Shown: positions 1 through 64,000 of the stretch, one piece after another
Layout: every line of letters begins with the position of its first letter
Numbering within the stretch: position 1 is the first letter of the stretch
Assembly: GCA_028710985.1 (NCBI GenBank)
Contig: JAQTTB010000001.1
Coordinates: forward strand, 19,280 to 83,279
Reading direction: 5' to 3'
DNA from: Patescibacteria group bacterium
GTDB lineage: Bacteria; Patescibacteriota; Patescibacteriia; JAHJFT01
DNA length: 64,000 bases
Made by a program: the position numbers and the translations under genes
The notes under the pieces: generated by a model
The model's database searches: none
Seen by the model: only the letters and a program-made list of their open reading frames with translations
Told to the model about the DNA's origin: nothing

Positions 1-752
1 TTTGATGAAACCGCGCTTTTTTGCGTCCGCTCAACAAGAGACGCGCCGATTTTAAATCCGCGTGCCGCGAGCGCACTGTTCGCCAGTCCGCCCCCGAGTA
101 TGAGCCAATCCGCTTTTTTAACAAATTTTTTTATCAAATTAATTTTTGTGGAAATTTTCGCGCCGCCAAGAACCACAACAAGCGGACGCTTCGAACCCTG
201 TACCGCGCGCTCAAGATTCTCCACTTCATCCGCCAAATCAAACCCGGCATAACTCGGTAAAAACTTTGTCACCGCGGCCACACTCGCGTGCGCCCGGTGC
301 GAGGAGGCAAAGGCGTCATTCACGAAATAATCAAACGGTCGGGCGAGTTCCCGCGCCCAGTTCGCGCTATTTGCTTCTTCTCCGGCGTAAAAACGAATAT
401 TTTCAAGGAGCGTCACCTGGCCGTCCCAGGTTTCCCAGGCGTTGCCAAAAAATTCTGACCCCGGAATCGGAGCGTCGCAGAAATAAACTGATTTTTTTAA
501 AAGCTTCGAAAGCCGTGCTCCGATCGGCCGGAGCGAATATTTTGGGTTCCGCTTTCCTTCGGGCCTCCCAAAATGAGACACGAGCACCACGCCGCCGCCA
601 CGCGCTGTAAGATAACGAATCGTCTTAAGCGAACGCCGAATCTTAGTGTCATCCAAAATACGGCTGTGCGCAATCGGCACGTTGTAATCAACGCGAACTA
701 AAAAAAGCTCGCCCCTAATTTCTTTAATGTCCGTAATTTTTCTGAGTTTCAT
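1..752 (-). CDS. pgk: phosphoglycerate kinase, N-terminal 250 aa (partial, runs off 5' edge of window)
   Basis: Reverse-strand translation from the ATG at 752..750 gives MKLRKITDIKEIRGELFLVRVDYNVPI...LVSHFGRPEG...FASSHRAHAS with no stop before position 1. RVDxNVP and SHxGRP are classic PGK N-domain motifs. It lies directly downstream of gap on the same strand. It is absent from the ORF track only because it has no stop inside the window. Confidence 0.8.
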   Translation of the reverse strand, partial: MKLRKITDIKEIRGELFLVRVDYNVPIAHSRILDDTKIRRSLKTIRYLTARGGGVVLVSHFGRPEGKRNPKYSLRPIGARLSKLLKKSVYFCDAPIPGSEFFGNAWETWDGQVTLLENIRFYAGEEANSANWARELARPFDYFVNDAFASSHRAHASVAAVTKFLPSYAGFDLADEVENLERAVQGSKRPLVVVLGGAKISTKINLIKKFVKKADWLILGGGLANSALAARGFKIGASLVERTQKSAVSS

Positions 753-767
753 GCTGTTATTATATCA

Positions 768-1688
768 CTAGAAAGAGATATTCAAAACCGAAATTTCCGG
801 CGGATCAAAAAGCCTGGCTCTCGGCCCAATCTCTCCAAGTCCTGGTGTGACAAACATATTTTTGCCCTTCCACTCCAGGAGCCCCCGGGCATAAGTCCGC
901 GGCAAATCGGACGGCAATTCAACCACCGAACCGATATAAGGCAGCCTGATTTGACCGCCATGCGTATGCCCGGAAATCAGCAAATCAACTCGGAGCGGCG
1001 CCGGCAGATACCGCACCACGTCCGGATTATGGGCAAGTAAAATCACGCTTTGGCCCGGCCGCTGACCGACCAGTGCGCGGGTTAAATCCATGTTGCCAAA
1101 CCAGTAATCATCCACTCCGGCGATGTAAAATTCCCGACCGCTGATCTTTATCGTTGAACCCTGATTGCGTAAAAATATAATATTTAATTTTTGCAATTTT
1201 TCAACAACCCCGTCAATGCCCCCGCCCTGATAATCATGGTTTCCGGTAACCGCGAACACGCCGAGCGGCGCCTGGAGCTCTCCAAGTTTGGCAAATTTAT
1301 CAATCTGCCCATTGTCAAAAGAAATAAAATCGCCGACCAAAAAAATAATGTCCGGCCGCACGCGATTTACGCGACGCACGACATTGTCAATCAAATATTC
1401 ATCATTATATGGACCGAGATGAAAGTCTCCCAGCACCACGGCCTTAATCATATTCTCCCCGCTTCCGCTGCTGATCGGATAATCATAGTTGCGCGTCACG
1501 ATAAAACGCGGTTCAACGAAACTGCCATAAAAAACCGTGAGCCACGCAATTGCTAATGACAAAACAAAAAAATGAAATAACGCTCTTTTGTTTTTCTTTG
1601 CCCGATCGCGGAGCTCGAGAATACCGGCGCCCGAGGCGATCAAAAAAAAGAAAATTATTCCGTCAAATAGCAGATTTTCCCAACGCAT
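768..1688 (-). CDS. membrane-anchored metallophosphoesterase (calcineurin-like phosphoesterase)
   Basis: N-terminal TM segment. Metallophosphoesterase motifs GDFHLG, GNHDY and GHTHGG seen in the translation. Confidence 0.75.
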   Translation of the reverse strand: MRWENLLFDGIIFFFLIASGAGILELRDRAKKNKRALFHFFVLSLAIAWLTVFYGSFVEPRFIVTRNYDYPISSGSGENMIKAVVLGDFHLGPYNDEYLIDNVVRRVNRVRPDIIFLVGDFISFDNGQIDKFAKLGELQAPLGVFAVTGNHDYQGGGIDGVVEKLQKLNIIFLRNQGSTIKISGREFYIAGVDDYWFGNMDLTRALVGQRPGQSVILLAHNPDVVRYLPAPLRVDLLISGHTHGGQIRLPYIGSVVELPSDLPRTYARGLLEWKGKNMFVTPGLGEIGPRARLFDPPEISVLNISF

Positions 1689-1691
1689 AAT

Positions 1692-2699
1692 TTATTTCCT
1701 GATCGCCTTACCGACAACTAGCGCCATTTCCGCGAGCCGGTGAGAATATCCCCATTCATTGTCATACCAGGCAATGATCTTTAAAAGATCTCCGTCAACA
1801 ACTTCGGTCAGGCTTAAATCAACGATCGAAGAATGATCGTTACCAATAAAATCCGACGACACCAGCGGCTCGTCGGTCACGTCAATGATGCCGCGGTAGT
1901 GCGGAGCCCCGGCCATTTTTTTCAAATGACTATTCACCGCCTCGGCGGTTGCTTTTTTCTTCAAGACGAAAGTAAAATCCGCGAGTGAAACCACCGGAAC
2001 CGGCACGCGAATGGACATGCCATCAAACTTGCCCGCGAGCGATTTTATAACCTTGCCGGTCGCGATCGCCGCGCCGGTTGTGGTCGGAATAATATTCTGC
2101 GGAGCGGTACGGGCGCGGCGCAAATCATTATGCGGACCGTCCACCAGCACCTGGTCCGAAGTCATTGCGTGGATGGTGGTCATATACGCCTTCTTGATGC
2201 CCCACTTCGCCTCAACAATCGCCGCAATTGGAGCGATGCAGTTTGTGGTGCATGAAGCATTATCAATTATATCTTCACCCTTATATTGATGCGCGTTCAC
2301 TCCCTGCATGTATGTATTCACTCCCTCGCCCTTGGCCGGCGCCGAAATAATTACCTTCTTCGCACCCGCGCTAAGATGCATCGCCGCCTGCTCTTTTGAG
2401 CGAAAAAAACCGGTGCATTCAAGCACCACATCAACTCCAAGCTTCCCCCACGGTAATTTACTCGGGTCCTTTTCCATGAATGCCCATACCTTCTTGCCGT
2501 CAACCGCGAGCGAATCCTTAGTGCTTGAAATCCTATGCCCCCATTTTCGATAAACCGTGTCGTATTTAAGCAAATGCGCCAGAGTCGCGGTATCAGTAAG
2601 ATCATTAATCGCCACGAACTCTATCCCCTTTTTGTCCCAGCCGGCCTTGAATGTTGTCCGGCCGATCCGACCGAAACCGTTTATTGCTACTTTTATCAT
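1692..2699 (-). CDS. gap: type I glyceraldehyde-3-phosphate dehydrogenase
   Basis: Rossmann motif NGFGRIGR at the N-terminus. Active-site SCTTNCIAP motif. Length 335 aa. Confidence 0.9.
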   Translation of the reverse strand: MIKVAINGFGRIGRTTFKAGWDKKGIEFVAINDLTDTATLAHLLKYDTVYRKWGHRISSTKDSLAVDGKKVWAFMEKDPSKLPWGKLGVDVVLECTGFFRSKEQAAMHLSAGAKKVIISAPAKGEGVNTYMQGVNAHQYKGEDIIDNASCTTNCIAPIAAIVEAKWGIKKAYMTTIHAMTSDQVLVDGPHNDLRRARTAPQNIIPTTTGAAIATGKVIKSLAGKFDGMSIRVPVPVVSLADFTFVLKKKATAEAVNSHLKKMAGAPHYRGIIDVTDEPLVSSDFIGNDHSSIVDLSLTEVVDGDLLKIIAWYDNEWGYSHRLAEMALVVGKAIRK

Positions 2700-2705
2700 A
2701 ATATT

Positions 2706-3326
2706 TTAGTTATTATTAATAAATGAAAAATTATATAAAACGTTATCGAAAATATCTTGAGAATCTTCGTTCAAAACCCGACTAATTAAATCAACCGACC
2801 ACAATTCGCCGTTCCTCAGGACAAATGCGCTCTGGATTACCGACCCGCCTTCCAAATCGGTTGAGGCTTGGATAATCACCGACGGCAAACCGCCGAGCGC
2901 CGCCGGATGGCGCGCGATGAGTGCATAGCTCGGATCGGATGATATATTCTGATTTAAATATTCGCTCACGTATTCATCGAGCCCTAAATCGGTCGTCACT
3001 TTACCCACCACGAGCCGCAAACCTCTCTCCCCCCGTTCCGGGGTCGTATTTGGATCCCAACTCGTGAATACCAAAAAATCCTCTTCTTGACCCTCAAACC
3101 ATTTGGACGGATGCTTAAATGAAATACTCTGATTTTTATAGCTCACAAATTCAATCGGTTCGAGCTCTTCAGATGGTTCCGAAACCGGCGCCTCGACGGA
3201 CAGGGGGGCCGGCAGCGTCTCCATGGCCGGCTCAAGGCGTGATTTTTGGAAAAAATAAAGACCCAGCGCCATGGCCAAAGCCAGGACGACGATGAATATC
3301 ACTCCGGCTCGTTCCGATCCTTTCAT
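2706..3326 (-). CDS. hypothetical membrane-anchored protein (single N-terminal TM, acidic extracytoplasmic domain)
   Basis: ORF of 206 aa with N-terminal hydrophobic helix VIFIVVLALAMALGLYFF. No recognisable catalytic motifs. Confidence 0.5.
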   Translation of the reverse strand: MKGSERAGVIFIVVLALAMALGLYFFQKSRLEPAMETLPAPLSVEAPVSEPSEELEPIEFVSYKNQSISFKHPSKWFEGQEEDFLVFTSWDPNTTPERGERGLRLVVGKVTTDLGLDEYVSEYLNQNISSDPSYALIARHPAALGGLPSVIIQASTDLEGGSVIQSAFVLRNGELWSVDLISRVLNEDSQDIFDNVLYNFSFINNN

Positions 3327-3406
3327 AATGCATATATTTTATCATAAAACACCGCTATCGCATATACGCAATGGCGGTGTTTATTTATTTCGTATTTATC
3401 TATTAT

Positions 3407-3991
3407 CTATATCGAAATCCGACAAAATCGACGAATTTCCACTTTCTCCCCAAGCGTCACGATCCGGTCATTGATCAAGTCCGCAATCGTCTTATCTTCG
3501 TCCTTTATAAATACCTGGTTCATAAGGCAAACCTCGCTGTAATACTTGGCAAGCTTGCCCTCCATAATTTTATCCATGATTGCTTCGGGTTTTCCTTCGG
3601 CCACGAGTTCTTCGCGGTACATCTCCTTCTGTTTTTCCAGAATCTCCGCGGGAATATTTTCGGGCTTGAGATACAGCGGCTCGGTTGCCGCAACCTGCAT
3701 GGCAATGTCATGCGCCAGTTCTTTGAATATTTCGTTACGGGCAACGAAATCGGTTTCGCAAAGAATCTCAATCATGGCTCCGACCTTGCCGTTTGCATGT
3801 GTATAAGCGTGCACTATTCCTTCCTTCGTCACCCTTTCGGCGCTCTTTTTCGCCGCCTTGATCTGGCCTTTTTTCTTTAAAATTTTCACCGCTTCGTCGA
3901 TATCGCCAGCGGCTTCATCCAGCGCCTTCTTGCAATCAAGCATGCCCGCGCCAGTAATTGTACGCAATTTTACCACTTCTTGTGTTTCCAT
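3407..3991 (-). CDS. tsf: translation elongation factor Ts (short form)
   Basis: N-terminal UBA-like segment LRTITGAGMLDCKKALDEAAGDIDEAV plus EF-Ts core. Located immediately downstream of rpsB, the conserved rpsB-tsf operon arrangement. Confidence 0.8.
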   Translation of the reverse strand: METQEVVKLRTITGAGMLDCKKALDEAAGDIDEAVKILKKKGQIKAAKKSAERVTKEGIVHAYTHANGKVGAMIEILCETDFVARNEIFKELAHDIAMQVAATEPLYLKPENIPAEILEKQKEMYREELVAEGKPEAIMDKIMEGKLAKYYSEVCLMNQVFIKDEDKTIADLINDRIVTLGEKVEIRRFCRISI

Positions 3992-4012
3992 ATTTTTTAT
4001 TTTTATTAGTGC

Positions 4013-4732
4013 TTATTTTTTACTCTCCGGAGCCGCACCCCGCTTTGCCTCTTCCCGCCCCTCTTTCACCGCCTCGGCAACATACCGGGTCATGAGCTCA
4101 ATTGATTTAACCGCGTCATCATTTGCCGGTATGCAATAAGCAACGCCGGTTGGATCAATATTCGTGTCACAGAGCGCAACCAGTTTGACGCCGCGGTTAT
4201 CGGATTCGGCGCGCGCGGTTTTTTCGTATTTCAGATCAACCACGAAAATCGCATCCGGAATTTTATTGAGTTCCTGGATACCGCCGATTCTCTGGCGCAA
4301 TGTTTCAATCTCGCGCGCGAAAACCAATTGCTCCTTTTTTGTATATTTCTTAAGTTCGCCTTTTTCCTGGCGCTTCTGCAGATCACGGAACTTCCGGAGC
4401 AATATGAGAATCTCACTAAAATTCGTAAGCATTCCGCCGAGCCACCGCTCGGTAAGATACGGCGCCCCGCATTCAATGGCGTAGCGCTTCACGATATCCT
4501 TGGCCTGGCGCTTCGTGCCGAGAAATAGCACGACTCCGCCGCGCGCCACGGTTTGGCGCACGAAATCCAGAGCCTTCTCCAGGTATTTCTGCGTTTCCTC
4601 CAGATTGATGATGTGTACATTATTTCTCGCGCCGAAAATGTACGGTTCGGCTTTGGGATGCCATCGGCCGGTCTGGTGCCCAAAATGCACGCCGGCTTCA
4701 AGCATCTCCAATATTGTTGGTAGTTTTGGCAT
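4013..4732 (-). CDS. rpsB: 30S ribosomal protein S2
   Basis: MPKLPTILEMLEAGVHFGHQTGRWHPKAEPYIF... is a typical uS2 N-terminus. Followed by tsf. Confidence 0.9.
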   Translation of the reverse strand: MPKLPTILEMLEAGVHFGHQTGRWHPKAEPYIFGARNNVHIINLEETQKYLEKALDFVRQTVARGGVVLFLGTKRQAKDIVKRYAIECGAPYLTERWLGGMLTNFSEILILLRKFRDLQKRQEKGELKKYTKKEQLVFAREIETLRQRIGGIQELNKIPDAIFVVDLKYEKTARAESDNRGVKLVALCDTNIDPTGVAYCIPANDDAVKSIELMTRYVAEAVKEGREEAKRGAAPESKK

Positions 4733-4847
4733 ATTAAAAAAATATTCCTTTTTACCGCTGTCTCGGACTCGCTAAGGGGCCCCGTGGGGCAGGATCTTAA
4801 CTTACTCGCCCAAAACATGAGAGATTAATTAATTTAATTGTGGCTGT

Positions 4848-4876
4848 ATTATATATATAAGCCCCGACCCTGTCAA
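4848..4876 (-). promoter_or_regulatory. sigma70-type promoter for rpsB-tsf (TTGACA-N17-TATAAT, perfect consensus on minus strand)
   Basis: Minus-strand reading is TTGACA gggtcggggcttatata TATAAT. The -35 is at 4876..4871 and the -10 at 4853..4848. It sits about 110 nt upstream of the rpsB ATG and leaves a leader compatible with S2 autoregulatory leaders. Confidence 0.55.
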
Positions 4877-4899
4877 GAGAGGGGTTGATATGTTAAAAT

Positions 4900-4972
4900 A
4901 GCTTGTAGGAAGTAGCTTGTAGCTTGTAGGACGCGACCTATTAAGATCCTACAAGCTACAAGCTACAAGCTA
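4900..4972. repeat. large inverted repeat built from heptamer triplets (AGCTTGTAG x3 / CTACAAGCT x3) ending 3 nt before the ATG of the 4975 gene
   Basis: Left arm agcttgtaggaagtagcttgtagcttgtagga and right arm tcctacaagctacaagctacaagct flank a 15-nt loop cgcgacctattaaga. A possible TTGTAG-N16-TATTAA promoter is embedded in it. Confidence 0.6.
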
Positions 4973-4974
4973 AT

Positions 4975-7071
4975 ATGCTCGTCACCCGCACAACCTATCT
5001 CATTACAATTGCCATCCTGATAGTACTGGAGGCCGTCTTCCAGCTATTGTGGCCCAGCCCGCTCTTCGGACTCCTGATATTTGCCGCCGGGCTCGGTCTG
5101 ATCGGGCTGGTTATCGGCGCGCGCCTCCTTCCGAACTGGCGCCGCGCCGAACAGGTGCTTTGGGGCGCAATGTTTGTTTTTTCAATGATTGCGATCGCGG
5201 TCGCGATTTTTTATTATTTCTGGTCCATGAATCCCTTGGCCCTCTCCCTCGCCTGGCTTCCGCCCGCGGTTGCCGGATTCTTTTCTCTGCCAACGCCGAT
5301 CATGATCAATGACGAAGAAAAGAAAAATTCTATTCTTGTAAAAATTCTTTTGGCCGCGCTTTTTATTATCATCACCGCCATCGTCCTCAAGACCGCCGAC
5401 CTGCTCTGGGATTCCGGCACGCTGGAAGCAATCCGCTCGCCATGGACCGTTGTTCCGAAAAACTTTTTTATTCTTTTTTATCTCGCCACTGCCGCCGCTC
5501 TTATCTTTCTCGCGAAATCCAAATCAACAAAATTCGCCTGGCTTACTGCCGGCGCTCTGACGTTCCTGTTTCTGGGCATCAATCTTTTTATTTACAAAAT
5601 CGGCTACGGCTTTGACCCGTTCATCCATCAGGCCACGGAAAAATACCTAGCCGAACACGGCACTATCACTCCAAAGCCGTTCTATTACATCGGCCAATAT
5701 TCATGGGTTGTGTTTTTAAATTACTTTACCCATCTCGGCATCAATCTGCTCGATAAGCTTCTCCTGCCCATCCTCGCAGCCGCCGCGCTGCCGGCCGCGG
5801 TCTATACCGGCCTGCGTCGGGGATTCGGTCTCGCGGAAAGCAAAAGCCGGCTCGCCGCGCTCCTCATCCTTCTCATTCCCCTCTCCTCAATGATCGCGAC
5901 CACGCCGCAGGGGCTCGCCAATCTTTTTACCCTGATAATCATTTTTCTTTCGCTCGCCCATCTCCGTTCCAAAACCCCGCCGCTCATACTTCTCGTTGTT
6001 CTTGCGGCCGCGACCGTGTTCATCCATCCGCTTTCCGGCATTCCGACCGCCATCTATCTCACCCTGATTGTAATAATTAAAATTAAAAAATCAAAAATCC
6101 GGATTCCGCTCGTTGCCGCGGCCGCGGGTTTAGGCGCCATTGCCCTACCCCTGCTTTTTATTTTGAATTCCCTGCTCTCCGGCACGGCGGTTGAAGCCAC
6201 TACCGCGATCCTCCAAAGTCCGGCCGTACTCTTTAGTAATCTCCAATTGCCGGCGTTTTATACCGCGAGCCACTTTTCAAGTATTTTGGATTTTATCTAC
6301 ATCTACGGATACAATCTCGCCTGGATTATTCCGCTCCTTGCCATACTTGCCATTATTTTTATCGCCCGCAAAAAAATTCCGTACTGGTGGCTCGCGCTCG
6401 TGATGTTTGCCATACTGCTGGTCAACTATTTTTTCTTACAAAATGCGGTTGAATTTTCTTTTCTTATTTCCTACGAGCGCGGCGCCTATGCCGAGCGCGT
6501 GCTTGCGCTCGCGCAATTTTTTCTATATCCGTTTTTCATTCTCGGCGTAATCGCCTGGGTTGGCCGGGCCTGGCGCGGACCGTGGGCCGTACGCGCGGTT
6601 ATTATTCTCTTTCTCGCCGCCTGCCTTAGCGCCTCCCTCTATCTCTCCTACCCGCGGCAAGACGCCCTGGAAATCTCAAAGGGCATTAATGTTTCAAAAA
6701 GCGATTTGGCCGCCGTGCAATGGGTTGAACGCGACGCACCGAATGATGAGTTCATCGCGCTCGCGAATCAAACTGTGGCCGCCGCCGCTTTGCATGAATT
6801 TGGATTTAAAAAATATTTTGGCGACAAATTCTACTATCCCATCCCGACCGGCGGCGAACTCTACCAGTATTATCTCAAAATGTCATATGAATCACCCTCG
6901 GCCGTAACCATGCGCCAGGCAATGGACTTGGTCGGAGTAAATTACGGATATTTTATCATCAACGATTATTGGTGGAATTCGGAAAAAATAATTGAAGATG
7001 CTAAACTCCAGGCCGGCTCGTGGCAGGAGATTGACGAAGGGAAAATTTATATTTTCAAATATAAAAAATAA
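4975..7071 (+). CDS. polytopic membrane protein, GT-C-like (YfhO/GtrC/PMT-like architecture: about 500 aa of TM helices plus a C-terminal soluble domain)
   Basis: 698-aa ORF with more than 12 predicted hydrophobic helices, then a roughly 190-aa hydrophilic C-terminal domain containing NDYWWN. No homology search was possible. The call rests on architecture and on context beside GT2/GtrA genes. Confidence 0.5.
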   Translation: MLVTRTTYLITIAILIVLEAVFQLLWPSPLFGLLIFAAGLGLIGLVIGARLLPNWRRAEQVLWGAMFVFSMIAIAVAIFYYFWSMNPLALSLAWLPPAVAGFFSLPTPIMINDEEKKNSILVKILLAALFIIITAIVLKTADLLWDSGTLEAIRSPWTVVPKNFFILFYLATAAALIFLAKSKSTKFAWLTAGALTFLFLGINLFIYKIGYGFDPFIHQATEKYLAEHGTITPKPFYYIGQYSWVVFLNYFTHLGINLLDKLLLPILAAAALPAAVYTGLRRGFGLAESKSRLAALLILLIPLSSMIATTPQGLANLFTLIIIFLSLAHLRSKTPPLILLVVLAAATVFIHPLSGIPTAIYLTLIVIIKIKKSKIRIPLVAAAAGLGAIALPLLFILNSLLSGTAVEATTAILQSPAVLFSNLQLPAFYTASHFSSILDFIYIYGYNLAWIIPLLAILAIIFIARKKIPYWWLALVMFAILLVNYFFLQNAVEFSFLISYERGAYAERVLALAQFFLYPFFILGVIAWVGRAWRGPWAVRAVIILFLAACLSASLYLSYPRQDALEISKGINVSKSDLAAVQWVERDAPNDEFIALANQTVAAAALHEFGFKKYFGDKFYYPIPTGGELYQYYLKMSYESPSAVTMRQAMDLVGVNYGYFIINDYWWNSEKIIEDAKLQAGSWQEIDEGKIYIFKYKK

Positions 7072-7112
7072 AAAAGTACGAGTCGTCTATATGCAACCCG
7101 TACTTTTTTTAT
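7069..7112. terminator. bidirectional rho-independent terminator between convergent genes
   Basis: aaaaAGTACGagtcgtctatatgcaacCCGTACTtttttt. The stem is flanked by an A-run and a T-run. Confidence 0.55.
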
Positions 7113-8275
7113 TTTACCAACTCCAGCAATTTGCTGATATAATTTTCCAGTCCATATTCCGCCACCGTCTTCCGACAGGCCTCGCTCATGCCCGCAAGCC
7201 GCGCCGGATCCGCTATGAACGGCTTAATTTTCGCAAGCAGCTCGTCTTTCGCCCCCGGCGTAAAAGTCCACCCGTTCTCCCCTTGGCGCACGAGCTCCCC
7301 GGCTCCGCCAATGCGCGATACAAGCACCGGCACTCCGGCAGCCAGGCTCTCGGAGATTACGGCCGGCGAATTCTCGTAGCAAAATGACGGCACGATGGCG
7401 AGATCCGCCCCGGAAAAAAGTCGTCCAATCTCTTCACGCGGCCGCGGACCTAAAATATTTATTCGCGCATCGCCCGCGGCGATTTTTTTTATTTCTCCAA
7501 GATCCGAACCACCACCCGCAACCGCAAGATGCCAATCGCCGGGCAGATCCTTAAGGGTTTCAACCAGCCACCGCGCGCCCTTGTGTTTCTCAATCTGGCC
7601 GAGATACAGCAGATTAAGCCCGGGGTGCAATATTTTTTCCGCCATCCCTGCCAGGGGCGCGGGATTCGGCAAAACCTCAACGCGCGAGTCTTTAAAAAAT
7701 CCCTTATTTTTATAAAATTCCGCGAGCCAGCGCGACGGCGAAACAATGAGCCGCGGCGAACCAAAAAGCCGGCGCGAGTACGCTTCCCAGATCTTCCGCA
7801 CGAACGAACGCTCCGCCTTTGCTTCTTCCCCCCAGAGCATGAGTCCGTTCGGCGCAGAAAGCTGAATGTCGTGTGCCACGTGCACCCAGCGCTCGCTCTC
7901 TGCCTTGAGCGCCAAAACTCCGAGCATGCCCAGGCCCCTAAGATTATGGCTTACGATAAGATCCGGCACTTCTTCCCTAATCGCGCGCCGCATCATGCCC
8001 AAACCCGCAAGGCTCATGGCGTCCAGCGCGTGCCAGATCGCGCGCGCCGCAAAACCGTGCTCTCCGATATTTTTATACCAAAAAATATTAAGCGGAAAAA
8101 AGCGGCAAATTTTAATGCCATCCGCCTTGTCGCAGGCAAAACCGCGCGGACCGCTCGAGAGCACCGCCACCTCGTGCCCGGCATCGCGAAACCCGCGCGC
8201 CTGGAGTTCAGCCACCCGCTCGGCTCCGCCCCGCGCCTCGGGCGGATACAAATTTGAGACAATCAGAATCTTCAT
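7109..8275 (-). CDS. glycosyltransferase family 4 (GT-B)
   Basis: MKILIVSNLYPPEARGGAERVAE N-terminus. C-terminal EX7E-type region (FCYENSPAVISESLAAGVPVL). Confidence 0.8.
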   Translation of the reverse strand: MKILIVSNLYPPEARGGAERVAELQARGFRDAGHEVAVLSSGPRGFACDKADGIKICRFFPLNIFWYKNIGEHGFAARAIWHALDAMSLAGLGMMRRAIREEVPDLIVSHNLRGLGMLGVLALKAESERWVHVAHDIQLSAPNGLMLWGEEAKAERSFVRKIWEAYSRRLFGSPRLIVSPSRWLAEFYKNKGFFKDSRVEVLPNPAPLAGMAEKILHPGLNLLYLGQIEKHKGARWLVETLKDLPGDWHLAVAGGGSDLGEIKKIAAGDARINILGPRPREEIGRLFSGADLAIVPSFCYENSPAVISESLAAGVPVLVSRIGGAGELVRQGENGWTFTPGAKDELLAKIKPFIADPARLAGMSEACRKTVAEYGLENYISKLLELVK

Positions 8276-9420
8276 AATTTAAAATATTGCCCACGCATCT
8301 TCCCGACGATTACCGGCCAGGTAAATTCCGCCTCAATCCTCTCGCGCGCCCGCTCCCCCATTTCTTTTACACTCTCCGGATCCGCGGCCATATCGTTAAT
8401 CGCCTTGGCAAGGCCGTTAACATCCTTCGGCGCCACCAGCGCGCCGGTTCTGCCGTCCTGCACCACATAGCGCACGCCCGGAAGACTGCTCGCGATCACC
8501 GGTTTTCCGCAGGCGCCGGCTTCGAGCGCCACGAGCCCGTAGGCTTCGGATTTATCAACCGAAGGAAATGTGAGCGCGTCGGCCAAATTATAATATTGCG
8601 GCAATTCGCGGTCATCCACTCCCCCGGCAAAAAATACGCGCTCCCCCAGGCCGGCGGAGGCGACGATCTGCTCAAACTCCGGCCGGCGGTCGCCGTCTCC
8701 CACGACAAGCAATTTAATCTTTTTATCTTTGACTGTCTTTACTGCCTCAATCAATTTATCCAGTCCCTTGAAATAATGCGCGCGGTCCAATCCGCCGACA
8801 AAGAGCAGGACAAAATCGCTGGCTAGAATATTATATTTTACGGCGAGCGTCTCCAGCCGGTGGCCGGGCGAAAAAAATTTCTCGTCCACCCCGAGATTTG
8901 AAACCACGAATTTTTCCGGATCCTGAGCCACGAATTTCGCCAGATCCCCGGCCTGGGCGTAATCAAGCGTGGATACAAAAACCTTATCCGCGGCCGCGAG
9001 AATCCGCCGCAAAAATAACCGCCGGTATAATCTGAAAAACAACCCTATTGCTCCCCTTCCTACCGTATCCATATGATACGTAACAACCAGTTTGTTCTTT
9101 TGTTCTTTTGTTCTTTTGTTCTTTTTCCAAAAAAGAGCCGCTTCCGCTCCGCCAAAAAACGGATAGTGCAAATGAACGACATCAAATCCGTCCAGCATGT
9201 CCGCAAGATGCGGCACCCAGGCGGCATTGCCGTAGCGGATGACCGGCTTAAGATAAATTACGTTAAAATCAAACTTCAGCCGCTCGGCTCCCCGGGGCGT
9301 CGGGCAAAACACCGTCACCTCGTCGCCGAGACGCGCGAGCTCGCGCGCGTGCGCGTATGCCACGTTGCCCATACCGCCGCGATAAGGAGGAAATGTCGAT
9401 GTGATTATCGCTATCCTCAT
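8272..9420 (-). CDS. glycosyltransferase family 4 (GT-B), with lysine-rich insertion encoded by an 8-bp x4 tandem repeat
   Basis: MRIAIITSTFPPYRGGMGNVAY N-terminus. GLVALEAGACGKPVIAS motif. 4-bp overlap with the downstream GT4. Confidence 0.8.
   Translation of the reverse strand: MRIAIITSTFPPYRGGMGNVAYAHARELARLGDEVTVFCPTPRGAERLKFDFNVIYLKPVIRYGNAAWVPHLADMLDGFDVVHLHYPFFGGAEAALFWKKNKRTKEQKNKLVVTYHMDTVGRGAIGLFFRLYRRLFLRRILAAADKVFVSTLDYAQAGDLAKFVAQDPEKFVVSNLGVDEKFFSPGHRLETLAVKYNILASDFVLLFVGGLDRAHYFKGLDKLIEAVKTVKDKKIKLLVVGDGDRRPEFEQIVASAGLGERVFFAGGVDDRELPQYYNLADALTFPSVDKSEAYGLVALEAGACGKPVIASSLPGVRYVVQDGRTGALVAPKDVNGLAKAINDMAADPESVKEMGERARERIEAEFTWPVIVGKMRGQYFKL
9092..9123. repeat. perfect tandem repeat TTGTTCTT x4 (8-bp unit) inside GT4 CDS 8272..9420
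   Basis: ttgttctt ttgttctt ttgttctt ttgttctt read directly from the sequence. It encodes KNKRTKEQKNK on the minus strand. The unit length is not a multiple of 3. Confidence 0.9.
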
Positions 9421-9439
9421 AAATTAATCAGCTTCGATG

Positions 9440-9590
9440 CCTTGTTTGGTTTAGTCAAAAGTTAAAAGTCAAAAGTCCAAAGTCAAGTCTAAAATTTTTT
9501 AGTCCAATCTCTCCAGCTGAATGTATCTATAACTTTTTGACTTTTAACTCAACTTTTAACTTTAGACTTTAGACTTTTAACTACAAAACA
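9440..9590. repeat. long imperfect inverted repeat made of AAAGTC/TAAAAGT-type short repeats, located between two co-directional GT genes
   Basis: Left arm agtcaaaagttaaaagtcaaaagtccaaagtcaagtctaaa. Right arm ctttttgacttttaactcaacttttaactttagactttagacttttaac. Confidence 0.6.
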
Positions 9591-9593
9591 AAC

Positions 9594-10712
9594 CTACCAA
9601 AATATAATTAGTCGTGCAATTAAAAAATAAAGATTAAACAACGGATTAGCGATTTTAAGCGCCCAATTATTAATTTCCTGATACTCAATCTTCCCTGTGA
9701 AATGACGAAGCACTTCTTTATCCCCGATACTTCTCGCGCGCGCGATTCTCGCGTGCTTGACGAAGAGATACGGCCAGTGCCACGGCGCGATCATCCAAAG
9801 ATATGCCTTAAGCTTCTCGCGCCACCAGCCGGACTTGATGGAAAAAATAAACTGCCCGAGCTCCATCGCGAGAAAGGCCGGCAGAAACACGAGCTGGGTC
9901 AGAAATTTATAATCGCAAAAATATAAAATAAAACGATTTCGCTCCATCCAGTAATATTTTGAAATACTCCGGCTGAATTCATATTCGTGATACACAACCG
10001 ACCGCGGCGCGAGCACGTTCACGAACCCGCCAAGCCGGAGCCGCCAGCCCAGATCCAGGTCTTCGTGATACGCAAAAAGTTTTTCATCAAAAAGCCCGGC
10101 ATCGCGCAAGGCGCCGATCTTGTATAAAACCCCGGCTCCGGAGCCGTAAGCAATTTCCGGAAGCCCGATAAAATCGCGTTCGCTCCGCGCCGCGCGCGAA
10201 CCGCCGCAAAATCCGAATCCCAGATAATGAATCATGTTGCCCGACGAATTAATGAGTCCGCGCTCGGGCCAGAGCGCGAGCAGAGACTGCACCGAACCGA
10301 TTTTCTGATTTGATTCCGCCGCATCGACGGCATGGCGCAAAAAATCCGGCTCAACCCGCGTATCGTAATTTATTAAATAAACATAATCAAAACCCTGCAC
10401 CTGCCTGCCGGTAGGCAGGGCCATTGCATACTCAATCGCGCGGTTGTTTCCGCCGGCAAAGCCGAGATTCGTGTTCATGGGCATAAAGTGAATCTTCGGC
10501 AGCCCCTGGGGCGGCGACTGCATTATCTCCAGAATGCGCTCGCGCGACCCGTCGGTTGACGCATTGTCAACAATAACAAGCTCAACCGCCTCCCGCGGAT
10601 AATCCAAGAGCGCGAGCGATTCAATCCAGGCATCTAAAAAACGCCGCGCCTTCCAGAGCACGGCGATAATTGCCACTCGTTTTACATCCTGATTATTCAT
10701 GCTTTTTTGCAT
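9594..10712 (-). CDS. glycosyltransferase family 2 with C-terminal membrane extension
   Basis: VAIIAVLWKARRFLDAWIESLALLDYPREAVELVIVDNASTDGS is a GT2 signature with a DxD region. The start is chosen at MQKSMNN (10712), giving a 20-nt overlap with the upstream DUF2304-like gene. The ORF track's 10838 start would give a 146-nt overlap. Confidence 0.7.
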   Translation of the reverse strand: MQKSMNNQDVKRVAIIAVLWKARRFLDAWIESLALLDYPREAVELVIVDNASTDGSRERILEIMQSPPQGLPKIHFMPMNTNLGFAGGNNRAIEYAMALPTGRQVQGFDYVYLINYDTRVEPDFLRHAVDAAESNQKIGSVQSLLALWPERGLINSSGNMIHYLGFGFCGGSRAARSERDFIGLPEIAYGSGAGVLYKIGALRDAGLFDEKLFAYHEDLDLGWRLRLGGFVNVLAPRSVVYHEYEFSRSISKYYWMERNRFILYFCDYKFLTQLVFLPAFLAMELGQFIFSIKSGWWREKLKAYLWMIAPWHWPYLFVKHARIARARSIGDKEVLRHFTGKIEYQEINNWALKIANPLFNLYFLIARLIIFW

Positions 10713-11037
10713 CTTCACTCTTCTCTCCCACCGCGATTTCGCGGGTAATTTTTGTGATATTTTTTTCGATTGACTGAATTTTAATGAATATTCTGAACGC
10801 GAGATAAAATAACAGCACGATTGAAAGATATGTCGCAAGATCCGCGCCGCGCTCGACTCCGAACCAGGCCGCCGCCACGTCGGTTTTCTTTGGGATTACC
10901 GCCGCCGCGCTGACCGCAATCCAAAACAAAAGCCAAACCGCGAGCCATCCGGCGGTAATGTCTTTTGATCGGTACTTGCGGAACGCTCTCCAGGCCGCAA
11001 TCGCCGCAAATAATATAATAACCGCTTGAATTATCAC
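10693..11037 (-). CDS. small membrane protein, DUF2304-like (commonly paired with GT2 in CPR-type glycosylation modules)
   Basis: 114 aa with three hydrophobic helices and a charged C-terminal tail. Located between two GT2 genes. Confidence 0.55.
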   Translation of the reverse strand: MIIQAVIILFAAIAAWRAFRKYRSKDITAGWLAVWLLFWIAVSAAAVIPKKTDVAAAWFGVERGADLATYLSIVLLFYLAFRIFIKIQSIEKNITKITREIAVGEKSEDAKKHE

Positions 11038-11705
11038 AAAAATTTATTTAATAAATAATCCCAGACTATTTTTAACGAGCCGAGCGATCTCTGTCCTTTC
11101 GCCAGGCTTTCCGGCGTGTATTTAACCGTTACCGGCACTTCGACATATCTTAATTTGTTCCTTCCGATTTCGTCAAGAATTTCCGAAGCGTGAGCCATTC
11201 TGTCCTGGGTAATTTTAATCTTCTCGGCCGCCTCACGGCTCAATGCGCGGAATCCGTTATGCGTGTCTGTGACCCTAAGCCCGGAAGTCAAACGGGTAAA
11301 AATTATACCACCCATAAGCACGAGCTGGCGCAAAGCCGGCACATTGGATTTTTTTCCCAAAAACCGCGAGCCCAGCGCCACATCCGCCCCGCCAAGAATA
11401 ATCGGCTTCACCATCTCGTCAATCTCTTCGGCCAGATGCTGGCCGTCAGCATCATAATGCACGATAATATCCGCGCCCAGGCTCCGGAGAGTGAATTCGG
11501 TACCCGTGGCAAGAGCCGCCCCCTGTCCACGGTTAATCACGTGACGCAGTACCACCGCTCCGGCCGTTCTTGCGACTTCAGCCGTCGCGTCGGTTGAACC
11601 GTCATCAACAACTACGGCGGCATCAATATGCGGCTTTATATCTTCTATGACTTTCGTGATAGAAGCCTCCTCGTTGTAAGCTGGTATTACTGCTACTATT
11701 TTCAT
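11034..11705 (-). CDS. glycosyltransferase family 2, dolichyl/polyprenyl-phosphate sugar synthase-like (DPM1-like)
   Basis: MKIVAVIPAYNEEASITKVIEDI...VVDDGSTDAT...DADGQH are GT2-A motifs. Soluble, 223 aa. Confidence 0.8.
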   Translation of the reverse strand: MKIVAVIPAYNEEASITKVIEDIKPHIDAAVVVDDGSTDATAEVARTAGAVVLRHVINRGQGAALATGTEFTLRSLGADIIVHYDADGQHLAEEIDEMVKPIILGGADVALGSRFLGKKSNVPALRQLVLMGGIIFTRLTSGLRVTDTHNGFRALSREAAEKIKITQDRMAHASEILDEIGRNKLRYVEVPVTVKYTPESLAKGQRSLGSLKIVWDYLLNKFL

Positions 11706-11729
11706 AAAACTACTTTCGCATCAATATTA

Positions 11730-11962
11730 TCGTCATTCCCGCGAAGGCGGGAATCCAGAAACAGTATACCTTGCGGATTCGATTTATAAACTGTCACACA
11801 AATCACTCCAAAGCGGATTGCAGTCTTCAATGAATTTAATCTTTTAGACCCTTTCCACTTATTGGAGGATGCAAATATAGAACTGCCGATAATCGGACAT
11901 AGCATAAATAAGTAGCCCCGAGATTAATTGGTTGTGGATTCCCGCCTTCGCGGGAATGACAG
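11730..11962. mobile_element. MITE-like 233-bp element with 26-bp terminal inverted repeats of the REP-like palindrome CGTCATTCCCGCGAAGGCGGGAATCC
   Basis: cgtcattcccgcgaaggcgggaatcc at 11730..11755 and its reverse complement ggattcccgccttcgcgggaatgac at 11936..11960. The interior is non-coding and AT-rich. The only ORF across it, 11702..11905, is the typical LDSRLRGND translation artefact of this palindrome. Confidence 0.6.
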
Positions 11963-11964
11963 TT

Positions 11965-12978
11965 CTAAATCCCAACCAACCCCTTCTGCACCCTTGAAAA
12001 ATCAATCGTCTTTTGAAGGCCCTCCTCAAGCCGCACGAGCGGAATCCAGTCTAGCCTCTCTTTGGCTTTGGTGATATCCGGAAGCCCAAGTTCGGTCATG
12101 AAAAGAAGCGGGGGTTCATGTTTGATTTCCGAGGATGAATTCACCATGGCGATTATTTTCTTTGCCACGTCGGCGAGCAGGAAATCCTGGTCCGATCCGA
12201 GATTCACGGGCCCGATATCCGCCGGCGCCTGCATCAGGCGCTTCAGCCCGTCAACAATATCCGAGACAAAACACAGGCTTGTTTTAAAACTTTCATCGCC
12301 GTAAATAACCAGTTCTTTGCCGTCAAGCGCGTCGGTGATAAAATCCGGTATCATCTGGCCGTCAAAAAGTTTCATGCGCGGCCCGTAGGTGCGGAAGATA
12401 CGCGCAATTTTCGCGTCGATCCCAAAAACTTGACTATAAGTCGCGACCATTGCTTCAGCGAAGCGCTTTCCCTCATCATAACAGGCGCGAGGCGAAATGG
12501 TTGAAACCCCGCCGATTTCATCTTCCCGAAAAGAAAGATGCTCTTCTTTGCGCCCTCCATAAATTACCGAACTGGATGTAAAGAGAAATTTTGCTTTGTA
12601 CTTCACCGCGATATCCAGGGCGTGCCTTGTTCCGACCGAGTTGGAAAGCGCGGTCTGCAGCTTAAATTCATCAAATCGTTTCGCCGATGTCGGACAGGCC
12701 AGATGATAAACTTCCTGAATTCCCTGAAAACGCAATTTGAACCTCTCAAGCTCGGGAAATGATTCCAGATCAAACGGTTCGTTGGTATCCAGCCGCAGAA
12801 ATTCAAAATCCGGATTCTGCATCAACCGGTCAATGTTTGATTCCGAGCTCGTCACAAAATTATCAATACAAATAACCTTGGCTTCATCCAAAAGCGACTC
12901 GCAGAGGTGTGAACCGATAAATCCGGCCCCGCCGGTGACAAGCACATTTTTCTTCTCAAATATGGGCGAAATTGGCAT
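11965..12978 (-). CDS. NAD-dependent epimerase/dehydratase, UDP-glucuronate decarboxylase (UXS)-like
   Basis: VLVTGGAGFIGSHL Rossmann motif. Short-chain dehydrogenase YxxxK region. 337 aa. Confidence 0.75.
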   Translation of the reverse strand: MPISPIFEKKNVLVTGGAGFIGSHLCESLLDEAKVICIDNFVTSSESNIDRLMQNPDFEFLRLDTNEPFDLESFPELERFKLRFQGIQEVYHLACPTSAKRFDEFKLQTALSNSVGTRHALDIAVKYKAKFLFTSSSVIYGGRKEEHLSFREDEIGGVSTISPRACYDEGKRFAEAMVATYSQVFGIDAKIARIFRTYGPRMKLFDGQMIPDFITDALDGKELVIYGDESFKTSLCFVSDIVDGLKRLMQAPADIGPVNLGSDQDFLLADVAKKIIAMVNSSSEIKHEPPLLFMTELGLPDITKAKERLDWIPLVRLEEGLQKTIDFSRVQKGLVGI

Positions 12979-13096
12979 AATTTTTGTATTTATTTTATCA
13001 AGTTTATATGTATATTTTAGACGAAATCACGCTTTTTGGCAAGGAGCGAGAATAATAATAAAACGAGCCGATTAAAGCCCGCTTTGTTCCATTGTT

Positions 13097-13552
13097 CTAT
13101 TGTTTTATTGTTCTCTTAAAAATGAATATTTTCTGAAAAAAGAAATTAATAAAATAGAGAATGGCATACACCACAAATTTTGCCGCCACGTCCCAGATTC
13201 CGAGGTAATGCACCGTGACAAACAGCAGGCCTTCGCCGATCAAAAAAACCACAAGCGCGTTAATCCAATAAACCGCATACTGCCTGACCACGCGCTTATC
13301 CGTATCGCCGAAAGTATAAGTCTTGTTAAACCAATAACCCACGATCGCGCCGAGCGTCATGCTCACAAAATTCGCCAAAAGATAATGTATGCCGAAAATT
13401 TTTGTGAGCAATAGATACGTCCCAAAATCAACGCCGGTCGCCCCGGTCCCCACGATCGTGAACCGCCACAGCTGTTTGATGGTTTGAAAAAGATTTGATT
13501 TTTGAGATATATTTTTGAGATTTGAGATTTGAGATTTGAGATTATCTTCCAT
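13097..13552 (-). CDS. GtrA family membrane protein (putative polyprenyl-phosphate-sugar flippase component)
   Basis: FTIVGTGATGVDFGTYLLLTKIFGIHYLLANFVSMTLGAIVGYWFNKTYTF is a GtrA-like four-helix core. The N-terminal 20 aa are encoded by a 7-bp x4 repeat. The true start may be an internal TTG. Confidence 0.65.
   Translation of the reverse strand: MEDNLKSQISNLKNISQKSNLFQTIKQLWRFTIVGTGATGVDFGTYLLLTKIFGIHYLLANFVSMTLGAIVGYWFNKTYTFGDTDKRVVRQYAVYWINALVVFLIGEGLLFVTVHYLGIWDVAAKFVVYAILYFINFFFQKIFIFKRTIKQ
13515..13542. repeat. perfect tandem repeat TTGAGAT x4 (7-bp unit) at the 5' end of the GtrA CDS, inside the GtrA/WbaP divergent promoter region
   Basis: ttgagat ttgagat ttgagat ttgagat, preceded by a degenerate tttgaga copy at 13501. 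Read directly from the sequence. Confidence 0.9.
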
Positions 13553-13613
13553 ACTCTTGAAATTTTATCTAATATTAGTTAATATATGCCCACAAGCACA
13601 TATATTATCTCCT

Positions 13614-14993
13614 ATGACCGACACCATTGTCAAAGTAAAGAAAGCCCTGCTCGTGCTCGGCGACCTCGCGGCCGCCTATTCTTCGCTTTATCTTACCCTG
13701 CTTTTACGCTACCGCGACGGCCTGAATCTTGAAGCCTGGCAGAGCCATCTCGTCCCGTTCACCGCAATTTACCTTGCCTGGATTGTGGTATTTTTTATAA
13801 GCGACCTTTATAACCTGAACACCGCGCGAAACACCGTGGATTTCCGCCGACGCTTCTTCCAGGCTCTGGCAATCAACGCCCTGATCGCGGTCGCCTTCTT
13901 CTACCTCAATCCCGCCGTCGCTATTGCGCCAAAAACCAACCTTATTATCAACATCGCAGTTTTTGCGATTCTCGCCTACTTTTGGCGCGCGATTTTCAAC
14001 CTCGCGGCTTCACATTCAATTTTCGCGAACCGCGTGCTCTTTATTGGTTCACAGAAAAAATTTCAAGACATCATGCCCGACCTCGCACGAGGCGCCTATC
14101 ACGACTGGAAGGTCGTTGCCGTTGTCGACCCGCAGGAGATTAAAGAATACCGCCGCGACAACGTCAGTTTTTATAAAAACACCACCCCGCTTTCCGAAAT
14201 CATTAACCAGGAAAAAATCAGCACCATCGTGCTCGGCCTCTCCCCGGAAGAGCACCCGCGTCTCGGAAGAGAACTCTACGACTGTATCTTTGCCCATTCA
14301 ATCGCAGTCGTGAATTTGCCGAAATTTTATGAAATCGTCACCCAGCGCCTGCCGGCCGATTTGCTTTCAGAATACTGGTTTTTGGAAAATATCAAAGAAA
14401 TGGACAAAAAATTCCACGACTCGGCAAAGGCCATCGCCGATATCGCCCTCTCAATCGCCTTTGGCGCATTTTTCCTCGCCACCCTACCGATTATCGCGGC
14501 CGCGACACTGATCGACAGCGGCTGGCCAATTTTTTACACCCAGAACCGCGTCGGCCGCCGAGGCAAAATTTTCAAAATCATCAAATACCGCACCATGTAC
14601 CGCGATGCCGAGCTCCAGGGCGCGCTCTGGGCTAAGCGCAACGATGCACGCATTACCCGCGTCGGCCGCTTGCTCCGCAAAACCCGGCTGGACGAACTGC
14701 CGCAGATTATCAATGTCCTCAAGACCGACATGAGCTTCATTGGCCCGCGGCCGGAACGCCCGGAATTTGTAGCTGATTTGGAACGCATGATGCCGTTCTA
14801 CGCTCTCCGCCACTTAACCCGGCCCGGACTCACCGGTTGGGCGCAAATCAATTATGAATACGCCGCGAGCTACGAGGAAAATTTGAAAAAACTACAATAC
14901 GATTTATACTATATCAAGAACCGGTCACTCCTCTTGGACTTTAAAATACTTTTAAAGACCGCCGGGATTGTAATAAGCAGGAAGGGGCAATAA
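13614..14993 (+). CDS. polyprenyl-phosphate hexose-1-phosphate transferase (WbaP/sugar transferase family, initiating phosphoglycosyl transferase)
   Basis: Five N-terminal TM helices and a central domain. The C-terminal bacterial sugar transferase domain carries KFRTMYRDAE...DELPQIINVLKTDMSFIGPRPERPEF. The start is moved to the ATG at 13614 (MTDTIVKVKK) to avoid overlap with the divergent GtrA gene. Confidence 0.8.
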   Translation: MTDTIVKVKKALLVLGDLAAAYSSLYLTLLLRYRDGLNLEAWQSHLVPFTAIYLAWIVVFFISDLYNLNTARNTVDFRRRFFQALAINALIAVAFFYLNPAVAIAPKTNLIINIAVFAILAYFWRAIFNLAASHSIFANRVLFIGSQKKFQDIMPDLARGAYHDWKVVAVVDPQEIKEYRRDNVSFYKNTTPLSEIINQEKISTIVLGLSPEEHPRLGRELYDCIFAHSIAVVNLPKFYEIVTQRLPADLLSEYWFLENIKEMDKKFHDSAKAIADIALSIAFGAFFLATLPIIAAATLIDSGWPIFYTQNRVGRRGKIFKIIKYRTMYRDAELQGALWAKRNDARITRVGRLLRKTRLDELPQIINVLKTDMSFIGPRPERPEFVADLERMMPFYALRHLTRPGLTGWAQINYEYAASYEENLKKLQYDLYYIKNRSLLLDFKILLKTAGIVISRKGQ

Positions 14994-15005
14994 AAAAATA
15001 ACAAA

Positions 15006-15036
15006 AAATAGGTGTTTGCAGACACCTATTTTTTTA
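15006..15036. terminator. bidirectional rho-independent terminator
   Basis: aaaaaaTAGGTGTttgcagACACCTAttttttt between the convergent genes 13614..14993 and 15039..15956. Confidence 0.65.
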
Positions 15037-15038
15037 CA

Positions 15039-15956
15039 CTATTTATTTTCCAATCCCCACCGTTCAAACAAATCTTTCATCCCGTCGATGAACTTTACCT
15101 GCGGCTCCCAGCCAAGAAGTTCTTTGGCGCGCCGGATGTCCGCCCGCGTATGCTTGGCCTCAATGCGCGGCGGCAAAAATACTTTTTCCCCGCCGAACAT
15201 GGCCGCGATTTCATTGACCGAATGGTTATCTTCGGCACCGATATTTATCACTTCGCCTTTCCCCACCTTCATGGATTCAAGCGCTAGAATATTGGCGTTA
15301 ACCACATCGTTTATATGCGTAAAATCGCGCGTCTGCTCACCGTCGCCGATTATGGTCAAGGGTTTACCGGCGTCATAGAGCTGCTTAAAAATACTCATTA
15401 CCGTCACATAGGCCCCCTTATCCGCCATGCCCTGGCCATAGACATTAAAATAACGTAAAGAAACCGTAGGTAGTTTGTAGATATTGGCAAAAATTTTCGC
15501 GTACAGCTCACCAATGTATTTCTGAAGGCCATATGGATGCATCGGTTGAGCCGGCAGTCCTTCGTGGAGCGGCAATGTCTCCTGCTCGCCATAAGCCGAT
15601 GACGAGGCGGAATAAACTAACTTCTTGACACCCGCATCACGGGCCGCGATTAACACGTTCAATGTTCCACCAACATTTGCTTCGTGCGTCTCCTGCGGCT
15701 TCTCGATTGAAAGCGGCACCCTCGGAAGAGCCGCGACGTGAAAAACCCCCTCAACGCCAGTAAAGTGCGGCTTTATCTCATCAAGTTTAGTTATATCGGC
15801 AAACACAAATTCCGCATCCGGATGCAAATTTTCTTTTTTACCGGTAGACAAATTATCAATAATCTTCACGGCGTAGCCGCGGCTGATTAATTCTTTTACC
15901 AAATTATGGCCGATAAATCCCGCGCCGCCAGTGACTAAAACTTTTTTATAATTCAT
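15039..15956 (-). CDS. NAD-dependent epimerase/dehydratase (UDP-glucose 4-epimerase GalE-like)
   Basis: MNYKKVLVTGGAGFIGHNLVKELISRGYAVKIIDNLSTGKKENL. YxxxK catalytic region. Confidence 0.8.
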   Translation of the reverse strand: MNYKKVLVTGGAGFIGHNLVKELISRGYAVKIIDNLSTGKKENLHPDAEFVFADITKLDEIKPHFTGVEGVFHVAALPRVPLSIEKPQETHEANVGGTLNVLIAARDAGVKKLVYSASSSAYGEQETLPLHEGLPAQPMHPYGLQKYIGELYAKIFANIYKLPTVSLRYFNVYGQGMADKGAYVTVMSIFKQLYDAGKPLTIIGDGEQTRDFTHINDVVNANILALESMKVGKGEVINIGAEDNHSVNEIAAMFGGEKVFLPPRIEAKHTRADIRRAKELLGWEPQVKFIDGMKDLFERWGLENK

Positions 15957-16004
15957 ATTACCGATCTTTATTTATTTAAATTATTGTAGCATAGACTGAA
16001 TCTT

Positions 16005-16033
16005 TTGACAAGGGCGGCTAATTCGGATAAAAT
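16005..16033 (+). promoter_or_regulatory. candidate sigma70 promoter TTGACA-N17-TAAAAT for the flippase gene and the start of the AT-rich island
   Basis: TTGACA agggcggctaattcgga TAAAAT. The -10 ends 21 nt upstream of the ATG at 16055. Confidence 0.45.
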
Positions 16034-16054
16034 ATTGAATATTCATAAAGACCC

Positions 16055-17308
16055 ATGGAAATCAAATTAATAAAAATCGCTGAAAAATTTTTCAAAACCG
16101 ACATTAATTATTTAATTAAGGGCGGCTTTTGGCTTACTTCCGGGCAAATCCTTACTTCGCTGTCATCTCTAATTTTAGCAATCGCTTTTGCCAATTTGCT
16201 GGAAAGAGAATCTTATGGCACCTATAGATATATTCTTTCCGCAATCGGCATCATTTCGCTCTTTACTCTTCCGGGAATAAATACCTCTTTGATAAGATCG
16301 ATAGCGAATAATTTTTCCGGATCCTACCTGAAGGCAATTAAGACAAAGTTTAAATTTTCACTGATTGCCACTATAGCTTGCTTAATAGTCGGAATATATT
16401 ATTTTTATTGCCAAAATAATGAAATTGCCTTTTGTTTCTTTATTATTGCATCCATTATCCCTTTCAATAAATCATCCGAACTCTATTTGTCTGTACTGAA
16501 CGGCCAGAAAAGATTTAAACTCTATACTATTCTATATGCGAGTTCAAATATTATTGCAACGTTGTCAATAATCTTAACTTTATTTTTCACGGATAGTTTA
16601 GCGCTAATTTTAACGTCGTATTTCTTATCTTATACGATCCTGCAATTAATATTTTCTTTGTACGTAAAAAAATACCTAAACAACAATGAGGCTGATAATA
16701 CCGTTGAATATGGCATTCATTTGAGCATAATGGATGTAATCAAAACGATCGCCGGACATCTCGACAGGATACTCATATTCAACGCAATGGGACCGTTAGA
16801 GGTGGCTATTTACTCTTTTGCCGTTGTCCCGCATAGCCAGGCAAAAAGTTTCCTCGAAAATATTAAAGTCCTCGCTTTCCCCAAACTTAGCGCGTCCAAC
16901 GAGGAGGATATAAGAAAATTTTTACCAAAAAAAATTCTAAAAATGGAGCTCATAATCGCAATCTTGGTAATCATCTACATCTTCGCCGCTCCGACCCTAT
17001 TCCAAATATTTCTCCCGAAATACATGGATTCGGTCCTCTATTCCCAAGTGTACTTTATCTCGTTGATATTTTTCCCAAGAACAATTTTATCTACCGCAAT
17101 GACCGCAAAAATAAAAAAGAAAGAACTTTATTCCATAAGAATCCTCAGTCCAATACTAAGAATTATACTGATGGTCGTCGGATTAAAATTCTTTCAACTT
17201 TGGGGCGTACTCGTCGCGGGTATGGCGGCAAATGCGCTCATGATGTTAATCTACGGCTATTACTTTAAAAAAGCATTCAAGCAAATCACTTATCAATCAT
17301 CTCTCTAG
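16055..17308 (+). CDS. polysaccharide biosynthesis protein, Wzx-like oligosaccharide flippase (MOP/MATE-like superfamily)
   Basis: 417 aa with about 12-14 predicted TM helices. Typical size and topology for Wzx. It is the only plus-strand gene in the island. Confidence 0.6.
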   Translation: MEIKLIKIAEKFFKTDINYLIKGGFWLTSGQILTSLSSLILAIAFANLLERESYGTYRYILSAIGIISLFTLPGINTSLIRSIANNFSGSYLKAIKTKFKFSLIATIACLIVGIYYFYCQNNEIAFCFFIIASIIPFNKSSELYLSVLNGQKRFKLYTILYASSNIIATLSIILTLFFTDSLALILTSYFLSYTILQLIFSLYVKKYLNNNEADNTVEYGIHLSIMDVIKTIAGHLDRILIFNAMGPLEVAIYSFAVVPHSQAKSFLENIKVLAFPKLSASNEEDIRKFLPKKILKMELIIAILVIIYIFAAPTLFQIFLPKYMDSVLYSQVYFISLIFFPRTILSTAMTAKIKKKELYSIRILSPILRIILMVVGLKFFQLWGVLVAGMAANALMMLIYGYYFKKAFKQITYQSSL

Positions 17309-18071
17309 AAAAAAGACTGTTGCGGGGATATATCAGCAAGATCTGAAATAGCAAATATACTATCGAAAAAATGATATATAGACCATACATCCATACTCCA
17401 TATCTAATATCGTACAAGCAAACCAATAATATCAATAAATACCATATCCATACGAAGTCGTAGATCATACTTACCGAATAGTTAAGAAATTTCATAAAAA
17501 CCTTTTTACCCGTAAAGAGGTTTTTATTATAATCCCTGAGGACATCCTGATGATTTTCAAGAGTAACTTTATATTTGATATGATGCCTCAACTTACCTAG
17601 CATTTTATAGTTAGTGAGCAATATGGAAAAAACAATGCTCGAAATTAATATCAGCATGTTCTGCGTAAGAACATAAAGAAAAACGCCCGTAGAAAAAGTC
17701 AAGGCAAACGGATAATAGAAATGAAATAATATCTCGTAATATATTCCCCTCTGAGTATAATGCTCACGATATCGGGCAATACCACCGTCTACCTTATCCA
17801 ACATTGATGATATTCTCATCAAAATAAGCTGGATAAAATATATCCAGAAAGGATCTACGGCAAATAACAGTAAATTAATAAAAAGGGAGATAATCAATAA
17901 CGCCACATTCAAAACGGACACGAAGTTGGGCGAAATTTTTGGAAAAATATTTAACAAAATAAATGTTATATACAAGGCCAGATAGCGTTCTGCGCGGTAT
18001 ATAATACCGCTCTTTTTTATTTTTTCCTGCTTGCCCAAGAAACATTTATCCCTCAGCTCAGAAAATGTCAT
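17286..18071 (-). CDS. CDP-alcohol phosphatidyltransferase-like polytopic membrane protein
   Basis: Contains DKVDGGIARYREHYTQRG, a partial match to the DG-x2-AR-x8-G CDP-OH_P_transf motif. Multiple TM helices. Confidence 0.4.
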   Translation of the reverse strand: MTFSELRDKCFLGKQEKIKKSGIIYRAERYLALYITFILLNIFPKISPNFVSVLNVALLIISLFINLLLFAVDPFWIYFIQLILMRISSMLDKVDGGIARYREHYTQRGIYYEILFHFYYPFALTFSTGVFLYVLTQNMLILISSIVFSILLTNYKMLGKLRHHIKYKVTLENHQDVLRDYNKNLFTGKKVFMKFLNYSVSMIYDFVWIWYLLILLVCLYDIRYGVWMYGLYIIFSIVYLLFQILLIYPRNSLFSREMIDK

Positions 18072-19177
18072 ATAAATTTAAATAATTTAATTAGTTTATC
18101 CGTCTGCTGTGATAAGGAAAAATTATCACGGACATGGGAAAATGCCGCCATCCCCATTTTATTTCTAGTTTCACTATCCAGCATTTTCTTTATAGCATTA
18201 CTGATTTGATCTTCATTGCCACGCTCAATAATAAACCCATTCACATTATCAAGCACTATCTTATTTATTCCCCCTACGGCAGTTGAAATAACCGGCAATC
18301 CACATGACATGGCCTCCAGTACGGCATTTGGACAACCCTCATTTTTAGAGTATAAAATAAAAATATCGGCCAATAGATACTGTTCTTTTAATTCCTCTCT
18401 ATCCAATAAACCGGTAAAAATAACTTTTTCTGCCAGCCCTAAATCAAGCGCAATTTTTTCGAAATGCTGCCGCAATTGACCCTCGCCGACGAGAACAAGT
18501 CTGGCGATAGGCAGACCCCGATCCACCATTTTTTTAAAAAAATAAATTAATTGTTCCTGGCCCTTGTTCTCATTTTTCATCGAGCCCACATTCAATAACG
18601 TTACCCGGTCAATTTTTTTACCTTTTCTTAATTCCCCCAATGCTCCTTCGGATATTTCAATTTCGACTCCATTATTAATAACAATCATCCGGTTTCGATA
18701 GAATGGCTGATACTTGACTAGGCTGTTCATTACTTCTTCTGAAACGGCGATTATCCTATAGCAACAAAAATTTAAAAAAACATCGATTATCCTTAAAAAC
18801 AAACTCTTTCGATCCGCCATCCCCGATTCTCGAATTAAAACCCTCAGCCTCGGATTAAAAATTTTCAAAAGTCTAGCAACGACGTTCGCCACATCTAGGG
18901 TAGAATAAACAAATTTTATATTGTTAGTTTTCACAAAAAGCAGGGTTCGATAAAATGATCTAACGTCAAATAAATACTTAAAATTAAAACTCACTACTTC
19001 ATTTTTTATTCGTAATTTGGAAACGAAGGTCTGTTCGGCGCGAAAAATCGTAGCAAAAAAAATATTAAATCCCTGCGCCGATAAATAGTTAGCCTGTTTT
19101 ATAAAATAAGTTTCGGCGCCGCCGACACCCAATCCGTTTATCAAAAGTAATATATTTTTAGTTGCAGATTCTTTCAT
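18068..19177 (-). CDS. glycosyltransferase family 4
   Basis: N-terminal LLINGLGVGGAETY. C-terminal NEGCPNAVLEAMSCGLPVIST. Confidence 0.75.
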   Translation of the reverse strand: MKESATKNILLLINGLGVGGAETYFIKQANYLSAQGFNIFFATIFRAEQTFVSKLRIKNEVVSFNFKYLFDVRSFYRTLLFVKTNNIKFVYSTLDVANVVARLLKIFNPRLRVLIRESGMADRKSLFLRIIDVFLNFCCYRIIAVSEEVMNSLVKYQPFYRNRMIVINNGVEIEISEGALGELRKGKKIDRVTLLNVGSMKNENKGQEQLIYFFKKMVDRGLPIARLVLVGEGQLRQHFEKIALDLGLAEKVIFTGLLDREELKEQYLLADIFILYSKNEGCPNAVLEAMSCGLPVISTAVGGINKIVLDNVNGFIIERGNEDQISNAIKKMLDSETRNKMGMAAFSHVRDNFSLSQQTDKLIKLFKFI

Positions 19178-19178
19178 A

Positions 19179-19847
19179 TCAGTTACACCGCACCACGGCC
19201 CATATTTCCCCCCAATTTATTTTGTAATCCGATATAGACATTCCGGCTGAATTCAGCTCTTCGGAAAAGTCATTAAAAGTATATTCAATAAAATGATTCC
19301 GATCCAATCGATATTCAAGTCCAAGCTCTTTTTTATACGGCACTAACCAATCCCGATTAATCATCGGCACGCGTATTAAAGCGATATCGCAAATATTTTT
19401 TATTTGCTTTAAAAGAGAAGTCCTATCATCTATATGCTCCAGTACATTAGATACTACGACGCGATCAAATTTTTCATTAAAACTATACTGTGTCGCATCG
19501 GCGACAATATATTCAACGTTTGGCAACGCGCAGTGCGATTTTGCATACTCAATACTGGTTTTATTCATATCAATCCCCACGACTCTTTTGGCCTTTTTGG
19601 CAATCTCGCGGGTCAAAATACCATTACCGCAGCCAATATCAAGGACGGTGTGCGATGGCTCGATATTATTTAGAAAAAAATCGTGATATTCAGTGAGGCG
19701 ATGCTTTGGATGTATCCCCCCCTCTCGCAATGAAGCGACCGTGACAATTTTATGCAATGCCCAATCGTGCAAATAAAATAATCGCCTCAGGATCCAGAGG
19801 GATAAATTTTTATTTTTAAACGCTCTTTTTAATAAATCCTTTAGCAT
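19179..19847 (-). CDS. class I SAM-dependent methyltransferase
   Basis: VLDIGCGNGILTREIA is SAM-binding motif I. 222 aa. Confidence 0.7.
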   Translation of the reverse strand: MLKDLLKRAFKNKNLSLWILRRLFYLHDWALHKIVTVASLREGGIHPKHRLTEYHDFFLNNIEPSHTVLDIGCGNGILTREIAKKAKRVVGIDMNKTSIEYAKSHCALPNVEYIVADATQYSFNEKFDRVVVSNVLEHIDDRTSLLKQIKNICDIALIRVPMINRDWLVPYKKELGLEYRLDRNHFIEYTFNDFSEELNSAGMSISDYKINWGEIWAVVRCN

Positions 19848-20775
19848 ATTCTTTTAATGTGGAACTAATAATACTTTTTTTCTTTGAAAAAATCAGCATC
19901 TTTTCAAACAAATCATAAAAATGTTCCAATTCCTGTTCATTTTTCACATAAGGGCTTCCGCCGATCATCAGCTCGCTTGAATGCACCATAAAAACAGCTA
20001 CGGGAAAATTTTGTCTGAGTAAAGCTTCGAGCACAGACCTTATTTCATCAAAACTTGAGTTTGAGAATATCCTCAACCACCGCTGTTTAAAAAATAATTT
20101 ATTTAATACTTTTTTCAATAACGAATCCGGCAATAAAGCAAATGACCTAGAAATATATGAGGCCTCTCCAACGAAAGGTGAGGTAAACGCAACTGTCATC
20201 GGCACCTCCAATACCCCGTCCACTACCGAGGGCATCAGCGACGAACCGCGAAAATCCGGTCCCCGTCTATCGTGGCCGCCGGAAGAATTATTCTTCCATG
20301 ATATCTTTGGGGTTACCGAGCTGTCGGCGATATAGCCCAATTTATTCAAAAATCGCATTATCCGAATATCATAACCCCAGCGTCCGGCTCGATGAGTCTT
20401 TGGACTTATGCCAAAATTTTCCGCAATCGCCTTTGTTAAAGATGATAATTTTTTGTACAGCTCTTCGTCTTCAAGCTCATTAGGAAAACGATGCTTCAGC
20501 ATTTCCCATTCCCTGTCCTTCACACAAGGCGGTGTTGTCCAAGGATGCAAATGAGCCCCAACTTCCGCTGACCCGGAATCCTGAAAAGGCTTAAGAATAT
20601 TTACCGATTCTCTATCTACCGCAACCTCATAAGTTATAAAATATGTCGGTTTAAAGCGATATTTTTGGCAAAGCTCCTGGAAGCGAGGCAGAAATTTAAT
20701 ATTTTCAAGTGTAATTTCCTCAGATCTTTTCCACTGGTTGTCCGCCTCAACATCAACGGTTATTATTAATTTCAT
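19816..20775 (-). CDS. polysaccharide deacetylase-like protein (divergent)
   Basis: An ITVDVEAD N-terminal beta-strand and His-rich segments resemble divergent carbohydrate esterase 4 (CE4) deacetylase proteins. Weak call. Confidence 0.4.
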   Translation of the reverse strand: MKLIITVDVEADNQWKRSEEITLENIKFLPRFQELCQKYRFKPTYFITYEVAVDRESVNILKPFQDSGSAEVGAHLHPWTTPPCVKDREWEMLKHRFPNELEDEELYKKLSSLTKAIAENFGISPKTHRAGRWGYDIRIMRFLNKLGYIADSSVTPKISWKNNSSGGHDRRGPDFRGSSLMPSVVDGVLEVPMTVAFTSPFVGEASYISRSFALLPDSLLKKVLNKLFFKQRWLRIFSNSSFDEIRSVLEALLRQNFPVAVFMVHSSELMIGGSPYVKNEQELEHFYDLFEKMLIFSKKKSIISSTLKEYAKGFIKKSV

Positions 20776-22406
20776 ACATTTTTAAAACCCCTGATTCGCA
20801 TCCAATATTTGATAACGCTTGAATACACCTTGTAATAATAGTAACATTGTTTTCTTTCACCGCCAAATGCTTCCTTGAATTCAGCGATTGACCTGAGCCC
20901 CCTCTGATTTGAATCCGGACTTATGCCGCCTAAGTCAAAAATTTCATGATCCGTTAATTTCGCGTATCGAATTGCCTCCCAAACGATCATCCGATTTGCC
21001 TGCCCCACAATCTCGCACTGCTGGCTATCGGAAAAACGCAGTGAGGAAAGAGCCCAAGCACGAATATTCCTAGTATCGCTGATAAAAATACCGCCGGCGA
21101 TCATTTCGTTTTTATAATAAGCGGAAAAAAGTAAGCCGTTTTCTAGATAATGGTTGACTCTTTCGATGGGCAAACCTTTTTCTGAGCGAAAAATACTATA
21201 AATTCTTCTAAATTCCTTATGATTTAGGTCATTTTTTACGATAATCCCATTTCTTTCCCCTCTTTGAATCTGTTTACAGATATAATTTTTCCTCATCTTG
21301 CTCCAAATCGTTTCAATGCTCTGTCTTAAATCAATTACCGTGGTTAAACCCGCTCGTTTATGAAAATCTGGCTTATCAATATTGTGATAGGAAAAAAAAT
21401 TGATCATTCCAACGCCTGGAATGTCTTGCGGATCCTCAAACCATCGCCAGCACTTTTTTAAAAAATTAGTGTCAAATAAACCATAGCAAATCCGGCTAGA
21501 AATTACCGGCTTATGCGCCTTTATTAATATAAGATGTGAAAAACCTCTGATTATCGGCAAGTGTTCAGCGAGGCGAAAAAGCGTTGGATAAATTTTTTTT
21601 AAAAAACCCATCCTCTGTTCAAACGGAAGCGCTATGTCAATGAAACTAACATTGTCGATAAAAAAATTTTTGTTAAATAAATTTATTATATCTTTCGCGG
21701 AAAAATAATAATAATAAATACCCGAAGGATGAACTCCCTCTTTTGGTAATTTCTTTAATCTCCTCCTTAAATCAAGATGATACGCCGATAAAATCAACGG
21801 CTTGCCCGGCGCAAGGGTGAAATTAATGTTTTGGAGAAACTGATTACGATACGCATCGGATGGCAAATGCTCTAAGACTTGGGCAGAGAAAGCAATATCA
21901 AAAAAACCTTTTGCTGTTTTAAACGACGTTACGTCAGCCCAGACCAAACCAACATTATTGGATTTTAATTTGCACGAAAGTATCTCCAGCGAATTAAACG
22001 AGATATCCACCCCCAATAAACAACTATAATCAACAAATTCCTCTGTAAAACGACCTGTTCCGCAGCCATACTCAATTATTTTTTTTCCCGATACGTCGCC
22101 GACTTGCGCAAGCGTTGAGGGAATTTCCCTATCATGCCTCGCAGACAATCTAGCGTCATAACCGCCAGCTTGCGCATCTCTAACGGCTATCTCAGAACCT
22201 ATTTTTTCATCATTGACCGTCTGCTCCGGCAATATAAACAAAATCCCATTTTTAATTTGATATGCTTTCCCACAACGAACGCATTTTAGAAAACCATTAA
22301 ATATTGCCTCGTCATTGCCGCTTTCCATGCCACCAATTTCAAGACGAGCGTTATCAGATTGACAGACCAGGCAAGCAATAAGTTTTTTCGAAAATCCTAT
22401 CCTCAT
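20772..22406 (-). CDS. tri-domain fusion: Trm112-like zinc-ribbon + class I SAM methyltransferase + C-terminal FemAB/GNAT-like acyltransferase domain
   Basis: CLVCQ...CVRCGK zinc ribbon. IIEYGCGTGRFTEEF SAM motif. C-terminal region of about 190 aa with a GNAT/FemAB-like pattern (IRAWALSS...FDLGG). Confidence 0.55.
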   Translation of the reverse strand: MRIGFSKKLIACLVCQSDNARLEIGGMESGNDEAIFNGFLKCVRCGKAYQIKNGILFILPEQTVNDEKIGSEIAVRDAQAGGYDARLSARHDREIPSTLAQVGDVSGKKIIEYGCGTGRFTEEFVDYSCLLGVDISFNSLEILSCKLKSNNVGLVWADVTSFKTAKGFFDIAFSAQVLEHLPSDAYRNQFLQNINFTLAPGKPLILSAYHLDLRRRLKKLPKEGVHPSGIYYYYFSAKDIINLFNKNFFIDNVSFIDIALPFEQRMGFLKKIYPTLFRLAEHLPIIRGFSHLILIKAHKPVISSRICYGLFDTNFLKKCWRWFEDPQDIPGVGMINFFSYHNIDKPDFHKRAGLTTVIDLRQSIETIWSKMRKNYICKQIQRGERNGIIVKNDLNHKEFRRIYSIFRSEKGLPIERVNHYLENGLLFSAYYKNEMIAGGIFISDTRNIRAWALSSLRFSDSQQCEIVGQANRMIVWEAIRYAKLTDHEIFDLGGISPDSNQRGLRSIAEFKEAFGGERKQCYYYYKVYSSVIKYWMRIRGFKNV

Positions 22407-22408
22407 AT

Positions 22409-23521
22409 TTATCCTAAAATCTTCATTAAATCATTATAAAACCGATCGGGGTTATACTGATTCTTTATCAATTCAAAGCCGGCATTTCCCATTTTTATTA
22501 AGTTGTGCTGATCCGAAATAGTCAGGCGAATCTTATCTATTAAATCGACCAAATTTTTACTTTCAAAGATGTAACCATTCACGCCATTCTCAATATATTC
22601 CTTCGTTCCATTTTCGCTCGAACTAATAACCGCCAGTTTGCAACTCATTGCTTCAACTATCGAAAAAGCCGCGGCTTCACCATAGCTCGGTAAAATGAAT
22701 ACATCATTTACTTTATATTCTTCATAAACATCCTTCCAATTAATATCAAATTTCACCTTCACAATTTCCGATAAATTATTAACTTTAATGTACTCTAATA
22801 ATTCATTTGTATATTCATTCTCATCCCTTTCGCCGACTAATGTAAGATTAATATTAAAATTATCTTTTAATTTTTCAACGGCCTTAACTAATAAAATCTG
22901 ATTCTTGCGCTCTTGGAATTTACCTACGCAGATAATATTAACCCATCCGCCAATAAAATACTCCTTGTTGAAGTCAAGCGCTTCATGAACAAATGGAATA
23001 TAAAAAAGATTCTTATTCTTACTTGCATAAGCGTCGTTACCCCTCAATGGAGTAATTACCGACGCCTTCCACAAAAAACCAACCAGCCAAATCGAGAAAC
23101 TCTTGATTTTTTTTCTAAATTTTTCAATTTGAATTAAAAAAATAATTTTTTTAACACCCAGGAACCGACTTAGAAGCGCGCCAAGGATTGAATAAAGACT
23201 ATCAATATTTTTTATCAGCACAACGTTCGGCCGATATTCCTTTATCAAATGATATAGTGAAAATATGGGTGGATAGCTATATCGTATCTCGAACCGATTC
23301 TTAATTGTGCGTCCACCCCGCTTATTGAATATTCTATTAAATAGCTTAAAAATATTCGAATATCCAACAACTCGCGGTTCTAGAATATCATAGCATTCTG
23401 ATTTTCCGCGATACATAACAAACATGGCCACTTCGTGTCCAAATGACTGAAGGGCCTCAATCATGTAGAAAAAATTTGTATGATATCGCGGGGTAAGAAA
23501 TAAAAATTTCATTGATTTCAA
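22409..23521 (-). CDS. glycosyltransferase family 4
   Basis: C-terminal GEAAAFSIVEAMSCKLAVISS GT4 motif. Confidence 0.7.
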   Translation of the reverse strand: MKSMKFLFLTPRYHTNFFYMIEALQSFGHEVAMFVMYRGKSECYDILEPRVVGYSNIFKLFNRIFNKRGGRTIKNRFEIRYSYPPIFSLYHLIKEYRPNVVLIKNIDSLYSILGALLSRFLGVKKIIFLIQIEKFRKKIKSFSIWLVGFLWKASVITPLRGNDAYASKNKNLFYIPFVHEALDFNKEYFIGGWVNIICVGKFQERKNQILLVKAVEKLKDNFNINLTLVGERDENEYTNELLEYIKVNNLSEIVKVKFDINWKDVYEEYKVNDVFILPSYGEAAAFSIVEAMSCKLAVISSSENGTKEYIENGVNGYIFESKNLVDLIDKIRLTISDQHNLIKMGNAGFELIKNQYNPDRFYNDLMKILG

Positions 23522-25224
23522 ATTTTTAAAATTTTATAATCCTTATTACTGAAAACTTCCTCCAGTCCGTCTGCTGAATTCGAACTATAGTATAAATCCA
23601 TATATTTACCGCGCGGCAAAAGAATATATGAACAATCAAGCCTAACGGCAAAATTTACAATCTCTTTGAAGTCAGCCGCTTTTTCAACGATCTGATTATA
23701 TGCCTGTCTCTCCTCATACCATCTTTTAGCATTTTCGAAATTTGAAGTAACCCAAATAGAACCTTCTTTTTCAGTCAGATTAGTATTCTGCCTACTTAAT
23801 ACTTTGAATTTAAATTCATTTTGAAAGTCATCAAAAACAAAAATCCGGTTCTCACTAACGGAAAGCGCGCTTTTTGCCCAAATTGCCGCCTCATAAAGAT
23901 TGTTAAAGTTATTTGTATTCGATTCATCCACCACGGGGGCTAAATTATATTTTATTCTTATGCCTTCGGGCACCAATGCCCTTACTACCGGCCTAATAAC
24001 GGGCGCAAAAAAATAAATTGGCGTAACCACAACGATCAAAGATAATGCTACGGACAGCCATTTTTTATTCATCCTAGAATAAAGCAAATAAACAACTAGA
24101 GCGAACTGCATGATTAGAATGAAGCCCAACACCCTCATTAGCCGAATGTGCTCCACGAAAAATGGCAGCTCTCCATTTTTCATTAAAAAATAATTAGTAA
24201 CATCAACACCGATAACGAATAAAATGGTTATAATCATCAGTATGGTGCTGATTTTATGAACTGCCCGTTTCTCCGAATCTAATGAGGACCCGTAGATACG
24301 CATGATAAAAAACGATAAAAAAAACATTAAGATCATTGTAAAACTATCCCACATCGAACGTTTAATTCTGGCCAAGTCGACTGTCGCGAGAAAACCGTTC
24401 GCTTCAAACCTATATTGAACAATTTCAGAATGCAAAGCAACGTCCTCGGCGCTCAAATACTCCTCGGCCGGAATCATGCCGGTACTCGAATTAGTAAAAT
24501 GGTTTATCAAAAATGGCAAAGCTACTATAAAATAAATGACAGCAAAAATAATTATCGGCTTGAAATATGCCCTATGTTGCTTCGCATAAAAAATCAAAGC
24601 GCCCAAGATAAATAAACCGATAACTACGCTTCCGACGGGCGGATATAAGTAAAGCAAAATGCCGGCAGATATTGCCAATAAAATATTATATTTATTATTT
24701 TTTAAACCATAAATTATCCAATAGTAGCTAAGCAAAAAATAAAAAGGAAAGGCGAATGTATTGCCGCGCAAATTCCCAAGATCGAGCAAGCCAATTCTTG
24801 TAAAGAATACATTACGCGGTACTACGCACAAAAGTCCCACCAATGCCGCTAGGGACCAGCTTTTAAATATTTTTTTAGCAATTAATCCGCTCGCAAGATA
24901 GGTTATGGCAATTATAAGAATAGTAAATAGATGATAGCTCACTAAATCATACTTCAAGCCTGGATTGAAATAATAAAAAACCGGGAACGCTGCATATAGC
25001 TCCTCCTGATTATAAGCCGACGGCACGTCTGTCCATACTCCATCATTTTTTTGTATCATCAATAATTGATAACACCAAAGATCGCTGCTCAAATCGCCAA
25101 GATTACTACCATAATTAGTAAAAATATAATAAAAAATTATGACTACAAGTATGATAGTAAAAAAAAGTTTAGAATTGAAAAATTTTAACATTTTATTTAC
25201 GTTGTTTAAATAGAAGATCAGCAA
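23518..25224 (-). CDS. polytopic membrane protein, GT-C-like (GtrC/YfhO-like), directly downstream of a GtrB-like GT2
   Basis: About 420 aa of TM helices followed by a roughly 150-aa soluble C-terminal domain. Translationally coupled to the GT2 at 25193..26050. Confidence 0.5.
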   Translation of the reverse strand: MLIFYLNNVNKMLKFFNSKLFFTIILVVIIFYYIFTNYGSNLGDLSSDLWCYQLLMIQKNDGVWTDVPSAYNQEELYAAFPVFYYFNPGLKYDLVSYHLFTILIIAITYLASGLIAKKIFKSWSLAALVGLLCVVPRNVFFTRIGLLDLGNLRGNTFAFPFYFLLSYYWIIYGLKNNKYNILLAISAGILLYLYPPVGSVVIGLFILGALIFYAKQHRAYFKPIIIFAVIYFIVALPFLINHFTNSSTGMIPAEEYLSAEDVALHSEIVQYRFEANGFLATVDLARIKRSMWDSFTMILMFFLSFFIMRIYGSSLDSEKRAVHKISTILMIITILFVIGVDVTNYFLMKNGELPFFVEHIRLMRVLGFILIMQFALVVYLLYSRMNKKWLSVALSLIVVVTPIYFFAPVIRPVVRALVPEGIRIKYNLAPVVDESNTNNFNNLYEAAIWAKSALSVSENRIFVFDDFQNEFKFKVLSRQNTNLTEKEGSIWVTSNFENAKRWYEERQAYNQIVEKAADFKEIVNFAVRLDCSYILLPRGKYMDLYYSSNSADGLEEVFSNKDYKILKI

Positions 25225-26050
25225 TTAGAGAAATGAAAAATATGAGCACGGCGCTTAACATGAGGAATATGCTGAAATTACCAACAAAATTATCGCCTAC
25301 AAGATCATATATACCCTTGGCGAAACCGACTGTAAAGAATGCAATTCCAAACGGTATTAAAAATTTTAATGGTTGAAAATAGAAGGCAATTTTAAAAATT
25401 AAATTTATGTAAGTAAAAAAATTCCACGGCCTAATACCAGACTCGCCCACCCTTTTGTGATAGTCGATTGGCAGGAATTTGACTAAGTAATCATTCTTTA
25501 AAAACGCCATAGTAATGGTTGACGTAAATGAATATCGGCTGGGATACAATCCCCAAAACTCAAAACAGATATCTTTTTTGAAAAGCCTCATCCCCGAATT
25601 CAAGTCAGGTATTTTTCTATTGACAAGCCATCCCGCAAACCAATTTACAAATTTTTTCGGAACCCGTCTAATAAATTCGGTATGGTTAACCTTCGTCACT
25701 CTTGCACCGACAATCATGTCATAAGAATCCATGAACGGAAAAAAATCCGATAGCTTCTCTACGGGATAAGTGCCATCGGCATCGATAATAAAAATCCACT
25801 TGCCGGCTGCGGTTTTAATCCCCCTTTTCAAGGAGGCTCCGTAACCTAAATTATATGGATTGCGAATAATCTTTATATCTGATCGTGATTCTAATGTTTT
25901 CAGAGTGCCATCCTCGCTCTTATCATCAATGGCAATTATTTCAAAAGTATGTGATGTACACTTTTCGGCAACTCGTGCCAGTCCATCCAAAACATTCGCA
26001 ACCGTCGCTTCTTCGTTATAACATGGGATAACAATTGAAATTTCACTCAT
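25193..26050 (-). CDS. glycosyltransferase family 2, GtrB/ArnC-like polyprenyl-phosphate sugar synthase (two C-terminal TM helices)
   Basis: SIVIPCYNEEATVANVL...IAIDDKSEDGT...IDADGTY plus C-terminal hydrophobic helices. Confidence 0.8.
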   Translation of the reverse strand: MSEISIVIPCYNEEATVANVLDGLARVAEKCTSHTFEIIAIDDKSEDGTLKTLESRSDIKIIRNPYNLGYGASLKRGIKTAAGKWIFIIDADGTYPVEKLSDFFPFMDSYDMIVGARVTKVNHTEFIRRVPKKFVNWFAGWLVNRKIPDLNSGMRLFKKDICFEFWGLYPSRYSFTSTITMAFLKNDYLVKFLPIDYHKRVGESGIRPWNFFTYINLIFKIAFYFQPLKFLIPFGIAFFTVGFAKGIYDLVGDNFVGNFSIFLMLSAVLIFFISLIADLLFKQRK

Positions 26051-26054
26051 ATAA

Positions 26055-26981
26055 TTATTTATTTATTGCAATTATTCGAATATTGGAGGTGGCATATAGA
26101 GCCCCGAGAACAAAATCAATTAACGAAAAAAATAGTGTTAAAAATAAATTATTTATATTAAACCAACCGGCAATTTTTTTATGTTTGTCATCGAAATAAT
26201 GATGCAATGACTGAATCCAGAAAGTCGGGCTCAGCAAAAATTGAATTCCAATAACAGCGAAATTGCACTCATTCAACAAACCCACGAGGATATTTTTATT
26301 AAAAATATGCCAATGTCGTGGTATATGATAGCCTCCCCAATATCTCTTTCTAAAAATTCTCGCATCTAGAGAATCGTAATTTGGGGTTTCGATAATAAGC
26401 AAGCCGTTCCGTTTAAGCATCCTCCTGGCCTTTAAAATAATTTCGCGTGGATTATGAAGGTGCTCAATCGTTTGATTCAAAATGATTGCGTCAAAATAAT
26501 CATAATAACCCCCCATTTCTTCGAATCTTCCTGCAATGAATTCGATACCATGCCGATTTAATATATCACCAGTTGCAGAATTAATATCATTGCCATACAA
26601 TTTCCATCCGCTACCCCTGTGTTTCTTAATAATTCTGAGCAATTCTCCGTTGCCGCACCCACCGTCGAGAATTCTAGCATCATCCGAAAGATTAGCAAGC
26701 AAAGGACGAACCTTCAATCTTTGCACAAAATTCCGCGCAATCTTTGTAATAAAATTTAACCCCTCTTCAAATTTATAAGGAAAATAATTTGCTGGATAAA
26801 TCTTTTCAATTTCTCCGACGGTCGGATTGGGATTTAGGTATATCACACCGCACTTTAAACACTTTACGTAACAATATTCCTGATCGGATGTGTGATATTC
26901 AAAATCTTTTCCATGCGCCCAAACTTTGTACAGATCCGATCCGCATACACCACGACAAGCTTTTTGGGTCCTTATTTCCAT
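26055..26981 (-). CDS. class I SAM-dependent methyltransferase with N-terminal Cys4 zinc-ribbon
   Basis: CRGVCGS...CLKCGVIY zinc ribbon. ILDGGCGNGELLRII SAM motif. Confidence 0.7.
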   Translation of the reverse strand: MEIRTQKACRGVCGSDLYKVWAHGKDFEYHTSDQEYCYVKCLKCGVIYLNPNPTVGEIEKIYPANYFPYKFEEGLNFITKIARNFVQRLKVRPLLANLSDDARILDGGCGNGELLRIIKKHRGSGWKLYGNDINSATGDILNRHGIEFIAGRFEEMGGYYDYFDAIILNQTIEHLHNPREIILKARRMLKRNGLLIIETPNYDSLDARIFRKRYWGGYHIPRHWHIFNKNILVGLLNECNFAVIGIQFLLSPTFWIQSLHHYFDDKHKKIAGWFNINNLFLTLFFSLIDFVLGALYATSNIRIIAINK

Positions 26982-27080
26982 ATTTTTTTATAATCCACCG
27001 GAAACTGCTTCTCATAAATTGGCAATAAATAATCAAATTTTCCCCACTGATATCCGAATCTCTCTTCAGAACCCATACAT

Positions 27081-28913
27081 TTATAATTCAAGCTTATTTT
27101 TACGGTAAAATTTTACAAAACTTATCAAACCCCACAACTCTCTACTATAATCTTTCTTATTCCCCATATGATCCGCAACCATTTTTTCAATCGCTTTACC
27201 ATTTAAAAATGCTATATCCGCAATATTCTTTTTATCTAAAATATCCATCATGAAATCCTTTAATTCATTCTTCAGCCAATCCGCGATCGGAAAGCTGAAT
27301 CCCTGCTTCTTTGTATAAATTAACTTTTTCGGTAAATACCTCTCTAGAAGCTTTTTTAAAATATACTTAGTGGTGATACCGCGAATTTTTAATCCCGGCG
27401 CCAAGGAATTGCTAAACTTTATTACTTCGTTGTTCAAGAAAGGAACACGTACCTCTAAAGAATTAGCCATGCTCATTCGATCGACCTTGACTAAATACTC
27501 CCCTTCCAGCACGGTTTTCTGATCAACATACAATAGCTGATTCAGCACATCTTCCCCCTCCACGACTTTAAAATACTCTGCAAAATCGTCGCAAACATTG
27601 TTAAAAAAATCTTCAACTAGGATATCCGCATTATGCATTATTCTATAATAAAAATGAGATTTTGTAAATGGATACTTGGCCGCATAAACAAACCTTTTTA
27701 ACTTATAATCAAAGCTCATTTTTCTGTAAGAAGACGGCAAATAATGAACCATTTTTTCCACCAATGTTTTTATGGGCAGGTGGCGATAAATTTGACTAAT
27801 TCTAGGCAAATAATAGATAGGGTAACCCCCAAATAACTCATCCCCGCCGTCGCCGGATAAGCAGACTGTCGCTCGCTCTTTTGCAAAATGGCACAAGAAA
27901 TATGTGGGAATCGCGCTGCTGTCACCAAAAGGCTCCTGAAAATAATCAAAAATATCCGGAATGGCATTTATGACCTCCCTCTTCTCTAGATAAATCGAAT
28001 TATGATTAGTGCCAATAATCTTTGCGATTTTACTGGCGTTCTTTGATTCGTCATAAGAATTCTCACCGAAATTAAATCCAACCGTAAATGTATTCAGGTT
28101 TCCTACATGCTCCTTGGCGATGGCGGTGATTAAACTAGAATCAACGCCGGAGGATAAGAATACCCCCAATGGCACATCGCTGACCAAGGATTGTTCGATT
28201 GATTCATCGAGCACGCACCGTAGGGCATCGATTGAATTATTAAGATCTTGATAATTATTTGTAAATGTCGGTTTCCAATATTCCTGAATATTAATTTGCT
28301 CTTTCTGCAAATCAAAAATCGCAAAACTAGCCGGTGGCAATTTAAAAACGTTTTCAATTATGGACTCATTGCCATAAATGTAATTTTGATAAAAAAATCT
28401 TCTGACTGCCCTTAAATTAATTTTTTTGTTGATCTGGAGCGATGCCAGCTCAGAGGCGAATTGAAATATCCCGTCATGAAAACTATAGTAAAGTGGTTTT
28501 ATTCCCATTCGATCTCTGGCCAAAATTAATTGATTTTTAACTTCATCGTAAATTGCCAGGGCGAACATGCCATCGAATAATTTGAAGGCTTCTGGTCCAT
28601 ATTTAATATAGGCCCTTAATACAACCTCCGTATCGGAATCGGAGAAATAGTCACCGGGCAAATCTTTTTTTAATTTTTTAAAATTATATACTTCACCATT
28701 GTAGACAATCGCATAGGCGCCAATTCTCATGGGTTGGCTCGCCCTTTGAGAAAGATCAATGATAGAAAGACGCCGGTGTCCTAATTTGACCCTCTGATCT
28801 TCGGATATAAAAAAACCTGCCGCATCCGGACCGCGGTGGAGCATTGAATCTCTTCTCTTCAAAAAAATTTCCTTATCAAATTTCGATGAATATTCTCCGA
28901 TAATTCCGCACAT
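27081..28913 (-). CDS. asnB: asparagine synthase (glutamine-hydrolysing) family amidotransferase (WbpS/PseA/AglX-like candidate sugar amidotransferase)
   Basis: N-terminal MCGIIG class II glutaminase nucleophile. SGGVDSS PP-loop. 610 aa. Confidence 0.85.
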   Translation of the reverse strand: MCGIIGEYSSKFDKEIFLKRRDSMLHRGPDAAGFFISEDQRVKLGHRRLSIIDLSQRASQPMRIGAYAIVYNGEVYNFKKLKKDLPGDYFSDSDTEVVLRAYIKYGPEAFKLFDGMFALAIYDEVKNQLILARDRMGIKPLYYSFHDGIFQFASELASLQINKKINLRAVRRFFYQNYIYGNESIIENVFKLPPASFAIFDLQKEQINIQEYWKPTFTNNYQDLNNSIDALRCVLDESIEQSLVSDVPLGVFLSSGVDSSLITAIAKEHVGNLNTFTVGFNFGENSYDESKNASKIAKIIGTNHNSIYLEKREVINAIPDIFDYFQEPFGDSSAIPTYFLCHFAKERATVCLSGDGGDELFGGYPIYYLPRISQIYRHLPIKTLVEKMVHYLPSSYRKMSFDYKLKRFVYAAKYPFTKSHFYYRIMHNADILVEDFFNNVCDDFAEYFKVVEGEDVLNQLLYVDQKTVLEGEYLVKVDRMSMANSLEVRVPFLNNEVIKFSNSLAPGLKIRGITTKYILKKLLERYLPKKLIYTKKQGFSFPIADWLKNELKDFMMDILDKKNIADIAFLNGKAIEKMVADHMGNKKDYSRELWGLISFVKFYRKNKLEL

Positions 28914-28919
28914 AGATAC

Positions 28920-29327
28920 TTAATTCTCTTTAAAGCAAAAAACGAATCTTTTATTAATTAAAAATGTAAAAAAGGACATTAATAATCCGACCAGGGCAAC
29001 GGATAAAAGGTAATAAAAACCTAAAATAGTTGTTAGCAAATAGACCAAAGTGAAGGTAATTAATCCTATTGCGCCATATATCGCGAGATAACCAAGGTAC
29101 CTTGCAACATAACCTGATTTTCCATGACCAGAAAATGTAAATAATGAATTCATTATAAAACTAAAAGTCCAGGTAATAAAAGTTGCGATTACAAAAGATA
29201 ACATGTACCAAAAATGCAGTGATTCAGTAAAAATGAAAGTTAATAATAAATTCAACAAAAAAGAACTGACTCCAATGATGAAAAATATCGGATATCTCCT
29301 AAAGATATTTATTATATTCAAAGCCAT
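28920..29327 (-). CDS. GtrA family membrane protein
   Basis: Four hydrophobic helices. The start is chosen at MALNIINIF (29327) to avoid a 53-nt overlap with the upstream gene. The ORF track start is 29399. Confidence 0.55.
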   Translation of the reverse strand: MALNIINIFRRYPIFFIIGVSSFLLNLLLTFIFTESLHFWYMLSFVIATFITWTFSFIMNSLFTFSGHGKSGYVARYLGYLAIYGAIGLITFTLVYLLTTILGFYYLLSVALVGLLMSFFTFLINKRFVFCFKEN

Positions 29328-29346
29328 CTTGAAAAAATTAATAAAG

Positions 29347-30783
29347 TCACGCTTCAACAATTTTCTTTTTACGACCTCCGAATTTCCATGAATTGCCATT
29401 TCTCATCTGAATATAAATTGAATTCAAATCAATTTCTGAATTACTTCTCAACCATCGTTCGATAAGATCCCTTGATAAATATGTAGTTGTTGGCGTTACC
29501 AATTGGTCAAAAACAATGTGGTGAAAAAAAATAAAGTTCTCCTCGGAAATCCAAACGGTATATTGATATAATGGTAATTTTTTTACAAAAGAAATACTTT
29601 TAAGTATATTGATTATTTTAGAGTAAAGAAAAAATAAAATAGCCAATGGGCCAGCGATAAAATATTTATTTAACCACCATGGTGTATGACAAACAATGCG
29701 ACGAAGTCGATCGATGACGTTTATTATTATCCAATTGCCTTCTTCCGCATAAACCCAGCAATGAAAACGACCGCCGGGTATAGTATTTTTAATTACAAAA
29801 TTAAAACCCAACTCCGGCTCCTTTAAATGATGGAGAACGCCAATACAATAAACAACATCGAACCCACCTTCGCTGAATTGTAAAATATCATCCTGAATAA
29901 TCCTATATTTTGTATTTTTGATATCTTCTAAATTTTTTCTCGCCGAATCGACGGAAGCACCTAAGTCAACCCCAACCATTTCACGCGGCTGCCAATTTGC
30001 TAAATGCACCATCAGGCTGCCATTGCCGCAGCCGAGCTCTAATATTTTATTTCCAGAAAAATCATTCTTGGTCAGTGGATGCATCCAATCCTCGAACTGT
30101 TTAAATGTATATATTGAACCAGCGACCAGATGATTCCACGATTTGGCAAATGCATCTGCCGTACCCTGATCCGGACTAGCAATAGCTTCATTCAGCTCCT
30201 TGGAGTGTGATTTTACACAAACGAATTCAAACGAAATCTCATCAAATCCCCCAACCCAAAAGCACCATATTCTGCTGCAAAAAACCTGGTTAAAATTAGC
30301 TAAACCGCTAATAAATTTATCTACTATTTTCAGTAGTTGCGTGGAAATTTCGCCATAACCCAAATATTGCAATAAATGCGGAAAAGCCATCCACCGCAGT
30401 TCCATTCTTTTCAGCCTAAATTCGACGCCGATATATCCAGATGAAGTATACTTTTCATTAAAGTAAAGGGGGAAAGCAACATCAAAACCGTGTGCATGTT
30501 GAGCGTGCGTAAAGCCGCGAGAAAAATGCGGCACTTTCAATTTTAAAATGCCGCCGTCTCTTAAAATTCTGTGCATCTCTTTCATCACCTCGAACGGTTT
30601 ATCGAGATGCTCCAAAACATGATAAGCCTCAATCAAATCAAAGCTATTCGATTCAAATGGATAAGGCAAACTGTTCAGGTCATGGATAACATCCGGTGAA
30701 ACTAACGGATTGATGTCAACATTGATATAATCGCTCTTTTTTGACGCACCGCATCCTAAATTTAATTTGTTCGTACTTTTCAT
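29347..30783 (-). CDS. tandem dual-domain SAM-dependent methyltransferase
   Basis: Two SAM motifs: LNLGCGASKK and ILELGCGNGSLMVHL. 478 aa. Confidence 0.65.
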   Translation of the reverse strand: MKSTNKLNLGCGASKKSDYINVDINPLVSPDVIHDLNSLPYPFESNSFDLIEAYHVLEHLDKPFEVMKEMHRILRDGGILKLKVPHFSRGFTHAQHAHGFDVAFPLYFNEKYTSSGYIGVEFRLKRMELRWMAFPHLLQYLGYGEISTQLLKIVDKFISGLANFNQVFCSRIWCFWVGGFDEISFEFVCVKSHSKELNEAIASPDQGTADAFAKSWNHLVAGSIYTFKQFEDWMHPLTKNDFSGNKILELGCGNGSLMVHLANWQPREMVGVDLGASVDSARKNLEDIKNTKYRIIQDDILQFSEGGFDVVYCIGVLHHLKEPELGFNFVIKNTIPGGRFHCWVYAEEGNWIIINVIDRLRRIVCHTPWWLNKYFIAGPLAILFFLYSKIINILKSISFVKKLPLYQYTVWISEENFIFFHHIVFDQLVTPTTTYLSRDLIERWLRSNSEIDLNSIYIQMRNGNSWKFGGRKKKIVEA

Positions 30784-30800
30784 AACTGGATTTAAAATGT

Positions 30801-31754
30801 CTAAAAATTAATTTTAGATTTTAAAACGTACGGTTTCTCCCCTCGCGATTCATAATAAGTGCGCATGATCAATTCCGCTAAAACACCCATGGCGATAAGC
30901 TGTATGCCGACAATGATAAATAAAGCAGTCAATATCGGCAATGGAGTCTCCACGAAACTTCTTAATCCAAAAATTTTAAGCACAATCGCAGATAGGCCGG
31001 CCATAATCCCGACAAAAAGCGCGATAAACCCCATCCCTCCAAAAAAATGCATCGGCTTATTCAAATACTTTTCAAAAAATTTTATAACTACCAAATCCAG
31101 TAAAACTCTAAAAATTCTAGATAAACCATAATTGCTCCGACCGGCTTTTCTTGGACGATAGTTTACCTCCACTTCTGTCAGATTAGCGCCTTGGCGTACG
31201 GCATAAGCCGGTATAAACCGATGCATTTCTCCATAGAGGGAAAACCCGTGTAATATTTTTTTTCTATATGCCTTCAATGTGCATCCATAGTCATGCAACT
31301 TAACATTAGTAATTCTTGAAATCAACCAGTTCGCCATGAGGGAGGGCAGTCTACGACTTAATTTATTCTTTTGCCAACGCCCGCGACGCCACCCGGAAAC
31401 AACGTCATACCCGTTATTAATACGCTCCAAGAGCCTTGGAATATCGGCCGGGTCATTTTCTAAATCACTATCCATGGTCACGATTATATCACTGCTCGCA
31501 TATTCAATCCCGGCTTGAAGCGCGGCGGTTTGTCCGCGATTTACCGCAAAACTTAAAACCTTAATTTTATTATTATCGCCCGCTAGTGATTTTAACACGG
31601 CCAAAGAATTGTCGCTCGACCCATCGTCAACCAGAATTATTTCATAATCATAACTATTCCTCTCCATTACGGACACGATCTCTCGGACCAATTCCAATAA
31701 ATTTTTTTCCTCATTATAGACTGGTATAACAATCGATAAATGCATATTTCCCAT
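30801..31754 (-). CDS. glycosyltransferase family 2, GtrB/ArnC-like polyprenyl-phosphate sugar synthase
   Basis: LSIVIPVYNEEKNLLELV...LVDDGSSDNS...MDSDLEND plus two C-terminal TM helices. Confidence 0.8.
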   Translation of the reverse strand: MGNMHLSIVIPVYNEEKNLLELVREIVSVMERNSYDYEIILVDDGSSDNSLAVLKSLAGDNNKIKVLSFAVNRGQTAALQAGIEYASSDIIVTMDSDLENDPADIPRLLERINNGYDVVSGWRRGRWQKNKLSRRLPSLMANWLISRITNVKLHDYGCTLKAYRKKILHGFSLYGEMHRFIPAYAVRQGANLTEVEVNYRPRKAGRSNYGLSRIFRVLLDLVVIKFFEKYLNKPMHFFGGMGFIALFVGIMAGLSAIVLKIFGLRSFVETPLPILTALFIIVGIQLIAMGVLAELIMRTYYESRGEKPYVLKSKINF

Positions 31755-33418
31755 TAAAATTTAATTAAAACAAAATATTCATTTTGCGATATGGGAAGAT
31801 CCCCTTGATCCCCTTCTTTCACCACTCCGGCTAACGCTGAGTTCGAACGCAATAGCGCATAATTTGCCCCATATTTACGACCAAAATCTATCAACTTAAC
31901 GATATCGTCACCGTGTAGGGCATTGTTTTGTTCTTCAAATACTCTGCGCCATTCTACCAATTGATTCTTGCCCGACATTAAATATGCGGATCCCTCTTCA
32001 AAGGAAGTAACTATATTAACCCTGCAGAAATAACGCAAATTAAAATCATTACTAATCACGGTATCCCCGTCGCCGACACCGCCGTTTTTAAGTTGCTGGC
32101 AAACTATATTATATATCTTTTCCTGGTCTTCAAACACCTTATTTTGAAATACCCTGGGTATATATTCCTCCTGATAATTCTCATAACCTAATAAAAATTG
32201 AAACCATTCGAAGCCAAAGGAGGAGCTCAAAAAGCCCAAAATGAGCAGGGCGGATAAGAAAATTACTCGAACTTTTTTTTGTAAAAAATATCTATTGCGT
32301 CTAAATAATTCTTCCAGTGAAACAGCCACTAATAAAAATATACCAAAGTAAACAAATTTAAAAAATCGACTAGTTTGCTGAAAAATAAACGGACCATCCA
32401 AATGGATCATCGCTATTTGTAGTATTGGAAAAAATACACTAAAAAATATTGAGAGCAGTATAAATAAAATTGACCACTTTGCGATAAGATAATCCAAGGA
32501 TTCTTTTATGATTAACCTCTTTTTCAAGAGGTACAAAACATATGCAACGAATGGCGCAAAGAAAACAAGAATAATTATCATATGCCGTATCCACATAAGG
32601 CTCTCCGGCGGATAATCCCATGGCGTCCTAAAAATTATCGCTTCCAAGAAGTCTAAGCTTGAGTATTCAACATTAGATAAAAATTTGGAATTTATTGCAT
32701 CTAAACGAAAAATTATTTCATACAACAGCAAGGATGAACCAAGAATAAATGCAGCTGACGCTGATGCGGTCTGTTTCAAAACACCAAAAAAATTATTGCG
32801 CCAAAATAAAAGAAATAAAGATATTACGAGAGCTAGAAAAGTAAAAAATAATATGCTTACCGGATGAATATAAGAGACTATACCGAGCAATAAGAACAAC
32901 GGCCAAATTTTCTTATTGTCGTAAATAAATTTAATAATTAATGCACCGATTATCCATAAGAATGGCATCGCCGTCGAACGTCCCAAAACTTCATAATTCG
33001 TGAGAACTCCGAATATTTCGTTCCCGACCGAAAAGCGCGGGGCAAGGGCTACTATAGCTACAACGATCGCGATTGAACGCCGTATGCCCAATATTCTAAG
33101 CGCAATATACGCCGAATAACCAGTAAAAAAAACCATAGAAAATAATAGTATATTGCGGCTGGTAAATGGATCAAAGAAATAACTCAACGCATTAATAATA
33201 TATGGATAAACGTAGTATCGATACGTCATCGTGGACAATAATTCATTTCCTGGATAAGAACTATCCATTAAAGCCCGGTTAGACGCCATAATGGCAATCT
33301 CATCGCCATTGAGTCTAAACGGCAGGGAAAAATTATAAACAACCGACAGAGCGGCAATAAACAAAAAAATCAATATTACACATAAATTGACGATTCCAAC
33401 ATTTTTACGCTCTGACAT
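31754..33418 (-). CDS. polytopic membrane protein, GT-C-like (GtrC/YfhO-like), directly downstream of a GtrB-like GT2
   Basis: About 400 aa of TM helices plus a roughly 150-aa soluble C-terminal domain. Start/stop overlap with the GT2 at 30801..31754. Confidence 0.5.
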   Translation of the reverse strand: MSERKNVGIVNLCVILIFLFIAALSVVYNFSLPFRLNGDEIAIMASNRALMDSSYPGNELLSTMTYRYYVYPYIINALSYFFDPFTSRNILLFSMVFFTGYSAYIALRILGIRRSIAIVVAIVALAPRFSVGNEIFGVLTNYEVLGRSTAMPFLWIIGALIIKFIYDNKKIWPLFLLLGIVSYIHPVSILFFTFLALVISLFLLFWRNNFFGVLKQTASASAAFILGSSLLLYEIIFRLDAINSKFLSNVEYSSLDFLEAIIFRTPWDYPPESLMWIRHMIIILVFFAPFVAYVLYLLKKRLIIKESLDYLIAKWSILFILLSIFFSVFFPILQIAMIHLDGPFIFQQTSRFFKFVYFGIFLLVAVSLEELFRRNRYFLQKKVRVIFLSALLILGFLSSSFGFEWFQFLLGYENYQEEYIPRVFQNKVFEDQEKIYNIVCQQLKNGGVGDGDTVISNDFNLRYFCRVNIVTSFEEGSAYLMSGKNQLVEWRRVFEEQNNALHGDDIVKLIDFGRKYGANYALLRSNSALAGVVKEGDQGDLPISQNEYFVLIKF

Positions 33419-33430
33419 ATTTTATGAAAA

Positions 33431-34159
33431 TTATTTTCTACATATCGCCATCAACGAAACGCCGAATGGAAAATTAAAACGCTTCAATACAAACGCTTCC
33501 AGGGAAAACACCCAAAATAATATACGAGATAAGGGGCCGCCGCTGCCGACAAATTCGATTTTCTTAACAGAAAAAAAAGCTTTTTCGAAAAAACGGAAAA
33601 ATAATATTGGCAAAAATAAAATGGTATTAAAATACGAAGAACGTACAACGTGCAAACCCAAACTCCGTAATTTTACAAAAATTTGATTGTAGGTATAACG
33701 GCGAAAATGATGTCCCGCCTCATCGGCCCAGCCCCACAAAAAATTAAAAGCAGGAACAAAAATAATAATTATTCCTTCTTTTTTTACTACACGTTTCAAT
33801 TCACTAATAGCTTTATTATCATCAGACACGTGTTCTAATACATCGAGGCAAATCACAACATCAAAAAAATTATCTGGAAATTGAATATTCGTAATATCTC
33901 CCAAATCGACATTCTCTAAAAAATTTTGTTTACAAAAATTAACGGCCAACGGGCTATTATCAACGCCATAACAAACACCGAATTTTTTGAGCTCCTTCAT
34001 CAGCATACCCGTGCCACAACCGACATCGAGCATCTTCAATGCACCACTATGGTCAGAAAAAAAATTACTGATTATATCAGCTACAATTCTTCGCCTCACC
34101 CTATACCACCAATTATCTTTTTCAGCTGTATAAATTAATTTATAGACGTCAGATCGCAT
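33431..34159 (-). CDS. class I SAM-dependent methyltransferase
   Basis: MLDVGCGTGMLMKEL SAM motif. Confidence 0.7.
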   Translation of the reverse strand: MRSDVYKLIYTAEKDNWWYRVRRRIVADIISNFFSDHSGALKMLDVGCGTGMLMKELKKFGVCYGVDNSPLAVNFCKQNFLENVDLGDITNIQFPDNFFDVVICLDVLEHVSDDNKAISELKRVVKKEGIIIIFVPAFNFLWGWADEAGHHFRRYTYNQIFVKLRSLGLHVVRSSYFNTILFLPILFFRFFEKAFFSVKKIEFVGSGGPLSRILFWVFSLEAFVLKRFNFPFGVSLMAICRK

Positions 34160-34166
34160 AACTTTA

Positions 34167-35237
34167 TTAAATATTCTTATCTGGATAAAAATTATCCATC
34201 AAACGCTCAATTAAAAAATCCAAACTATGCTCGCGGATTATAATTTCTCTCAATCCCTTGCCTAACGCCACCCGCCTGTCTACATCCATAGTCAATAAAT
34301 TTATCAATTTATTCTTAAAATCATTCACGTCATCCTCCTCAAAAACCATCGGCTCAGGCAAAACATCCTTTAGCGCCCTATTTGATACCAGCACCGGCAT
34401 TTCACAGGCCATGGCTTCAAAAATTGTCTTATCCATGCTCCCGCTCTGTGTAAAATTAACATAAAGCGCGTGTTGGTTATAAATGTTCGATGTCTCACGA
34501 TATGGCACGCCAGGATAAAAAGAAAGCATTCCTGCGCCCTCCAGCTCCTTGCCCGCTCCCCTGACTCTTTGATAATATTCCGCATCGGAATCGGTCGGAT
34601 CGCCATAGATACTCGCCGTAAAGCCAATTCCTTGGCCATGCAGATCAGACAAAGCGTTAACAAACATTTCGACTTTCTTAACTGGCGATATTCTCCCCAG
34701 AAACAATACGGATTTTTCATATTTCGCCGATGGATCGAAACCTTTAAATATATCTGTGTCGATCCCAACGGGCATAATCCTTGCTTTTTTATACCGCGAG
34801 CAAAACGAATTTGGTGAAGTGTAGAATACGTTATTGGAAAATAAGACGCCAAACCTAGTTATGATATTACCAATCTTGTGATTGTGCCATAGAAAAATTT
34901 TTTTATTAAAAATTCTCCACAATATACCGGCCATAACAATATATTCCGGATTCATATGGACAAAAATAACGTCGTAATCCCTAATTAGAAAAATAATATT
35001 TTTATAAAATTCGATAATATAGCCAACCCGACTCTTCCTTTTTTCCTTTTCCAGGGATATAACTCGCACATTGTTTGGCAAATTATATTTTCCTGACTCT
35101 AGACAAACTACGTTAACAGTATCAAACGATGGGCTAATCTTCATAATCCAGTTATGAAAAAATCCAAGCACTTTATCGTCCCTGTCAACCTTCTGAGTAA
35201 TAATTAGCAGATTTATTTTTTTATCGCCTTGTCCCAT
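34167..35237 (-). CDS. glycosyltransferase (GT-B fold, GT4-like)
   Basis: C-terminal GSMDKTIFEAMACEMPVLVS motif. Confidence 0.65.
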   Translation of the reverse strand: MGQGDKKINLLIITQKVDRDDKVLGFFHNWIMKISPSFDTVNVVCLESGKYNLPNNVRVISLEKEKRKSRVGYIIEFYKNIIFLIRDYDVIFVHMNPEYIVMAGILWRIFNKKIFLWHNHKIGNIITRFGVLFSNNVFYTSPNSFCSRYKKARIMPVGIDTDIFKGFDPSAKYEKSVLFLGRISPVKKVEMFVNALSDLHGQGIGFTASIYGDPTDSDAEYYQRVRGAGKELEGAGMLSFYPGVPYRETSNIYNQHALYVNFTQSGSMDKTIFEAMACEMPVLVSNRALKDVLPEPMVFEEDDVNDFKNKLINLLTMDVDRRVALGKGLREIIIREHSLDFLIERLMDNFYPDKNI

Positions 35238-36337
35238 GTTTCGTTATAAAGTTTTAATGTCGCCTCCTTGCCCGGAAGTCGCTCTAACGCGTTCTTGGCA
35301 TTTTGACTAAACTTCATTTTTAATTCAGGGTTATTCTTTACTTTGACCAATGCGTCAGAAATCGCACTTATATTATTTACCGGGACCACGATACCATTCT
35401 CATAGTTTTTTACCACCTCTCCGGCGCAACCGACGTCGGTCATGATAACTGCGCAGCTGCAAGCCAGGGATTCAATAGCCACCCTGCTCCATCCTTCGTA
35501 TTCAGAGGTCAATAAAACACAATCCGCTCCCTTAAAAAAACTCACAACGTCCTGGGTCCAGGGAATGAAAATCACCGATTCACCCAAGCCCAATTCGCCT
35601 ACCAATCTTTTTAATTCTTTTTCCTGACTCCCCTCGCCAACAATGAGCAAGCCGCTCTTAGGACTTTTTTTTAAGAACATTAAAAATGCTTTTAAGGCAA
35701 CGTCTATTCTTTTTACCCTCTCCAATCGCCCCATAACCAGAGCGATAAAATCAAATTGTGAATATTTTTCCTTTAGATTAAAATCCGGCTCCTTTAATTC
35801 CAGACTTTTCCAAGGTGTGCAAATCGGCAGAACCGTTATCTTTTCTTGATTAATCCCTCTCTTGATTAAGTCCCGCTTGATTCTCTGACTAACCGCTCTG
35901 ATAGAATCGGCCTTTTTTATAATTCCCAAGCCAAGATACCATCGTAGATTGTTCAAAAAATTTTCTCCGCGCCAATGAGGATTACTAAAAAAATCGCCAT
36001 GGAGTTGAATATTCAAACCTAAACCGAATTTTCTTTTAGCGAAATATCCGATTAACCCGATGGCAAACGGGTCTTGAACCGAAACGACATTAATATTGCT
36101 GCGCTTAATAATGCTGGCTGCTTCCCTCCACAATTTTAACCAGCCAAAAAATTTATTATTAACTCCCACGGATCGTACGAATACGTTGTCGGTTAATTGT
36201 ATATTCGTGCTACAACCAGCCGGCAGCAAAATATAAAATTTATTACCAATAAAATTGGCGTAACTCTTAAATCTCTCCTGTGTCTCGCTACCCGACTTTA
36301 AAATTCTTGCATCGGTGCCAATTATCAAAATGTTCAT
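35213..36337 (-). CDS. glycosyltransferase family 4
   Basis: C-terminal EYEGWSRVAIESLACSCAVIMTDVG motif. Confidence 0.75.
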   Translation of the reverse strand: MNILIIGTDARILKSGSETQERFKSYANFIGNKFYILLPAGCSTNIQLTDNVFVRSVGVNNKFFGWLKLWREAASIIKRSNINVVSVQDPFAIGLIGYFAKRKFGLGLNIQLHGDFFSNPHWRGENFLNNLRWYLGLGIIKKADSIRAVSQRIKRDLIKRGINQEKITVLPICTPWKSLELKEPDFNLKEKYSQFDFIALVMGRLERVKRIDVALKAFLMFLKKSPKSGLLIVGEGSQEKELKRLVGELGLGESVIFIPWTQDVVSFFKGADCVLLTSEYEGWSRVAIESLACSCAVIMTDVGCAGEVVKNYENGIVVPVNNISAISDALVKVKNNPELKMKFSQNAKNALERLPGKEATLKLYNETWDKAIKK

Positions 36338-37338
36338 TTCAGCTTCAAATTAATTGCTTTAATTATCGGCTTATTGGCAATGCTGCAGTTTTTGCATACC
36401 GGCAATTCCTGCTCAATGACTGCTCTTCTGATTTTTGCGTATTTATCGCTCTGCCAAATTTTATTAAAACTTCTTTCTTCAAAAACATTACCAACCACGA
36501 TGCTCCCCTCAAGATCGGTGCAGCATACACCCACATCACCGTTCCAAAGTATCACACTGCGCCAAATCCAGGGGCATGTCTTTGGCTTATCTATATTCAC
36601 GAGTCTACCCTCCTTCAGGCGATAGCGACTATTTTTTAAATCCGTTGGCAGAAACTCCAAGGCATTTGCTAGAAGCTTTTCCTGAAGTTCGGCCGTTGAC
36701 CCGATATTGAAAGAAGCGCTTTTAAACCACAGGGCGTCAACTCCGAGCTTGCGGCCCAAATCCTCAATCGCTCCCATCTCACGCTCATTGAACTTCATTA
36801 CCAAGAATTGAATAATAATCCTTGTCTTGCGGTTTTTGATGCCCGCTATCTGCCGCAGGGTTCCAACTATTTTATTAAAATCGCTATTGACACGATATTT
36901 CTGCTGCGTCTCGGCCGATGCTCCGTCCATGGCAAAAATCAAATTATCAATTCCATAGCCGACCGCCTCGCGATACCTTTCAACCGGCATGGTCCCATTA
37001 GTACTAACTGTCAATATATAACCGTGGTCTTTGAGATACTTCACCATCGCCGGAAACTCAGGATTGGCGAATGATTCGCCGGAAAAGTGCAAAGTAATTT
37101 TTTTGATGCTCCTGGGCAAATAACTTTCTATTTCCTCGAGCTGTTTCAAGGTTAAAAATCCTCTCGGCTTGGTTGACGTTCTCTGAATGCAAAACGGACA
37201 ACGCAAATTACAAAAACTCGAGGCCTCAATAATTATTTCTTTAAGCGGCCTAACCCTCCGAATCCAGGCATCTGGAAGCAATAACAGCGCTCTGTTGAAC
37301 AGAGTCGATTTACTTATTTTATCTTTCAGCCAATACAT
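36334..37338 (-). CDS. radical SAM protein with C-terminal SPASM/twitch Cys cluster
   Basis: CNLRCPFC (CxxxCxxC) near the N-terminus. C-terminal CPWIW...CCTDLEG...CKNC cysteine cluster. Confidence 0.75.
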   Translation of the reverse strand: MYWLKDKISKSTLFNRALLLLPDAWIRRVRPLKEIIIEASSFCNLRCPFCIQRTSTKPRGFLTLKQLEEIESYLPRSIKKITLHFSGESFANPEFPAMVKYLKDHGYILTVSTNGTMPVERYREAVGYGIDNLIFAMDGASAETQQKYRVNSDFNKIVGTLRQIAGIKNRKTRIIIQFLVMKFNEREMGAIEDLGRKLGVDALWFKSASFNIGSTAELQEKLLANALEFLPTDLKNSRYRLKEGRLVNIDKPKTCPWIWRSVILWNGDVGVCCTDLEGSIVVGNVFEERSFNKIWQSDKYAKIRRAVIEQELPVCKNCSIANKPIIKAINLKLK

Positions 37339-38449
37339 ATCGTTTTATTATATTCAGGGTATCGGTCGCCGTATCTTTCCACGTGCGGTTTAATTCACCT
37401 TCTTTTATATCTGGACAAATTCTTTCATAATCAGATTCCTCGGCCAAACGAGCAATGTCTTTTTTTATTTCTTCGCGATCCATTGGATTAGTCAAAGTGG
37501 ATCTACCTTCAAAAATTTCTTCCATACCATTATCCCTGGTAATAATCAGGGGTTTCCCGAGTTTCATGCATTCCATGCCAAAATTCGGGCTGATTTCCGA
37601 AAACGAAGGCAGGATGCAGGCATAGGCCAATTTTATCCTTTCAATAACCCCTTGATGCGGAATGCCGTCAAATATTTTTATATATTCATCTGACCGGCTC
37701 TCTCGAACAATTCGTTTTAAATTATCTTTTTCGGGACCATCGCCATAAACACTCAAAAAAATCTTTTTTCCCTCGGTACGAAGCTCGACAAAAATTTTAA
37801 TTAAATCAGCCAGATTTTTTAATTTTATCAATCTGCCAGCAAATAAAAATATTTTATCCGGTTCAGCGTAACTCAATGACTGCCCTTTTAAAATCTGAGG
37901 GAATGGATTTAAAATAACGCTGCTCTTGGCCTCAATGAAAGGAAATACTTTCAAATAAATATTTCTCTGAAAATCGGTAGAAAAAATAATATGGGAACTG
38001 CGTGTTAAAACCAATTTAATAAGACGAAAGGCCATGCCACGCGTATATAAGTTTCTGCCGTAATATTCCGATAGCGTAACCCTTTGGCCGGATTCAGCCG
38101 CTTTCTCCCAAAGATAATCTCCACCGAGACGCAAAAATATTTTTTTTCTTAAATATACATTGGCAATTGCGGTTGGCAAACCAGCGCTCAATATATCAAA
38201 TGTATAAATGAGATCCGCCTTTCGTCCGTGTCGCAAGACATTAATAAAAAAGGTGAAATATCTAATATAAACACACGGCTTTCTTGAAACACCGTGGATT
38301 CTCATCCCCTCCACCGCATTTGGCTGGCCATATGTAATTATTTCGATCTCATGGCCTAATTTTTTTAGCTCCGCAGATAAATTTTCTACATACGTTGCTG
38401 GCCCGCCAATATCCGGTGGAAATATGCCCGTTGTGATCAATATCTTCAT
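37319..38449 (-). CDS. glycosyltransferase family 4
   Basis: N-terminal MKILITTGIFPPDIGGPATYVENL. C-terminal ISPNFGMECMKLGKPLI. Confidence 0.75.
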   Translation of the reverse strand: MKILITTGIFPPDIGGPATYVENLSAELKKLGHEIEIITYGQPNAVEGMRIHGVSRKPCVYIRYFTFFINVLRHGRKADLIYTFDILSAGLPTAIANVYLRKKIFLRLGGDYLWEKAAESGQRVTLSEYYGRNLYTRGMAFRLIKLVLTRSSHIIFSTDFQRNIYLKVFPFIEAKSSVILNPFPQILKGQSLSYAEPDKIFLFAGRLIKLKNLADLIKIFVELRTEGKKIFLSVYGDGPEKDNLKRIVRESRSDEYIKIFDGIPHQGVIERIKLAYACILPSFSEISPNFGMECMKLGKPLIITRDNGMEEIFEGRSTLTNPMDREEIKKDIARLAEESDYERICPDIKEGELNRTWKDTATDTLNIIKRYVLAER

Positions 38450-39558
38450 TTTAAATATTTATCATATTCCCCGCTCACTTGCCGAACAACCTTATCCCAG
38501 TTGAATCTTCCCAACCCCTGAAAAGCATTATTTCTTAATCGTTCGCGCAGTTCCTGGTCGCTAAGAAGACGCTTTATGGCCGCAGCGATGGCTTCCGAAT
38601 CTCGCGGCGCAATTAAAAGCCCGGTTTGATTATCGGAAATAACATCCGGAATTCCGCCGACTCGCGTTCCTATAACTGGCGCCCCGCACGCCTGGGCTTC
38701 AATAAAGACAATACCTAAACCCTCAGCGAGCGATGGACAAATAAATATTTGAGCCTTGCCCATCTCCCTAAGTGTCTCTTCGTGCGGCAGTTTACCCAAG
38801 AGCGTAACCCTGCTCCCCAAATTCAATTCCTTTATCATCCGCTCAATTTCCTGTCTTTTATTTCCCTCCCCAACCATAACCAAATGAGCATTGGGAAATT
38901 CTTGAAAAACCGAGGGCAACGATTTTATTAAATAATCCAATCCTTTTTCCCAGGAGAGTCGCGCCACGCAGACGATTCTTCCCGGGATCGGTTCGGCCTG
39001 ACTTTGTTTTGCCAGCTCAAGGTCAACCCCATTCGGAATAATTACAACCTTGCCCTGATCGGTCCTCAATTTCTTCGCGCGTTCAGCAAGCGACGAGCTA
39101 ATCGCAGTTACAAGATCGGGCGTAGAGTGAATTCTTTTCCAAAGAAATGCGGGAATTTTCTTGCTCGGATCGTCCAGATCGCCGCTTTGTAAAGTCAGGA
39201 TTGTTGTAATTTTTTTATTAAAAATTGAAAAAAGCCACAACGCGATGCCGGCATAGCTCTCCATAACTGCATGAACCAAGTCCGGCTTTAATTTTTTGGC
39301 TAAAATTACAGCAAAAATCGGATACAGCCATTTATCAAAAGAACTGCCGATTCCAACGCGGTAGTACTTAAACTTGTCCCGCTGTTCAAATTTTGGCAGT
39401 TTCTTATCTAATCGAGCGCTGATGATTGTAAAATCATATTCTCCAGCCAGCCGTTCAACCACTTCTTTCACAAACATCTCCGCACCGCTGATAAATGGGT
39501 CGTAAAAGCAAGAAAAAATTACAATTTTTTTTTGTCCATTCATTCTATAAAAAATCAC
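38446..39558 (-). CDS. glycosyltransferase family 4
   Basis: C-terminal LAEGLGIVFIEAQACGAPVIGTRVGGIPDVI GT4 motif. Confidence 0.75.
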   Translation of the reverse strand: MIFYRMNGQKKIVIFSCFYDPFISGAEMFVKEVVERLAGEYDFTIISARLDKKLPKFEQRDKFKYYRVGIGSSFDKWLYPIFAVILAKKLKPDLVHAVMESYAGIALWLFSIFNKKITTILTLQSGDLDDPSKKIPAFLWKRIHSTPDLVTAISSSLAERAKKLRTDQGKVVIIPNGVDLELAKQSQAEPIPGRIVCVARLSWEKGLDYLIKSLPSVFQEFPNAHLVMVGEGNKRQEIERMIKELNLGSRVTLLGKLPHEETLREMGKAQIFICPSLAEGLGIVFIEAQACGAPVIGTRVGGIPDVISDNQTGLLIAPRDSEAIAAAIKRLLSDQELRERLRNNAFQGLGRFNWDKVVRQVSGEYDKYLK

Positions 39559-40265
39559 TTAATTACTTTTTCCTGAATTGAACTATATTGACTACTCTTC
39601 AAAGCCTCCAGCCCCTTCATTTCGTTCTCCAGTCTTTTTATCATTTCCGGATGGGCATAGGCCTTATCAATTAACTCTTTCCATCGAGGCTCCTGCTCGA
39701 TTAATACATCTTCCGCGGAAATGAAATCCACGTCGACATCGCTATATATTGGATTGTCTTTCTGAAACTTTTTACAAAAAGCTTCCGATCTCGGAACATG
39801 ATAAGCATTCGTAACGATTAAAATATGGTTCCAAAAATTTTCCTTTGCTATCCTGAATAGTTCTTCAAAATTCTGCTTGGTATTTTTGGAAACTTTTTCA
39901 ACAAAAATCGATTCTTCCGGTATTCCTCTTCCCACTAACTCTTTTTTCATCAACTCACTTTCCTCCGGCGTCTCCGGTGGCTCGCTTTCAAGATAGTTAG
40001 GCTTTCCAGTGACAGTCAAAACGTTCTTTGCCGTGTCGCCCTTTTTAAAGAGATACTCCGTGGCAATAACTCTAATCCGGCCACCTAAGGCGCCGAATGC
40101 ATCGCCTTCGGAATAGGCCGTCGTGCGCCATCCGAATTTTTCATGCTTTCTCATTGCGCCACTCAACGTGATAATGGCGTCATAGCGATATTTATTTTCC
40201 TTTTCAACGTTAGTCTCATCAAATATTTCGCCGGTCACCGATGAGACTCCTTCGGATAATGGCAT
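39555..40265 (-). CDS. hypothetical protein, possibly DUF218/YdcF-like
   Basis: IITLSGAM...GRIRV pattern. Weak call. First gene after the epimerase in the long minus-strand operon. Confidence 0.4.
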   Translation of the reverse strand: MPLSEGVSSVTGEIFDETNVEKENKYRYDAIITLSGAMRKHEKFGWRTTAYSEGDAFGALGGRIRVIATEYLFKKGDTAKNVLTVTGKPNYLESEPPETPEESELMKKELVGRGIPEESIFVEKVSKNTKQNFEELFRIAKENFWNHILIVTNAYHVPRSEAFCKKFQKDNPIYSDVDVDFISAEDVLIEQEPRWKELIDKAYAHPEMIKRLENEMKGLEALKSSQYSSIQEKVIK

Positions 40266-40267
40266 AT

Positions 40268-41254
40268 CTATGTTGCCGAATTATTATAGATACTTTTATA
40301 CCACTCATAAGTACGCCGCAATCCTTCGTCCAGTCCGACTTGCGGCAAGAAATCCAAAAGTTCCTTCATGCGCGTTACATCCGGACAGCGATAACGGATA
40401 TCAGCCCTTTTTCCTTCAACGAACACGGGTTGAAGATCTTCACGGCCCGAAATTTTGATAATCTTTTCCGCCAAATCCAATATCGTGGTCTGCCGACCCA
40501 TTCCAATATTTATAACCTGACCATTTGTCTTTTCCGTAAGAAGCGCCCGAACTTGTGATTCAATATTATCATCAATATAAATAAAATCACGCGTCATCAT
40601 ACCATCACCATAAACTGTGGGCGATTTACCATCCAAAACCTGACGGATAAACACTCCGGTTACAAATCCATAGGCCGAGGACTCTTGGCGCGGTCCGTAA
40701 ACATTAAAGAAGCGCAGGGCTGTGGCCGGCAGATTAAACTTATCGTTATATCCTAAAAACATATTCTCACCAATTAGCTTGGTCAATGCGTAAGTATCGC
40801 GCGAACGCGGATTATGCACTCCGTCCTCTTTCTCCGGCAAAGTCACCGGCTCACCATAAGCTTCGGATGACGATGAAAAAACAATCTTCTTAACACCCTT
40901 AATGAGCGACAACTCCAAAATATTTTTATATCCATCGATATCACGAAGCGGCAAAAGCGGATTTTCTTGAACTCGCTTCACTCCGACCACGGCTGCTAAA
41001 TGAAAAACATAATCAATCGGATTCATCAAAAAAACATCCCTGAGTTCTTCGTAGACGCAAACATCGCCTTCAATGAATTTAAAATTCGGATTTTCGCGAA
41101 AACTAGAAAAATTTTCCAGTTTGCCCGTGCTCAAATCGTCAATAACTATTACCTTAGCTCCTTCACGGAGCAAGCGATCCGTCAAGTGTGAACCCACGAA
41201 CCCGGCCCCGCCGGTCACAAGAACACTCTTGTCTTTTAGTTGAGAATAGTCCAT
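40268..41254 (-). CDS. NAD-dependent epimerase/dehydratase, UDP-glucuronate decarboxylase (UXS)-like
   Basis: SVLVTGGAGFVGSHLTDRLL Rossmann motif. 328 aa. Confidence 0.8.
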   Translation of the reverse strand: MDYSQLKDKSVLVTGGAGFVGSHLTDRLLREGAKVIVIDDLSTGKLENFSSFRENPNFKFIEGDVCVYEELRDVFLMNPIDYVFHLAAVVGVKRVQENPLLPLRDIDGYKNILELSLIKGVKKIVFSSSSEAYGEPVTLPEKEDGVHNPRSRDTYALTKLIGENMFLGYNDKFNLPATALRFFNVYGPRQESSAYGFVTGVFIRQVLDGKSPTVYGDGMMTRDFIYIDDNIESQVRALLTEKTNGQVINIGMGRQTTILDLAEKIIKISGREDLQPVFVEGKRADIRYRCPDVTRMKELLDFLPQVGLDEGLRRTYEWYKSIYNNSAT

Positions 41255-41308
41255 ATTTTGAGTAGAATTAGCTGTTTTATTGACTTGAAATTAATATAAC
41301 ATTAGACT

Positions 41309-41337
41309 ATTATATATATATTGAGTATAATCGTCAA
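41309..41337 (-). promoter_or_regulatory. sigma70-type promoter TTGACG-N17-TATAAT (minus strand) for the ~25-kb minus-strand glycosylation operon
   Basis: Minus strand reads TTGACG attatactcaatatata TATAAT. The -35 is at 41337..41332 and the -10 at 41314..41309. About 55 nt upstream of the epimerase ATG at 41254. Confidence 0.5.
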
Positions 41338-41396
41338 GAACGAATTTTTGGCTATATCAAGAGAAAAAACAAAAAAAAGAAATAGAGAAAAAGACT

Positions 41397-41789
41397 ATGG
41401 GCGAAACTATCAAATCATTTGAGGACTTGCTCGTTTGGCAAGAGTCGCACAAGCTCATGATTGACGCTTATGGGTTCGCGGACCGCTATTTGCCGCCGGA
41501 AGAAAAATACAATCGCATTTCTCAAATAAAACGCTGTTCAAGCTCAATCCCTGCCAATATCGCCGAAGGTTATGGTCGATTTCATTTCTTGGAAAATATC
41601 CAATATTGCCGGCAAGCCCGAGGTTCACTTGATGAACTTAAAAACCACATCATCGCCGCCCGAGACCTAAAGCAGGCTCCTCCGGAAGAATGTGCCAAAT
41701 TTATCCAAAAATGCAATTATGTACGGGCTATCCTAAATAACTACATTAACAAAACTCATGATCTCTATATTGAAAATAAGCAAAAATAG
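41397..41789 (+). CDS. four-helix-bundle protein (23S rRNA intervening-sequence protein family)
   Basis: LLVWQESHKLMIDAYGF...IPANIAEGYGRF is a conserved signature of this family. 130 aa. Confidence 0.7.
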   Translation: MGETIKSFEDLLVWQESHKLMIDAYGFADRYLPPEEKYNRISQIKRCSSSIPANIAEGYGRFHFLENIQYCRQARGSLDELKNHIIAARDLKQAPPEECAKFIQKCNYVRAILNNYINKTHDLYIENKQK

Positions 41790-41854
41790 TATATCACCCG
41801 TTTGACCACATTTTTCTTCTTTTCTCTTTTTCCTTATTTCTCAATACAACCCTC

Positions 41855-43021
41855 ATGCCACCAAATTCCCCAAAAAAGAAATTATTGCATCTCATTACTC
41901 AACCAACGTGGGGCGGCGCCCAGCGCTATATTTTTGATTTGGCCTCAAGCCTCAAGGACGAATTCGACATCACGGTCGCGTCCGGCCCGCTTCGCCAAAG
42001 CGAAAGCGAGGCGAGCGAAATTAAGGATGGCCGCGAGCTCCTTGACCGTCTTGAGGCCCAGGGCATAAAGACACGTGTTTTCCCTCACCTTATCCGTGCC
42101 ATCAATCCAATAAGAGATTTGCAGGCTTTTATACAAATCTTCGTATATCTATACGCCAATAAATTCGATACCATCCACTTAAATAGCAGCAAAGCCGGCG
42201 TCCTCGGCTCCATCGCCGCTAATATTCAGTCGGTTCCGAAAATAATTTATACCGCACATGGCTGGGTTTTTAATGAACCCATGCCAACCTGGAAAAAGAG
42301 ATTCTATAAATGGGCCGAACGCCTGAGCGCCAAACATAAAACAAAGATTGTCACCCTTTCCCGTTTAGAAACCGAGATCGGGGTACTTGAGCGCATTGCG
42401 CCGGCTGAAAAATTTGTACAAATCTATCACGGCGTAAAACCGATTGAATTTCTTTCATCCGATCAGGCCCGCGACGAACTAAAAATACCGCGCCAGATTC
42501 CGGTAATCGGTTGCATTGCCAATTTTTATGAAACCAAGGGCCTGGAATATATCGTCAAAGCCTGGCCGCAAATCATCGCCGCAATTCCTGACGCCCAGCT
42601 CGTGATTATCGGCGATGGCGCGCTTCGAAAAAAACTTGAATCGCTGATTAAAAAATTAAATCTTGATGAAAACATTGCGCTTGCCGGCTCCCGGCCCGAT
42701 GCTTCAAAATATTTAAAAGCTTTTGATGTTTTCGCGCTCCCGTCGGTTAAAGAAGGCCTTCCCTACGTGATTCTTGAGGCCATGCAAGCCGGTGTTCCGA
42801 TCGTGGCGACGCGCGTCGGCGGCATTCCAGAGATGATTGAGGACGGCGCAAGCGGCCGGCTCGTCCCGCCGGCTGATTCGGCCGCCCTTGCAACCGCGAT
42901 TATAAAAATTCTGCAAAACAAAAATCTCGGCGAGTCATACGCCGAGAACGCGCGCCAAACGCTGACGCAAAAATTCAGCTTTGAAAGAATGATCGAACAA
43001 ACCCGATCGTTATACAACTGA
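41855..43021 (+). CDS. glycosyltransferase family 4
   Basis: HLITQPTWGGAQRYIFD N-terminus. VKEGLPYVILEAMQAGVPIVATRVGGIPEMI GT4 motif. Confidence 0.8.
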   Translation: MPPNSPKKKLLHLITQPTWGGAQRYIFDLASSLKDEFDITVASGPLRQSESEASEIKDGRELLDRLEAQGIKTRVFPHLIRAINPIRDLQAFIQIFVYLYANKFDTIHLNSSKAGVLGSIAANIQSVPKIIYTAHGWVFNEPMPTWKKRFYKWAERLSAKHKTKIVTLSRLETEIGVLERIAPAEKFVQIYHGVKPIEFLSSDQARDELKIPRQIPVIGCIANFYETKGLEYIVKAWPQIIAAIPDAQLVIIGDGALRKKLESLIKKLNLDENIALAGSRPDASKYLKAFDVFALPSVKEGLPYVILEAMQAGVPIVATRVGGIPEMIEDGASGRLVPPADSAALATAIIKILQNKNLGESYAENARQTLTQKFSFERMIEQTRSLYN

Positions 43022-43023
43022 GC

Positions 43024-43265
43024 ATCAATAAAATCCCTCTCTGCCTCTCCCTTCCTGCCTGCCGGCAGGCAGGTTGCATACTTTTGGTTACAAAAGTATG
43101 TCCTGCTGAAAGCAAACAAGAGTGGTGCTAGAAAAGATAATTATTGCCCAGACAGGTGGCAGGCAAGAACTTAAAAATCCCAATATTAAAACAACTTGTA
43201 CGATAATATATAATAGGATTCCCCCGGTACATTGAACCTGGATTCCCGCCTTCGCGGGAATGACA
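43024..43265. repeat. copy A of a ~215-240-bp intergenic repeat, containing the perfect palindrome CCTGCCTGCCGGCAGGCAGG, the hairpin CATACTTTTGgttaCAAAAGTATG, and a terminal REP-like palindrome (43240..43265)
   Basis: Near-identical to 56987..57199. The palindrome is at 43054..43073 and the hairpin at 43077..43100. Confidence 0.8.
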
Positions 43266-43369
43266 AAAGTAAGGCAGGAATGACAAATGGCGCTAAGATT
43301 TTTATAGCAAGATTCCCGCCGGAGCCTGCCCTCATGCAAATGGGGGGGGTGGCTAAAAATATCGTCAAC

Positions 43370-43412
43370 CAAAAAACCACTCCGACGTTACGTCGAAGTG
43401 GTTTTGAATTTT
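43370..43412 (-). terminator. rho-independent terminator for the Wzy_C/TPR gene (minus strand)
   Basis: Minus-strand transcript reads AAACCACTTCGACGtaaCGTCGGAGTGGTTTTTTGG. Confidence 0.6.
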
Positions 43413-43416
43413 AATC

Positions 43417-45660
43417 TTATTGCCCCGCCTTCGCTTCTTTCTCGTCAATCATTTTCAGAAACTCATCCGTATCCGCGGATATTGAGGGATCCAACTGTTT
43501 GGCAATATTCGCGTACAACCGCGCGAGCTCATACTCCCCGACTTCAAAATATGCCGCCGCAATACCGGCATATAACCGCGGATCGTTTTCATCAATATTG
43601 TCAATCGCAAAATTATAAAGTTCAATCACCCTCGGCATATTGCCGGCTTTAGCATTAAGTTCAACCATCGCCGCCACTTCCGGAAGATTTACCGGATGTC
43701 CGCCGATTGATGCCGATTTTTCAAATGCCTCAAGTGCTTTATCTTCCCACTCGGCCTCATAGTATGCAATACCTAAATTCCACCATGACTCCGTGACATT
43801 GGGATCGAGGTTCACTGTCTCCAGATAATACTGGACAGCCTCATCGGTGCGGCCAAGATTCAAGAGCGCCTTACCGCGCACAAAACGCAACTGCTGACGA
43901 TCGGGAGAATACCTTAGCGCCTCATCAATGTCCGCGAGCGCCTGTTCATGGTGCGTCGGATCAATCTTACCAAGCTCGAGCTGAATCAAGCTCATGAGAT
44001 AATAATTATATATATTCATGGGATGAAGCGGCACAGTTGCCTTTAGCGCATCGTATGATCGCTCAAGATACTCAGCGAGCTCATCGCTTGGCATTTGCAT
44101 TGAGCGGCTAATTTGCGCCATCTCTCGGCTATAGTAAAGAGGAACCAAATCCGGATATTGGTTTGAGATAGCCATGCCTTTTTCAAATGCTGCGGCCGAA
44201 CCTTTATAATCCCCTGCCTGTGACGCAATCACTCCGCTCCGCACCCAGGTGGAAGCAAACGCGGTCCGAAAAGTAAATAAATACAAAACCGCAAACGAAA
44301 AAATTATCAAGACCGCGAGCCACGCTCCGGCAACGGCTGGAGTATTGATAAACAATCTTCCCTCTTTTTTCGGTTCGGTTGTCTCGCTCTGCCACCAGGC
44401 CAGGCAGAAATAAAACATAATCAATGCATTCGGCTGGTCAAAGATAAAAAGATTTTGCACGAAATATCCGATCAGAATTCCAATTGAGCCGCAATAAATA
44501 TGGGTATCGATTTTACCGCCCTTGAAGGCTTTGGTGAGCTGAATGATTATGAGAGCGAATAAGGCGAGATATGCCGCCGTACCGACCACGCCCGTATTAT
44601 TCAGCATATCCATCATCTGGTTATGCGCATGGTCAAACCATGTTTCGTAGAACGAAAACTCCAGTGACTTTGGATTGTAGTATTTATTGAAAGTATAAAA
44701 ATAATTTTCCGGACCCCAACCAAAAACCGGACGCTCCAAGAATCCCTTCCACGCGATTTCCCAAGCAATAAAGCGCGTCGCCGCCGTGCCACCGGTTAAC
44801 GAAATATCTCGGAAGCGATTGAGGCCGGGAACCTGCGCGGTCCAGGCCTGATCTTTAATCAGCCAAAATCCAGCCGACGCAAGGATTATTGCCAAAAATA
44901 TACCCGCGGAAATTATGCGGATCTTTTTATTATTTTTAAGTATTGCGTAAAGCGCGAGATACACGAGCCCGGCGAGAAAAACTCCAACCATTGCGCCGCG
45001 TGTTTCGGCGAAAAGAAAAGCCAAGAACTGTATTGCGAGCATGGCTCCCCACATTGCCTTGGTTGACCACCGCACGGCTTTTTGCAGAAGAACGAGCGTA
45101 ATGAACATAGTGAAAATCAAATACGCAGCCAAGAAAATCGGATTATTCATAAACGCGCCGGTACGAGCGCCGGTTTGCAGCACCAATTCCGGCGCCACGC
45201 GCTGGATAAAAGCGACAAACGACAGCGCCACGCTCACACCCACATTGAAAATTAAAACTTTTTTCCATTCGCGCCAGCCGCGGAAAACCGAAATTGCCAT
45301 AAAATAAAACAGGAGATAATGGAGAAGCGGCCAAAAACCGGTCATACGTTCGTGATAACTCCAGAAGCTGCGATTCGAATCAACGCCAAAAATCACGGCT
45401 AAAAAAAGTCCGATGAAATACGCCGCAAGCCCGTACATAATAAGCGACCGCCGCGGCCGGTATTCCGGCTTGCGCGCGAGAAGATATATATACCACGGCA
45501 ACGCGCTCATGAGCACGATCATAAGATAGACCGTCTTGCCAAAAATATACGGGTAAACCGTCCATGGCAAAAAAATAAACGGCATCACGAGAGCCGCATA
45601 TACGCTAATTTTTACCCACCAATATGCGATGCGGTCCATTGTTTCAAGATTGTTATTCAT
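43417..45660 (-). CDS. O-antigen ligase (Wzy_C) family membrane protein with C-terminal TPR repeats, a candidate O-oligosaccharyltransferase (PglL/WsaB-like)
   Basis: About 12 TM helices with a large extracytoplasmic loop, typical of Wzy_C. The C-terminal roughly 250 aa contain TPR-like repeats (AYYEAEWEDKALEAFEKS, GRTDEAVQYYLETVNLDP). Confidence 0.65.
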   Translation of the reverse strand: MNNNLETMDRIAYWWVKISVYAALVMPFIFLPWTVYPYIFGKTVYLMIVLMSALPWYIYLLARKPEYRPRRSLIMYGLAAYFIGLFLAVIFGVDSNRSFWSYHERMTGFWPLLHYLLFYFMAISVFRGWREWKKVLIFNVGVSVALSFVAFIQRVAPELVLQTGARTGAFMNNPIFLAAYLIFTMFITLVLLQKAVRWSTKAMWGAMLAIQFLAFLFAETRGAMVGVFLAGLVYLALYAILKNNKKIRIISAGIFLAIILASAGFWLIKDQAWTAQVPGLNRFRDISLTGGTAATRFIAWEIAWKGFLERPVFGWGPENYFYTFNKYYNPKSLEFSFYETWFDHAHNQMMDMLNNTGVVGTAAYLALFALIIIQLTKAFKGGKIDTHIYCGSIGILIGYFVQNLFIFDQPNALIMFYFCLAWWQSETTEPKKEGRLFINTPAVAGAWLAVLIIFSFAVLYLFTFRTAFASTWVRSGVIASQAGDYKGSAAAFEKGMAISNQYPDLVPLYYSREMAQISRSMQMPSDELAEYLERSYDALKATVPLHPMNIYNYYLMSLIQLELGKIDPTHHEQALADIDEALRYSPDRQQLRFVRGKALLNLGRTDEAVQYYLETVNLDPNVTESWWNLGIAYYEAEWEDKALEAFEKSASIGGHPVNLPEVAAMVELNAKAGNMPRVIELYNFAIDNIDENDPRLYAGIAAAYFEVGEYELARLYANIAKQLDPSISADTDEFLKMIDEKEAKAGQ

Positions 45661-45661
45661 A

Positions 45662-47620
45662 TTATTTTATTTCAACGGCATTAATATTGTCAAAAACGCC
45701 ACTGATAAAGCGCAGATTAATTTTATTATTATAAATTTCCGCGATGGCGATTCTCACCTCTCCGACAATATAGTCATAAAATGCTTTCAAGTCAAACTGA
45801 TTCGCCTGCGTCGCCCAGTTTGCGCTGCGGAGGAACGCGCCATTCCGATCGAATGATTTTATATATATATTTCCGTCTGTTTTATAAGTAACCAGTATCT
45901 CTTCTTCTTCGCCCGTATCCAAATTTTGCGTCGCAACGAATATTGGCCCCGTGATTTTCTCTGCCGCTTGAAAATTTGAAACCAAGACGCCACTCTTCCT
46001 AAATATCTTAATATGCAAAACACCGGCATCAATAAATCCCACGATTATTTCATCCGTGTCATCGGCATCAATATCTCCAGCCGTGACCGTAACGCCGCCG
46101 CGAAAACCAGAAGTATACGCCATAAAATTACCCTGAATTTCCCCTCTTTCATTAAACACTAGTATATGCGGACCGCCGCCCGGACCCGGCGCGGTGATAA
46201 TTTCATCGTTCACCGTCCGGCTGTCCACATTTCCGACGGCGATATTCACGCCACCGCGGAAAAGCGAATTATACGCAAAAAATTGTCCGTACAATTTCCC
46301 TGTCTCGCTAAAAATACGCACCTGCGGACCGCCGCCCGGACCCGCGCCGACCACAATTTCTTTTTGACCGTCATTATTTACGTCGCCGCTCTGAGCCGTG
46401 AACCCCTTTTTGAAACTATCCGGAAACACCGCGAAGCTATCTTTGACTTCCCCGCCGCTCCCAAGCTCACGGACAACCGGCGTAAAACCAAGCGGCGCAC
46501 CGATTACAAGCGATGAACCGCTCTTTGCCGCTTCAAGCGCCAACTCAAGCGCAGCGCGCGCATCCACGCGCGTTCCCAAGCCTCCGGCAAAATCCGGATT
46601 GATCCCGTCAATTATCACGCCGCTTTTTACCAAAATTTCATTGATTTCACGAGCCGAGAGCCCGGGCGCGATTGATTTCACGAGTGCGGACACGCCGGAA
46701 ACAATCGGCGCCGCAAACGAAGTGCCCGACCAATCGTCATCATAGAATGTATCAAAATCCGCAATTGCCGAGTTATAAACACGCGCGCTCCATATATCCA
46801 TGCCCGGTGCCGAAACATCAACGCAGGCTTTGCCAAAATTTGAAAATTTCGCTTTTTGATCCAACGTGTCGGTTGCCGCGACTCCAAGTACGTATATTTC
46901 ATTCTCATATTGATCAATGCACACCGGAAATTCATCGTACATATCCAAGTTCGAGCCGCCCGATTCGTCCGGCGTATTGCCGGCCGCCGCCACTACTACT
47001 ACTCCCGCTTCCCAGGCGCGGCGCACCGCAGTTGACATATCCTCGCTAAAATTAAAACCTACAAAACTCAAATTAATCACATCCGCACCATTTCGAATGG
47101 CGTAATAAATCGCTTTTGCCACATTGTCCGAGAATCCGTTACCCGTGGCATCGAGCACCTGAAGCGGCATTATCTTGCTCTCCCAGGTGATTCCGGCCAT
47201 GCCGTTCCGATTATTCCCTTCGGCTGCGATGATGCTCGCCACCGCCGTGCCATGGCTAATTCCCTCTTCCGCATATCCGTTGGAAAAATTCGGCAATATA
47301 TTTCCGTTATTATCCGAGAAATTCCATCCATTCACATCATCAATATAATCATTCTTATCATCATCGATTCCGTTTGCCGGAATTTCATCTTCATTGATCC
47401 AAGCATTGCCATCCAATTCCGGATGCGAAATATCCACGGCCGTATCAATCACTGCGACAATCACCTTCGGACTGCCGGTCGAAATATCCCAGGCGCGTTC
47501 GGCATCAATCTGACGCAAATACCACTGACGCGAAAAATCCGTATCGTTTGGGGTGAAAGCCTGCGCGCCTTGAACCGCAACGAATACAAAAATTATTGTG
47601 CAGAATATAAACTTTTTCAC
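45662..47620 (-). CDS. S8 family serine peptidase (subtilase) with signal peptide and C-terminal FG-GAP/VCBS-like repeats
   Basis: Catalytic triad contexts VIDTAVD, HGTAVASIIAA and GTSFAAPIVSG. Repeated DxDxDG...GGGPxxxxF modules. Confidence 0.85.
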   Translation of the reverse strand: MKKFIFCTIIFVFVAVQGAQAFTPNDTDFSRQWYLRQIDAERAWDISTGSPKVIVAVIDTAVDISHPELDGNAWINEDEIPANGIDDDKNDYIDDVNGWNFSDNNGNILPNFSNGYAEEGISHGTAVASIIAAEGNNRNGMAGITWESKIMPLQVLDATGNGFSDNVAKAIYYAIRNGADVINLSFVGFNFSEDMSTAVRRAWEAGVVVVAAAGNTPDESGGSNLDMYDEFPVCIDQYENEIYVLGVAATDTLDQKAKFSNFGKACVDVSAPGMDIWSARVYNSAIADFDTFYDDDWSGTSFAAPIVSGVSALVKSIAPGLSAREINEILVKSGVIIDGINPDFAGGLGTRVDARAALELALEAAKSGSSLVIGAPLGFTPVVRELGSGGEVKDSFAVFPDSFKKGFTAQSGDVNNDGQKEIVVGAGPGGGPQVRIFSETGKLYGQFFAYNSLFRGGVNIAVGNVDSRTVNDEIITAPGPGGGPHILVFNERGEIQGNFMAYTSGFRGGVTVTAGDIDADDTDEIIVGFIDAGVLHIKIFRKSGVLVSNFQAAEKITGPIFVATQNLDTGEEEEILVTYKTDGNIYIKSFDRNGAFLRSANWATQANQFDLKAFYDYIVGEVRIAIAEIYNNKINLRFISGVFDNINAVEIK

Positions 47621-47701
47621 AGGCTAAAAATTCATAAGTTATACGGATATGATACCATTTTTGCGCAAAAAATACACACTCATGCCATCCATCCCCAACC
47701 T

Positions 47702-47739
47702 AAATCCCGCCCCCGGGCGTCCCCAGGGGCGGGATTTTT
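47702..47739. other. GC-rich stem-loop AAATCCCGCCCC-N12-GGGGCGGGATTTTT between the surface-protein gene and the S8 peptidase gene
   Basis: 12-bp perfect stem. The T-run lies on the plus side only. It could be an attenuator or an mRNA-stabilising hairpin. Confidence 0.4.
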
Positions 47740-47777
47740 GAGTTACTGAATATTGCCGATTACTCGGCCAGTCAAGA

Positions 47778-50700
47778 CTAGAAGGTCAATACCACGTTTT
47801 CGGTGAGATCCTTGACGAGATACTCGTCAGTCCAATCACCGGTTGACAACGTATCTAATTGAGCGTTGTGCGGTATTGCCGCCTTGTCTGACCAGACAAG
47901 GTAAGCAGCAACTTCGCCACCCACTACACCGGTTGCATCCAAGTTCGGACCACGTACGGTGCCGACCGCGGCTGCATTCAGGTGATAGGTGTAGATGGTT
48001 GAGCTGCCAGTCTTAATAGTTACGTTAAGCGACTCGCTGGAGCCTGCACCGCCAACCGTACCCTTGAGGGTAAAGATGTGGCCGGAGCCAGAAATGCTCT
48101 GCTCTGTGCCGCTCGTGTAACTAATAAAGATTGTGCCCGAGGCATCGGTTGCGCCTTCAACAGTATTGCCGAGGTTATCAGTGATGGTAACCAAATCGGA
48201 AATATCTGTACCGTCCTGGAACCACTTCAAGGTATCAACCGTGAACGCACCGCTCTTAGTGAATTCGAATGTGAGTTTCGCGACACCCGCATCGCCTGCA
48301 CTGTCTGCGGTAACCTTGGTCTTGTAGAGTTCAATCGTACCGTTGGCCAGGCTCGAGCTAGCTAACGCTTGCTTGGCAAAAGTAAGCTTGGTCTTGCGGA
48401 TAACCATTGGGTTGCCCGCGAGGACCGCCGAGGCCGCCGCGTACACGCGCTCGCCGGACATGGCGCCCGTGCCCTTCACATTGTAACTATTGGTATAGTT
48501 CGCATCCCACTCGCCGGTCGTAACATTGTATTCAACCGCGAGTTTCGGGTTGTTGCCCGAGGTTGCGCCTGCGTCAATCGCGTTCAGCTTGCCAACCACC
48601 TGGAAGGTCACACTGCCGTCAGCCGGCACGGTGATCGGGGTGGAAAGCGTGATGTCGGTCGCCGTCGCCGAACCCGGGAACACATCCGTGCCCGAGGAGA
48701 CGATTACGCCGTCCTTCTGAATCGCGAGGTACTTGAAGTCACTATTTGCGCCGCCGCTATAGCGTTGCAGGCGGATCTTGTCAACGGAGATATTTTCGTA
48801 CTGTGAAGTAATCTTGGCTTGGGCAAAGGTTGTCCAAGCATCCTTACCGGCAATGACAATGTCGGTTGACGGATTTGATTCCGCCGCGATTGTCAATGTA
48901 CCGGAATTCTTCACAGTCTGGAAGATTGTCGGACCGTTGTTGATCGGATTGCTCCAAGTCACGTCGCCGTCAGTCGCAGTAACTGAATTGGCATCTGCGT
49001 CTTCGGCCGAAATATCGGTTTCGAGAGCAATACCGACCCAGAATGTGTCATCCGTACCGCCGGAAGTCGCCACTGAATCAAGTATTGCCTTGACAACCAA
49101 TGTCTTGGTTTCACCCGCCGGAATGCTATAGCTGAGACCGTCAAATGTGGCGGTACCCGCCGTTGCATCCGGGCTCTCGGCCGTGCCGAGCTGAGTCGTG
49201 CCATCCCACAGCGTAAGCTGGGTAATGACATCGTCCAGTTGAGCCGCGGTATAACCCGCACCGTTCACATTGCCCTGACCAGTGACTTTAACGCTCGTCA
49301 CTTTGATTGCGCTCTGTGAACCAGCTGTGAACACAAAACCAGATGAAGCAACATCTGATGTCTTCTTGACATAGGTGTCACTCACCGGAGTCGCGGCCAG
49401 CTGAACTGTCAGACTCGATGTCTTGACCGTCATGGTGTTGCCGGTAATAACCGCATTCGGCACGATTTGGGTTACAGCGAGATATTCGCCTGTGGCATTG
49501 TTCTTCACATAATCGGCAGCAAAGGCATTCAACTTGGCCACATATTGGCGATCGCTGTTGAACCAGGCGTTGTTTGCCACATCGGCCTTGAGGGCCAAAT
49601 TCTTGGTTGTGCCCGCGTTCACATAAAATGAATCGCTAACCACCCAAGTGCAAGTAGTTGCATCCTCACCACAGGCGGGACTTCCGCTTGAAAGTTGAGT
49701 CGGACCGGCGACAACTTCGCCGGAATCGGTATCAACTAATTTGATGTCAGTGAACAGATCTGTGGTGGATGCGTCAATGTAGTCATCACCATTGATACCT
49801 GCCAGTGTGAAGCTGATCTTGCGGACCTCGAGAGTGTTCTCGGCCGCAGTCATGCCAAACTGGAAGAAGATCTGATCCTGGCCGGCCTTTGGCATAGTGC
49901 CAGTCGCCGGACCATTGTAAGCGATCGTCAATTGACCGCCCTCGGTATTCGTGGTTACTGAATCGCCGCTATCAAAATCATCAATGTTCACTGCCGCGCC
50001 CCAGCCATAGGTATTATCTGTGGCATCGACATCGGTAGTGTACTCAAGATAGGTAATGATAGAGCGGCCGCCCTTGCCCACGACATCGGCCTTGACATAA
50101 AGAGTCTTGGTTGTGCCGTTGGAAATGAGATAAGGCGTGGCGAGGATAAAGTTTATCTTATCGCCGACAATTGTCGCTGTTTCGGCCACTAATTCTGTAC
50201 CAACATACAGCTTCAGGTTGGTAACGTCGCTGTTCACGACCGTACCGGCCTGAGCGATGCTGATTTGATTAAGCTTAATATCCGCGCTTGCGGCAGTAAG
50301 CTTAAATGAAGAAATCGTGGCTGCAAGTGATCCAACTGTTACGTTGGCCGGATCTGAACCTTCATTCACCGTCAGAGTGGCGGCATCCTGTGCACCAACC
50401 GTGAAGGTGTTGCCGCGTATCGGGAAACTGCCCGAAACCGTGGCGGTTGTGCCAACCTTACTCGTCGCAACGAGCTCTAGGGCATGTTCATCCGCAGCTA
50501 TTGCGGTTGAACTCAAATCGCCGCGGACCGTGAGATACTTGGTCGTGCCGGCGGTAATCGTCAAGTTCAGGTTGTTGAATTGAGCCTCGTTTGAGCTGGT
50601 ATTGATACTGCGACCGCTCGTCAGTCTTGTTGAACCCTCATAGAGGTAGACGTTCGTGAAGTCGCTCGCTGTACCAACGCCAAGGCGATGGAATGTCAGG

Positions 50701-51557
50701 GTATTAAGAATGACATTGCCGTCCGAGCTCGCGGTCACAGCGACCTTAATAAGCTGCACGCTTGACGAACCCTGGGCGACAGTTGCGCCCGCCGGGGTGT
50801 CAGAGGCCAAGGCCACGGCAAGACCGGTGCCTGTGCCGGAAACGCCGGCTACAAGATCCGTAATGCCCGCTTCACCGCCGGTAACCGCGGTTCCGTCCGC
50901 ATAAGTTACATCGGCCGCGACTGGGCTAATTACGAAACGCCATTGGAACATGTTGGCATCAAATGCCGCCTCGTTCGCAATTGCGCGCTTCTGACCATCC
51001 TGAATGTAGTAGACGGATGCACCAGAAGCATACTTAATCAAGCATCCATTCGGATGCACATAAGTGCTGATTGAGGTGCCGATTGAATAGTTGGTGAAGA
51101 ATGAATCCGGAACGTCAACTACCCAGCTGGCCCAATTTGTTCCCCAGAGTTTCTGGGCAACGGCCTCGGTCTCAACCCAATGCAAAACACCGCCGGTCGT
51201 CACGGCATAAACCTTGGGATCGGTGGTAATTTTGATTAGGAATGTACCTGGGCGGATTGTGATATTTCCGCCGATAGAGACTGCCGCGAGTTCCGCGTCA
51301 GTGATCTCTTTCAGGGTTGAGAAATCGGGGTACCATGAATAATAGGTGTTCTCGTTCGGGAAAACGTATCTCTTACCATCTGCTGCGTAATAATACACCG
51401 CCGGTTGGCTGGCCTTAATAAGGTCGCCTGCGGACAAGGTCGCTGCTTCCGCTGCCAAAGGCATTATGAAAGCCGCAAAACCGATTGACCACGCCATGGT
51501 GGTGATAACTACGCCAACGGTAAGGATCCTCTTTGAAATGCGTAGAACTTCAGTCAT
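47778..51557 (-). CDS. giant secreted cell-surface protein (1259 aa), Thr/Ser/Ala/Gly/Val-rich, a candidate S-layer or surface-layer glycoprotein
   Basis: Signal peptide ending AEAA. Low-complexity beta-rich repeats. GC content is about 55%, far above the neighbouring island. A long structured leader lies upstream. Confidence 0.7.
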   Translation of the reverse strand: MTEVLRISKRILTVGVVITTMAWSIGFAAFIMPLAAEAATLSAGDLIKASQPAVYYYAADGKRYVFPNENTYYSWYPDFSTLKEITDAELAAVSIGGNITIRPGTFLIKITTDPKVYAVTTGGVLHWVETEAVAQKLWGTNWASWVVDVPDSFFTNYSIGTSISTYVHPNGCLIKYASGASVYYIQDGQKRAIANEAAFDANMFQWRFVISPVAADVTYADGTAVTGGEAGITDLVAGVSGTGTGLAVALASDTPAGATVAQGSSSVQLIKVAVTASSDGNVILNTLTFHRLGVGTASDFTNVYLYEGSTRLTSGRSINTSSNEAQFNNLNLTITAGTTKYLTVRGDLSSTAIAADEHALELVATSKVGTTATVSGSFPIRGNTFTVGAQDAATLTVNEGSDPANVTVGSLAATISSFKLTAASADIKLNQISIAQAGTVVNSDVTNLKLYVGTELVAETATIVGDKINFILATPYLISNGTTKTLYVKADVVGKGGRSIITYLEYTTDVDATDNTYGWGAAVNIDDFDSGDSVTTNTEGGQLTIAYNGPATGTMPKAGQDQIFFQFGMTAAENTLEVRKISFTLAGINGDDYIDASTTDLFTDIKLVDTDSGEVVAGPTQLSSGSPACGEDATTCTWVVSDSFYVNAGTTKNLALKADVANNAWFNSDRQYVAKLNAFAADYVKNNATGEYLAVTQIVPNAVITGNTMTVKTSSLTVQLAATPVSDTYVKKTSDVASSGFVFTAGSQSAIKVTSVKVTGQGNVNGAGYTAAQLDDVITQLTLWDGTTQLGTAESPDATAGTATFDGLSYSIPAGETKTLVVKAILDSVATSGGTDDTFWVGIALETDISAEDADANSVTATDGDVTWSNPINNGPTIFQTVKNSGTLTIAAESNPSTDIVIAGKDAWTTFAQAKITSQYENISVDKIRLQRYSGGANSDFKYLAIQKDGVIVSSGTDVFPGSATATDITLSTPITVPADGSVTFQVVGKLNAIDAGATSGNNPKLAVEYNVTTGEWDANYTNSYNVKGTGAMSGERVYAAASAVLAGNPMVIRKTKLTFAKQALASSSLANGTIELYKTKVTADSAGDAGVAKLTFEFTKSGAFTVDTLKWFQDGTDISDLVTITDNLGNTVEGATDASGTIFISYTSGTEQSISGSGHIFTLKGTVGGAGSSESLNVTIKTGSSTIYTYHLNAAAVGTVRGPNLDATGVVGGEVAAYLVWSDKAAIPHNAQLDTLSTGDWTDEYLVKDLTENVVLTF

Positions 51558-51782
51558 AAATAATTTATATCCTTTTGAATTTAATTCTTATCACGCAAGC
51601 GGCCATTGGCCCCGACCTTTTAGCCTGCGCGTTAATTAACTCTGGTACAAGTTCCGACGCCCCAACATAAAGTTGGCGGTCGGAATCCCGACTTCCGCCT
51701 GCGGCGGAATGTCGGGACATCAGCCCATACCCCGGAAACGGCTTCCATAAAAACCGCCTTCGGGGTATTTCCGATGATTAAT
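51558..51782 (-). promoter_or_regulatory. 225-nt structured 5' leader/intergenic region upstream of the surface-protein gene
   Basis: Contains CCCGAC(A)TTCCGCC-gcag-GGCGGAAGTCGGG and a CCCCGAAGGCGG/CCGTTTCCGGGG stem. Confidence 0.45.
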
Positions 51783-52991
51783 TTAATTCGTTACCGCTTT
51801 TGTCGTGGTTGCGGCTCCAGCCACTGCTGGCGTAGATGAAGTCTGAATTACGGGAATGATTGGGTCAGTCGATGAAACCCCAACCGGTTCGGTTATAATC
51901 GGCGTCTCGCTTGCTTCACTCTGATTTTCGGCTCCAACCGCCGAAGCCAGGGTATTCACTTCTTTTACCGCCGCAATCGCCCCGACTAAATCATTATTTT
52001 CCAAAAGTTCCCGTGCCTCCACAACTTTTTCCGCCAGTTGATCGGCAGTCGCGGTTGATGCTCCCGTTACCCCGATAACTTCACCCGTGCCGCTCGCCGC
52101 ACCAGTAATCACCTCTCCGGTCGAAGACGCGGCCTCCGAACCCACCGGGGTAGAAATTACCTCCGCGGTACCCGAAGCGCTCGTTACTCCAACCAACGCT
52201 GCCGCGGCTTCGGCTCTTTCCAGCTTGCTCGTAATTTTTTCAATTACTTCTTCCTCGGTGATTCCTTCGGCCTGACCCTGGGCGTGTTTCTCTACGATGA
52301 CTTCAACGGCCTTAACTGCCGTTACCTCAACAACCGCTTTCGCTTCTTGGACATCATTCTTATTGACATCGGAAAGCTTGTCCATGGTTTCCTGCAATTT
52401 ATTTTCAAACTCTTCAGATTTTTCATCAACGATTTTCGCCACCTCAACCGCCTTCTTTGAAGAACTTTTTTGTTTAATTTCTTCCAGATCATCCTGAACT
52501 GTTTTCATGCCTTTTTTAAAATCCGCCATGGACTTGGTTAGCTTTTCTTCCTTCCTTATATCGGGTTTCTCAATCAACTTAGTCGCTTCTTCCAGCCGCC
52601 GTCCGGCAAAATCAATGCGCAGTTTTGTTTTAACTTCCCGGGCCGGCGAAAGGGTTATTTGCGCGCCTTCGGAAAATAATTTTACGCCGTAAAGCGCATC
52701 ACCCGGCAAGCTGCCAAAAGACGCACTCACTGTCGCGGTCCAGCTGCCAAATACCAGAAATACGATAACCATGGCTGCGACAACCGGACGAAACGCCTTA
52801 GACCAGCCGGTGCTTACATCCACTGCCAATGAAAAATTTTCAAGCAGACTGCCGGTTTTCTCCGCCGCCGGCGCGTCCTGTCTTGCGTGAGCAAGCATGC
52901 TTTCGCGCGTTGACAATACCCAAGCCTCACGCGCTTTGCCGCCCGCTTTCGTCTTACCGAGATTATTCAATTGTTCTACCAATTTATCCAT
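51783..52991 (-). CDS. membrane-spanning anti-sigma factor candidate (DUF5667-like extracytoplasmic domain, T/S-rich tail)
   Basis: Sits 9 nt downstream of the ECF sigma gene. One TM helix at about residues 68-90. Coiled-coil, Lys/Glu-rich middle region. Confidence 0.5.
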   Translation of the reverse strand: MDKLVEQLNNLGKTKAGGKAREAWVLSTRESMLAHARQDAPAAEKTGSLLENFSLAVDVSTGWSKAFRPVVAAMVIVFLVFGSWTATVSASFGSLPGDALYGVKLFSEGAQITLSPAREVKTKLRIDFAGRRLEEATKLIEKPDIRKEEKLTKSMADFKKGMKTVQDDLEEIKQKSSSKKAVEVAKIVDEKSEEFENKLQETMDKLSDVNKNDVQEAKAVVEVTAVKAVEVIVEKHAQGQAEGITEEEVIEKITSKLERAEAAAALVGVTSASGTAEVISTPVGSEAASSTGEVITGAASGTGEVIGVTGASTATADQLAEKVVEARELLENNDLVGAIAAVKEVNTLASAVGAENQSEASETPIITEPVGVSSTDPIIPVIQTSSTPAVAGAATTTKAVTN

Positions 52992-53000
52992 TTATCGGGT

Positions 53001-53546
53001 TTATTTATTGTCTTGCTGCTCCATAATTTCACGTAATGCCGCGAGCGAGCGGTGAAGCAGAACCCGCACATTGTTTCCGCTTTTCTGCAAAATACTCGCG
53101 ATTTCGCCAGCTGTCATATTATCCAGATACTTCATCACCACAATCTCGCGATACTCATCCTTTAGTTTATTCAGCGCACGGTAAATCCTCGCCAAGTCAG
53201 ACTGCTTCTCCAGTTCCGCCAGTCCAACGATGTCCACTTCTCCGGCCGTCTCTTCCATGAGCTGAATATCGCTCTTTCTCTGCCGATAATGGTCAATGAC
53301 CAAATTCCGCGCAATTGTGTAGAGTAGGGCTCCCACACTTTTCACCGGCTGGCTGCCTGCAAGATAATCCCAGGCTTTTAAAAAAACCTCTGAACTCAAG
53401 TCTTCAGCTTCTTGTTCCGAGGATACTTTAAAAAAAATAAATCTATATATCTTGGCGCCGTAATCATCATATAACTCTGCAAATGCCCCTGCGTCCTGCT
53501 TCGCCTTGATCTTATAGACCAGTATTTTTTCTTTGAATTTATTCAT
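53001..53546 (-). CDS. RNA polymerase sigma-70 factor, ECF subfamily
   Basis: Region 2 (YDDYGAKIYRFIFFKV...VFLKAW) and region 4 HTH (MTAGEIASILQKSGNNVRVLLHRSLAAL). Confidence 0.8.
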   Translation of the reverse strand: MNKFKEKILVYKIKAKQDAGAFAELYDDYGAKIYRFIFFKVSSEQEAEDLSSEVFLKAWDYLAGSQPVKSVGALLYTIARNLVIDHYRQRKSDIQLMEETAGEVDIVGLAELEKQSDLARIYRALNKLKDEYREIVVMKYLDNMTAGEIASILQKSGNNVRVLLHRSLAALREIMEQQDNK

Positions 53547-53638
53547 CTATATTGACGATAAGATGATACGAATGTTACACAATCCGCCTTCATTTGTAAA
53601 GTCTTTTAGTCTCAAATTCGGTTAAATCACCCGTTTTC

Positions 53639-53667
53639 TTGACAAACTTTCAAGCTGCACATATAAT
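53639..53667 (+). promoter_or_regulatory. perfect-consensus sigma70 promoter TTGACA-N17-TATAAT for the HTH gene, followed by the palindrome AAGTCTAaactagccTAGACTT around the predicted transcription start
   Basis: TTGACA at 53639..53644, a 17-nt spacer, and TATAAT at 53662..53667. The inverted repeat at 53669..53691 is operator-like. Confidence 0.6.
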
Positions 53668-53702
53668 AAGTCTAAACTAGCCTAGACTTTTAATATAAGC
53701 CC

Positions 53703-53999
53703 ATGTCTTCATCCATTCGCTTATCCGTATCCGAAGCCGCCCGGCTTTTTGGCATTAGTGAAAAAACCCTGCGCCGCGCCATCATTAATAAGGAAATCAA
53801 CTATATCGTGGTTGCCGGCCGGTACAAGCTAAATTTTGAAAGCCTGGTCAAGTGGTCCCAGCAAAAAACCACGGTGCGCCGCAAATCCGAAAAATACGGC
53901 ATCGACCAATTTGTGGATAAATGGCGCCTCTCCGCCACCCTCTACTCCCCCAACCCACCCGCCACGGAACAAGAGAACAATTCAACAATACAACAATAG
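53703..53999 (+). CDS. small helix-turn-helix DNA-binding protein (excisionase-family HTH)
   Basis: SVSEAARLFGISEKTLRRAIINKEINYIVVAGRYKLNFESLVKW matches the XIS/MerR-like HTH pattern. 98 aa. Confidence 0.6.
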   Translation: MSSSIRLSVSEAARLFGISEKTLRRAIINKEINYIVVAGRYKLNFESLVKWSQQKTTVRRKSEKYGIDQFVDKWRLSATLYSPNPPATEQENNSTIQQ

Positions 54000-54061
54000 A
54001 ACGACCTATAAAAAAACAAGCGTTTTACCTATGCTTGTTTTTTTGTTGTATTGTTGAATTG
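53978..54061. terminator. nested bidirectional terminator: a 19-bp perfect outer inverted repeat (CAATTCAACAATACAACAA / TTGTTGTATTGTTGAATTG) enclosing an inner AACAAGC-loop-GCTTGTT hairpin flanked by an A-run and a T-run
   Basis: Outer arms at 53978..53996 and 54043..54061. Inner hairpin at 54015..54039. The left arm encodes the last residues of the HTH protein. Confidence 0.65.
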
Positions 54062-54074
54062 TTGCGTTGTCCGC

Positions 54075-55229
54075 TTACGCCGTTTCCAGCGCGAACTTGC
54101 ATTCCGGCTTCAGATCGAAATAAAGTCCGGAAATGTCGCGGCAGATGTCTTTCCAGTTATATTTTTCATTCACGAAAATCTTCGCGCGCGCGCCCAGCTC
54201 TTTCAGATTTTCGGTTTGCGGCAAATACGTCTCAAGCTTACGGATTAAATCTTCAACATTCTTATTTTCAAAACTGATTCCCGCTTCACTCACGACTTCC
54301 ATATTTTCCGGGATATCGCTCGCGATCACCGGCAAACCCCAGCCCATCGCTTCAAGCAAAGCGATCGGCAAACCTTCGGATTCGGACGGATGAACCAGCG
54401 CGTAAGCGTTGCCAAAAAGCGCATTCAACGGCTCGCCGTTCTGAAAACCGGTAAATACAATAGATTCGTCGCCGGCCGCCATCTCATGAAGTTCTTTCAC
54501 GTAATCATCTGTAAAAGCCGAGTCGCCGACGATCACGAGTTTTTTATTGCCAATTATCTCCGGATTACGGAATTTTAGAGTTTTATAAGCATCAATCAAA
54601 TAATGGGCGCCCTTATGACGCACCAGCCGCGAAACCATAATAATATACTCTTTAGGCTCAAGACCAAACTTTTTAAGATACTCGGTGTCGGCCGGATTCT
54701 GCATCCTAACGCCGTTCGGAATATATTGAGTCATGGAATCATAAGCTTCGGAGCAATACTGATTCAAAGTACGCGAAACCGTAATGGTGCGGTCCGCGAA
54801 ACGGCACGCTGACCATTCGCCAAGGCGAAGCATAGCGCGGGCAATAAATCCCCATTTTTGATGCTTGCGATCAATGCAGTGAAAAGTCACCACCACTTTG
54901 GTGCTGGGTCGCAAAATTTTCGGAAGCCACGAGAGTAGCGCCGGCCCGACGCCGTGAATGTGGATAATCTCAAAACCGCTCCGGCAGGCATGAATAATGC
55001 TCAAGAAAGTATGGCTAATGGCATCAAGATGCTTGGTCTTAAGGCTCGGGGTATAAATAAGATGCACCCCGTTAATCTGTTCCTCGTGGCCCTTTGAGTA
55101 CCACGGGCGACAGTATACAAAAACCTCCAGGCCGAGTTCAGCCAGGCCGCGCGAAAGCTCATCCACGTGGCGTTCAATACCACCGAAGATAGCCGGGATG
55201 CCTTTTTGTCCGATCATTGCTATTCTCAT
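54075..55229 (-). CDS. glycosyltransferase family 4
   Basis: MRIAMIGQKGIPAIFGGIERHV N-terminus. C-terminal SESEGLPIALLEAMGWGLPVIASDIPEN motif. Confidence 0.8.
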   Translation of the reverse strand: MRIAMIGQKGIPAIFGGIERHVDELSRGLAELGLEVFVYCRPWYSKGHEEQINGVHLIYTPSLKTKHLDAISHTFLSIIHACRSGFEIIHIHGVGPALLSWLPKILRPSTKVVVTFHCIDRKHQKWGFIARAMLRLGEWSACRFADRTITVSRTLNQYCSEAYDSMTQYIPNGVRMQNPADTEYLKKFGLEPKEYIIMVSRLVRHKGAHYLIDAYKTLKFRNPEIIGNKKLVIVGDSAFTDDYVKELHEMAAGDESIVFTGFQNGEPLNALFGNAYALVHPSESEGLPIALLEAMGWGLPVIASDIPENMEVVSEAGISFENKNVEDLIRKLETYLPQTENLKELGARAKIFVNEKYNWKDICRDISGLYFDLKPECKFALETA

Positions 55230-55353
55230 ACCATGATTATTTGTAATGCGATTAATTTGTTATGTAATCTCATTAAATCCTCGTCTTGCCCGCCGAAATC
55301 CCGACCGAACGAAGTGAGCGTCGGGACGAAGGAGGGTCATTGCTATTCTCATA
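55214..55353. repeat. 17-bp direct repeat TCATTGCTATTCTCATA (55214..55230 and 55337..55353) flanking a 106-bp segment with a GC-rich hairpin TCCCGAC-N14-GTCGGGA
   Basis: The first copy contains the start codon of GT4 54075..55229. The second copy recreates the first five codons (MRIAM) in front of a 29-codon upstream ORF. Confidence 0.7.
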
Positions 55354-55664
55354 TTAAACAACCCACTATACCACATTTTTGCGTTTTTGTCAACTCTCGA
55401 GTCCGGCCAGCTCTTGACAAAACCCGCAATTTATGATATACTTTACCGTTAAAGTCAAAATGGAACAGTCGTATCTTATGACAAATTTTGGCTAAAGCAA
55501 GCCCTTTACAACCTTCTCCCAAGCGTCGAATCTACATTTTCTGGCTATTTTCAGCAATGGTTGGCACACAGTTCAACCCCACCTGCTCGGCTTATATTAT
55601 GCAGATTCATCGCTTAGGAGAAGCAAAACAACCTAAACGCAAAAAACACCGAGGAGGGTGTAAA

Positions 55665-56699
55665 ATGAAGAACTCCAGGATAGTGCTGATTCTCTGCGCC
55701 CTGGTACTGATGGCCTGCGAGACGAGGTACGTGGACGTGGGCGGCGAGCCCGACACCTCCATCGACACCGCGTCCGACAGCGTGGAGCTCTGCTCCGACG
55801 GCCTGGACAACGACATGGACGGCCTGGTCGACTGCAACGACAACGACGGCGACGAGAACTGCCCGCCGTGCGCGGACGCGTCAACCGACGCCGTGGCCGA
55901 CGAGATCGAGGACAGCGCAGAAACCGACGTCCCGCCCGTGGAGCTCTGCTCCGACGGCCTGGACAACGACTTCGACGGACTCGTGGACTGCAACGACGGG
56001 GACGACTGCTGCGATGAAGCAGTGTGCGTTACGAGCGAGCACTGCGCTTCGGAAGACGCTTCAAGCGACTCCGAAGAGGAAGCCGACGCAGTCTCCGACT
56101 CGGGTGCGGATTCGGATCCCGCCGAGGACCCCGTGCCTGACACTGATCCCGACACCGCCTCCGACCCGGATAGCGCAAGCGATCCGGACGCGGTCTCTGA
56201 CCCGGACGTGGTGGACGCCGAAGCCGACGCAGCTGACATCCTCCACTCCGGCCTGGCCACGTTCAAGTGGTGCCGGCCCATGACCATGGCGCGCCCCGAC
56301 CACATTCTCGCGGAATGCTTTGTCTGGGGAAGCCTCTATGAAAGCTGGGATGACTCCTGGGAGCTGGCAACCGGCTCTCCGGACTTCGTCGCACCGGCCG
56401 ACAGCGACTGCATCGAGTTCACCCTGCCAGATCTGGATTACACGCTCCTCGGAATAAGCGTAGAGTGCAACATCACTGCCTATTCCGACTCGGCGTACGG
56501 GCCGTGGGGACGCATCTACGCTCTCGGCGAGTGCACGTGCGGCGGCAGCTGTGTCGTAAAAGGCACGCTTACCGTCCGTTCCGGTCCCGACGCTGATGAC
56601 GCAACCGCCTTGGATCTCACGAGCCTAGTCGTGCAGAATCCGCGATGCGCGTCCCTGAGCGACCAGGCCGGCAACTACGTCCTCTCACCTATTCCATAG
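55665..56699 (+). CDS. secreted acidic lipoprotein with thrombospondin type-3-like calcium-binding repeats (high-GC compositional outlier)
   Basis: Strong RBS GAGGAGG 7 nt upstream of the ATG at 55665. Lipobox LVLMAC. Two repeats: [27 protein letters not shown] and [22 protein letters not shown]. Poly-(DPD[ST]AS) tract. GC above 60%. The ORF track's longer start at 55488 was rejected. Confidence 0.6.
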
Positions 56700-56718
56700 G
56701 GGGTTCGTCTCTCCCCAT

Positions 56719-56768
56719 GGGCAGGATAAGCAAGGTCCCCCCCTACCTTGCCCCTGCCCGCCTTTTTT
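56719..56768 (+). terminator. first stem-loop plus T-run after the lipoprotein gene
   Basis: GGGCAGG ...(26 nt)... CCTGCCC gccTTTTTT. Confidence 0.4.
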
Positions 56769-56805
56769 CAGCGAATCATGCAAATGATTCATTGAAAAAA
56801 GGCAA

Positions 56806-56845
56806 AAATAAAAAACGCCCCGTGTTTACCGAGGGCGTTTTTTTG
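56806..56845. terminator. rho-independent terminator (bidirectional character)
   Basis: aaaaaaCGCCCcgtgtttaccgaGGGCGttttttt. Confidence 0.65.
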
Positions 56846-56986
56846 TGCATCTTAGTCAGAACATGGGGTTCGGGGGCGCAACTGAGCATGGCGCTAGGAA
56901 GCAGTGAATTGCCTATTTGCCGAGAGCGAACCCGCCTGCCAACGCCTGGCGTAGGCCTGGCGGGCAGGTTTGCGACCCCGAAACTT

Positions 56987-57199
56987 CCTGCCTGCCGGCA
57001 GGCAGGTTGCATACTTTTGGTTACAAAAGTATGTCCCGCTGAAAGCGAACAAGAGTGATGCTAGAAAACAATAATCAATACCCAGACAAGCGGCAGGCTG
57101 TGGCTAGAAAATCCCAATATTAAAACAACTTGCACGAAAATATTTAATAGGATTCCCCCGGTACATTGAACCTGGATCCCCGCCTTCGCGGGGATGACG
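56987..57199. repeat. copy B of the ~215-bp intergenic repeat (palindrome at 56987..57006, hairpin at 57010..57033, REP-like palindrome at 57174..57199)
   Basis: Same orientation as copy A at 43024..43265, with an almost base-for-base match: cctgcctgccggcaggcaggttgcatacttttggttacaaaagtatgtcc(c/t)gctgaaagc... then ...taataggattcccccggtacattgaacctgga. Confidence 0.8.
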
Positions 57200-57247
57200 A
57201 AGAGAGCACTTTGCCACTTACCGTCATTCCCGCGAAAGCGGGAATCC
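57174..57247. repeat. inverted pair of REP-like palindromes (GGATCCCCGCCTTCGCGGGGATGACG, 24-nt spacer, CGTCATTCCCGCGAAAGCGGGAATCC) forming a ~28-bp-stem hairpin
   Basis: Units at 57174..57199 and 57222..57247. The second is followed by agaaaca, as at 11756. Confidence 0.8.
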
Positions 57248-57261
57248 AGAAACAAAGCCCC

Positions 57262-57385
57262 TCCAAAATCCCTCTCTGACACGTCGCTCGCGAGCGACGT
57301 GTCTCTGTCTCCCCCTTCCTGCCTGCCGGCAGGCAGGTCAGCCACCCCGAAACTTTTTGGTTACTTTTTGGTTACAAAAAGTAAC
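57262..57385. repeat. partial third copy of the intergenic repeat (palindrome CCTGCCTGCCGGCAGGCAGG at 57318..57337 and hairpin GTTACTTTTTGgttaCAAAAAGTAAC at 57360..57385)
   Basis: aaaatccctctctg...ctcccccttcctgcctgccggcaggcagg matches 43030..43073. Confidence 0.7.
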
Positions 57386-57458
57386 GCGCCGGAGGCAAGA
57401 GACCAGAGGTAAAAAGATGCAAGAAAAAAATGGGAGGCCCAAACGATTGTAGGAGGAA

Positions 57459-57490
57459 CAAAAAGACGTGCCTTTAAGCACGCCTTTTTA
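57459..57490. terminator. bidirectional rho-independent terminator downstream of gene 57499..59394
   Basis: aaaaagaCGTGCctttaaGCACGccttttta. Confidence 0.55.
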
Positions 57491-57498
57491 TAATATTT

Positions 57499-59394
57499 TT
57501 ATGGACGGACTTTTCCAAGACCCGCCGCCCGCGTGTCATGCGCAAGCTCGGTCGTAATCAACGGAGTGGCAAACGACAAATCTTTACCGATAAATTCATC
57601 ATGCGCCGTCACCTTTATCCAGTCAACGAGCGACGCCGCCGTGCCCGCCTGATCCGCGGTCGGCACAATTTCCACCTCAAAGCTCAGGCCGATCACGGCC
57701 CCGGATTCAGCTGTGGCCGAAAGCTCTTTAAGCGACCAGGTTATCATTCCGGTGTCCGGATTATAATTAATGCTGTCCCCGGCCGTCACGCTTGAAAGCC
57801 CGGCATATGTAACATTCGGGGCAAGTTTTGCCTGCAGAAACATGTTGGTCAGATCGCTTGTGGTTTTTGGCAAATTCCAGAAAACCCAATACTTGGTCGG
57901 TCTCTCGACCTTGGGCGGCATGGAACCACGGCCAAGCTGATCACCGGTTTCGGCCCAATAACGCGCGAATGCCTGACTCGCGAACGGCGTTATCATTTTT
58001 ATATCAATACGTCCAGTTTTATAAACCGCAGCCCCTTCTTCCCCTTCAACGCGGTAACTCGCCAAAACCGCGACAGGCATTGTTATATTCTTCTGCGACT
58101 CGAGCTGTGAAAAATCCGGATTACTTTTTAGATATAAGGCGCCGGATACTTTTTTTGTCTCGCCCGGCGCAAGGCCTGCCGCACTTTCTTTAAAATAAAA
58201 TCTTCCATCGCGAAATTCCATTCCCTCGATGCGCGCCGTATTTATTAAATAAGCATCGGCTTCAACCGCGAGAGCGACGTCGGAAAGCGCAAAGTCGCCA
58301 ATATTTTTATACGATACCACGACATCCATTTTCTCGCCCCAGCCGGCAACCGGTTCGGATGTATCATTTATACGTATAACCGCTTCAATCTGCGGCGGAA
58401 CAATCTGCGCCGAAGCGGCTAAAATCTCCTGGCGCGCTTTCTCTTCACCCGCGGTTACGTATGTTTCGAAATAAAAATTCGCGCGGCTGTCCGGACAGGC
58501 AAGATAGCCGCGAATTGTAATCTCACCCTCTTTCCCGGCCTCAAGGTCGCCAATTCTAAAAACATTTTCTAACATAGGGAGCGATGAACTCAAGTATTCA
58601 AACCCGGCGGGCCAATACGCGTGAACCTCAGCATTCACGAGAGCGGCGCTTCCTGTATTTTTATATTTAATCTTAACATCAATATCCTGATTATTTATCA
58701 GCTTTTCCGGAGCCTCAAGCTCGGCCCAGAACACGGAATCATCTATAGTATAGCTTGCGGTGAACGGCTTCTGCTCATTCTTGCCGTTCTCGGCCTGTGT
58801 GAATCCGAGCGTTGACCAGACGGTTTGTGAATCTCCAACCGTGCCCCAAACGCGTCCATGCAAACGCAGTCTCCCCTCTCCCCCTGGGGGCAGGGTTCCG
58901 ATATCCACAATATTTTTTGTTGCGTCGGTCTGCGCCGGAATCGTATCTAAAAGTTGAAAATTATTCGGCAGCCTGAAACTCCAATAAGCCTCGTCAAGTA
59001 TTGATTCCGAATCGTTCCGGTAAACCCAGACCACGCTCACTTCTCCGCCGCTCACGATCTCCTGCGGCATAACTGCGGTATCAATATGAATCTTGTCGGC
59101 AATCGAAGGCTTGTAAAAATAAATAAGTGTGACAAAAACCGAGAGCGCAATAATGAGTCCTAAAAGCGCCATATCCACCCAGAAAAGAATTTTGGCGCGC
59201 TTGTATTTGCCTTCATAGCGCGTTTCATAATGATCGCGAAGCCGCGAGGTAATGGCTTTCGCCGGCTGTAAGGCCACATTCAGTGTCCCAATAAAAATAT
59301 TACCTCGTCCTTTGTCGGCCGCGGATTTAAATTCCTGCGGAGTCATAACATCTTCCGACACATTGGTTAAATCAGTTGTTTTTTCTTCTGGCAT
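57499..59394 (-). CDS. membrane-anchored extracytoplasmic protein with three CARDB/DUF11-like beta-sandwich repeats
   Basis: Cytoplasmic N-terminus of about 65 aa and one TM helix. Repeated xVxYKNxG...A segments: DVKIKYKNTGSAAL, DVVVSYKNIGDFAL and VVWVYRNDSESIL. Confidence 0.5.
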   Translation of the reverse strand: MPEEKTTDLTNVSEDVMTPQEFKSAADKGRGNIFIGTLNVALQPAKAITSRLRDHYETRYEGKYKRAKILFWVDMALLGLIIALSVFVTLIYFYKPSIADKIHIDTAVMPQEIVSGGEVSVVWVYRNDSESILDEAYWSFRLPNNFQLLDTIPAQTDATKNIVDIGTLPPGGEGRLRLHGRVWGTVGDSQTVWSTLGFTQAENGKNEQKPFTASYTIDDSVFWAELEAPEKLINNQDIDVKIKYKNTGSAALVNAEVHAYWPAGFEYLSSSLPMLENVFRIGDLEAGKEGEITIRGYLACPDSRANFYFETYVTAGEEKARQEILAASAQIVPPQIEAVIRINDTSEPVAGWGEKMDVVVSYKNIGDFALSDVALAVEADAYLINTARIEGMEFRDGRFYFKESAAGLAPGETKKVSGALYLKSNPDFSQLESQKNITMPVAVLASYRVEGEEGAAVYKTGRIDIKMITPFASQAFARYWAETGDQLGRGSMPPKVERPTKYWVFWNLPKTTSDLTNMFLQAKLAPNVTYAGLSSVTAGDSINYNPDTGMITWSLKELSATAESGAVIGLSFEVEIVPTADQAGTAASLVDWIKVTAHDEFIGKDLSFATPLITTELAHDTRAAGLGKVRP

Positions 59395-59411
59395 ACAAGT
59401 ATGATACCAAT

Positions 59412-61469
59412 TTATTTAATCATGGACAATGTAAAAACCCCGGTTGTCTCGGCGATAATCTCATCGCGTCCATCATTGTCAATATCCGTCGCCGCAACGC
59501 CGACTCCGGAATTATCGTGCACATCATAAGCAAAAAATCCGCCGCCGTCGAGCGCCTGCCCTTTTTCGTTGAACACGCGCACATGCGGACCGCCGCCCAG
59601 GCCCGGACCAGTGATTATTTCATCCGCGCCATCGCCATCCGTATCCCCGGCCGCGACATTCACTCCGCCACGAAAATTTTTATCATAAGCGAAAAATCCC
59701 GGATTGATCAGGCGTCCGTCCAGCCCAAAAACGCGCACATGCGGACCCCCGCCGACTCCGGCTCCGGCAATTATCTCTTTCCAGCCGTCGCCGTTCAAAT
59801 CTCCGATCGTCACATTCACCCCGCCACGAAAATTTTTATCATAAGCGAAAAATCCCGGATTGATTAAAACGCCATCGCGGTTAAAAATTCTAATTTGCGG
59901 ACCGCCGCCATTTTCCGTTCCGGTGACGATTTCCATAAAACCATCCTTGTCCAAATCTCCGGCTGTGATATTTATGCCACCGCGATATTTATCCGTATAG
60001 GGATAGAACTGGGCATGCACCTTGCCGGAGGCATCATAAATCGTCACGCGATTTATATCACCGACCACGGTTTCGTCCTGACCGTCACTATTCAAGTCAG
60101 CAATCGCCACATTACTTCCGCCCCGGTAATCCGCTTCGTAGGCAAAAAAACCGGTGCGATAAACTTCGCCGTAACGGTTGAATATTCTTACAAAACTTCC
60201 GTTTGTGAATGTCGTGTTGGCAATTTTTTCGATCGGCCGAATCAGCACAATGCCGTCGCGCGGCGCGACAACTGTGCCGCTCACGATGGACCCGTCGTTT
60301 TTTTTCGGATCCTGGACACCGTGAATTTTTTCATATTCTCCAAAAAATTCGGTTGACTGGTTGCTGTAAGTAGAATTCACCAGCACCAAGCCGTTTTGAA
60401 ATTCGCGCTTCCACAAACCCTCCATTAAATCCGAACCGGAAGAAGTGAGGTTTTCCGCCGGACCCTTGGGAGCGCCGAGATATGCACCGTATTCATCATA
60501 CCACCAGGTTTGGCCGTGATCCTGGTCACCGAAATCAAAACTGTAATATCCGTCAAAAAGCATAGCGCTCGTATAACCGAAACGCATTGTCTTGTAATCA
60601 TTCTGGCTGCCGGTATTGTTCGTATTGGAATTTAGAATATTGGACGATGGCTGCTGCGATTCCGTGACGGCATCGCGGTAGTTTTTAAGCGCGTACGTCC
60701 AATCTTTGCTCGAAAAATTCTCAACCGTCACACCGTCGGTATGGTTTGCGTAATACGGGCCATCATTCAGCATCACGAGATATTTGGAGCCAATCGCACT
60801 CGCGGTTGCATCTAATGCTTTCGCGATTCCTTCTTTCCACAGGCGATTTGCGTCGCTTGATCCCGCCGGCTGACCGTCGCGGTTAAAATCAAGATTTCCG
60901 CCGGCAAAATATGTTACATCCTCCCAGCCATTATCAAAAAAAACACCATCCCATTTTCCCGAAGCGATAATTTCATTCTTAACAAAACTCGGCAAATAAT
61001 CATTCCAGCGTTGACCGGCAACCGAAAGGCATTCGTTCGTGATATTCATTATCCAATTGCCCTGCCAGAATGATCTTTTGTTTCCGGATGTATCAACGAG
61101 GTACCATTCATTTTTAATTCCCTGGGCCAATTTACGCCGCAGCGAACTTGAGGCCAGGCCGTCAATACTTTGTCGCACTTCAACGAGCGGAATATAAGCG
61201 AATATTTTTATATCCGGATTGATTCGCCTCATCGTGTCAATGGCGGAGGGATTGGATGTCTGGATATCCATGTCCAAAATCACCACATCCCATTCTGCAA
61301 GATCTCGCGCCTTGTCGTCTGCCACGCTCCAATGCAAAAAAATATTGGCCAACCGCGGCGCGTCCGTATTCAAAGGCGCACTTGCCGCCAAACCAGGCCA
61401 ACTAATAAATATAATTAACAAAATAAAAAAGCCTTGAACCCAAAACTTTAATTTACGGAGAATTTTCAT
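59412..61469 (-). CDS. secreted protein with an N-terminal TIM-barrel glycoside-hydrolase-like (GHL) domain and C-terminal FG-GAP/VCBS repeats
   Basis: Signal peptide beginning at MKILRKLKFWVQGFFILLIIF. The start is chosen at 61469; the ORF track start of 61574 adds 35 non-signal residues. Seven or more DxDxDG...GGGP(H/Q)VRVF modules. A 156-bp tandem duplication lies inside. Confidence 0.55.
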   Translation of the reverse strand: MKILRKLKFWVQGFFILLIIFISWPGLAASAPLNTDAPRLANIFLHWSVADDKARDLAEWDVVILDMDIQTSNPSAIDTMRRINPDIKIFAYIPLVEVRQSIDGLASSSLRRKLAQGIKNEWYLVDTSGNKRSFWQGNWIMNITNECLSVAGQRWNDYLPSFVKNEIIASGKWDGVFFDNGWEDVTYFAGGNLDFNRDGQPAGSSDANRLWKEGIAKALDATASAIGSKYLVMLNDGPYYANHTDGVTVENFSSKDWTYALKNYRDAVTESQQPSSNILNSNTNNTGSQNDYKTMRFGYTSAMLFDGYYSFDFGDQDHGQTWWYDEYGAYLGAPKGPAENLTSSGSDLMEGLWKREFQNGLVLVNSTYSNQSTEFFGEYEKIHGVQDPKKNDGSIVSGTVVAPRDGIVLIRPIEKIANTTFTNGSFVRIFNRYGEVYRTGFFAYEADYRGGSNVAIADLNSDGQDETVVGDINRVTIYDASGKVHAQFYPYTDKYRGGINITAGDLDKDGFMEIVTGTENGGGPQIRIFNRDGVLINPGFFAYDKNFRGGVNVTIGDLNGDGWKEIIAGAGVGGGPHVRVFGLDGRLINPGFFAYDKNFRGGVNVAAGDTDGDGADEIITGPGLGGGPHVRVFNEKGQALDGGGFFAYDVHDNSGVGVAATDIDNDGRDEIIAETTGVFTLSMIK
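59657..59863. repeat. intragenic tandem duplication (156-bp period; 51-bp near-identical cores at 59657..59707 and 59813..59863) within the FG-GAP region
   Basis: attcac(t/c)ccgccacgaaaatttttatcataagcgaaaaatcccggattgat occurs twice. It is also visible as the repeated HSATKIFIISEKSRID / HPATKIFIISEKSRID stretches in the antisense ORF 59376..59867. Confidence 0.8.
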
Positions 61470-62694
61470 TTTTGAGTTTAAGCGATGACTCATATATCTC
61501 AAATATTTTTTTATAGTGATCCGCCGCGCCGTTTTCTTTCTCCACCCTCGCCCTCCCCTGTTTTCCGAACTCAATAAGTTTTTTCGGATTTTTTTCCGCG
61601 TCCAGGATTCTTGCCGCTAAATCGTCCGGATTTCTTGGTTCATAGAGATAACCGCTCATACCGTGCTCAACCATTTCCGGAATTCCACCAAGCCGCGACG
61701 CGATTATCGCCTTGCCGAGCGCTTGGGCCTCGAGCACGCCATATGGATAATTATCGTGCATGAGCGTCGGCACGATTACCGCGCGGCATCCGCCAATTTC
61801 AGCCTTGAGCGCGTCCGGCGCAAGATGTCCGAAAAATTCAATATTTTTCGCGCCGCTGGTTTTTACAAAATCCTTAAGTCCGTTCTCGAGCGGTCCGGAT
61901 CCGGCGATCTTCAATTTAATATTCTTGTGTTTGCAAAAAACGCTTACCAGATCGGAGACTCCCTTTTCGTGCGCCAGCCGCCCGGCATAGAGATAGTAGT
62001 CTCCGACTGCTTCGTGCGGCTCATATTCATCAAGGAAAACAAAGTTCGGCACTACCTCAATGCGCTTCACCCGTACCCCCCAATCCTTAATTTTTTTGGT
62101 AAAGAAACGGCTTGGGCTAACGTAGCAATCTACCACATTTTCGTATATTTGTCTAGTCTTGGCAATGGCCATTTCCGCGGCCGCGAGAGCGCTCGAGGCC
62201 AGCGAATTCTGCGCGCATCTGTAAATAATGGCATTGTAATATTTGTGTTTGAAACACCTCTCGCAGATTCTGCCGCGGGTGAATAATTTATAATTCGGAC
62301 AAATGAGTTTATAGTCATGGAGGGTCAGGATTTTTGGCGCCGGCGAATCGCGGAGCGCATCCAGCACCGATGTACTCAGCTGATGATAGATATTATGGAG
62401 ATGCACAATATCGGGTTTAAAATCCGCGAGCAGTTTTTTCAAATTACTGCGCGCTTCGAAATTATATAAATACCCTGCCGCCTTGCCGGCTTCTCTTAAG
62501 ATTCCTTCGCGGCGGGTGTAATCAACTTCGGAAACAAAATACTTGCTCCATACGGATTTATCATTTTCACGGCCCTTCATGGAGAAGAATGCGACTTCGT
62601 GGCCCTGCCGCTTCAGGAGCTCCGCTAGGTCAAAAAAATAAGTTTCCGCTCCGCCGCGCCGGTAAAAAAATTTATTAATTAATAATATTTTCAT
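61453..62694 (-). CDS. glycosyltransferase family 4
   Basis: MKILLINKFFYRRGGAETYFFDLAELLKRQGHEV N-terminus. Typical GT4 C-terminal half. Confidence 0.8.
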   Translation of the reverse strand: MKILLINKFFYRRGGAETYFFDLAELLKRQGHEVAFFSMKGRENDKSVWSKYFVSEVDYTRREGILREAGKAAGYLYNFEARSNLKKLLADFKPDIVHLHNIYHQLSTSVLDALRDSPAPKILTLHDYKLICPNYKLFTRGRICERCFKHKYYNAIIYRCAQNSLASSALAAAEMAIAKTRQIYENVVDCYVSPSRFFTKKIKDWGVRVKRIEVVPNFVFLDEYEPHEAVGDYYLYAGRLAHEKGVSDLVSVFCKHKNIKLKIAGSGPLENGLKDFVKTSGAKNIEFFGHLAPDALKAEIGGCRAVIVPTLMHDNYPYGVLEAQALGKAIIASRLGGIPEMVEHGMSGYLYEPRNPDDLAARILDAEKNPKKLIEFGKQGRARVEKENGAADHYKKIFEIYESSLKLKNENSP

Positions 62695-63773
62695 AATTTT
62701 GTATACAGAGACTGGTATTCATACGCCATTTTCTGGATTGAAAATTCCTTCTCCGTGTAATCCTTGGCCTCTCTTGCCATAAAGAGCGCCTCGCTCGGAT
62801 GCTCGATCATCCATTCAATCGCCTTGGCAAGCGCCGCCTCGTCGCGCGGCGGAACAAGCAGGGCGTTCTTTTTATCTTGAAAAATATCTGCGAGTCCGCC
62901 GACCGCGGATGCGATTATCGGCAGGCCGCTCGCCGCCGCCTCGATCGCCGCGAGTCCCATGCCCTCCCAGAGCGACGGAAAAATAAAAATATCCGCTTGA
63001 GCAAGCAAACTCGGTACATCCTGACGGGCGCCCAGTAATTCGATACGATCCTCGAGACCTAATCCCCTCACGTCGGCAATAATCTTTTCCCGCAGTGCGC
63101 CCTCTCCGACAAGCCACAGCATCCACGGCGTGTCTTTTATTTTATAAAGCGCGCGCACCAAATATTCATGCCCCTTTTGCGGCTCAAGCCGCGCCACATT
63201 GATAAGAACCGGCGGTGATGAAAAGTTTTGTTTTTCCTTTTTTGAAAAACGCGAAAAATCAATACCGTTATATATAATTTTAATTTTATTACGCGGTGCG
63301 CCCTCATGCACCACGGCGTAATCCGCCACGGCCGGCGAGACGGCAATAATTTTTTTGAATATGCCGACCGTCATTTTTTTTATAATTTTCTTTAACATGC
63401 CTTCATTCAAATTCAAATTGTGTTCGGTCTTCACGATCGCCGGAACGCCGGCAAACCGCGCCGCGAGCCCGGCCCAGATATCCGCGCCAAAAAGATGCGT
63501 ATGCACGATTGCCGGTTTTTCTTTTTTGAATAACAGATACAGCGATAAAAAGACTCCAAGCCCCAGCCTGGTGCGCTTAACTAAAACGAGCGGCCTGATA
63601 CCCGCTGCGATAAAATCTTTTTCCAGATTGCCGCCGCGCACCATTGAAACGACTCTGACTTCAAAGATATTTTTATCCAATTTGGAAACCAAATCCAAAA
63701 CCAGCCGCTCCGCGCCTCCGTAGCCAAGAGTCGTAATCACCTGAATAATTTTAATTTTATCCCTCTTTTCCAT
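62691..63773 (-). CDS. glycosyltransferase family 4
   Basis: IKIIQVITTLGYGGAERLVLDL N-terminus. SLWEGMGLAAIEAAASGLPIIASAVGGL motif. Confidence 0.8.
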   Translation of the reverse strand: MEKRDKIKIIQVITTLGYGGAERLVLDLVSKLDKNIFEVRVVSMVRGGNLEKDFIAAGIRPLVLVKRTRLGLGVFLSLYLLFKKEKPAIVHTHLFGADIWAGLAARFAGVPAIVKTEHNLNLNEGMLKKIIKKMTVGIFKKIIAVSPAVADYAVVHEGAPRNKIKIIYNGIDFSRFSKKEKQNFSSPPVLINVARLEPQKGHEYLVRALYKIKDTPWMLWLVGEGALREKIIADVRGLGLEDRIELLGARQDVPSLLAQADIFIFPSLWEGMGLAAIEAAASGLPIIASAVGGLADIFQDKKNALLVPPRDEAALAKAIEWMIEHPSEALFMAREAKDYTEKEFSIQKMAYEYQSLYTKL

Positions 63774-63786
63774 TTTCTAGTATGGG

Positions 63787-63806
63787 TCGCATATATGCGA
63801 CCCCTT
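63787..63806. promoter_or_regulatory. perfect 20-bp palindrome GGGTCGCATATATGCGACCC, 13 nt upstream of the GT4 start codon at 63773
   Basis: Read directly from the sequence. An A-rich run lies on one side and a T-rich run on the other. It could be a terminator of the upstream partial gene, an operator, or both. Confidence 0.5.
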
Positions 63807-63825
63807 CCTTATTTCGTTTTTTTCG

Positions 63826-64000
63826 TTATTTCGTTTTTTCCTCTTTTCTTTTTTTCTTCTCCAGATGCGGCCGCTCTTCGTGACGAAAAACTTTGGTCGC
63901 CGCGAGCGCCAAAGCGAGCGGAATCCATAACTTTGGGCTGTAATAATTTGTATTAAATAATTGATAAGTCATACTTCCCGCGGCCATCACGAGGCACGAA
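63826..64000 (-). CDS. C-terminal fragment of an upstream minus-strand gene (partial; Lys/Glu-rich tail ...HLEKKKRKEEKTK*)
   Basis: The reverse-strand frame is open from the window edge to the TAA at 63828..63826. Product unknown. Confidence 0.35.
   Translation of the reverse strand, partial: SCLVMAAGSMTYQLFNTNYYSPKLWIPLALALAATKVFRHEERPHLEKKKRKEEKTK

Follow-up and report, generated by a model that had tools for sequence, protein, structure and literature searches.

A long-subtype AsnB-family protein in a glycan island of a Patescibacteria bacterium, a candidate sugar-carboxylate amidotransferase

Gene content of the glycan island

The window (the whole 64-kb stretch of DNA that was analysed) comes from an uncultured Patescibacteria (CPR) bacterium, the exact target protein being encoded in a Patescibacteria metagenome-assembled genome. 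It carries a low-GC island of ~25 kb, rich in glycan genes, that includes the AsnB-family gene studied here (the target). The following features were recorded in and near the island.

11965..12978, minus strand: UXS-like (UDP-glucuronate decarboxylase-like) SDR, 214 bits with human UXS1 against 99 bits for the next class
16000..41300, no strand assigned: low-GC glycan island with the target included, a tightly packed minus-strand array (37.8% GC against 49.5% in the flanks)
19816..22406, minus strand: PDA319 (CE4-type polysaccharide-deacetylase-like) and MT544 (methyltransferase fused to a FemAB/GNAT-like domain, the FemAB score being weak)
22409..23521, minus strand: GT4b glycosyltransferase, last in the strictly conserved block (39-49% identity in L003-L005)
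23518..25224, minus strand: U568, unannotated protein with ~10 TM segments and a predicted GT-C fold (AF2 and Foldseek)
25193..26050, minus strand: GT2_285, DPMS/AglJ-like polyprenyl-phosphate sugar synthase with a C-terminal TM helix (Pfam, NCBIfam)
26055..26981, minus strand: SAM-dependent methyltransferase of 308 aa, directly downstream of the target (gene calls and synteny)
27081..28913, minus strand: the target, an AsnB-family glutamine-dependent amidotransferase of the 'long' subtype (610-aa uninterrupted ORF)
28920..29399, minus strand: small membrane protein of the GtrA family, 6 nt upstream of the target (Pfam GtrA_DPMS_TM)
29347..30783, minus strand: MT478, two methyltransferase domains, between GT2_317 and GtrA (Pfam)
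30801..31754, minus strand: GT2_317, ArnC-like polyprenyl-phosphate glycosyltransferase (NCBIfam ArnC, 203 bits)
31754..33418, minus strand: U554, unannotated protein with ~9 TM segments (hhalign probability of 87% against U568)
33431..34159, minus strand: MT242 methyltransferase (Pfam)

The island is compositionally foreign, and we regard the module around the target as horizontally mobile. Spacers of 6 nt and 99 nt flank the target in the one-strand array. Promoter-like sites in the array are as many as in shuffled sequences, and terminator-like sites show a modest excess only (22 against 16.2 +/- 3.7 in shuffles). The gene had been predicted to lie among glycosyltransferases, and this was confirmed: two GT2 genes (25193 and 30801) and six of GT4 (18068, 22409, 34167, 35213, 37319 and 38446) flank it.

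Two UXS-like SDRs had also been expected nearby. Of three SDRs, that at 11965..12978 alone is clearly UXS-like. It lies 14 kb from the target, beyond the low-GC island in the flank of native GC, and is the window's only evidence for a UDP-GlcA pool. The SDR at 40268..41254 is ambiguous (GalE 191, UDP-GlcA 4-epimerase 163 and UXS 153 bits). The SDR at 15039..15956 is GalE/WbpP/WbgU-like, and none of the three reached an NCBIfam cutoff.

Domains, active sites and distance from classical asparagine synthetase

Within the target, the following domains and motifs were located.

28269..28913, minus strand: N-terminal Ntn (class II) glutaminase domain, ~aa 1-215 (Pfam GATase_6/7 and conserved residues)
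28137..28154, minus strand: PP-loop variant S254-S255-G256-V257-D258-S259, the canonical form being SGGxDS (sequence and alignment)
27837..27857, minus strand: motif S353-G-D355-G-G-D358-E359, equal to S346-G-E348-G-S-D351-E352 of E. coli AsnB (alignment)
27558..27761, minus strand: 68-aa insertion relative to E. coli AsnB, aa 385-452 (alignment; AF2 block pLDDT 71-95)
27117..28223, minus strand: C-terminal PP-loop synthetase (Asn_synthase) domain, aa 231-599 (PF00733, E 3e-94)

The AsnB superfamily was delimited by the Pfam models PF13522/PF13537 and PF00733 and by NCBIfam TIGR01536, and the target belongs to it by its nucleophile and glutamine-site residues, its PP-loop domain and its curated scores. 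GATase_6/7 matches aa 29-159, PF00733 scores 317 bits (GA 21) and TIGR01536 scores 434 bits (cutoff 267), far beyond chance. The protein is soluble (0 TM-like segments), and its AF2 model (pLDDT 92.6, pTM 0.92) is closest among solved folds to TsnB9 (TM 0.78/0.82) and E. coli AsnB (TM 0.64/0.78) in Foldseek. By sequence, too, TsnB9 (7YLZ) is the nearest of the solved structures (168 bits). A role of the lasso-peptide cyclase or beta-lactam-synthetase type was rejected (score of 184 against 525; glutaminase site intact).

As originally predicted, the ORF begins with MCGIIG, and Cys2, the nucleophile, is exposed once Met is removed. All six glutamine-site residues of E. coli AsnB (C1, R49, N74, G75, E76 and D98) are kept, as C2, R48, N72, G73, E74 and D94, and the same holds for every full-length homolog aligned (P0015 is without its N-terminus). 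The PP-loop, given as SGGVDSS in the original prediction, actually reads FLS-S-G-V-D-S-S. Its second position is Ser in 23 and Ala in 3 of the 26 clade members and Gly in relatives of ~40% identity and in E. coli AsnB; Ser or Ala at this position is specific to the target's clade. The key synthetase lysines K429 and K449 of E. coli AsnB are kept. The two-domain amidotransferase is intact.

In a distance-based tree, with E. coli AsnB as the sole characterised member, the target falls in a monophyletic Parcubacteria clade of 51-64% identity, everything else being at most 40% identical. A scan of genome contigs with the target as query returned relatives of 30-38% identity and no close ortholog. 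The E. coli-type AsnB equivalog model (NF006949) gave the target 293 bits against a cutoff of 499 and aligned to aa 1-365 only; the cutoff was likewise missed by all orthologs and relatives tested. Compared with E. coli AsnB (1CT9) and human ASNS, the target is alike in fold, glutaminase site, both lysines and the SG(D/E)GxDE motif. It differs from the E. coli enzyme in sequence (~23% identity), in the aligned replacements E348D, K376Q, D384T and R387K, and in the 68-aa insertion, which follows the GGY motif in the substrate-binding region and is predicted to form ordered helices. It differs from both in its context, which is not one of amino-acid biosynthesis.

The residues D384 and R387 were taken as the Asp-binding ones of E. 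coli AsnB, PMC8554201 giving no numbers. They correspond to T467 and K476 of the target and are replaced throughout the clade, with moderate confidence because the alignment crosses the large insertion. Loss of the Asp-binding D and R together with an 'extra loop' marks homologs that do not make Asn (PMC8554201).

The target could still be a genuine asparagine synthetase that feeds Asn to a reduced-genome CPR cell and merely happens to be located in a glycan island. It passes the generic TIGR01536 equivalog, carries the NCBI name asparagine synthase and has all catalytic residues intact, and PMC8554201 reports that long-type homologs of B. subtilis can complement an E. coli Asn auxotroph. We nevertheless consider this improbable, given the failed NF006949 model, the replaced Asp-binding residues, the foreign base composition of the island, and the strict multi-genome synteny with glycan genes and co-occurrence with a Parcubacteria-specific GT-C protein described below. 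Parcubacteria have another AsnB-like subfamily (P0073), which likewise lies within a glycan locus. The evidence favours an amidotransferase of a glycan pathway over an asparagine synthetase with a housekeeping role. The name asparagine synthase reaches the protein in the annotation pipeline through the generic TIGR01536 model, and if the target were booked under amino-acid biosynthesis, CPR genomes would look metabolically more capable than they are. A literature search pairing asparagine synthase with Patescibacteria gave nothing relevant at the level of titles and abstracts; one of these papers mentions the enzyme as a viral AMG only.

Conserved partners and the candidate substrate

The gene order GtrA / AsnB-like / methyltransferase / GT2_285 / U568 / GT4b is kept in three other Parcubacteria loci (L003, L004 and L005), whose AsnB-like orthologs are 51-64% identical to the target. 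In L004 and L005 the AsnB-like gene has GtrA directly upstream; in L003, GtrA is 4.3 kb upstream. The methyltransferase holds the same downstream position, or one gene further, in all orthologous loci. GT2_285, with AglJ and a Dol-P-hexose transferase as best NCBIfam matches, has orthologs of 56-60% identity in L003 and L004 and of 30% in L005.

U568 has no Pfam or NCBIfam match. We found 16 homologs, all on contigs that also carry AsnB-like orthologs, and the family appears to be restricted to Parcubacteria and to co-occur with the target's clade. Its AF2 model (pLDDT 85.6) has AftA, PglB and ArnT as its top five Foldseek matches (probability 0.97-1.0), which shows a GT-C fold. U554, without PDB, Pfam or NCBIfam match, is probably a distant U568 paralog and a second GT-C. 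Neither U568 nor U554 matched any PDB sequence at E <= 10 in profile searches.

GT2_317 is ArnC-like, with ArnC as the closest solved relative in PDB (180 bits; GtrB 125 bits). In L003, L007, L008, L020 and L021 its orthologs (51-56% identity) precede the AsnB-like gene with a gap of 3-6 nt, and MT242 orthologs (35-48% identity) accompany the pair in L007, L008, L020 and L021; L008, L020 and L021 are from related genomes and not independent. Around relatives of 38-40% identity, the GT2_317 ortholog, PMT_2-like GT-C genes and MT242-like methyltransferases recur.

A class-A PBP gene adjoins the GT2/AsnB-like pair in the 637-aa relatives, and this is a point in favour of a role in peptidoglycan amidation, of the LtsA / AsnB1 / B. 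subtilis AsnB type, on the epsilon-carboxyl of meso-diaminopimelate (mDAP) or another stem-peptide carboxylate of lipid-linked precursors. The lost Asp-binding D and R and the extra loop are features of mDAP-amidating homologs (PMC8554201), and LtsA, an AsnB-family enzyme, can act on lipid-linked intermediates (PMC7920481). The target, however, sits in a mobile low-GC glycan island and not among cell-wall core genes, its conserved partners are GtrA, the DPMS-like GT2, GT-C, GT4 and methyltransferases, and the window contains neither mur nor PBP genes. The extra loop and the D/R loss do not discriminate, because both are shared with the mDAP enzymes by TsnB9 and the whole long subtype. A peptidoglycan substrate thus seems unlikely to us.

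Because the target travels with sugar-lipid-carrier enzymes in a glycan island, conversion of an acidic sugar to its amide, and not Asn synthesis, is the most likely function. We favour, somewhat above even chances, the reading that it amidates a sugar carboxylate, probably that of a uronic acid, with WbpS and WbqG as functional counterparts, and that the product enters a glycosylation branch of the lipid-carrier/GT-C kind. The target would then be a cytoplasmic, glutamine-hydrolysing, ATP-dependent carboxylate amidotransferase of a cell-surface glycan pathway. By family chemistry, the N-terminal Cys would hydrolyse glutamine and free ammonia, the PP-loop domain would adenylate the substrate carboxyl, and the tunnelled ammonia would displace AMP to leave a primary amide. 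We infer the identity of the carboxylate, the stage of amidation and the acceptor: context suggests a carboxyl-bearing sugar, most likely a hexuronic acid and not aspartate, amidated while it is a UDP-sugar or later, once an ArnC/DPMS-like GT2 has put it on undecaprenyl phosphate. The GtrA-type protein may move the amidated, possibly methylated sugar-lipid across the membrane, after which a GT-C enzyme (U568 or U554) could transfer the sugar to an extracytoplasmic acceptor.

The original prediction of a glycan amidotransferase is upheld by the island, the synteny, the failed NF006949 model and the loss of the Asp site; its uronic-acid part fared less well. The target's top-scoring curated model is TIGR03108, at 472 bits against a cutoff of 817; this score is far under the cutoff and 38 bits above that of the generic TIGR01536, so that 'closest to WbpS-type' is a weak statement. 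The same model gave 419-486 bits for the Parcubacteria orthologs and 628-633 bits for the 635-637-aa relatives. Two links to UDP-GlcA were detected: the window has the UXS-like SDR, and in L004 the GtrA/AsnB-like pair has an Mth373-like SDR directly upstream. Both enzymes take the carboxylate away instead of providing it. No UDP-glucose or UDP-HexNAc 6-dehydrogenase (UDPG_MGDP_dh) is present among ORFs of at least 120 aa in the 64-kb window, and Pfam lists none in the called-gene tables of ten context loci, so these loci do not show where a uronic acid would come from.

The missing uronate dehydrogenase would be explained if a carboxylate other than uronate C-6 were amidated. In one version, a Vim-like pathway, MT544 would use its FemAB/GNAT-like domain to attach an amino acid to a de-N-acetylated amino sugar, and the free carboxyl of this amino acid would be amidated. 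Nonulosonic, pyruvyl or lactyl carboxylates are other candidates, and the P0073 locus has genes for NeuB and CMP-sugar synthase. PDA319 and MT544 may be partners of the target if the sugar loses its N-acetyl group and receives an aminoacyl group. The triad of CE4-like deacetylase, FemAB/GNAT-like domain and AsnB-like gene in the island is kept in L003 and L005, and recalls VimE, VimA and WbpS, which occur together in P. gingivalis and near exosortase EPS loci (PMC7468200). The FemAB score is weak (18.9 bits in the window, 31.2 in L003) and TIGR03019 reaches 20-28 bits against a cutoff of 260, so we treat the Vim-like triad as a lead only; PDA319 gave no NCBIfam match even at E <= 1. Moreover, WbpS of P. 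gingivalis amidates a uronate and not an amino acid (PMC7468200), and the Wbp enzymes are absent from the window. These points make a different carboxylate an improbable substrate.

AsnB-family enzymes activate carboxylates as acyl-adenylates. Acetamidino groups are formed by PP-loop enzymes of the WbuX/PseA/AglX/WbpG type (TIGR03573) with HisH/HisF-like partners; these PP-loop enzymes are not AsnB paralogues. An acetamidino (acetimidoyl) group on an N-acetyl sugar had been put forward as an alternative product; it fits the general glycan context and nothing more specific, since the target has no TIGR03573 match at E <= 0.01 and no HisH/HisF-like (WbuY/WbuZ) ORF was found among the scanned window ORFs of at least 120 aa. 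This option we hold to be very improbable, PseA and AglX belonging to another enzyme family. Of the three precedents that had been named (WbpS, PseA and AglX), WbpS alone is therefore apt. Literature searches on the family membership of AglX or PseA gave nothing usable.

The preferred reading, amidation of a sugar carboxylate, can be extended. The target may carry out the amidation in an Arn/Gtr-like pathway of surface modification that is undescribed and widespread among CPR and other uncultured bacteria, a proposal that we make tentatively and would not expect to hold in full. The ArnC-like GT2 would put a uronic acid on undecaprenyl phosphate, and the AsnB-like enzyme would turn the UDP- or lipid-linked uronate into a neutral uronamide, which methyltransferases would decorate and GtrA would flip across the membrane. 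U568, U554 or PMT_2-like paralogs, as novel lineage-specific GT-C enzymes, would then attach it outside the membrane, with wall glycopolymer, S-layer and type IV pilin as candidate acceptors.

Patescibacteria make up a large fraction of bacterial diversity and live attached to host cells, and to our knowledge almost nothing is known of CPR surface glycans. The module of amidotransferase, lipid-carrier GT2, GtrA, new GT-C and many methyltransferases probably yields a charge-neutralised, heavily methylated surface sugar. The proposed pathway, if true, would tune the surface charge of episymbiotic bacteria, and its signature would be the tight coupling of the GT2 and AsnB-like genes, which five loci show with spacers of 3-6 nt. 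The pair of ArnC-like GT2 and AsnB-like genes could thus lead to a new route by which uronamide is delivered to the cell surface.

Comparison with known amidotransferases and surface-modification systems

The uronamide enzymes WbpS (P. aeruginosa O6), WbqG (E. coli O121) and PGN_1234 (P. gingivalis) are AsnB-like and genetically required for uronamides (PMC7468200, PMC6025236). All three have been placed in eps_aminotran_1/TIGR03108 (PMC7468200), and WbpS is proposed to work while the sugar is still UDP-linked (PMC6025236). The target, for which TIGR03108 is the best-scoring curated model, resembles all three in its Ntn-glutaminase and Asn_synthase domains, its surface-glycan locus and its presumed chemistry, carboxylate to primary amide. 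It differs from them in a locus without a WbpO/Ugd-type dehydrogenase, a TIGR03108 score below the cutoff, partners that are GtrA, ArnC/DPMS-like GT2 and GT-C, a CPR host and the PP-loop variant S-S-G-x-D-S. A literature search on asparagine synthetase and uronamide returned nothing usable.

LtsA, AsnB1 and the AsnB of B. subtilis and Listeria share with the target the long subtype, the substrate region's extra loop and the loss of D and R. The polyprenyl-linked intermediates of LtsA are a precedent for a lipid-linked substrate; the context, a mobile glycan island and not cell-wall genes, sets the target apart. TsnB9 is similar in fold and is presumably a long-subtype enzyme acting on a non-amino-acid carboxylate. 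As a hydroxyamidotransferase of secondary metabolism it makes a hydroxamate, is 23-24% identical to the target and has an unrelated context.

The target module also invites comparison with the Arn (ArnC/ArnT) and Gtr/Pgf (GtrA/GtrB/GtrC; PgfS) systems. We know of no described Arn or Gtr/Pgf-type system with an AsnB-like amidotransferase, and a literature search on the combination of AsnB, GtrA and polyprenyl found nothing. The window is without ArnA/ArnB equivalents, unlike Arn, and the GT-C proteins of the module are, unlike those of both systems, new families without Pfam match. The module is like them in its ArnC-like GT2, GtrA-family protein, GT-C-fold transferases and CE4-like deacetylase. 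By analogy, it reads as a parts list for a modified sugar that would be built on undecaprenyl phosphate and then transferred outside the membrane.

The AsnB-like gene and its active site

The gene under study is a real one and encodes a complete two-domain AsnB-family enzyme.

27081..28913 (-), uninterrupted 610-aa ORF, AsnB-like amidotransferase

The original prediction had read an MCGIIG start from the DNA, and the ORF does open with these residues; the PP-loop, given there as SGGVDSS, is in fact S254-S255-G256-V257-D258-S259. In Pfam, the class II glutamine amidotransferase families GATase_6/7 match aa 29-159, and Asn_synthase covers aa 231-599 (E 3e-94). The AlphaFold model, made from an input of 40 homologs, is confident (pLDDT 92.6, pTM 0.92). 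TsnB9 hydroxyamidotransferase is the solved fold nearest to it (TM 0.78/0.82), ahead of E. coli AsnB (0.64/0.78), and the sequence search ranked the two alike. In NCBIfam, the protein passes the generic TIGR01536 (434 bits, cutoff 267) and misses the E. coli-type AsnB equivalog NF006949 (293 bits, cutoff 499). Its top score is with TIGR03108, the XrtA/PEP-CTERM amidotransferase model "eps_aminotran_1" (472 bits), yet this is far under the cutoff of 817.

The glutamine-site residues C2, R48, N72, G73, E74 and D94 are all kept in the alignment, from which it is predicted that the enzyme should release ammonia from glutamine. The synthetase domain retains K516 and K536 (K429 and K449 in E. coli) and the SGxGxDE motif, and carries D355, Q459, T467 and K476 in place of E. 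coli E348, K376, D384 and R387, respectively. In the alignment and the AF2 model, the GGY motif is followed by a helical insertion of 68 residues (aa 385-452). The profile described for homologs that do not make asparagine (Asp-binding D/R lost, extra loop; PMC8554201) matches the target in an alignment that spans the insertion. Given this profile and the missed equivalog, beside the generic match, genuine asparagine synthesis is quite unlikely.

A low-GC glycan island

The entire glycan array lies within an island at 16.0-41.3 kb (37.8% GC, GC3 0.35-0.49; flanks 49.5% GC, GC3 0.50-0.63), tightly packed and on the minus strand throughout, and rpsB, tsf and gap are located in the native-GC flanks. 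This 25-kb island was probably exchanged horizontally among Parcubacteria, because the closest orthologous locus (L003) has a GC content of 35%. Just 6 nt separate the target from its upstream neighbour, and 99 nt from the downstream one. Across the array, promoter-like sites are as numerous as in shuffled sequence, and terminator-like sites exceed the shuffles only modestly.

Gene order of the island, from low to high coordinates (all minus strand)
1, CDP-alcohol-transferase-like
2, GT4
3, methyltransferase
4, CE4-like deacetylase
5, 20772-22406 (-), 544-aa SAM methyltransferase fused to a C-terminal FemAB/GNAT-like domain
6, GT4
7, 23518-25224 (-), U568, multi-TM protein
8, GT2 (285 aa, GT2_285)
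9, methyltransferase
10, target
11, GtrA
12, 29347-30783 (-), 478-aa protein with two methyltransferase domains
13, GT2 (317 aa, GT2_317)
14, 31754-33418 (-), U554, multi-TM protein
15, methyltransferase
16-17, two GT4
18, 36334-37338 (-), radical SAM/SPASM protein
19-20, two GT4
21, DUF218
22, SDR

GT2 and GT4 genes thus stand on both sides of the target, as had been claimed from the sequence. The six methyltransferase proteins of the island, the 478-aa double one included, suggest that the glycan is heavily methylated. The radical SAM/SPASM protein sits amid four GT4 genes and has the tungsten-cofactor maturase as its best NCBIfam match (114 bits, cutoff 380). Together with the adjacent deacetylase and the AsnB-like gene, the 544-aa fusion is reminiscent of the P. 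gingivalis triad VimA/VimE/WbpS, at very weak scores. That the enzyme amidates some carboxylate other than a uronate, for instance that of an aminoacyl group added by a Vim-like pathway, seems rather improbable. In L003 (16214-17871) the methyltransferase and FemAB/GNAT-like parts are two separate genes.

Three SDRs are encoded in the window, none of which reaches an NCBIfam cutoff.

11965..12978, clearly UXS-like (214 bits with human UXS1, 99 with the next class)
15039..15956, GalE/WbpP/WbgU-like
40268..41254, ambiguous class assignment

The second agrees with the GalE-like epimerase of the original prediction; of the two UXS-like enzymes proposed there, the first SDR is one, and the others, GalE-like or ambiguous, do not clearly supply another. 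Outside the island, in the native-GC flank, are the UXS-like gene, the GalE-like gene and a priming transferase. In the orthologous Vogelbacteria locus L004, the gene immediately upstream of GtrA/AsnB-like (8565-9524) encodes an SDR strongly homologous (319 bits) to Mth373 of M. thermautotrophicus, and we found no ortholog of this SDR within the window. Mth373 was crystallised with UDP-xylose (PDB 8W3U/9AR1) and assigned as a UDP-glucuronate decarboxylase (PMC12820599).

The right flank (43417-51557, -) has genes for a 747-aa Wzy_C and TPR protein, for a 652-aa S8 subtilase bearing an FG-GAP-like repeat and for a protein of 1259 aa in which Pfam recognises no domain. Farther along are an ECF sigma factor with DUF5667, a DUF11 protein and a GHL15 and FG-GAP protein.

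Conserved partners of the AsnB-like enzyme

The target shares 51-64% identity with 26 proteins, the named ones all from Parcubacteria or Vogelbacteria, and beyond them identity falls sharply to 40% or less. In a distance tree with E. coli AsnB as the sole characterised enzyme, the target clade is monophyletic (100/100 bootstraps) and distant from that enzyme. The orthologous loci L003, L004 and L005 keep a block of GtrA, the AsnB-like gene, a methyltransferase, GT2_285 (56-60% identity in L003 and L004, 30% in L005), U568 (41-51%) and the GT4 gene GT4b. L003 and L005 extend it with MT-FemAB-like, deacetylase-like, methyltransferase, GT4 and CDP-OH transferase-like genes, and in L003 also with Wzx.

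Sequence searches of Pfam, NCBIfam and PDB gave no match for U568 or U554 (about 555 aa each). The 16 detectable homologs of U568, none with a Pfam domain, are encoded on the same contigs as AsnB-like orthologs; the named ones are all Parcubacteria, and the family appears to be confined to this group. The NCBI annotation of the source genome holds a 312-aa version only (P0121, PHW53_00200). S46, S47, D48 and W50, close to the first loop, are invariant or almost so. The AF2 model of U568 (pLDDT 85.6) matches AftA, PglB and ArnT with a probability of 0.97-1.0 in the structure search, other matches not being credible; from these matches, U568 is a predicted GT-C-fold transferase using polyprenyl-phosphate-linked donors. 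By hhalign (87%), U554 is distantly paralogous to it. GT2_285 and GT2_317 are polyprenyl-phosphate sugar synthases, each with a predicted C-terminal TM helix, and GT2_317 matches ArnC best (NCBIfam 203 bits; PDB 180 bits versus 125 for GtrB).

The partnership extends beyond the target clade. A GT2_317 ortholog (51-56% identity) lies 3-6 nt upstream of an AsnB-like gene in L003, L007, L008, L020 and L021, and the AsnB-like proteins of the last four are just 38-40% identical to the target. Alongside this pair, the same four loci encode a methyltransferase (35-48% identity) like the 242-aa one of the island, and L008, L020 and L021, from related genomes and so not fully independent cases, encode one to three PMT_2-like GT-C genes. 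In L022 and L009, the AsnB-like gene is likewise paired with GT2 or GT-C-like proteins.

The L008, L020 and L021 loci (7020-13141, 3853-15536 and 3616-14577) encode a 637-aa AsnB-like family with the pair beside a divergently transcribed class-A PBP gene, followed by genes for the GT-C proteins, for methyltransferases and for type IV pilins; pilin or cell wall could be the glycosylation target there. L007 (1-17854) holds a second Parcubacteria AsnB-like subfamily (P0073, 40% identity to the target) in a glycan locus with NeuB, CMP-sugar synthase-like, two B12-radical SAM, Glyphos_transf and UDP-GlcNAc 2-epimerase genes; the glycan-linked AsnB-like enzymes of Parcubacteria thus form no fewer than two lineages. 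In a single locus of a SAR116 MAG (L017), the genes for two AsnB-like paralogs (6403-8286 and 12110-13933) are separated by about 4 kb.

Candidate roles and known amidotransferases

With modest confidence, we favour a glycan-pathway carboxylate amidotransferase, most likely uronamide-forming, whose product is then flipped and transferred by a GT-C. The results establish the class of enzyme, the conservation of its partnership and what kinds of protein the partners are. For substrate, amidation stage and acceptor, we infer that the uronamide would form on a UDP-linked or undecaprenyl-phosphate-linked sugar, that GtrA would flip the amidated sugar and that the GT-C would pass it on. Against a uronamide stand the TIGR03108 shortfall and the window ORFs of at least 120 aa, in which no uronate-forming dehydrogenase is visible (UDP-sugar 6-dehydrogenase domain absent from all). 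A GT2/AsnB-like/GT-C "uronamide delivery" pathway, of which no description was found in the literature searched, is a doubtful extension.

The original prediction also allowed an acetamidino product. Two of its three precedents, PseA and AglX, are WbuX-type PP-loop enzymes (TIGR03573) with HisH/HisF-like partners and do not serve as models here, the target having no TIGR03573 match in NCBIfam; acetamidino formation is extremely improbable.

According to PMC8554201 and PMC7920481, meso-DAP is the amidation substrate of LtsA, of AsnB1 and of the AsnB enzymes from Bacillus and Listeria, LtsA acting on lipid intermediates (PMC7920481). Peptidoglycan amidation by the target, encoded amid glycosyltransferases, is unlikely. 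For the uronamide reading, deletion of the AsnB-like PGN_1234 in P. gingivalis abolishes the glucuronamide form of the T9SS linking sugar, GalNAcAN needs WbqG, and both WbpS and WbqG are placed in eps_aminotran_1 (PMC7468200). In H. pullorum, a wbpS mutant led to WbpS being credited with forming the HexNAcAN of the N-glycan (PMC6025236). AsnB-like amidotransferases in glycan loci are already a known kind, to which the target adds a divergent form, specific to its lineage, from a phylum that is unstudied.

Follow-up and report, generated by a model that had tools for sequence, protein, structure and literature searches.

A putative glycan-tailoring Twitch radical SAM enzyme encoded among glycosyltransferases in a Patescibacteria genome

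What might a radical SAM (rSAM) enzyme do in the middle of a gene cluster for a cell-surface glycan? The question arises from a 64-kb stretch of DNA of a Patescibacteria group bacterium, here called the window, in which a gene for such an enzyme lies among genes for glycosyltransferases (GTs) of the GT4 family. A preliminary description of this DNA had read the protein as a radical SAM enzyme with auxiliary iron–sulfur clusters that may catalyse an unusual modification of a sugar, or act on the protein acceptor of the glycan. The sugar-modifying radical SAM enzymes BtrN, SpeY, HygY, NeoN, AviX12, DesII and BlsE belong to antibiotic pathways. Our search of the literature found no radical SAM enzyme described for the assembly of a cell-surface polysaccharide or for a cluster encoding one, and no paper characterising the family to which this protein belongs.

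A radical SAM gene within a surface-glycan operon

The radical SAM gene occupies positions 36334..37338 on the minus strand, exactly as had been described, and encodes 334 amino acids from an ATG start. Its product matches the database entry MDD4994897.1 exactly (a Patescibacteria group MAG, contig of 744,538 bp). The start codon is supported by conservation of the N-terminus among homologues, whose alignment (A2) shows an invariant M1 and a nearly invariant K5. On either side lies a gene of the same strand with Pfam matches to Glycos_transf_1 and Glyco_transf_4, the upstream GT4 of 376 aa at 37319..38449 and the downstream GT4 of 374 aa at 35213..36337, which bears out the view of a radical SAM gene set between two GT4 genes of a glycosylation operon. 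The stop codon of the upstream GT4 (TAA, 37321-37319) falls 20 nt within the radical SAM reading frame, and the tetranucleotide ATGA at 36337-36334 is common to the radical SAM stop and the downstream GT4 start, a 4-nt overlap. By reading-frame coordinates, the successive overlaps along the operon are 4, 4, 20, 4 and 25 nt. The translational coupling proposed for the two junctions is therefore real, yet it is not peculiar to the radical SAM gene, because the junctions of this operon generally overlap.

The same string of overlapping minus-strand genes includes a GT4 of 370 aa (38446..39558; Pfam Glycos_transf_1, 159 bits) and a GT4-type protein of 356 aa (34167..35237; Pfam) that shares 25 nt with the gene before it, and the module also holds a class I SAM methyltransferase of 242 aa (33431..34159; Pfam Methyltransf_11). 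These genes are part of a long glycan operon on the minus strand (17286..41254), recognised from the reading-frame list, Pfam and NCBIfam. In order, the operon carries an SDR epimerase/dehydratase, a DUF218 protein, two GT4s, the radical SAM protein, two further GT4s and a methyltransferase; then a 554-aa membrane protein, an ArnC-like GT2, a methyltransferase, a GtrA protein, an AsnB-like amidotransferase and a methyltransferase; and then a GT2, a 568-aa membrane protein, a GT4, a methyltransferase, a polysaccharide deacetylase, a methyltransferase and a GT4. The match of its last gene to CDP-alcohol phosphatidyltransferases is weak and partial. The operon forms an island of low GC content (0.35-0.42 versus ~0.49 in the flanks).

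The operon lies within a surface-glycan locus of about 38 kb (7109..45660) that Pfam scans identify as Wzx/Wzy-type. Assigned by Pfam in this locus are a Bac_transf initiating transferase (13536-14993, plus strand), a Wzx flippase (16055-17308, plus strand), a GT4 (41855-43021, plus strand) and a Wzy_C/O-antigen-ligase protein with TPR repeats (43417-45660, minus strand); outside the operon the locus also has two GT4s, two GT2s and SDR proteins. Scans with Pfam and NCBIfam found neither a sugar aminotransferase nor aminoglycoside genes in the locus. The sole other CX3CX2C motif in the window belongs to a methyltransferase reading frame near 26873, which does not encode a radical SAM protein.

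A Twitch domain with one predicted auxiliary cluster

The translated gene contains the CX3CX2C motif CNLRCPFC (37189..37212, minus strand), whose cysteines (C43, C47 and C50) are the predicted ligands of the SAM-cleaving [4Fe-4S] cluster and are invariant across 125 homologues. Pfam Radical_SAM (PF04055) matches residues 39-176 with E = 2.7e-16 and 60.6 bits, above the gathering score of 29.5. By motif and profile score, the protein is a member of the radical SAM superfamily. In the AF2 model (pLDDT 93, pTM 0.92) and by Pfam, the radical SAM core begins near residue 35, following three short helices, and neither source gives an RRE or other peptide-binding domain.

The C-terminal region matches Pfam SPASM over residues 255-318 (E = 1.2e-13, 51.6 bits versus a cut-off of 21.5), as do the maturases anSME, PqqE, SuiB, CteB and TIGR04317. 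The full SPASM motif has seven cysteines, CX9-15GX4C-gap-CX2CX5CX3C-gap-C (PMC6231123). Here the CX9-15GX4C...CX2C portion is present and, unlike in the SPASM maturases, which the protein also differs from in having no RRE, the CX5CX3C...C half is missing; a second auxiliary cluster is therefore not expected in this protein. What is found is the core C255-x11-G-x4-C272-C273-x41-C315-x2-C318 (36385..36576, minus strand), and all five of its cysteines are invariant in the 125 homologues. The dipeptide C272-C273 (36520..36525, minus strand) is the signature of the family, present in 266 of the 270 family members in which the Twitch pattern occurs. No cysteine follows the CxxC in 253 of those 270, which argues against a second auxiliary cluster in the family at large, and the protein studied here terminates 16 residues past C318 with no more cysteines. 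With five cysteines and not seven, one auxiliary cluster is expected and not several. C255, C272, C315 and C318 are its predicted ligands, and Cys273 would be the extra one. This pattern makes the C-terminal domain a Twitch of the BtrN type, with a single predicted auxiliary cluster. Of the SPASM/twitch-type region with auxiliary clusters in the preliminary description, the auxiliary iron–sulfur domain stands; the domain is, however, a Twitch with one predicted cluster and not a SPASM with two.

Comparison with curated families places the protein in none of them. The best 25 of 39 NCBIfam matches all fall short of their cut-offs and include no PqqE model. The top match, full length, is to TIGR04317, the maturase of a tungsten-cofactor oxidoreductase (114 bits versus a cut-off of 380); lower scores were obtained for MoaA (TIGR02666, 34.5 versus 284), the mycofactocin enzyme MftC (42 versus 265) and AhbD (42 versus 500). 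Identity as a housekeeping MoaA or as a cofactor maturase is ruled out by scores so far under the cut-offs, and the family is uncharacterised. A RiPP maturase is likewise ruled out by the missing RRE and a missing precursor gene: no precursor peptide gene was found near the radical SAM gene, and there is no space for one because the junctions overlap on both sides. GTs of family TIGR04157 (glyco_rSAM_CFB) are partners of radical SAM proteins in Bacteroidota. The three GT4s nearest the radical SAM gene score 46.5, 59.7 and 63.6 bits against the cut-off of 400 for that family and were rejected as such partners.

The nearest solved relative is BtrN (PDB 4M7T/4M7S), the 2-deoxy-scyllo-inosamine dehydrogenase of butirosin biosynthesis. 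In a family-profile search of PDB sequences, BtrN was matched with E = 1.2e-31 versus 5e-20 for SkfB and 5e-19 for BlsE, and it is the top match by Foldseek too. A profile of the hairpin only (A5) matched BtrN in the PDB with E = 7e-9 and no other radical SAM enzyme; its remaining matches (E >= 0.024), retinol-binding proteins among them, are due to chance. The HMM alignment sets C255, C272, C315 and C318 on the four cysteines of the BtrN Twitch segment and C273 on a phenylalanine. The modelled fold, with hairpin strands and then helices at residues 239-316, agrees with the placement of cysteines in the BtrN-type Twitch, where single cysteines precede and follow the beta-hairpin and two more come after helix alpha2'. 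In BtrN the Twitch domain gives four cysteines and the auxiliary cluster is fully ligated (PMC6231123); oxidation of the radical intermediate is ascribed to this cluster (PMC6231123; PMC9012708). Both proteins have a radical SAM core followed directly by the Twitch domain, with no RRE, and the substrate of BtrN is a sugar-like polyol.

The differences from BtrN are nevertheless considerable. Identity is only 18-22%, and the tagged BtrN chain has 270 residues against 334 here. Compared with BtrN, the modelled protein gains three helices at its N-terminus and a longer linker ahead of the hairpin, and it has the near-invariant extra Cys273 where BtrN has Phe. BtrN comes from an aminoglycoside cluster, whereas the present gene lies with GT4 genes in an operon for a cell-surface glycan. 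The low identity and the Wzx/Wzy context free of aminoglycoside genes rule out a BtrN orthologue, that is, a DOIA dehydrogenase. Similarity clustering in the SPASM/Twitch subfamily is, moreover, a poor guide to function (PMC6231123).

The extra cysteine draws the comparison towards another group. One auxiliary cluster together with a catalytic free cysteine that donates a hydrogen atom is common to EpeE/YydG, HygY, NeoN and AviX12 (PMC13012085; PMC8326336; PMC10991966), and the present family has exactly one conserved cysteine surplus to the predicted cluster ligation, adjoining a ligand cysteine. In the Twitch epimerase EpeE, the free cysteine sits next to the auxiliary cluster, across from SAM (PMC13012085; PMC8326336). 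The hairpin-only profile gave no residue-level match of Cys273 to EpeE Cys223. EpeE differs in acting on a peptide, and it is more distant from our protein than BtrN. NeoN acts on a sugar through Cys249 (PMC10991966), and for HygY the title of a study cited there states that one cysteine mutation converts the epimerase into a dehydrogenase; HygY, NeoN and AviX12 are likened to the family by description and not by sequence. Matches to two other sugar-modifying enzymes, the cytosylglucuronate decarboxylase BlsE (query positions 38-219) and the TDP-4-amino-4,6-dideoxyglucose deaminase DesII (32-201), are confined to the radical SAM core and do not extend to the Twitch cysteine pattern. In anSME, the residue after the GX4C ligand (Asp277) is a proposed catalytic base.

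Association with glycosyltransferases in related genomes

The family is well defined, combining a sharp sequence signature with a conserved physical link to GTs. Clustered at 50% identity, its members at E <= 1e-30 give 198 representatives, and relatives at E <= 1e-10 number 5,445; the family ranges over Patescibacteria, DPANN and other archaea, Bacteroidota, Latescibacterota, Gemmatimonadota, Planctomycetota and Desulfobacterota. Judged by sequence similarity, orthologous GT4–rSAM and rSAM–GT4 pairs occur in other CPR genomes. Full-length orthologues of the upstream GT4 lie directly 5' of the radical SAM orthologue in loci L001 and L006 (37% identity; E = 1e-83 and 1e-89), and orthologues of the downstream GT4 lie directly 3' of it in the Saccharibacteria loci L007 and L008 (34-35% identity). 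L001 and L006 also have orthologues of the 356-aa GT4-type protein (full length, 32-34% identity by BLASTP), and L001 has in addition a methyltransferase related to the 242-aa one. Second copies of the family are present in the glycan clusters of L001 and L002.

Across the family, GTs make up 30 of the 122 immediate neighbours of the radical SAM gene by Pfam. When neighbours are counted with iterated local GT profiles, GTs are 33 of 127 immediate neighbours (26%) versus 61 of 599 genes (10%) at distance 2-8 (Fisher p = 8e-6), an enrichment to be read with the caveat that glycan loci are GT-rich in any case. A GT adjoins the radical SAM gene in only 27 of 67 loci, so the link is not universal. 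In some members the two activities are joined in one polypeptide. Glycos_transf_1 is naturally fused to the radical SAM protein in P0142 (Desulfovibrio desulfuricans WP_192111531.1), a fusion cluster of 13 members, many of them full-length and from several contigs, and a GT2 is fused to it in P0215. The co-occurrence with GT4 genes is thus conserved among relatives, in orthologous pairs and in neighbour enrichment, and is even fixed as fusions. Taken with scores far under the curated cut-offs among the best 25 NCBIfam matches, this sets the protein apart from housekeeping enzymes of MoaA or PqqE type with no conserved GT linkage, the finding that the preliminary description had named as fatal to its reading.

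Possible chemistry and its meaning

We consider it highly probable that the protein is a Twitch radical SAM enzyme that works with GTs in glycan biosynthesis, and likely, with less assurance, that its substrate is a glycan or sugar and not a protein or lipid. The enzyme would form a tailoring step of the Wzx/Wzy-type cell-surface glycan pathway, together with the flanking GT4s. The cluster bound by the CX3CX2C motif would cleave SAM to yield a 5'-deoxyadenosyl radical, which would take a hydrogen atom from a sugar carbon. This sugar would most likely be the residue that the upstream GT4 has newly placed on a lipid-linked oligosaccharide, and its modification would precede chain extension by the downstream GT4. 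The single auxiliary [4Fe-4S] cluster, with C255, C272, C315 and C318 as putative ligands, would be located behind the substrate. In the favoured course Cys273, a candidate hydrogen-atom donor, would give a hydrogen atom to the opposite face and bring about epimerisation at an unactivated carbon, and the auxiliary cluster would then re-reduce the thiyl radical, as proposed for EpeE. Alternatively, the auxiliary cluster could accept the electron of the substrate radical and yield a keto-sugar, as in BtrN.

On balance, we incline towards a sugar- or glycan-tailoring Twitch enzyme, for which epimerisation is our preferred, hypothetical reaction; taken as a statement about the chemistry alone, epimerisation is somewhat less likely than not. 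Arguing for it are the fifth cysteine, invariant in the 125 sequences, retained in all but four of the 270 and replaced by Phe in the dehydrogenase BtrN, and a window locus with no sugar aminotransferase able to use a keto product. Against it, the nearest solved relative is a dehydrogenase. Among the unusual sugar modifications suggested earlier, epimerisation appears the best placed, and the general idea of tailoring within a glycan operon is retained. C-methylation is unlikely because the protein has no B12-binding domain, and B12-dependent radical SAM proteins in related loci are separate genes. Deamination of the DesII kind receives no specific support, with DesII matched through the core only and no sugar aminotransferase in the window locus.

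The enzyme could instead be a sugar dehydrogenase like BtrN or SpeY, forming on the glycan or its precursor a keto-sugar that is then reduced by an SDR enzyme or transaminated. The profile and Foldseek matches to BtrN, the alignment of four Twitch cysteines and the oxidising role ascribed to the BtrN auxiliary cluster all speak for this reading, and the window locus does encode SDR enzymes. Four close-orthologue loci (L001, L006, L009 and L010) have a DegT aminotransferase gene no more than three genes from the radical SAM gene, which would suit a route of oxidation and then transamination, and a GFO/IDH/MocA oxidoreductase adjoins it in L010. Counter to this, the DegT genes of related loci adjoin genes for SDR dehydratases, with which they are usually paired; an aminotransferase is missing from the window locus; and the near-invariant fifth cysteine would be left without a role. 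We regard a dehydrogenase as unlikely, but as the foremost competitor of the epimerase.

A substrate other than a sugar is less probable again. Most SPASM/Twitch enzymes (anSME, SkfB and EpeE among them) modify proteins or peptides, and the radical SAM protein could in the same way act on a residue of a neighbouring GT or of the protein acceptor of the glycan. The Pfam SPASM match and the similarity to the maturase TIGR04317 would fit; Cloacimonadota members (L016, L021, L023 and L030) stand behind a reading frame of ~1,300 aa with no GT nearby, Peptidase_C25 is one of the immediate-neighbour families, and a maturase working in cis is another possible reading of the GT fusions. The TIGR04317 score is, however, far below its cut-off, and BtrN, the top match, works on a small molecule. 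The variable partners of the radical SAM gene (GT4, GT2, methyltransferase and AsnB) point to a pathway and not to a single protein client. Action on a protein acceptor is disfavoured by the lack of an RRE domain and of a precursor gene, for which the overlapping junctions leave no room, and we judge protein maturation improbable. A lipid modifier, acting on the polyprenyl carrier or the head group of a glycolipid in the manner of calditol synthase or Tes/GDGT-MAS, is in our assessment very improbable. Such a role would agree with a three-gene set of radical SAM, LPG_synthase_TM and GT2/GT21 on metagenome contigs (L004 and L005, members ~32% identical), with the match of the radical SAM core to the tetraether synthase 7tol/7tom, and with the conserved basic N-terminal helices (residues 2-29), which could sit on the membrane. 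Calditol synthase (Cds, Saci_1489), proposed to remodel a GT-attached glycosyl group, offers a precedent for radical SAM chemistry on a glycosyl head group (PMC13459092). By description, not sequence, it shares with our proposal the logic of a GT acting first and a radical SAM enzyme next; it differs in its archaeal lipid head group and in the proposed ring contraction. Against a lipid substrate, the match to the lipid synthase is confined to the common core, and both the window and the closest orthologues place the radical SAM gene in a GT4 string of a Wzx/Wzy locus.

Returning to the epimerase, a broader form of the proposal is that radical SAM proteins with the G-x4-CC Twitch signature are widespread glycan epimerases, of which the present protein would be the first example, that they invert unactivated sugar stereocentres on a lipid-linked oligosaccharide between two GT steps, and that they are fused to the partner GT in some lineages. 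In this general form we hold it to be rather doubtful. The three-gene module GT4–rSAM–GT4 makes the question of function directly testable. If sugars are epimerised or oxidised on the growing glycan, the family would add a new way for anaerobes to tailor glycans, would help to account for surface diversification in CPR and DPANN cells with reduced genomes, and would provide new catalysts for glycoengineering. Were the enzyme a glycan epimerase, anaerobes, including CPR bacteria and DPANN archaea of minimal metabolism, could gain rare surface sugars without the matching nucleotide sugars.

The radical SAM gene and its class

The preliminary description had placed a radical SAM gene in translational coupling with GT4 genes on both sides, and coordinates, Pfam matches and junction overlaps bear this out. 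The protein, here rSAM, is encoded on the minus strand (36334..37338; 334 aa, ATG start) and is identical to MDD4994897.1, from a Patescibacteria-group MAG (744,538-bp contig). Its translation carries CNLRCPFC at residues 43-50 (37189-37212, minus strand) and, at the C-terminus, C255-x16-C272-C273-x41-C315-x2-C318 (36385-36576, minus strand). Pfam matches to Radical_SAM (residues 39-176, E = 2.7e-16) and SPASM (residues 255-318, E = 1.2e-13) lie well over the gathering score, and both flanking ORFs are GT4-type glycosyltransferases by Pfam. The stop TAA of the upstream GT4 gene (37321-37319) falls 20 nt within the rSAM ORF, whose start codon is supported by a conserved N-terminus among homologues; at the other end, the rSAM stop codon overlaps the start codon of the downstream GT4 gene in an ATGA. 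Overlapping junctions are the norm along the operon, so the coupling is real and not special to this gene.

SPASM is a seven-cysteine motif (CX9-15GX4C-gap-CX2CX5CX3C-gap-C) with two clusters, and Twitch is its truncated form, with one (PMC6231123; PMC9012708). In rSAM we find CX11GX4C...CX2C alone, the chain ending 16 residues on with no further cysteine. A pattern of this type occurs in 270 of 276 collected family proteins, and 253 of those 270 have no cysteine after the CxxC. A full SPASM domain is thus rejected, as the second half of the motif is absent; in place of the several auxiliary clusters once proposed, the cysteine pattern and the alignment to BtrN predict a Twitch domain with one. 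Beyond the predicted ligands there is an extra cysteine, C273, which all 125 aligned homologues share and 266 of the 270 family proteins contain; with C272 it forms a CC signature. The AlphaFold model has pLDDT 93 and pTM 0.92.

A profile of the 125 homologues, compared with PDB sequences, placed BtrN first by far (E = 1.2e-31), followed by SkfB (E = 4.8e-20) and BlsE (E = 5.4e-19). A profile of the hairpin region reached BtrN (E = 7e-9) and no other radical SAM enzyme in the PDB, and Foldseek ranked BtrN first, then BlsE, SuiB and DesII. In the profile alignment C255, C272, C315 and C318 pair with the four cysteines that BtrN has in the aligned part of its Twitch domain, whereas C273 corresponds to Phe in this dehydrogenase. 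By sequence, BtrN is the closest solved relative. Given the cysteine pattern, the BtrN matches and the lack of a RiPP recognition element, we assign rSAM to the BtrN-type Twitch radical SAM proteins, with the extra cysteine and a single auxiliary cluster that is predicted to be fully ligated. It would work like the sugar-modifying Twitch group of BtrN, HygY and NeoN, although it is an orthologue of none, and sequence similarity in the SPASM/Twitch subfamily is a poor guide to chemistry (PMC6231123). Nor does it belong to a well-characterised housekeeping family, since no curated NCBIfam family was reached among the best 25 of 39 matches; the best, TIGR04317, scored 114 bits where 380 are required, and MoaA 34.5 where 284 are, so both identities are rejected. 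The housekeeping identity that would have overturned the preliminary reading thus fails.

Conserved, though not universal, coupling to glycosyltransferases

Exhaustive phmmer recovered 198 representatives of clusters at 50% identity with E <= 1e-30; with the threshold relaxed to E <= 1e-10 the number was 5,445. GTDB species genomes with family members include Nealsonbacteria, Saccharibacteria, DPANN and other archaea, Latescibacterota, Cloacimonadota, Bacteroidota, Gemmatimonadota, Planctomycetota and Desulfobacterota. Among the representatives, P0232, P0246, P0261 and P0273 are extended at the N-terminus by about 150-250 aa that match no Pfam family, and P0272 carries TPR repeats.

The linkage to glycosyltransferases recurs in relatives. 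In loci L001 and L006 the gene directly upstream of the rSAM orthologue encodes a full-length orthologue of the upstream GT4 (37% identity; E = 1e-83 and 1e-89), and in Saccharibacteria loci L007 and L008 the gene directly downstream encodes an orthologue of the downstream GT4 (34-35% identity). By Pfam, glycosyltransferases account for 30 of the 122 immediate neighbours in 67 loci (21 Glycos_transf_1 and 9 GT2). Counted with iterated glycosyltransferase profiles, they make up 26% of immediate neighbours, a share that drops to 10% among genes 2-8 positions away in these loci (Fisher p = 8e-6). They are adjacent in 27 of the 67 loci, and lie within three genes in seven of the eight closest relatives. 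Fusions keep the CC signature: P0142 joins Glycos_transf_1 to rSAM/Twitch (692 aa; Desulfovibrio desulfuricans WP_192111531.1; a cluster of 13 members, many full-length, on several contigs), P0215 joins GT2 to rSAM/Twitch, and P0167 joins rSAM/Twitch to a methyltransferase. Second family copies, CC motif included, lie a few genes off in the same glycan cluster in L001 (15523-16560) and L002 (12968-14020), a hint that one glycan undergoes several steps of radical tailoring. Physical coupling of the family to glycosyltransferases is conserved, and rSAM is probably a Twitch enzyme of a glycan pathway.

Some members stand apart. Near the Cloacimonadales members (L016, L021, L023, L030) we found no glycosyltransferase; the family gene instead begins 10-33 nt downstream of an ORF of roughly 1,300 aa on the same strand, which does not fit the linked picture. 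Peptidase_C25 (4 members) and CarbopepD_reg_2 (3) also occur among immediate-neighbour families, in a pooled Pfam count that does not attribute them to particular neighbours. In L004 and L005 (10001-13139), on metagenome contigs of unknown taxon, members about 32% identical form a compact triad with LPG_synthase_TM and a GT2/GT21-like protein, which may be a glycolipid pathway. The triad adjoins bshC, and its surroundings contain no further glycan genes.

B12-binding radical SAM genes share glycan clusters with the Twitch enzyme in CPR and archaeal relatives (L002 180-1664, 4792-6267 and 14022-15476; L007 3183-4625; L008 1503-2945; L041 6346-7899), sometimes directly upstream of it. They probably carry out C-methylation, and radical chemistry seems to recur in the glycan loci of these relatives.

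The surface-glycan locus of the window

By Pfam, rSAM lies within a Wzx/Wzy-type surface-glycan locus at roughly 7.1-45.7 kb. It encodes a Bac_transf initiating transferase, a Wzx flippase, a Wzy_C/O-antigen-ligase protein with C-terminal TPR repeats (747 aa; 43417-45660, minus strand), nine GT4-type and four GT2 glycosyltransferases, six methyltransferases, an AsnB-like glutamine amidotransferase (27081-28913, minus strand), a polysaccharide deacetylase, three SDR epimerase/dehydratases and a DUF218 protein. The operon core (16000-42000) is a low-GC island, with a GC content of 0.35-0.42 against about 0.49 in the flanks and about 0.48-0.52 in the region, which fits horizontally exchanged or diversifying surface-glycan genes. 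The locus lacks B12-radical SAM genes, and across the whole 64-kb window rSAM is the only radical SAM gene found. The sole other CX3CX2C string among its long ORFs, CYVKCLKC (~26873; ORF 26055-26981, minus strand), lies at the N-terminus of a class I methyltransferase and was rejected as a radical SAM domain.

AsnB-like genes also lie beside or near the Twitch gene in L002, L022, L041, L067, L069, L073 and L076, and may be a sign of uronamides or similar amide substituents on the same glycans. A strongly hydrophobic 554-aa ORF (31754-33418, minus strand), with no Pfam or NCBIfam match, comes after an ArnC-like GT2, with a GtrA gene two genes further downstream; because of this setting it may act outside the membrane as a GT-C-type transferase with a polyprenyl-phosphate sugar as donor. 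A 568-aa ORF (23518-25224, minus strand) has no Pfam match. A 130-aa 23S rRNA-intervening sequence protein (41397-41789, plus strand; PF05635, E = 2.8e-28) is encoded at the operon's upstream border, flanked by genes of divergent orientation. After the Wzy_C gene come an S8 subtilase that carries an FG-GAP repeat (45662-47620) and, at 47778-51557, an ORF of 1,259 aa without Pfam match.

Possible chemistry

The substrate of rSAM is likely a sugar or glycan. The enzyme would abstract hydrogen from a sugar carbon, most likely on a lipid-linked oligosaccharide between the two GT4 steps, as gene order and the fusions suggest, with the auxiliary cluster behind the substrate. Modification of the lipid or carrier is very improbable. 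A role as protein maturase is improbable too; membership of the RiPP maturases is rejected for want of a recognition element, the core beginning near residue 35 after three short helices.

We tentatively favour epimerisation, with the extra cysteine as candidate hydrogen-atom donor, because exactly one near-invariant cysteine exceeds the needs of the clusters, beside a ligand cysteine and at the position of Phe in BtrN. Twitch-type epimerases use a comparable residue: in EpeE the hydrogen atom is given back by a cysteine that lies across from SAM, next to the auxiliary cluster, and the proposal is that this cluster then reduces the thiyl radical again (PMC13012085; PMC8326336). Precedents on sugars are NeoN, which uses Cys249 (PMC10991966), HygY and AviX12 (PMC10991966; PMC8326336). 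HygY with one cysteine mutated is reported to become a dehydrogenase (cited in PMC10991966). Epimerisation is also favoured by the lack, by Pfam, of a sugar aminotransferase in the window's glycan locus that could use a keto product. Against an epimerase count the dehydrogenase activity of the nearest solved relative, BtrN, the DegT genes near the rSAM gene in four related loci, and the poor guidance that similarity gives in this subfamily. Dehydrogenation by rSAM itself is rather unlikely. The preliminary reading is partly supported: a radical SAM enzyme with an auxiliary Fe-S domain between GT4 genes of a glycan operon stands. C-methylation is unlikely, as rSAM has no B12-binding domain, and so is DesII-type deamination, as DesII matches through the core alone and a sugar aminotransferase is missing. 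Our working hypothesis is that rSAM epimerises or oxidises a glycan sugar.

In the limited literature searched we found no description of this family and no characterised radical SAM enzyme in a surface-polysaccharide assembly line. We see here a familiar fold and a familiar logic in a setting that is new, in a family with its own signature and its own glycosyltransferase fusions.

What the first reader, a model, noticed from the sequence alone, without database searches (positions are those of the whole stretch)
43024..43416. Composite ~215-bp intergenic repeat with a perfect 20-bp palindrome and hairpin, present twice in the same orientation at convergent gene junctions
Sequence 43024..43265 is nearly identical to 56987..57199, and a partial third copy lies at 57262..57385. 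Each copy starts with AAAATCCCTCTCTG...CTCCC(T)TCCTGCCTGCCGGCAGGCAGG, a perfect 20-bp palindrome. This is followed by the hairpin CATACTTTTG-GTTA-CAAAAGTATG, a conserved about 110-nt stretch (GCTGAAAGCNAACAAGAGTG...AATCCCAATATTAAAACAACTTG), and the REP-like unit. Both copies lie downstream of plus-strand genes and upstream of the ends of minus-strand genes. This is too long and too conserved for a simple terminator. It could be a small non-coding RNA gene, a transcription-terminator/insulator cassette, or a non-autonomous mobile element.
Basis: seen in the sequence. Interest (0 to 1): 0.5.

Follow-up and report, generated by a model that had tools for sequence, protein, structure and literature searches.

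The report
Mosaic of nuclease-linked hairpin repeats
The repeat is real, but it is a patchwork of small DNA hairpins that has built up between genes in one uncultured bacterium; one hairpin is a known nuclease target, and the 20-bp palindrome turns out to be a tiny insertion unit found across many phyla beside small GIY-YIG nuclease genes.

Summary
Observation confirmed with corrections. 43051-43267 and 56984-57201 are 89% identical (195/218, one 1-nt gap). A partial third copy lies at 57265-57385. The source is a Patescibacteria (CPR) MAG.

The unit is a mosaic, not one element.
- Related genomes carry only intrinsic terminators at the copy A gene junction, and mostly so at the copy B junction. 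The block is therefore a lineage-specific accretion.
- The 'REP-like' unit is an exact NTS/dRS3 Ssn-related motif, the ssDNA hairpin cut by single-domain GIY-YIG Ssn nucleases (PMC11893778).
- The 20-bp palindrome (PAL1) is a discrete insertion unit:
  - it adds 7 residues in frame to a window GT2 gene;
  - it is nested in itself elsewhere;
  - it occurs in at least 120 genome stretches of many phyla and in 35 viral-contig stretches;
  - in several loci it lies 17-35 nt upstream of ~80-aa GIY-YIG genes that abut tRNA genes.
- In copy B, PAL1 and the next hairpin form the 3' end of a ~170-nt structured element with covarying helices. It is absent from Rfam and found on five other contigs.

Best reading: a NIME/BIME-like mosaic of nuclease-associated hairpins, duplicated by recombination. 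It is probably not a dedicated terminator cassette or a classical MITE. Transcription and nuclease activity are untested.

The parts
43030..43053 (+). C/T-rich 'head' (AAAATCCCTCTCTGCCTCTCCCTT), shared with partial copy C but not with copy B
43054..43073 (.). PAL1, perfect 20-bp palindrome CCTGCCTGCCGGCAGGCAGG (copy A)
   Evidence: Same 20-mer in at least 120 genome stretches of many phyla and 35 viral-contig stretches.
43077..43100 (+). Hairpin H2 (CATACTTTTG-GTTA-CAAAAGTATG), copy A
43101..43237 (+). Spacer module (~137 nt). Found only in the two window copies. Holds a promoter-like TTAAAA-17-TATAAT at 43186-43214 in copy A only. A 1-nt indel versus copy B argues against coding.
43238..43265 (-). 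NTS/dRS3-type Ssn-related motif (TGTCATTCCCGCGAAGGCGGGAATCCAG on the minus strand)
   Evidence: SRM regex from PMC11893778
43266..43376 (.). Non-repeated tail with half-units (GGCAGGAATGAC; GATTCCCGCCGGAGCCTGCC)
43377..43407 (.). Ordinary intrinsic terminator hairpin with T-runs on both strands, next to the Wzy_C/TPR gene end
   Evidence: Relatives have only such a terminator here.
56865..56986 (+). P1 domain of the structured element. Long helix 5' GGGGTTCGGGGGCGCAA / 3' TTGCGACCCCGAAACTT, with conserved CTGAGC and GAGAGCGAA.
56931..56968 (.). 38-nt PAL1-like hairpin (CCCGCCTGCC...GGCGGGCAGG). It sits inside P1 right after GAGAGCGAA and is absent from the homologue in L129.
56987..57006 (.). 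PAL1 (copy B)
57010..57033 (+). Hairpin H2 (copy B)
57034..57171 (+). Spacer module (copy B)
57172..57199 (-). NTS-type motif, variant with compensatory stem change (ATCCCCGC..GCGGGGAT)
57222..57249 (+). Exact NTS (CGTCATTCCCGCGAAAGCGGGAATCCAG), inverted relative to the previous unit
57265..57317 (+). Head of partial copy C. It is interrupted by a 24-bp perfect palindrome PAL2 (57279-57302, ACACGTCGCTCGCGAGCGACGTGT) flanked by direct CTCTG.
57318..57337 (.). PAL1 (copy C)
57338..57385 (+). P1-3'-like segment (TCAGCCACCCCGAAACTT) followed by H2 variant GTTACTTTTTG-GTTA-CAAAAAGTAAC. Here PAL1 lies before, not after, the CCCCGAAACTT segment.
10400..10419 (.). PAL1 with one mismatch inside the GT2 glycosyltransferase gene (9594..10838, minus strand). 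It encodes a 7-residue in-frame insertion, LPTGRQV.
11731..11961 (.). Pair of inverted NTS units (11731-11758 +, 11934-11961 -) flanking 175 bp: a NIME-like unit

Best explanation
The feature is one of two diverged copies of a lineage-specific mosaic block. It has accreted at two convergent-gene junctions of a Patescibacteria genome. The block is built from small, independently distributed hairpin modules.

Two modules can be identified.
- The 'REP-like' unit is an NTS/dRS3-type Ssn-related motif. This is the single-strand DNA hairpin that single-domain GIY-YIG Ssn nucleases bind and cut.
- The 20-bp palindrome PAL1 is a second, previously undescribed hairpin class.
  - It inserts as a discrete ~20-bp unit into intergenic DNA, coding genes, tRNA-gene copies and itself.
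  - It is physically linked, in several phyla and one viral contig, to ~80-aa single-domain GIY-YIG genes that abut tRNA genes.

Proposed mechanism (inferred, not shown):
- Hairpins extruded on single-stranded DNA are recognised by a cognate small GIY-YIG nuclease encoded elsewhere in the genome.
- Nicking and repair spread orphan hairpins into permissive sites.
- Recombination between identical hairpins then shuffles and duplicates the DNA between them. Copy A equals the head seen in copy C joined, at PAL1, to the body of copy B.

The hairpins may secondarily stabilise or end transcripts, but that is not why the block exists. In copy B, PAL1 and the next hairpin sit at the 3' end of a ~170-nt structured element (P1-PAL1-H2). 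This may be a small RNA gene that PAL1 invaded.
For: Shown
1. The repeat and its modular structure. Modules occur in different orders: PAL1 lies after CCCCGAAACTT in copy B and before it in copy C.
2. Empty sites.
   - The GT4/Wzy junction is 29-184 bp of plain terminator(s) in three relatives, against 395 bp here.
   - At the DUF11 junction, L128, L133, L134 and L135 have little beyond a terminator, L130 and L132 carry unrelated word-repeat hairpins, and L129 has a PAL1-free homologue of the structured element.
3. NTS identity. There are two exact matches to CGTCATTCCCGCGMAVGCGGGAATCYRG and five matches to the published SRM pattern, against 0.22 expected (pattern and biochemistry from PMC11893778). 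A compensatory stem change separates copies A and B.
4. PAL1 is a discrete insertion.
   - The window GT2 protein has a unique 7-residue insertion LPTGRQV, absent from 39 homologues including one 71% identical. It coincides with PAL1 plus 1 nt.
   - Net 20-bp insertions occur in tRNA-gene copies.
   - PAL1 is nested in PAL1 in L018, L042 and L127.
   - 25 of 125 PAL1 sites lie in open frames of at least 200 codons, mostly read as LPAGRQ.
5. Spread. A control palindrome gave 0 viral hits.
6. Link to GIY-YIG.
   - 11 GIY-YIG hits (E<0.05) were found in about 0.95 Mb.
   - Four lie 17-35 nt from PAL1. L077 lies 35 nt from a 2-mismatch PAL1. Three more lie within about 150 nt.
   - The four full-length ORFs tested pass the Pfam PF01541 cut-off.
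   - Seven abut the 5' end of a same-strand tRNA.
   - The same layout occurs in viral contig L170.
Against: - No GIY-YIG gene was found in the 64-kb window. The rest of the 744-kb genome could not be searched, so a cognate nuclease in this organism is not shown.
- PAL1 does not match the published SRM pattern. Whether the PAL1-linked GIY-YIG proteins belong to the Ssn clade (cd10448) was not testable.
- No mechanism by which a GIY-YIG nuclease would copy a 20-bp hairpin is known.
- No gene family is enriched next to most PAL1 sites (best 8 of 120 loci). Most copies are therefore orphans.
- The spacer module (~135 nt) has no identified origin.
- The P1-PAL1-H2 covariation fits an RNA gene, so part of the block may be functional RNA rather than selfish DNA.
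- PAL1 and NTS do not generally co-occur elsewhere: only 8 SRM hits in 0.85 Mb of PAL1 loci.
Confidence: 0.6

Rival explanations
1. Small RNA gene. P1-PAL1-H2 (56865-57033) is a genuine structured non-coding RNA of CPR bacteria. Copy A and copy C are truncated paralogues or pseudogenes of its 3' part. This is partly compatible with the best explanation.
For: - Six loci (window, L123, L124, L126, L127, L129) share the architecture.
- The inner P1 helix has six different, fully complementary sequences. H2 stems covary. 16 G:T wobbles lie on the plus strand only.
- In four of the six (window, L124, L127, L129) the element starts a few tens of nt after an upstream terminator.
- The folds are stable (-57 to -86 kcal/mol).
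- PAL1 is known to land in other structured-RNA genes, namely tRNA copies.
Against: - Only six sequences, five of them selected by a pattern that forced PAL1 plus H2.
- No Rfam family matches.
- No convincing promoter.
- Presence is sporadic at the orthologous site: 2 of 8 related genomes.
- Neighbours are unrelated.
- Covarying stems are also expected for DNA hairpins.
Confidence: 0.25
2. Terminator/insulator cassette. The hairpins exist to stop or insulate convergent transcription and were duplicated for that function.
For: - Both copies sit between convergent genes.
- PAL1, H2 and NTS are stable hairpins on both strands.
- PAL1 plus H2 directly follow the GT4 stop codon.
Against: - No T-run follows PAL1 or H2. 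Canonical terminators are present separately in both regions.
- At the copy A junction relatives use only a 29-184-bp terminator region, and at the copy B junction four of seven relatives have little beyond a terminator.
- PAL1 also occurs inside coding genes and tRNA copies, where termination makes no sense.
Confidence: 0.1
3. Classical non-autonomous transposon (MITE). The ~217-bp block is a single element mobilised in trans by a transposase.
For: - Two copies at 89% identity in unrelated intergenic sites that are empty in relatives.
- Short-read Logan contigs of the source sample end about 59 bp after the GT4 stop, inside the 53-nt stretch identical in copies A and B, as expected at a repeat.
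Against: - The ends (CTTCCTGCC... / ...GGGAATGAC) are not inverted repeats, and there is no target-site duplication.
- The left boundary falls inside a larger structured element in copy B.
- The whole block was not found in at least 120 PAL1 genome loci, the metagenome hits or viral contigs.
- No transposase was seen among the genes flanking the two copies. The rest of the window was not screened.
Confidence: 0.05

Closest known systems
NTS / dRS3 hairpin repeats and Ssn single-domain GIY-YIG ssDNA nucleases (Nat Commun 2025;16:2388, PMC11893778)
   Same: The window's 'REP-like' units match the 28-nt NTS consensus exactly (2 copies) or the SRM pattern (5 copies). They are intergenic and clustered, and one pair is inverted around a short insert. 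PAL1 shares the logic: a short hairpin close to a small GIY-YIG gene, spread over many phyla.
   Different: No ssn gene lies in the window. PAL1 does not fit the SRM pattern (no GTCWY flank). It is a perfect, orientation-free palindrome and usually sits on one side of the GIY-YIG gene. The gene abuts a tRNA, with a duplicated tRNA 5' segment. PAL1 is also often inside coding genes, whereas NTS is reported as rarely intragenic (2%).
Neisseria intergenic mosaic elements (NIMEs) and E. coli BIMEs (established knowledge; dRS3 definition also quoted in PMC11893778)
   Same: Intergenic mosaics of short repeat units separated or flanked by 20-bp dRS3-type inverted repeats. Modules are shuffled between copies. 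Arrays lie downstream of genes.
   Different: The host is a CPR bacterium with a ~0.74-Mb genome. The mosaic mixes two unrelated hairpin classes plus a structured RNA-like element. Only two full copies were seen.
REP/REPIN elements with RAYT transposases (PMC3116915; Ton-Hoang 2012, cited in PMC11893778)
   Same: Many orphan hairpins presumably spread by one domesticated single-strand-specific enzyme encoded at one or a few loci flanked by the hairpin.
   Different: The partner here would be a GIY-YIG nuclease, not an HUH Y1 transposase. REPs are species-specific, whereas PAL1 is identical across phyla.
Rickettsia palindromic elements and cyanobacterial small dispersed repeats (Elhai et al. 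2008, Genome Res; from memory, cited in PMC3116915)
   Same: Very small palindromic units that insert in frame into protein-coding genes and into each other without obvious target duplication.
   Different: RPEs are 100-150 bp and confined to Rickettsia. The cyanobacterial units are confined to cyanobacteria, and no enzyme partner is known for them. PAL1 is 20 bp, cross-phylum, and linked to a GIY-YIG gene.
Free-standing GIY-YIG homing endonucleases in tRNA regions, such as phage T4 SegB (from memory)
   Same: A GIY-YIG gene lodged in or next to tRNA genes, with a mobile-element flavour.
   Different: SegB-type enzymes are ~200-aa multi-domain proteins that cut double-stranded DNA. They have no associated palindrome and no duplicated tRNA 5' segment.

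Membership tests
NTS / Ssn-related motif (SRM) | Sequence matches NTS CGTCATTCCCGCGMAVGCGGGAATCYRG or the SRM pattern HGTCWYN(0-2)YYVSBRHN(0-5)WNVSBRGN(0-2)RNCYNB | tested here: met
   two exact NTS (11731-11758, 57222-57249) and three more SRM matches (11934-11961, 43238-43265, 57172-57199). 0.22 expected in random sequence.
NTS / Ssn-related motif (SRM) | A cognate single-domain GIY-YIG (ssn, cd10448) gene in the genome, typically flanked by the motif | tested here: inconclusive
   No GIY-YIG hit in the 64-kb window. The 175 bp between the inverted NTS pair gave no Pfam hit. The other ~680 kb of the genome could not be searched.
NTS / Ssn-related motif (SRM) | Cut as single-stranded DNA by the Ssn nuclease | not testable with these tools
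   Biochemical assay needed.
PAL1 as an Ssn-type hairpin | Matches the published SRM pattern | tested here: not met
   PAL1 and its flanks lack the HGTCWY...RNCYNB frame. The motif is absent from the main text of PMC11893778.
PAL1 as an Ssn-type hairpin | Non-random proximity to single-domain GIY-YIG genes | tested here: met
   of 11 GIY-YIG hits in ~0.95 Mb, four are 17-35 nt from PAL1, one is 35 nt from a 2-mismatch PAL1, and three are within ~150 nt. One viral contig has the same layout.
PAL1 as an Ssn-type hairpin | The partner protein belongs to the Ssn clade (cd10448) | not testable with these tools
   Only Pfam PF01541 (GIY-YIG) could be assigned. NCBIfam gave nothing. CDD is not available.
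NIME (Neisseria intergenic mosaic element) | Repeat units of about 50-150 bp flanked on both sides by dRS3 inverted repeats | tested here: inconclusive
   Met for 11731-11961. The 217-bp unit has an NTS at one end and PAL1 at the other.
MITE | Terminal inverted repeats and target-site duplication bounding the unit | tested here: not met
   The ends of the shared 217 bp are not inverted repeats, and no duplication flanks them.
Intrinsic terminator | G+C-rich hairpin followed directly by a T-run | tested here: not met
   PAL1 and H2 are not followed by T-runs. The scan places terminators elsewhere in the same regions.
Any Rfam family | Covariance-model match at or near the gathering score | tested here: not met
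   No gathering-level hit in the window. Only weak, inconsistent hits at E up to 10. Nothing at the homologous elements in L123-L126.
REP/RAYT | A Y1 (HUH) RAYT transposase flanked by the repeat | not tested
   Only genes next to the repeats were scanned against Pfam. No RAYT was seen among them.

The most novel reading that the evidence does not exclude
PAL1 marks a previously undescribed family of minimal mobile cassettes.
- An ~80-aa single-domain GIY-YIG nuclease gene lodges immediately upstream of a tRNA gene.
- A partial copy of that tRNA, split by the 20-bp palindrome, lies upstream of it.
- The cassette travels between phyla, possibly on phages.
- It seeds exact 20-bp palindromic insertions into intergenic DNA, structured-RNA genes and, in frame, protein-coding genes.

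The window's composite repeat would then be debris and recombination products of this system together with the NTS/Ssn system.
Probability: 0.4. Interest if true: 0.8.

Novelty: new variant of a known kind. Interest (0 to 1): 0.6.

Why it matters
The composite repeat itself is ordinary: a NIME/BIME-like mosaic in a tiny CPR genome. Two things that came out of it matter more.

1. It shows that NTS-type Ssn motifs, characterised in Neisseria only in 2025, occur with exact sequence identity in Patescibacteria.
2. The 20-bp palindrome is a second hairpin class tied to small GIY-YIG genes, with an unusual tRNA-abutting layout.
   - It is identical across many phyla and in viral contigs.
   - It can insert in frame into proteins.

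If the GIY-YIG partner cuts PAL1 single-stranded DNA, this would give a new sequence specificity for ssDNA-cutting enzymes. It would also give a testable model for how very short palindromes spread. In addition, it would explain many spurious 'LPAGRQ' or 'PACRQAG' peptides and assembly breaks in metagenome-assembled genomes.

Tried and rejected
- **Rfam.** At gathering and permissive thresholds, on the window and on relatives: nothing consistent. tRNA/tmRNA scan of the window: none.
- **Coding potential of the spacer.** 94-aa minus-strand ORFs overlap both copies, but a 1-nt indel between the copies breaks the frame. Rejected.
- **Decayed ssnA between the inverted NTS pair at 11757-11935.** The peptide fragments look suggestive by eye, but there was no Pfam hit at E up to 10 and no HMM or tblastn hit. 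Unsupported.
- **Gene-family enrichment near PAL1 by all-against-all BLAST of ORFs.** No large cluster. The GIY-YIG link only appeared after a targeted search.
- **Regex search for more P1-type elements.** It failed even on the known members, so it was abandoned.
- **PDB alignment of the GT2 protein.** Did not cover the insertion.
- **GatB (L104) as a second clean in-frame insertion.** The site is a variable loop, so the result is inconclusive.
- **SRP RNA, 6S RNA, hammerhead, group II intron domain V and integron attC** were considered for P1-PAL1-H2 from memory of their consensus features. They were rejected because the conserved motifs are not shared by all six members and Rfam found none.
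- **Sequencing-adapter or assembly artefact for PAL1.** Rejected because it occurs in isolate genomes and in a curated complete genome, and in frame in a gene recovered in independent assemblies.
- **Searches for the whole unit in viral contigs:** none found.

Full report

Yes, with corrections.
- A local alignment gives 43051-43267 against 56984-57201: 195 of 218 positions identical (89.4%) with a single 1-nt gap.
- The palindrome CCTGCCTGCCGGCAGGCAGG (PAL1) is perfect at 43054, 56987 and 57318. It occurs once more with one mismatch at 10400. None is expected by chance.
- The hairpin CATACTTTTG-GTTA-CAAAAGTATG (H2) is at 43077-43100 and 57010-57033. A variant with two compensatory stem changes is at 57360-57385.
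- Both full copies lie between convergent genes.
- The head AAAATCCCTCTCTG is in copy A and the partial copy C only, not in copy B.
- 43268-43416 is not repeated. It ends in an ordinary terminator hairpin.

**2. Source and context**

- The neighbouring DUF11 protein is identical to a protein of a 'Patescibacteria group bacterium' MAG, on a 744,538-bp contig.
- The window is gene-dense, with only twelve gaps above 150 bp.
- Short-read Logan contigs of the source sample end about 59 bp after the GT4 stop. That point lies inside the 53-nt stretch that is identical in copies A and B, as expected at a repeat.

**3. The block is a lineage-specific accretion**

- Gene order around both copies is conserved in related genomes.
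- Copy A site: the GT4/Wzy junction is 51, 184 and 29 bp in L136, L137 and L138. It consists only of intrinsic terminators, against 395 bp in the window.
- Copy B site: among seven relatives, L128, L133, L134 and L135 have little beyond a terminator. L130 and L132 carry unrelated word-repeat hairpins. L129 has a homologue of the structured element described in section 6, but without PAL1.
- The block is therefore not a conserved regulatory part of these operons.

**4. The 'REP-like' module is a known element**

- A literature search led to PMC11893778. It defines the Neisseria Transformation Sequence (NTS) as CGTCATTCCCGCGMAVGCGGGAATCYRG, which contains dRS3 (ATTCCC-N8-GGGAAT).
- The paper shows that the 94-aa single-domain GIY-YIG nuclease SsnA cuts this motif as single-stranded DNA. 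It also describes related motifs (SRM) across phyla, typically flanking the ssn gene.
- The window has two exact NTS copies and five SRM matches, against 0.22 expected.
- The copy A and copy B units differ by a compensatory stem change (ATTCCCGC/GCGGGAAT versus ATCCCCGC/GCGGGGAT).
- The pair at 11731-11961 is inverted around 175 bp, like a NIME unit. The idea that those 175 bp are a decayed ssn gene found no support.

**5. PAL1 is an independent, widely dispersed insertion unit**

*Spread*
- They come from Patescibacteria, Omnitrophota, Bacteroidota (isolates included), Planctomycetota, Thermodesulfobacteriota, Bdellovibrionota, Chloroflexota and others.
- About one match is expected by chance.
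- Flanks are unrelated, and none of these loci carries the rest of the 217-bp unit.

*Evidence that it is inserted*
- The window's GT2 protein has a 7-residue insertion, LPTGRQV, that is absent from all 39 homologues aligned. One of those homologues is 71% identical. The insertion corresponds to PAL1 plus one base.
- In L037 and L030 a partial tRNA copy differs from the intact tRNA downstream by a net 20-bp PAL1 insertion.
- PAL1 sits inside PAL1 in L018, L042 and L127.
- 25 of 125 sites lie in open frames of at least 200 codons, mostly read as LPAGRQ.
- Within the window, PAL1 lies after CCCCGAAACTT in copy B but before it in copy C.
- Copy C's head also carries another perfect palindrome (PAL2, 24 bp) between direct CTCTG repeats that copy A lacks.

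**6. PAL1 is linked to small GIY-YIG genes**

- An in-frame GIY-YIG domain was noticed 32 nt after PAL1 in an hsdS-like ORF (L060). This prompted a targeted search.
- tblastn and a four-sequence HMM found 11 GIY-YIG hits (E<0.05) in about 0.95 Mb of PAL1 loci.
  - Those in L037, L060, L106 and L118 are 17-35 nt from PAL1.
  - L077 is 35 nt from a 2-mismatch PAL1.
  - L085, L010 and L039 are within about 150 nt.
- The four full-length ORFs tested pass the Pfam GIY-YIG cut-off (E from 5e-17 to 8e-14).
- In seven loci the ORF abuts the 5' end of a same-strand tRNA gene. These are L037 Lys, L106 Gly, L118 Leu, L077 Met, L039 Val, L074 Gln and L085.
- In L037, L106, L118 and L077, a partial copy of that tRNA split by PAL1 lies upstream of the ORF.
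- PAL1 also occurs in 35 stretches of viral contigs. One of them, L170, has the same layout. A control palindrome (PAL2 core) gave none.
- The window itself has no GIY-YIG gene, so its PAL1 copies are orphans.
- PAL1 does not fit the published SRM pattern and is not mentioned in the main text of that paper.

**7. The structured element in copy B**

- A metagenome scan for PAL1 plus H2 found five contigs. Like copy B, all five carry an upstream domain:
  - 5' GGGGT..GGGG plus 5-8 variable bases;
  - a conserved CTGAGC;
  - a variable core;
  - a conserved GNGARUUU;
  - the complementary variable bases and CCCC.AAACUU;
  - then PAL1 and H2.
- With L129 this makes six members. Their inner helix has six different sequences, all paired. 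H2 stems covary. 16 G:T wobbles fall on the plus strand only.
- Neighbours are unrelated.
- No Rfam family matches.
- At the orthologous site the element is present in only 2 of 8 genomes.
- It may be a small RNA gene that PAL1 invaded, as it does tRNA copies, or a structured DNA element. The data cannot decide.
- Copy A lacks this domain, so it cannot be a complete copy of such a gene.

**8. Synthesis**

- Copy A equals the head seen in copy C joined, at PAL1, to the PAL1-H2-spacer-NTS body of copy B. This is the pattern expected from recombination between identical hairpins.
- The ~135-nt spacer is unique to this genome. It is non-coding, because a 1-nt indel separates the copies. It carries a promoter-like site in copy A only.
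- Neither PAL1 nor H2 has a T-run. Canonical terminators are present separately.

The best-supported reading is a NIME/BIME-like mosaic of two classes of nuclease-associated hairpins, accreted and duplicated in this lineage.
- Shown: the modular anatomy, the empty sites, the NTS identity, the PAL1 insertion behaviour and the PAL1/GIY-YIG/tRNA linkage.
- Inferred: that a GIY-YIG nuclease spreads PAL1, that recombination produced copy A, and any effect on transcripts.

**9. Novelty and score**

- The composite repeat is a new instance of a known kind of intergenic mosaic.
- PAL1 and its GIY-YIG/tRNA cassette look like an undescribed variant of the Ssn/NTS theme.
- Interest is 0.6, mostly for that second point.

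Noticed in passing
window 10400-10419 (gene 9594..10838, minus strand): A PAL1 copy with one mismatch lies inside a GT2 glycosyltransferase gene. It encodes a 7-residue insertion (LPTGRQV) absent from 39 homologues.
   Followed up: yes
L037 2100-2480; L106 3680-4061; L118 5791-6185; L077 2686-3050; L170 490-860: Recurrent cassette: a partial tRNA copy split by PAL1, then an ~80-aa single-domain GIY-YIG ORF, then the intact tRNA starting 0-9 nt after the ORF. Seen in WWE3, Bacteroidota, Bdellovibrionales, a 'Gammaproteobacteria' MAG and a viral contig. The L106 ORF is frameshifted.
   Followed up: partly
L060 3861-4163: PAL1 followed by a GIY-YIG domain, fused in frame in the middle of a type I restriction HsdS-like ORF with duplicated flanking segments (Thermodesulfobacteriota MAG).
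   Followed up: partly
L140 8616; L163 2284: In two viral contigs PAL1 sits inside a tRNA-like sequence, between the anticodon arm (..GCTCATAACCACGAGG) and the T arm (TCGCCGGTTCGAATCC). It was not checked whether an intact copy lies nearby.
   Followed up: no
L043 2000; L047 3381; L071 5886: PAL1 lies at a similar 'G-LPAGRQ-G/V' position in what look like related membrane-protein coding sequences of WWE3 and Daviesbacteria. This hints at site preference or shared ancestry of the insertion.
   Followed up: no
window 11731-11961: Two inverted NTS units flank 175 bp (NIME-like unit). A decayed ssn gene was suspected, but no profile or BLAST support was found.
   Followed up: partly
window 4899-4972; 9442-9600; 13086-13117; 53969-54070: Long imperfect inverted repeats built from short tandem 'words' (TAGCTTGTAG, AAAGTCAAAAGT, CAATAGAACAAT). 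Similar word-repeat arms flank PAL1 in many other genomes (for example L050, L058, L101) and fill the orthologous intergenic regions of L130 and L132.
   Followed up: no
window 56730-56751; also L130, L132, L133, L135 just after the homologous gene: A hairpin with a C-rich loop (GCAAGGTCCCCCCCTACCTTGC; in relatives ..GGTACCCCCCAACC..) is conserved about 30 nt downstream of the 300-400-aa repeat protein gene across relatives. It may be a 3' UTR element.
   Followed up: no
window 51690-51735 and 55290-55340: Further hairpins of a related style (GGAATCCCGAC...GTCGGGACATC; AATCCCGACC...GTCGGGACGAAGG). They do not fit the SRM pattern because the flank is GTCCC rather than GTCWY.
   Followed up: no
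window 16000-41000: A 25-kb block of minus-strand genes has a much lower G+C (0.32-0.42, against 0.44-0.61 elsewhere). The two genes checked at its right-hand end are an NAD-dependent epimerase/dehydratase and a DUF218 protein. The block may have been acquired horizontally.
   Followed up: no
window 41397-41789: A 130-aa 23S_rRNA_IVP (four-helix-bundle) gene sits between the epimerase and GT4 genes. It is present at the same place in L137 but absent in L136, so it is a variable small gene.
   Followed up: no
window 53703-53999: A 98-aa ORF of unchecked identity lies in a 528-bp gap and ends inside a word-repeat hairpin. In relative L128 a small HTH_17 gene lies in the corresponding neighbourhood beside the GT4 gene.
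   Followed up: no
L101 5339, 5792, 6254: Three NTS-like units (CGTCATTCCCGCGWAAGCGGGAACCTAT) about 450 bp apart in a Shapirobacteria MAG. NTS-type repeats therefore occur in other CPR lineages as well.
   Followed up: no
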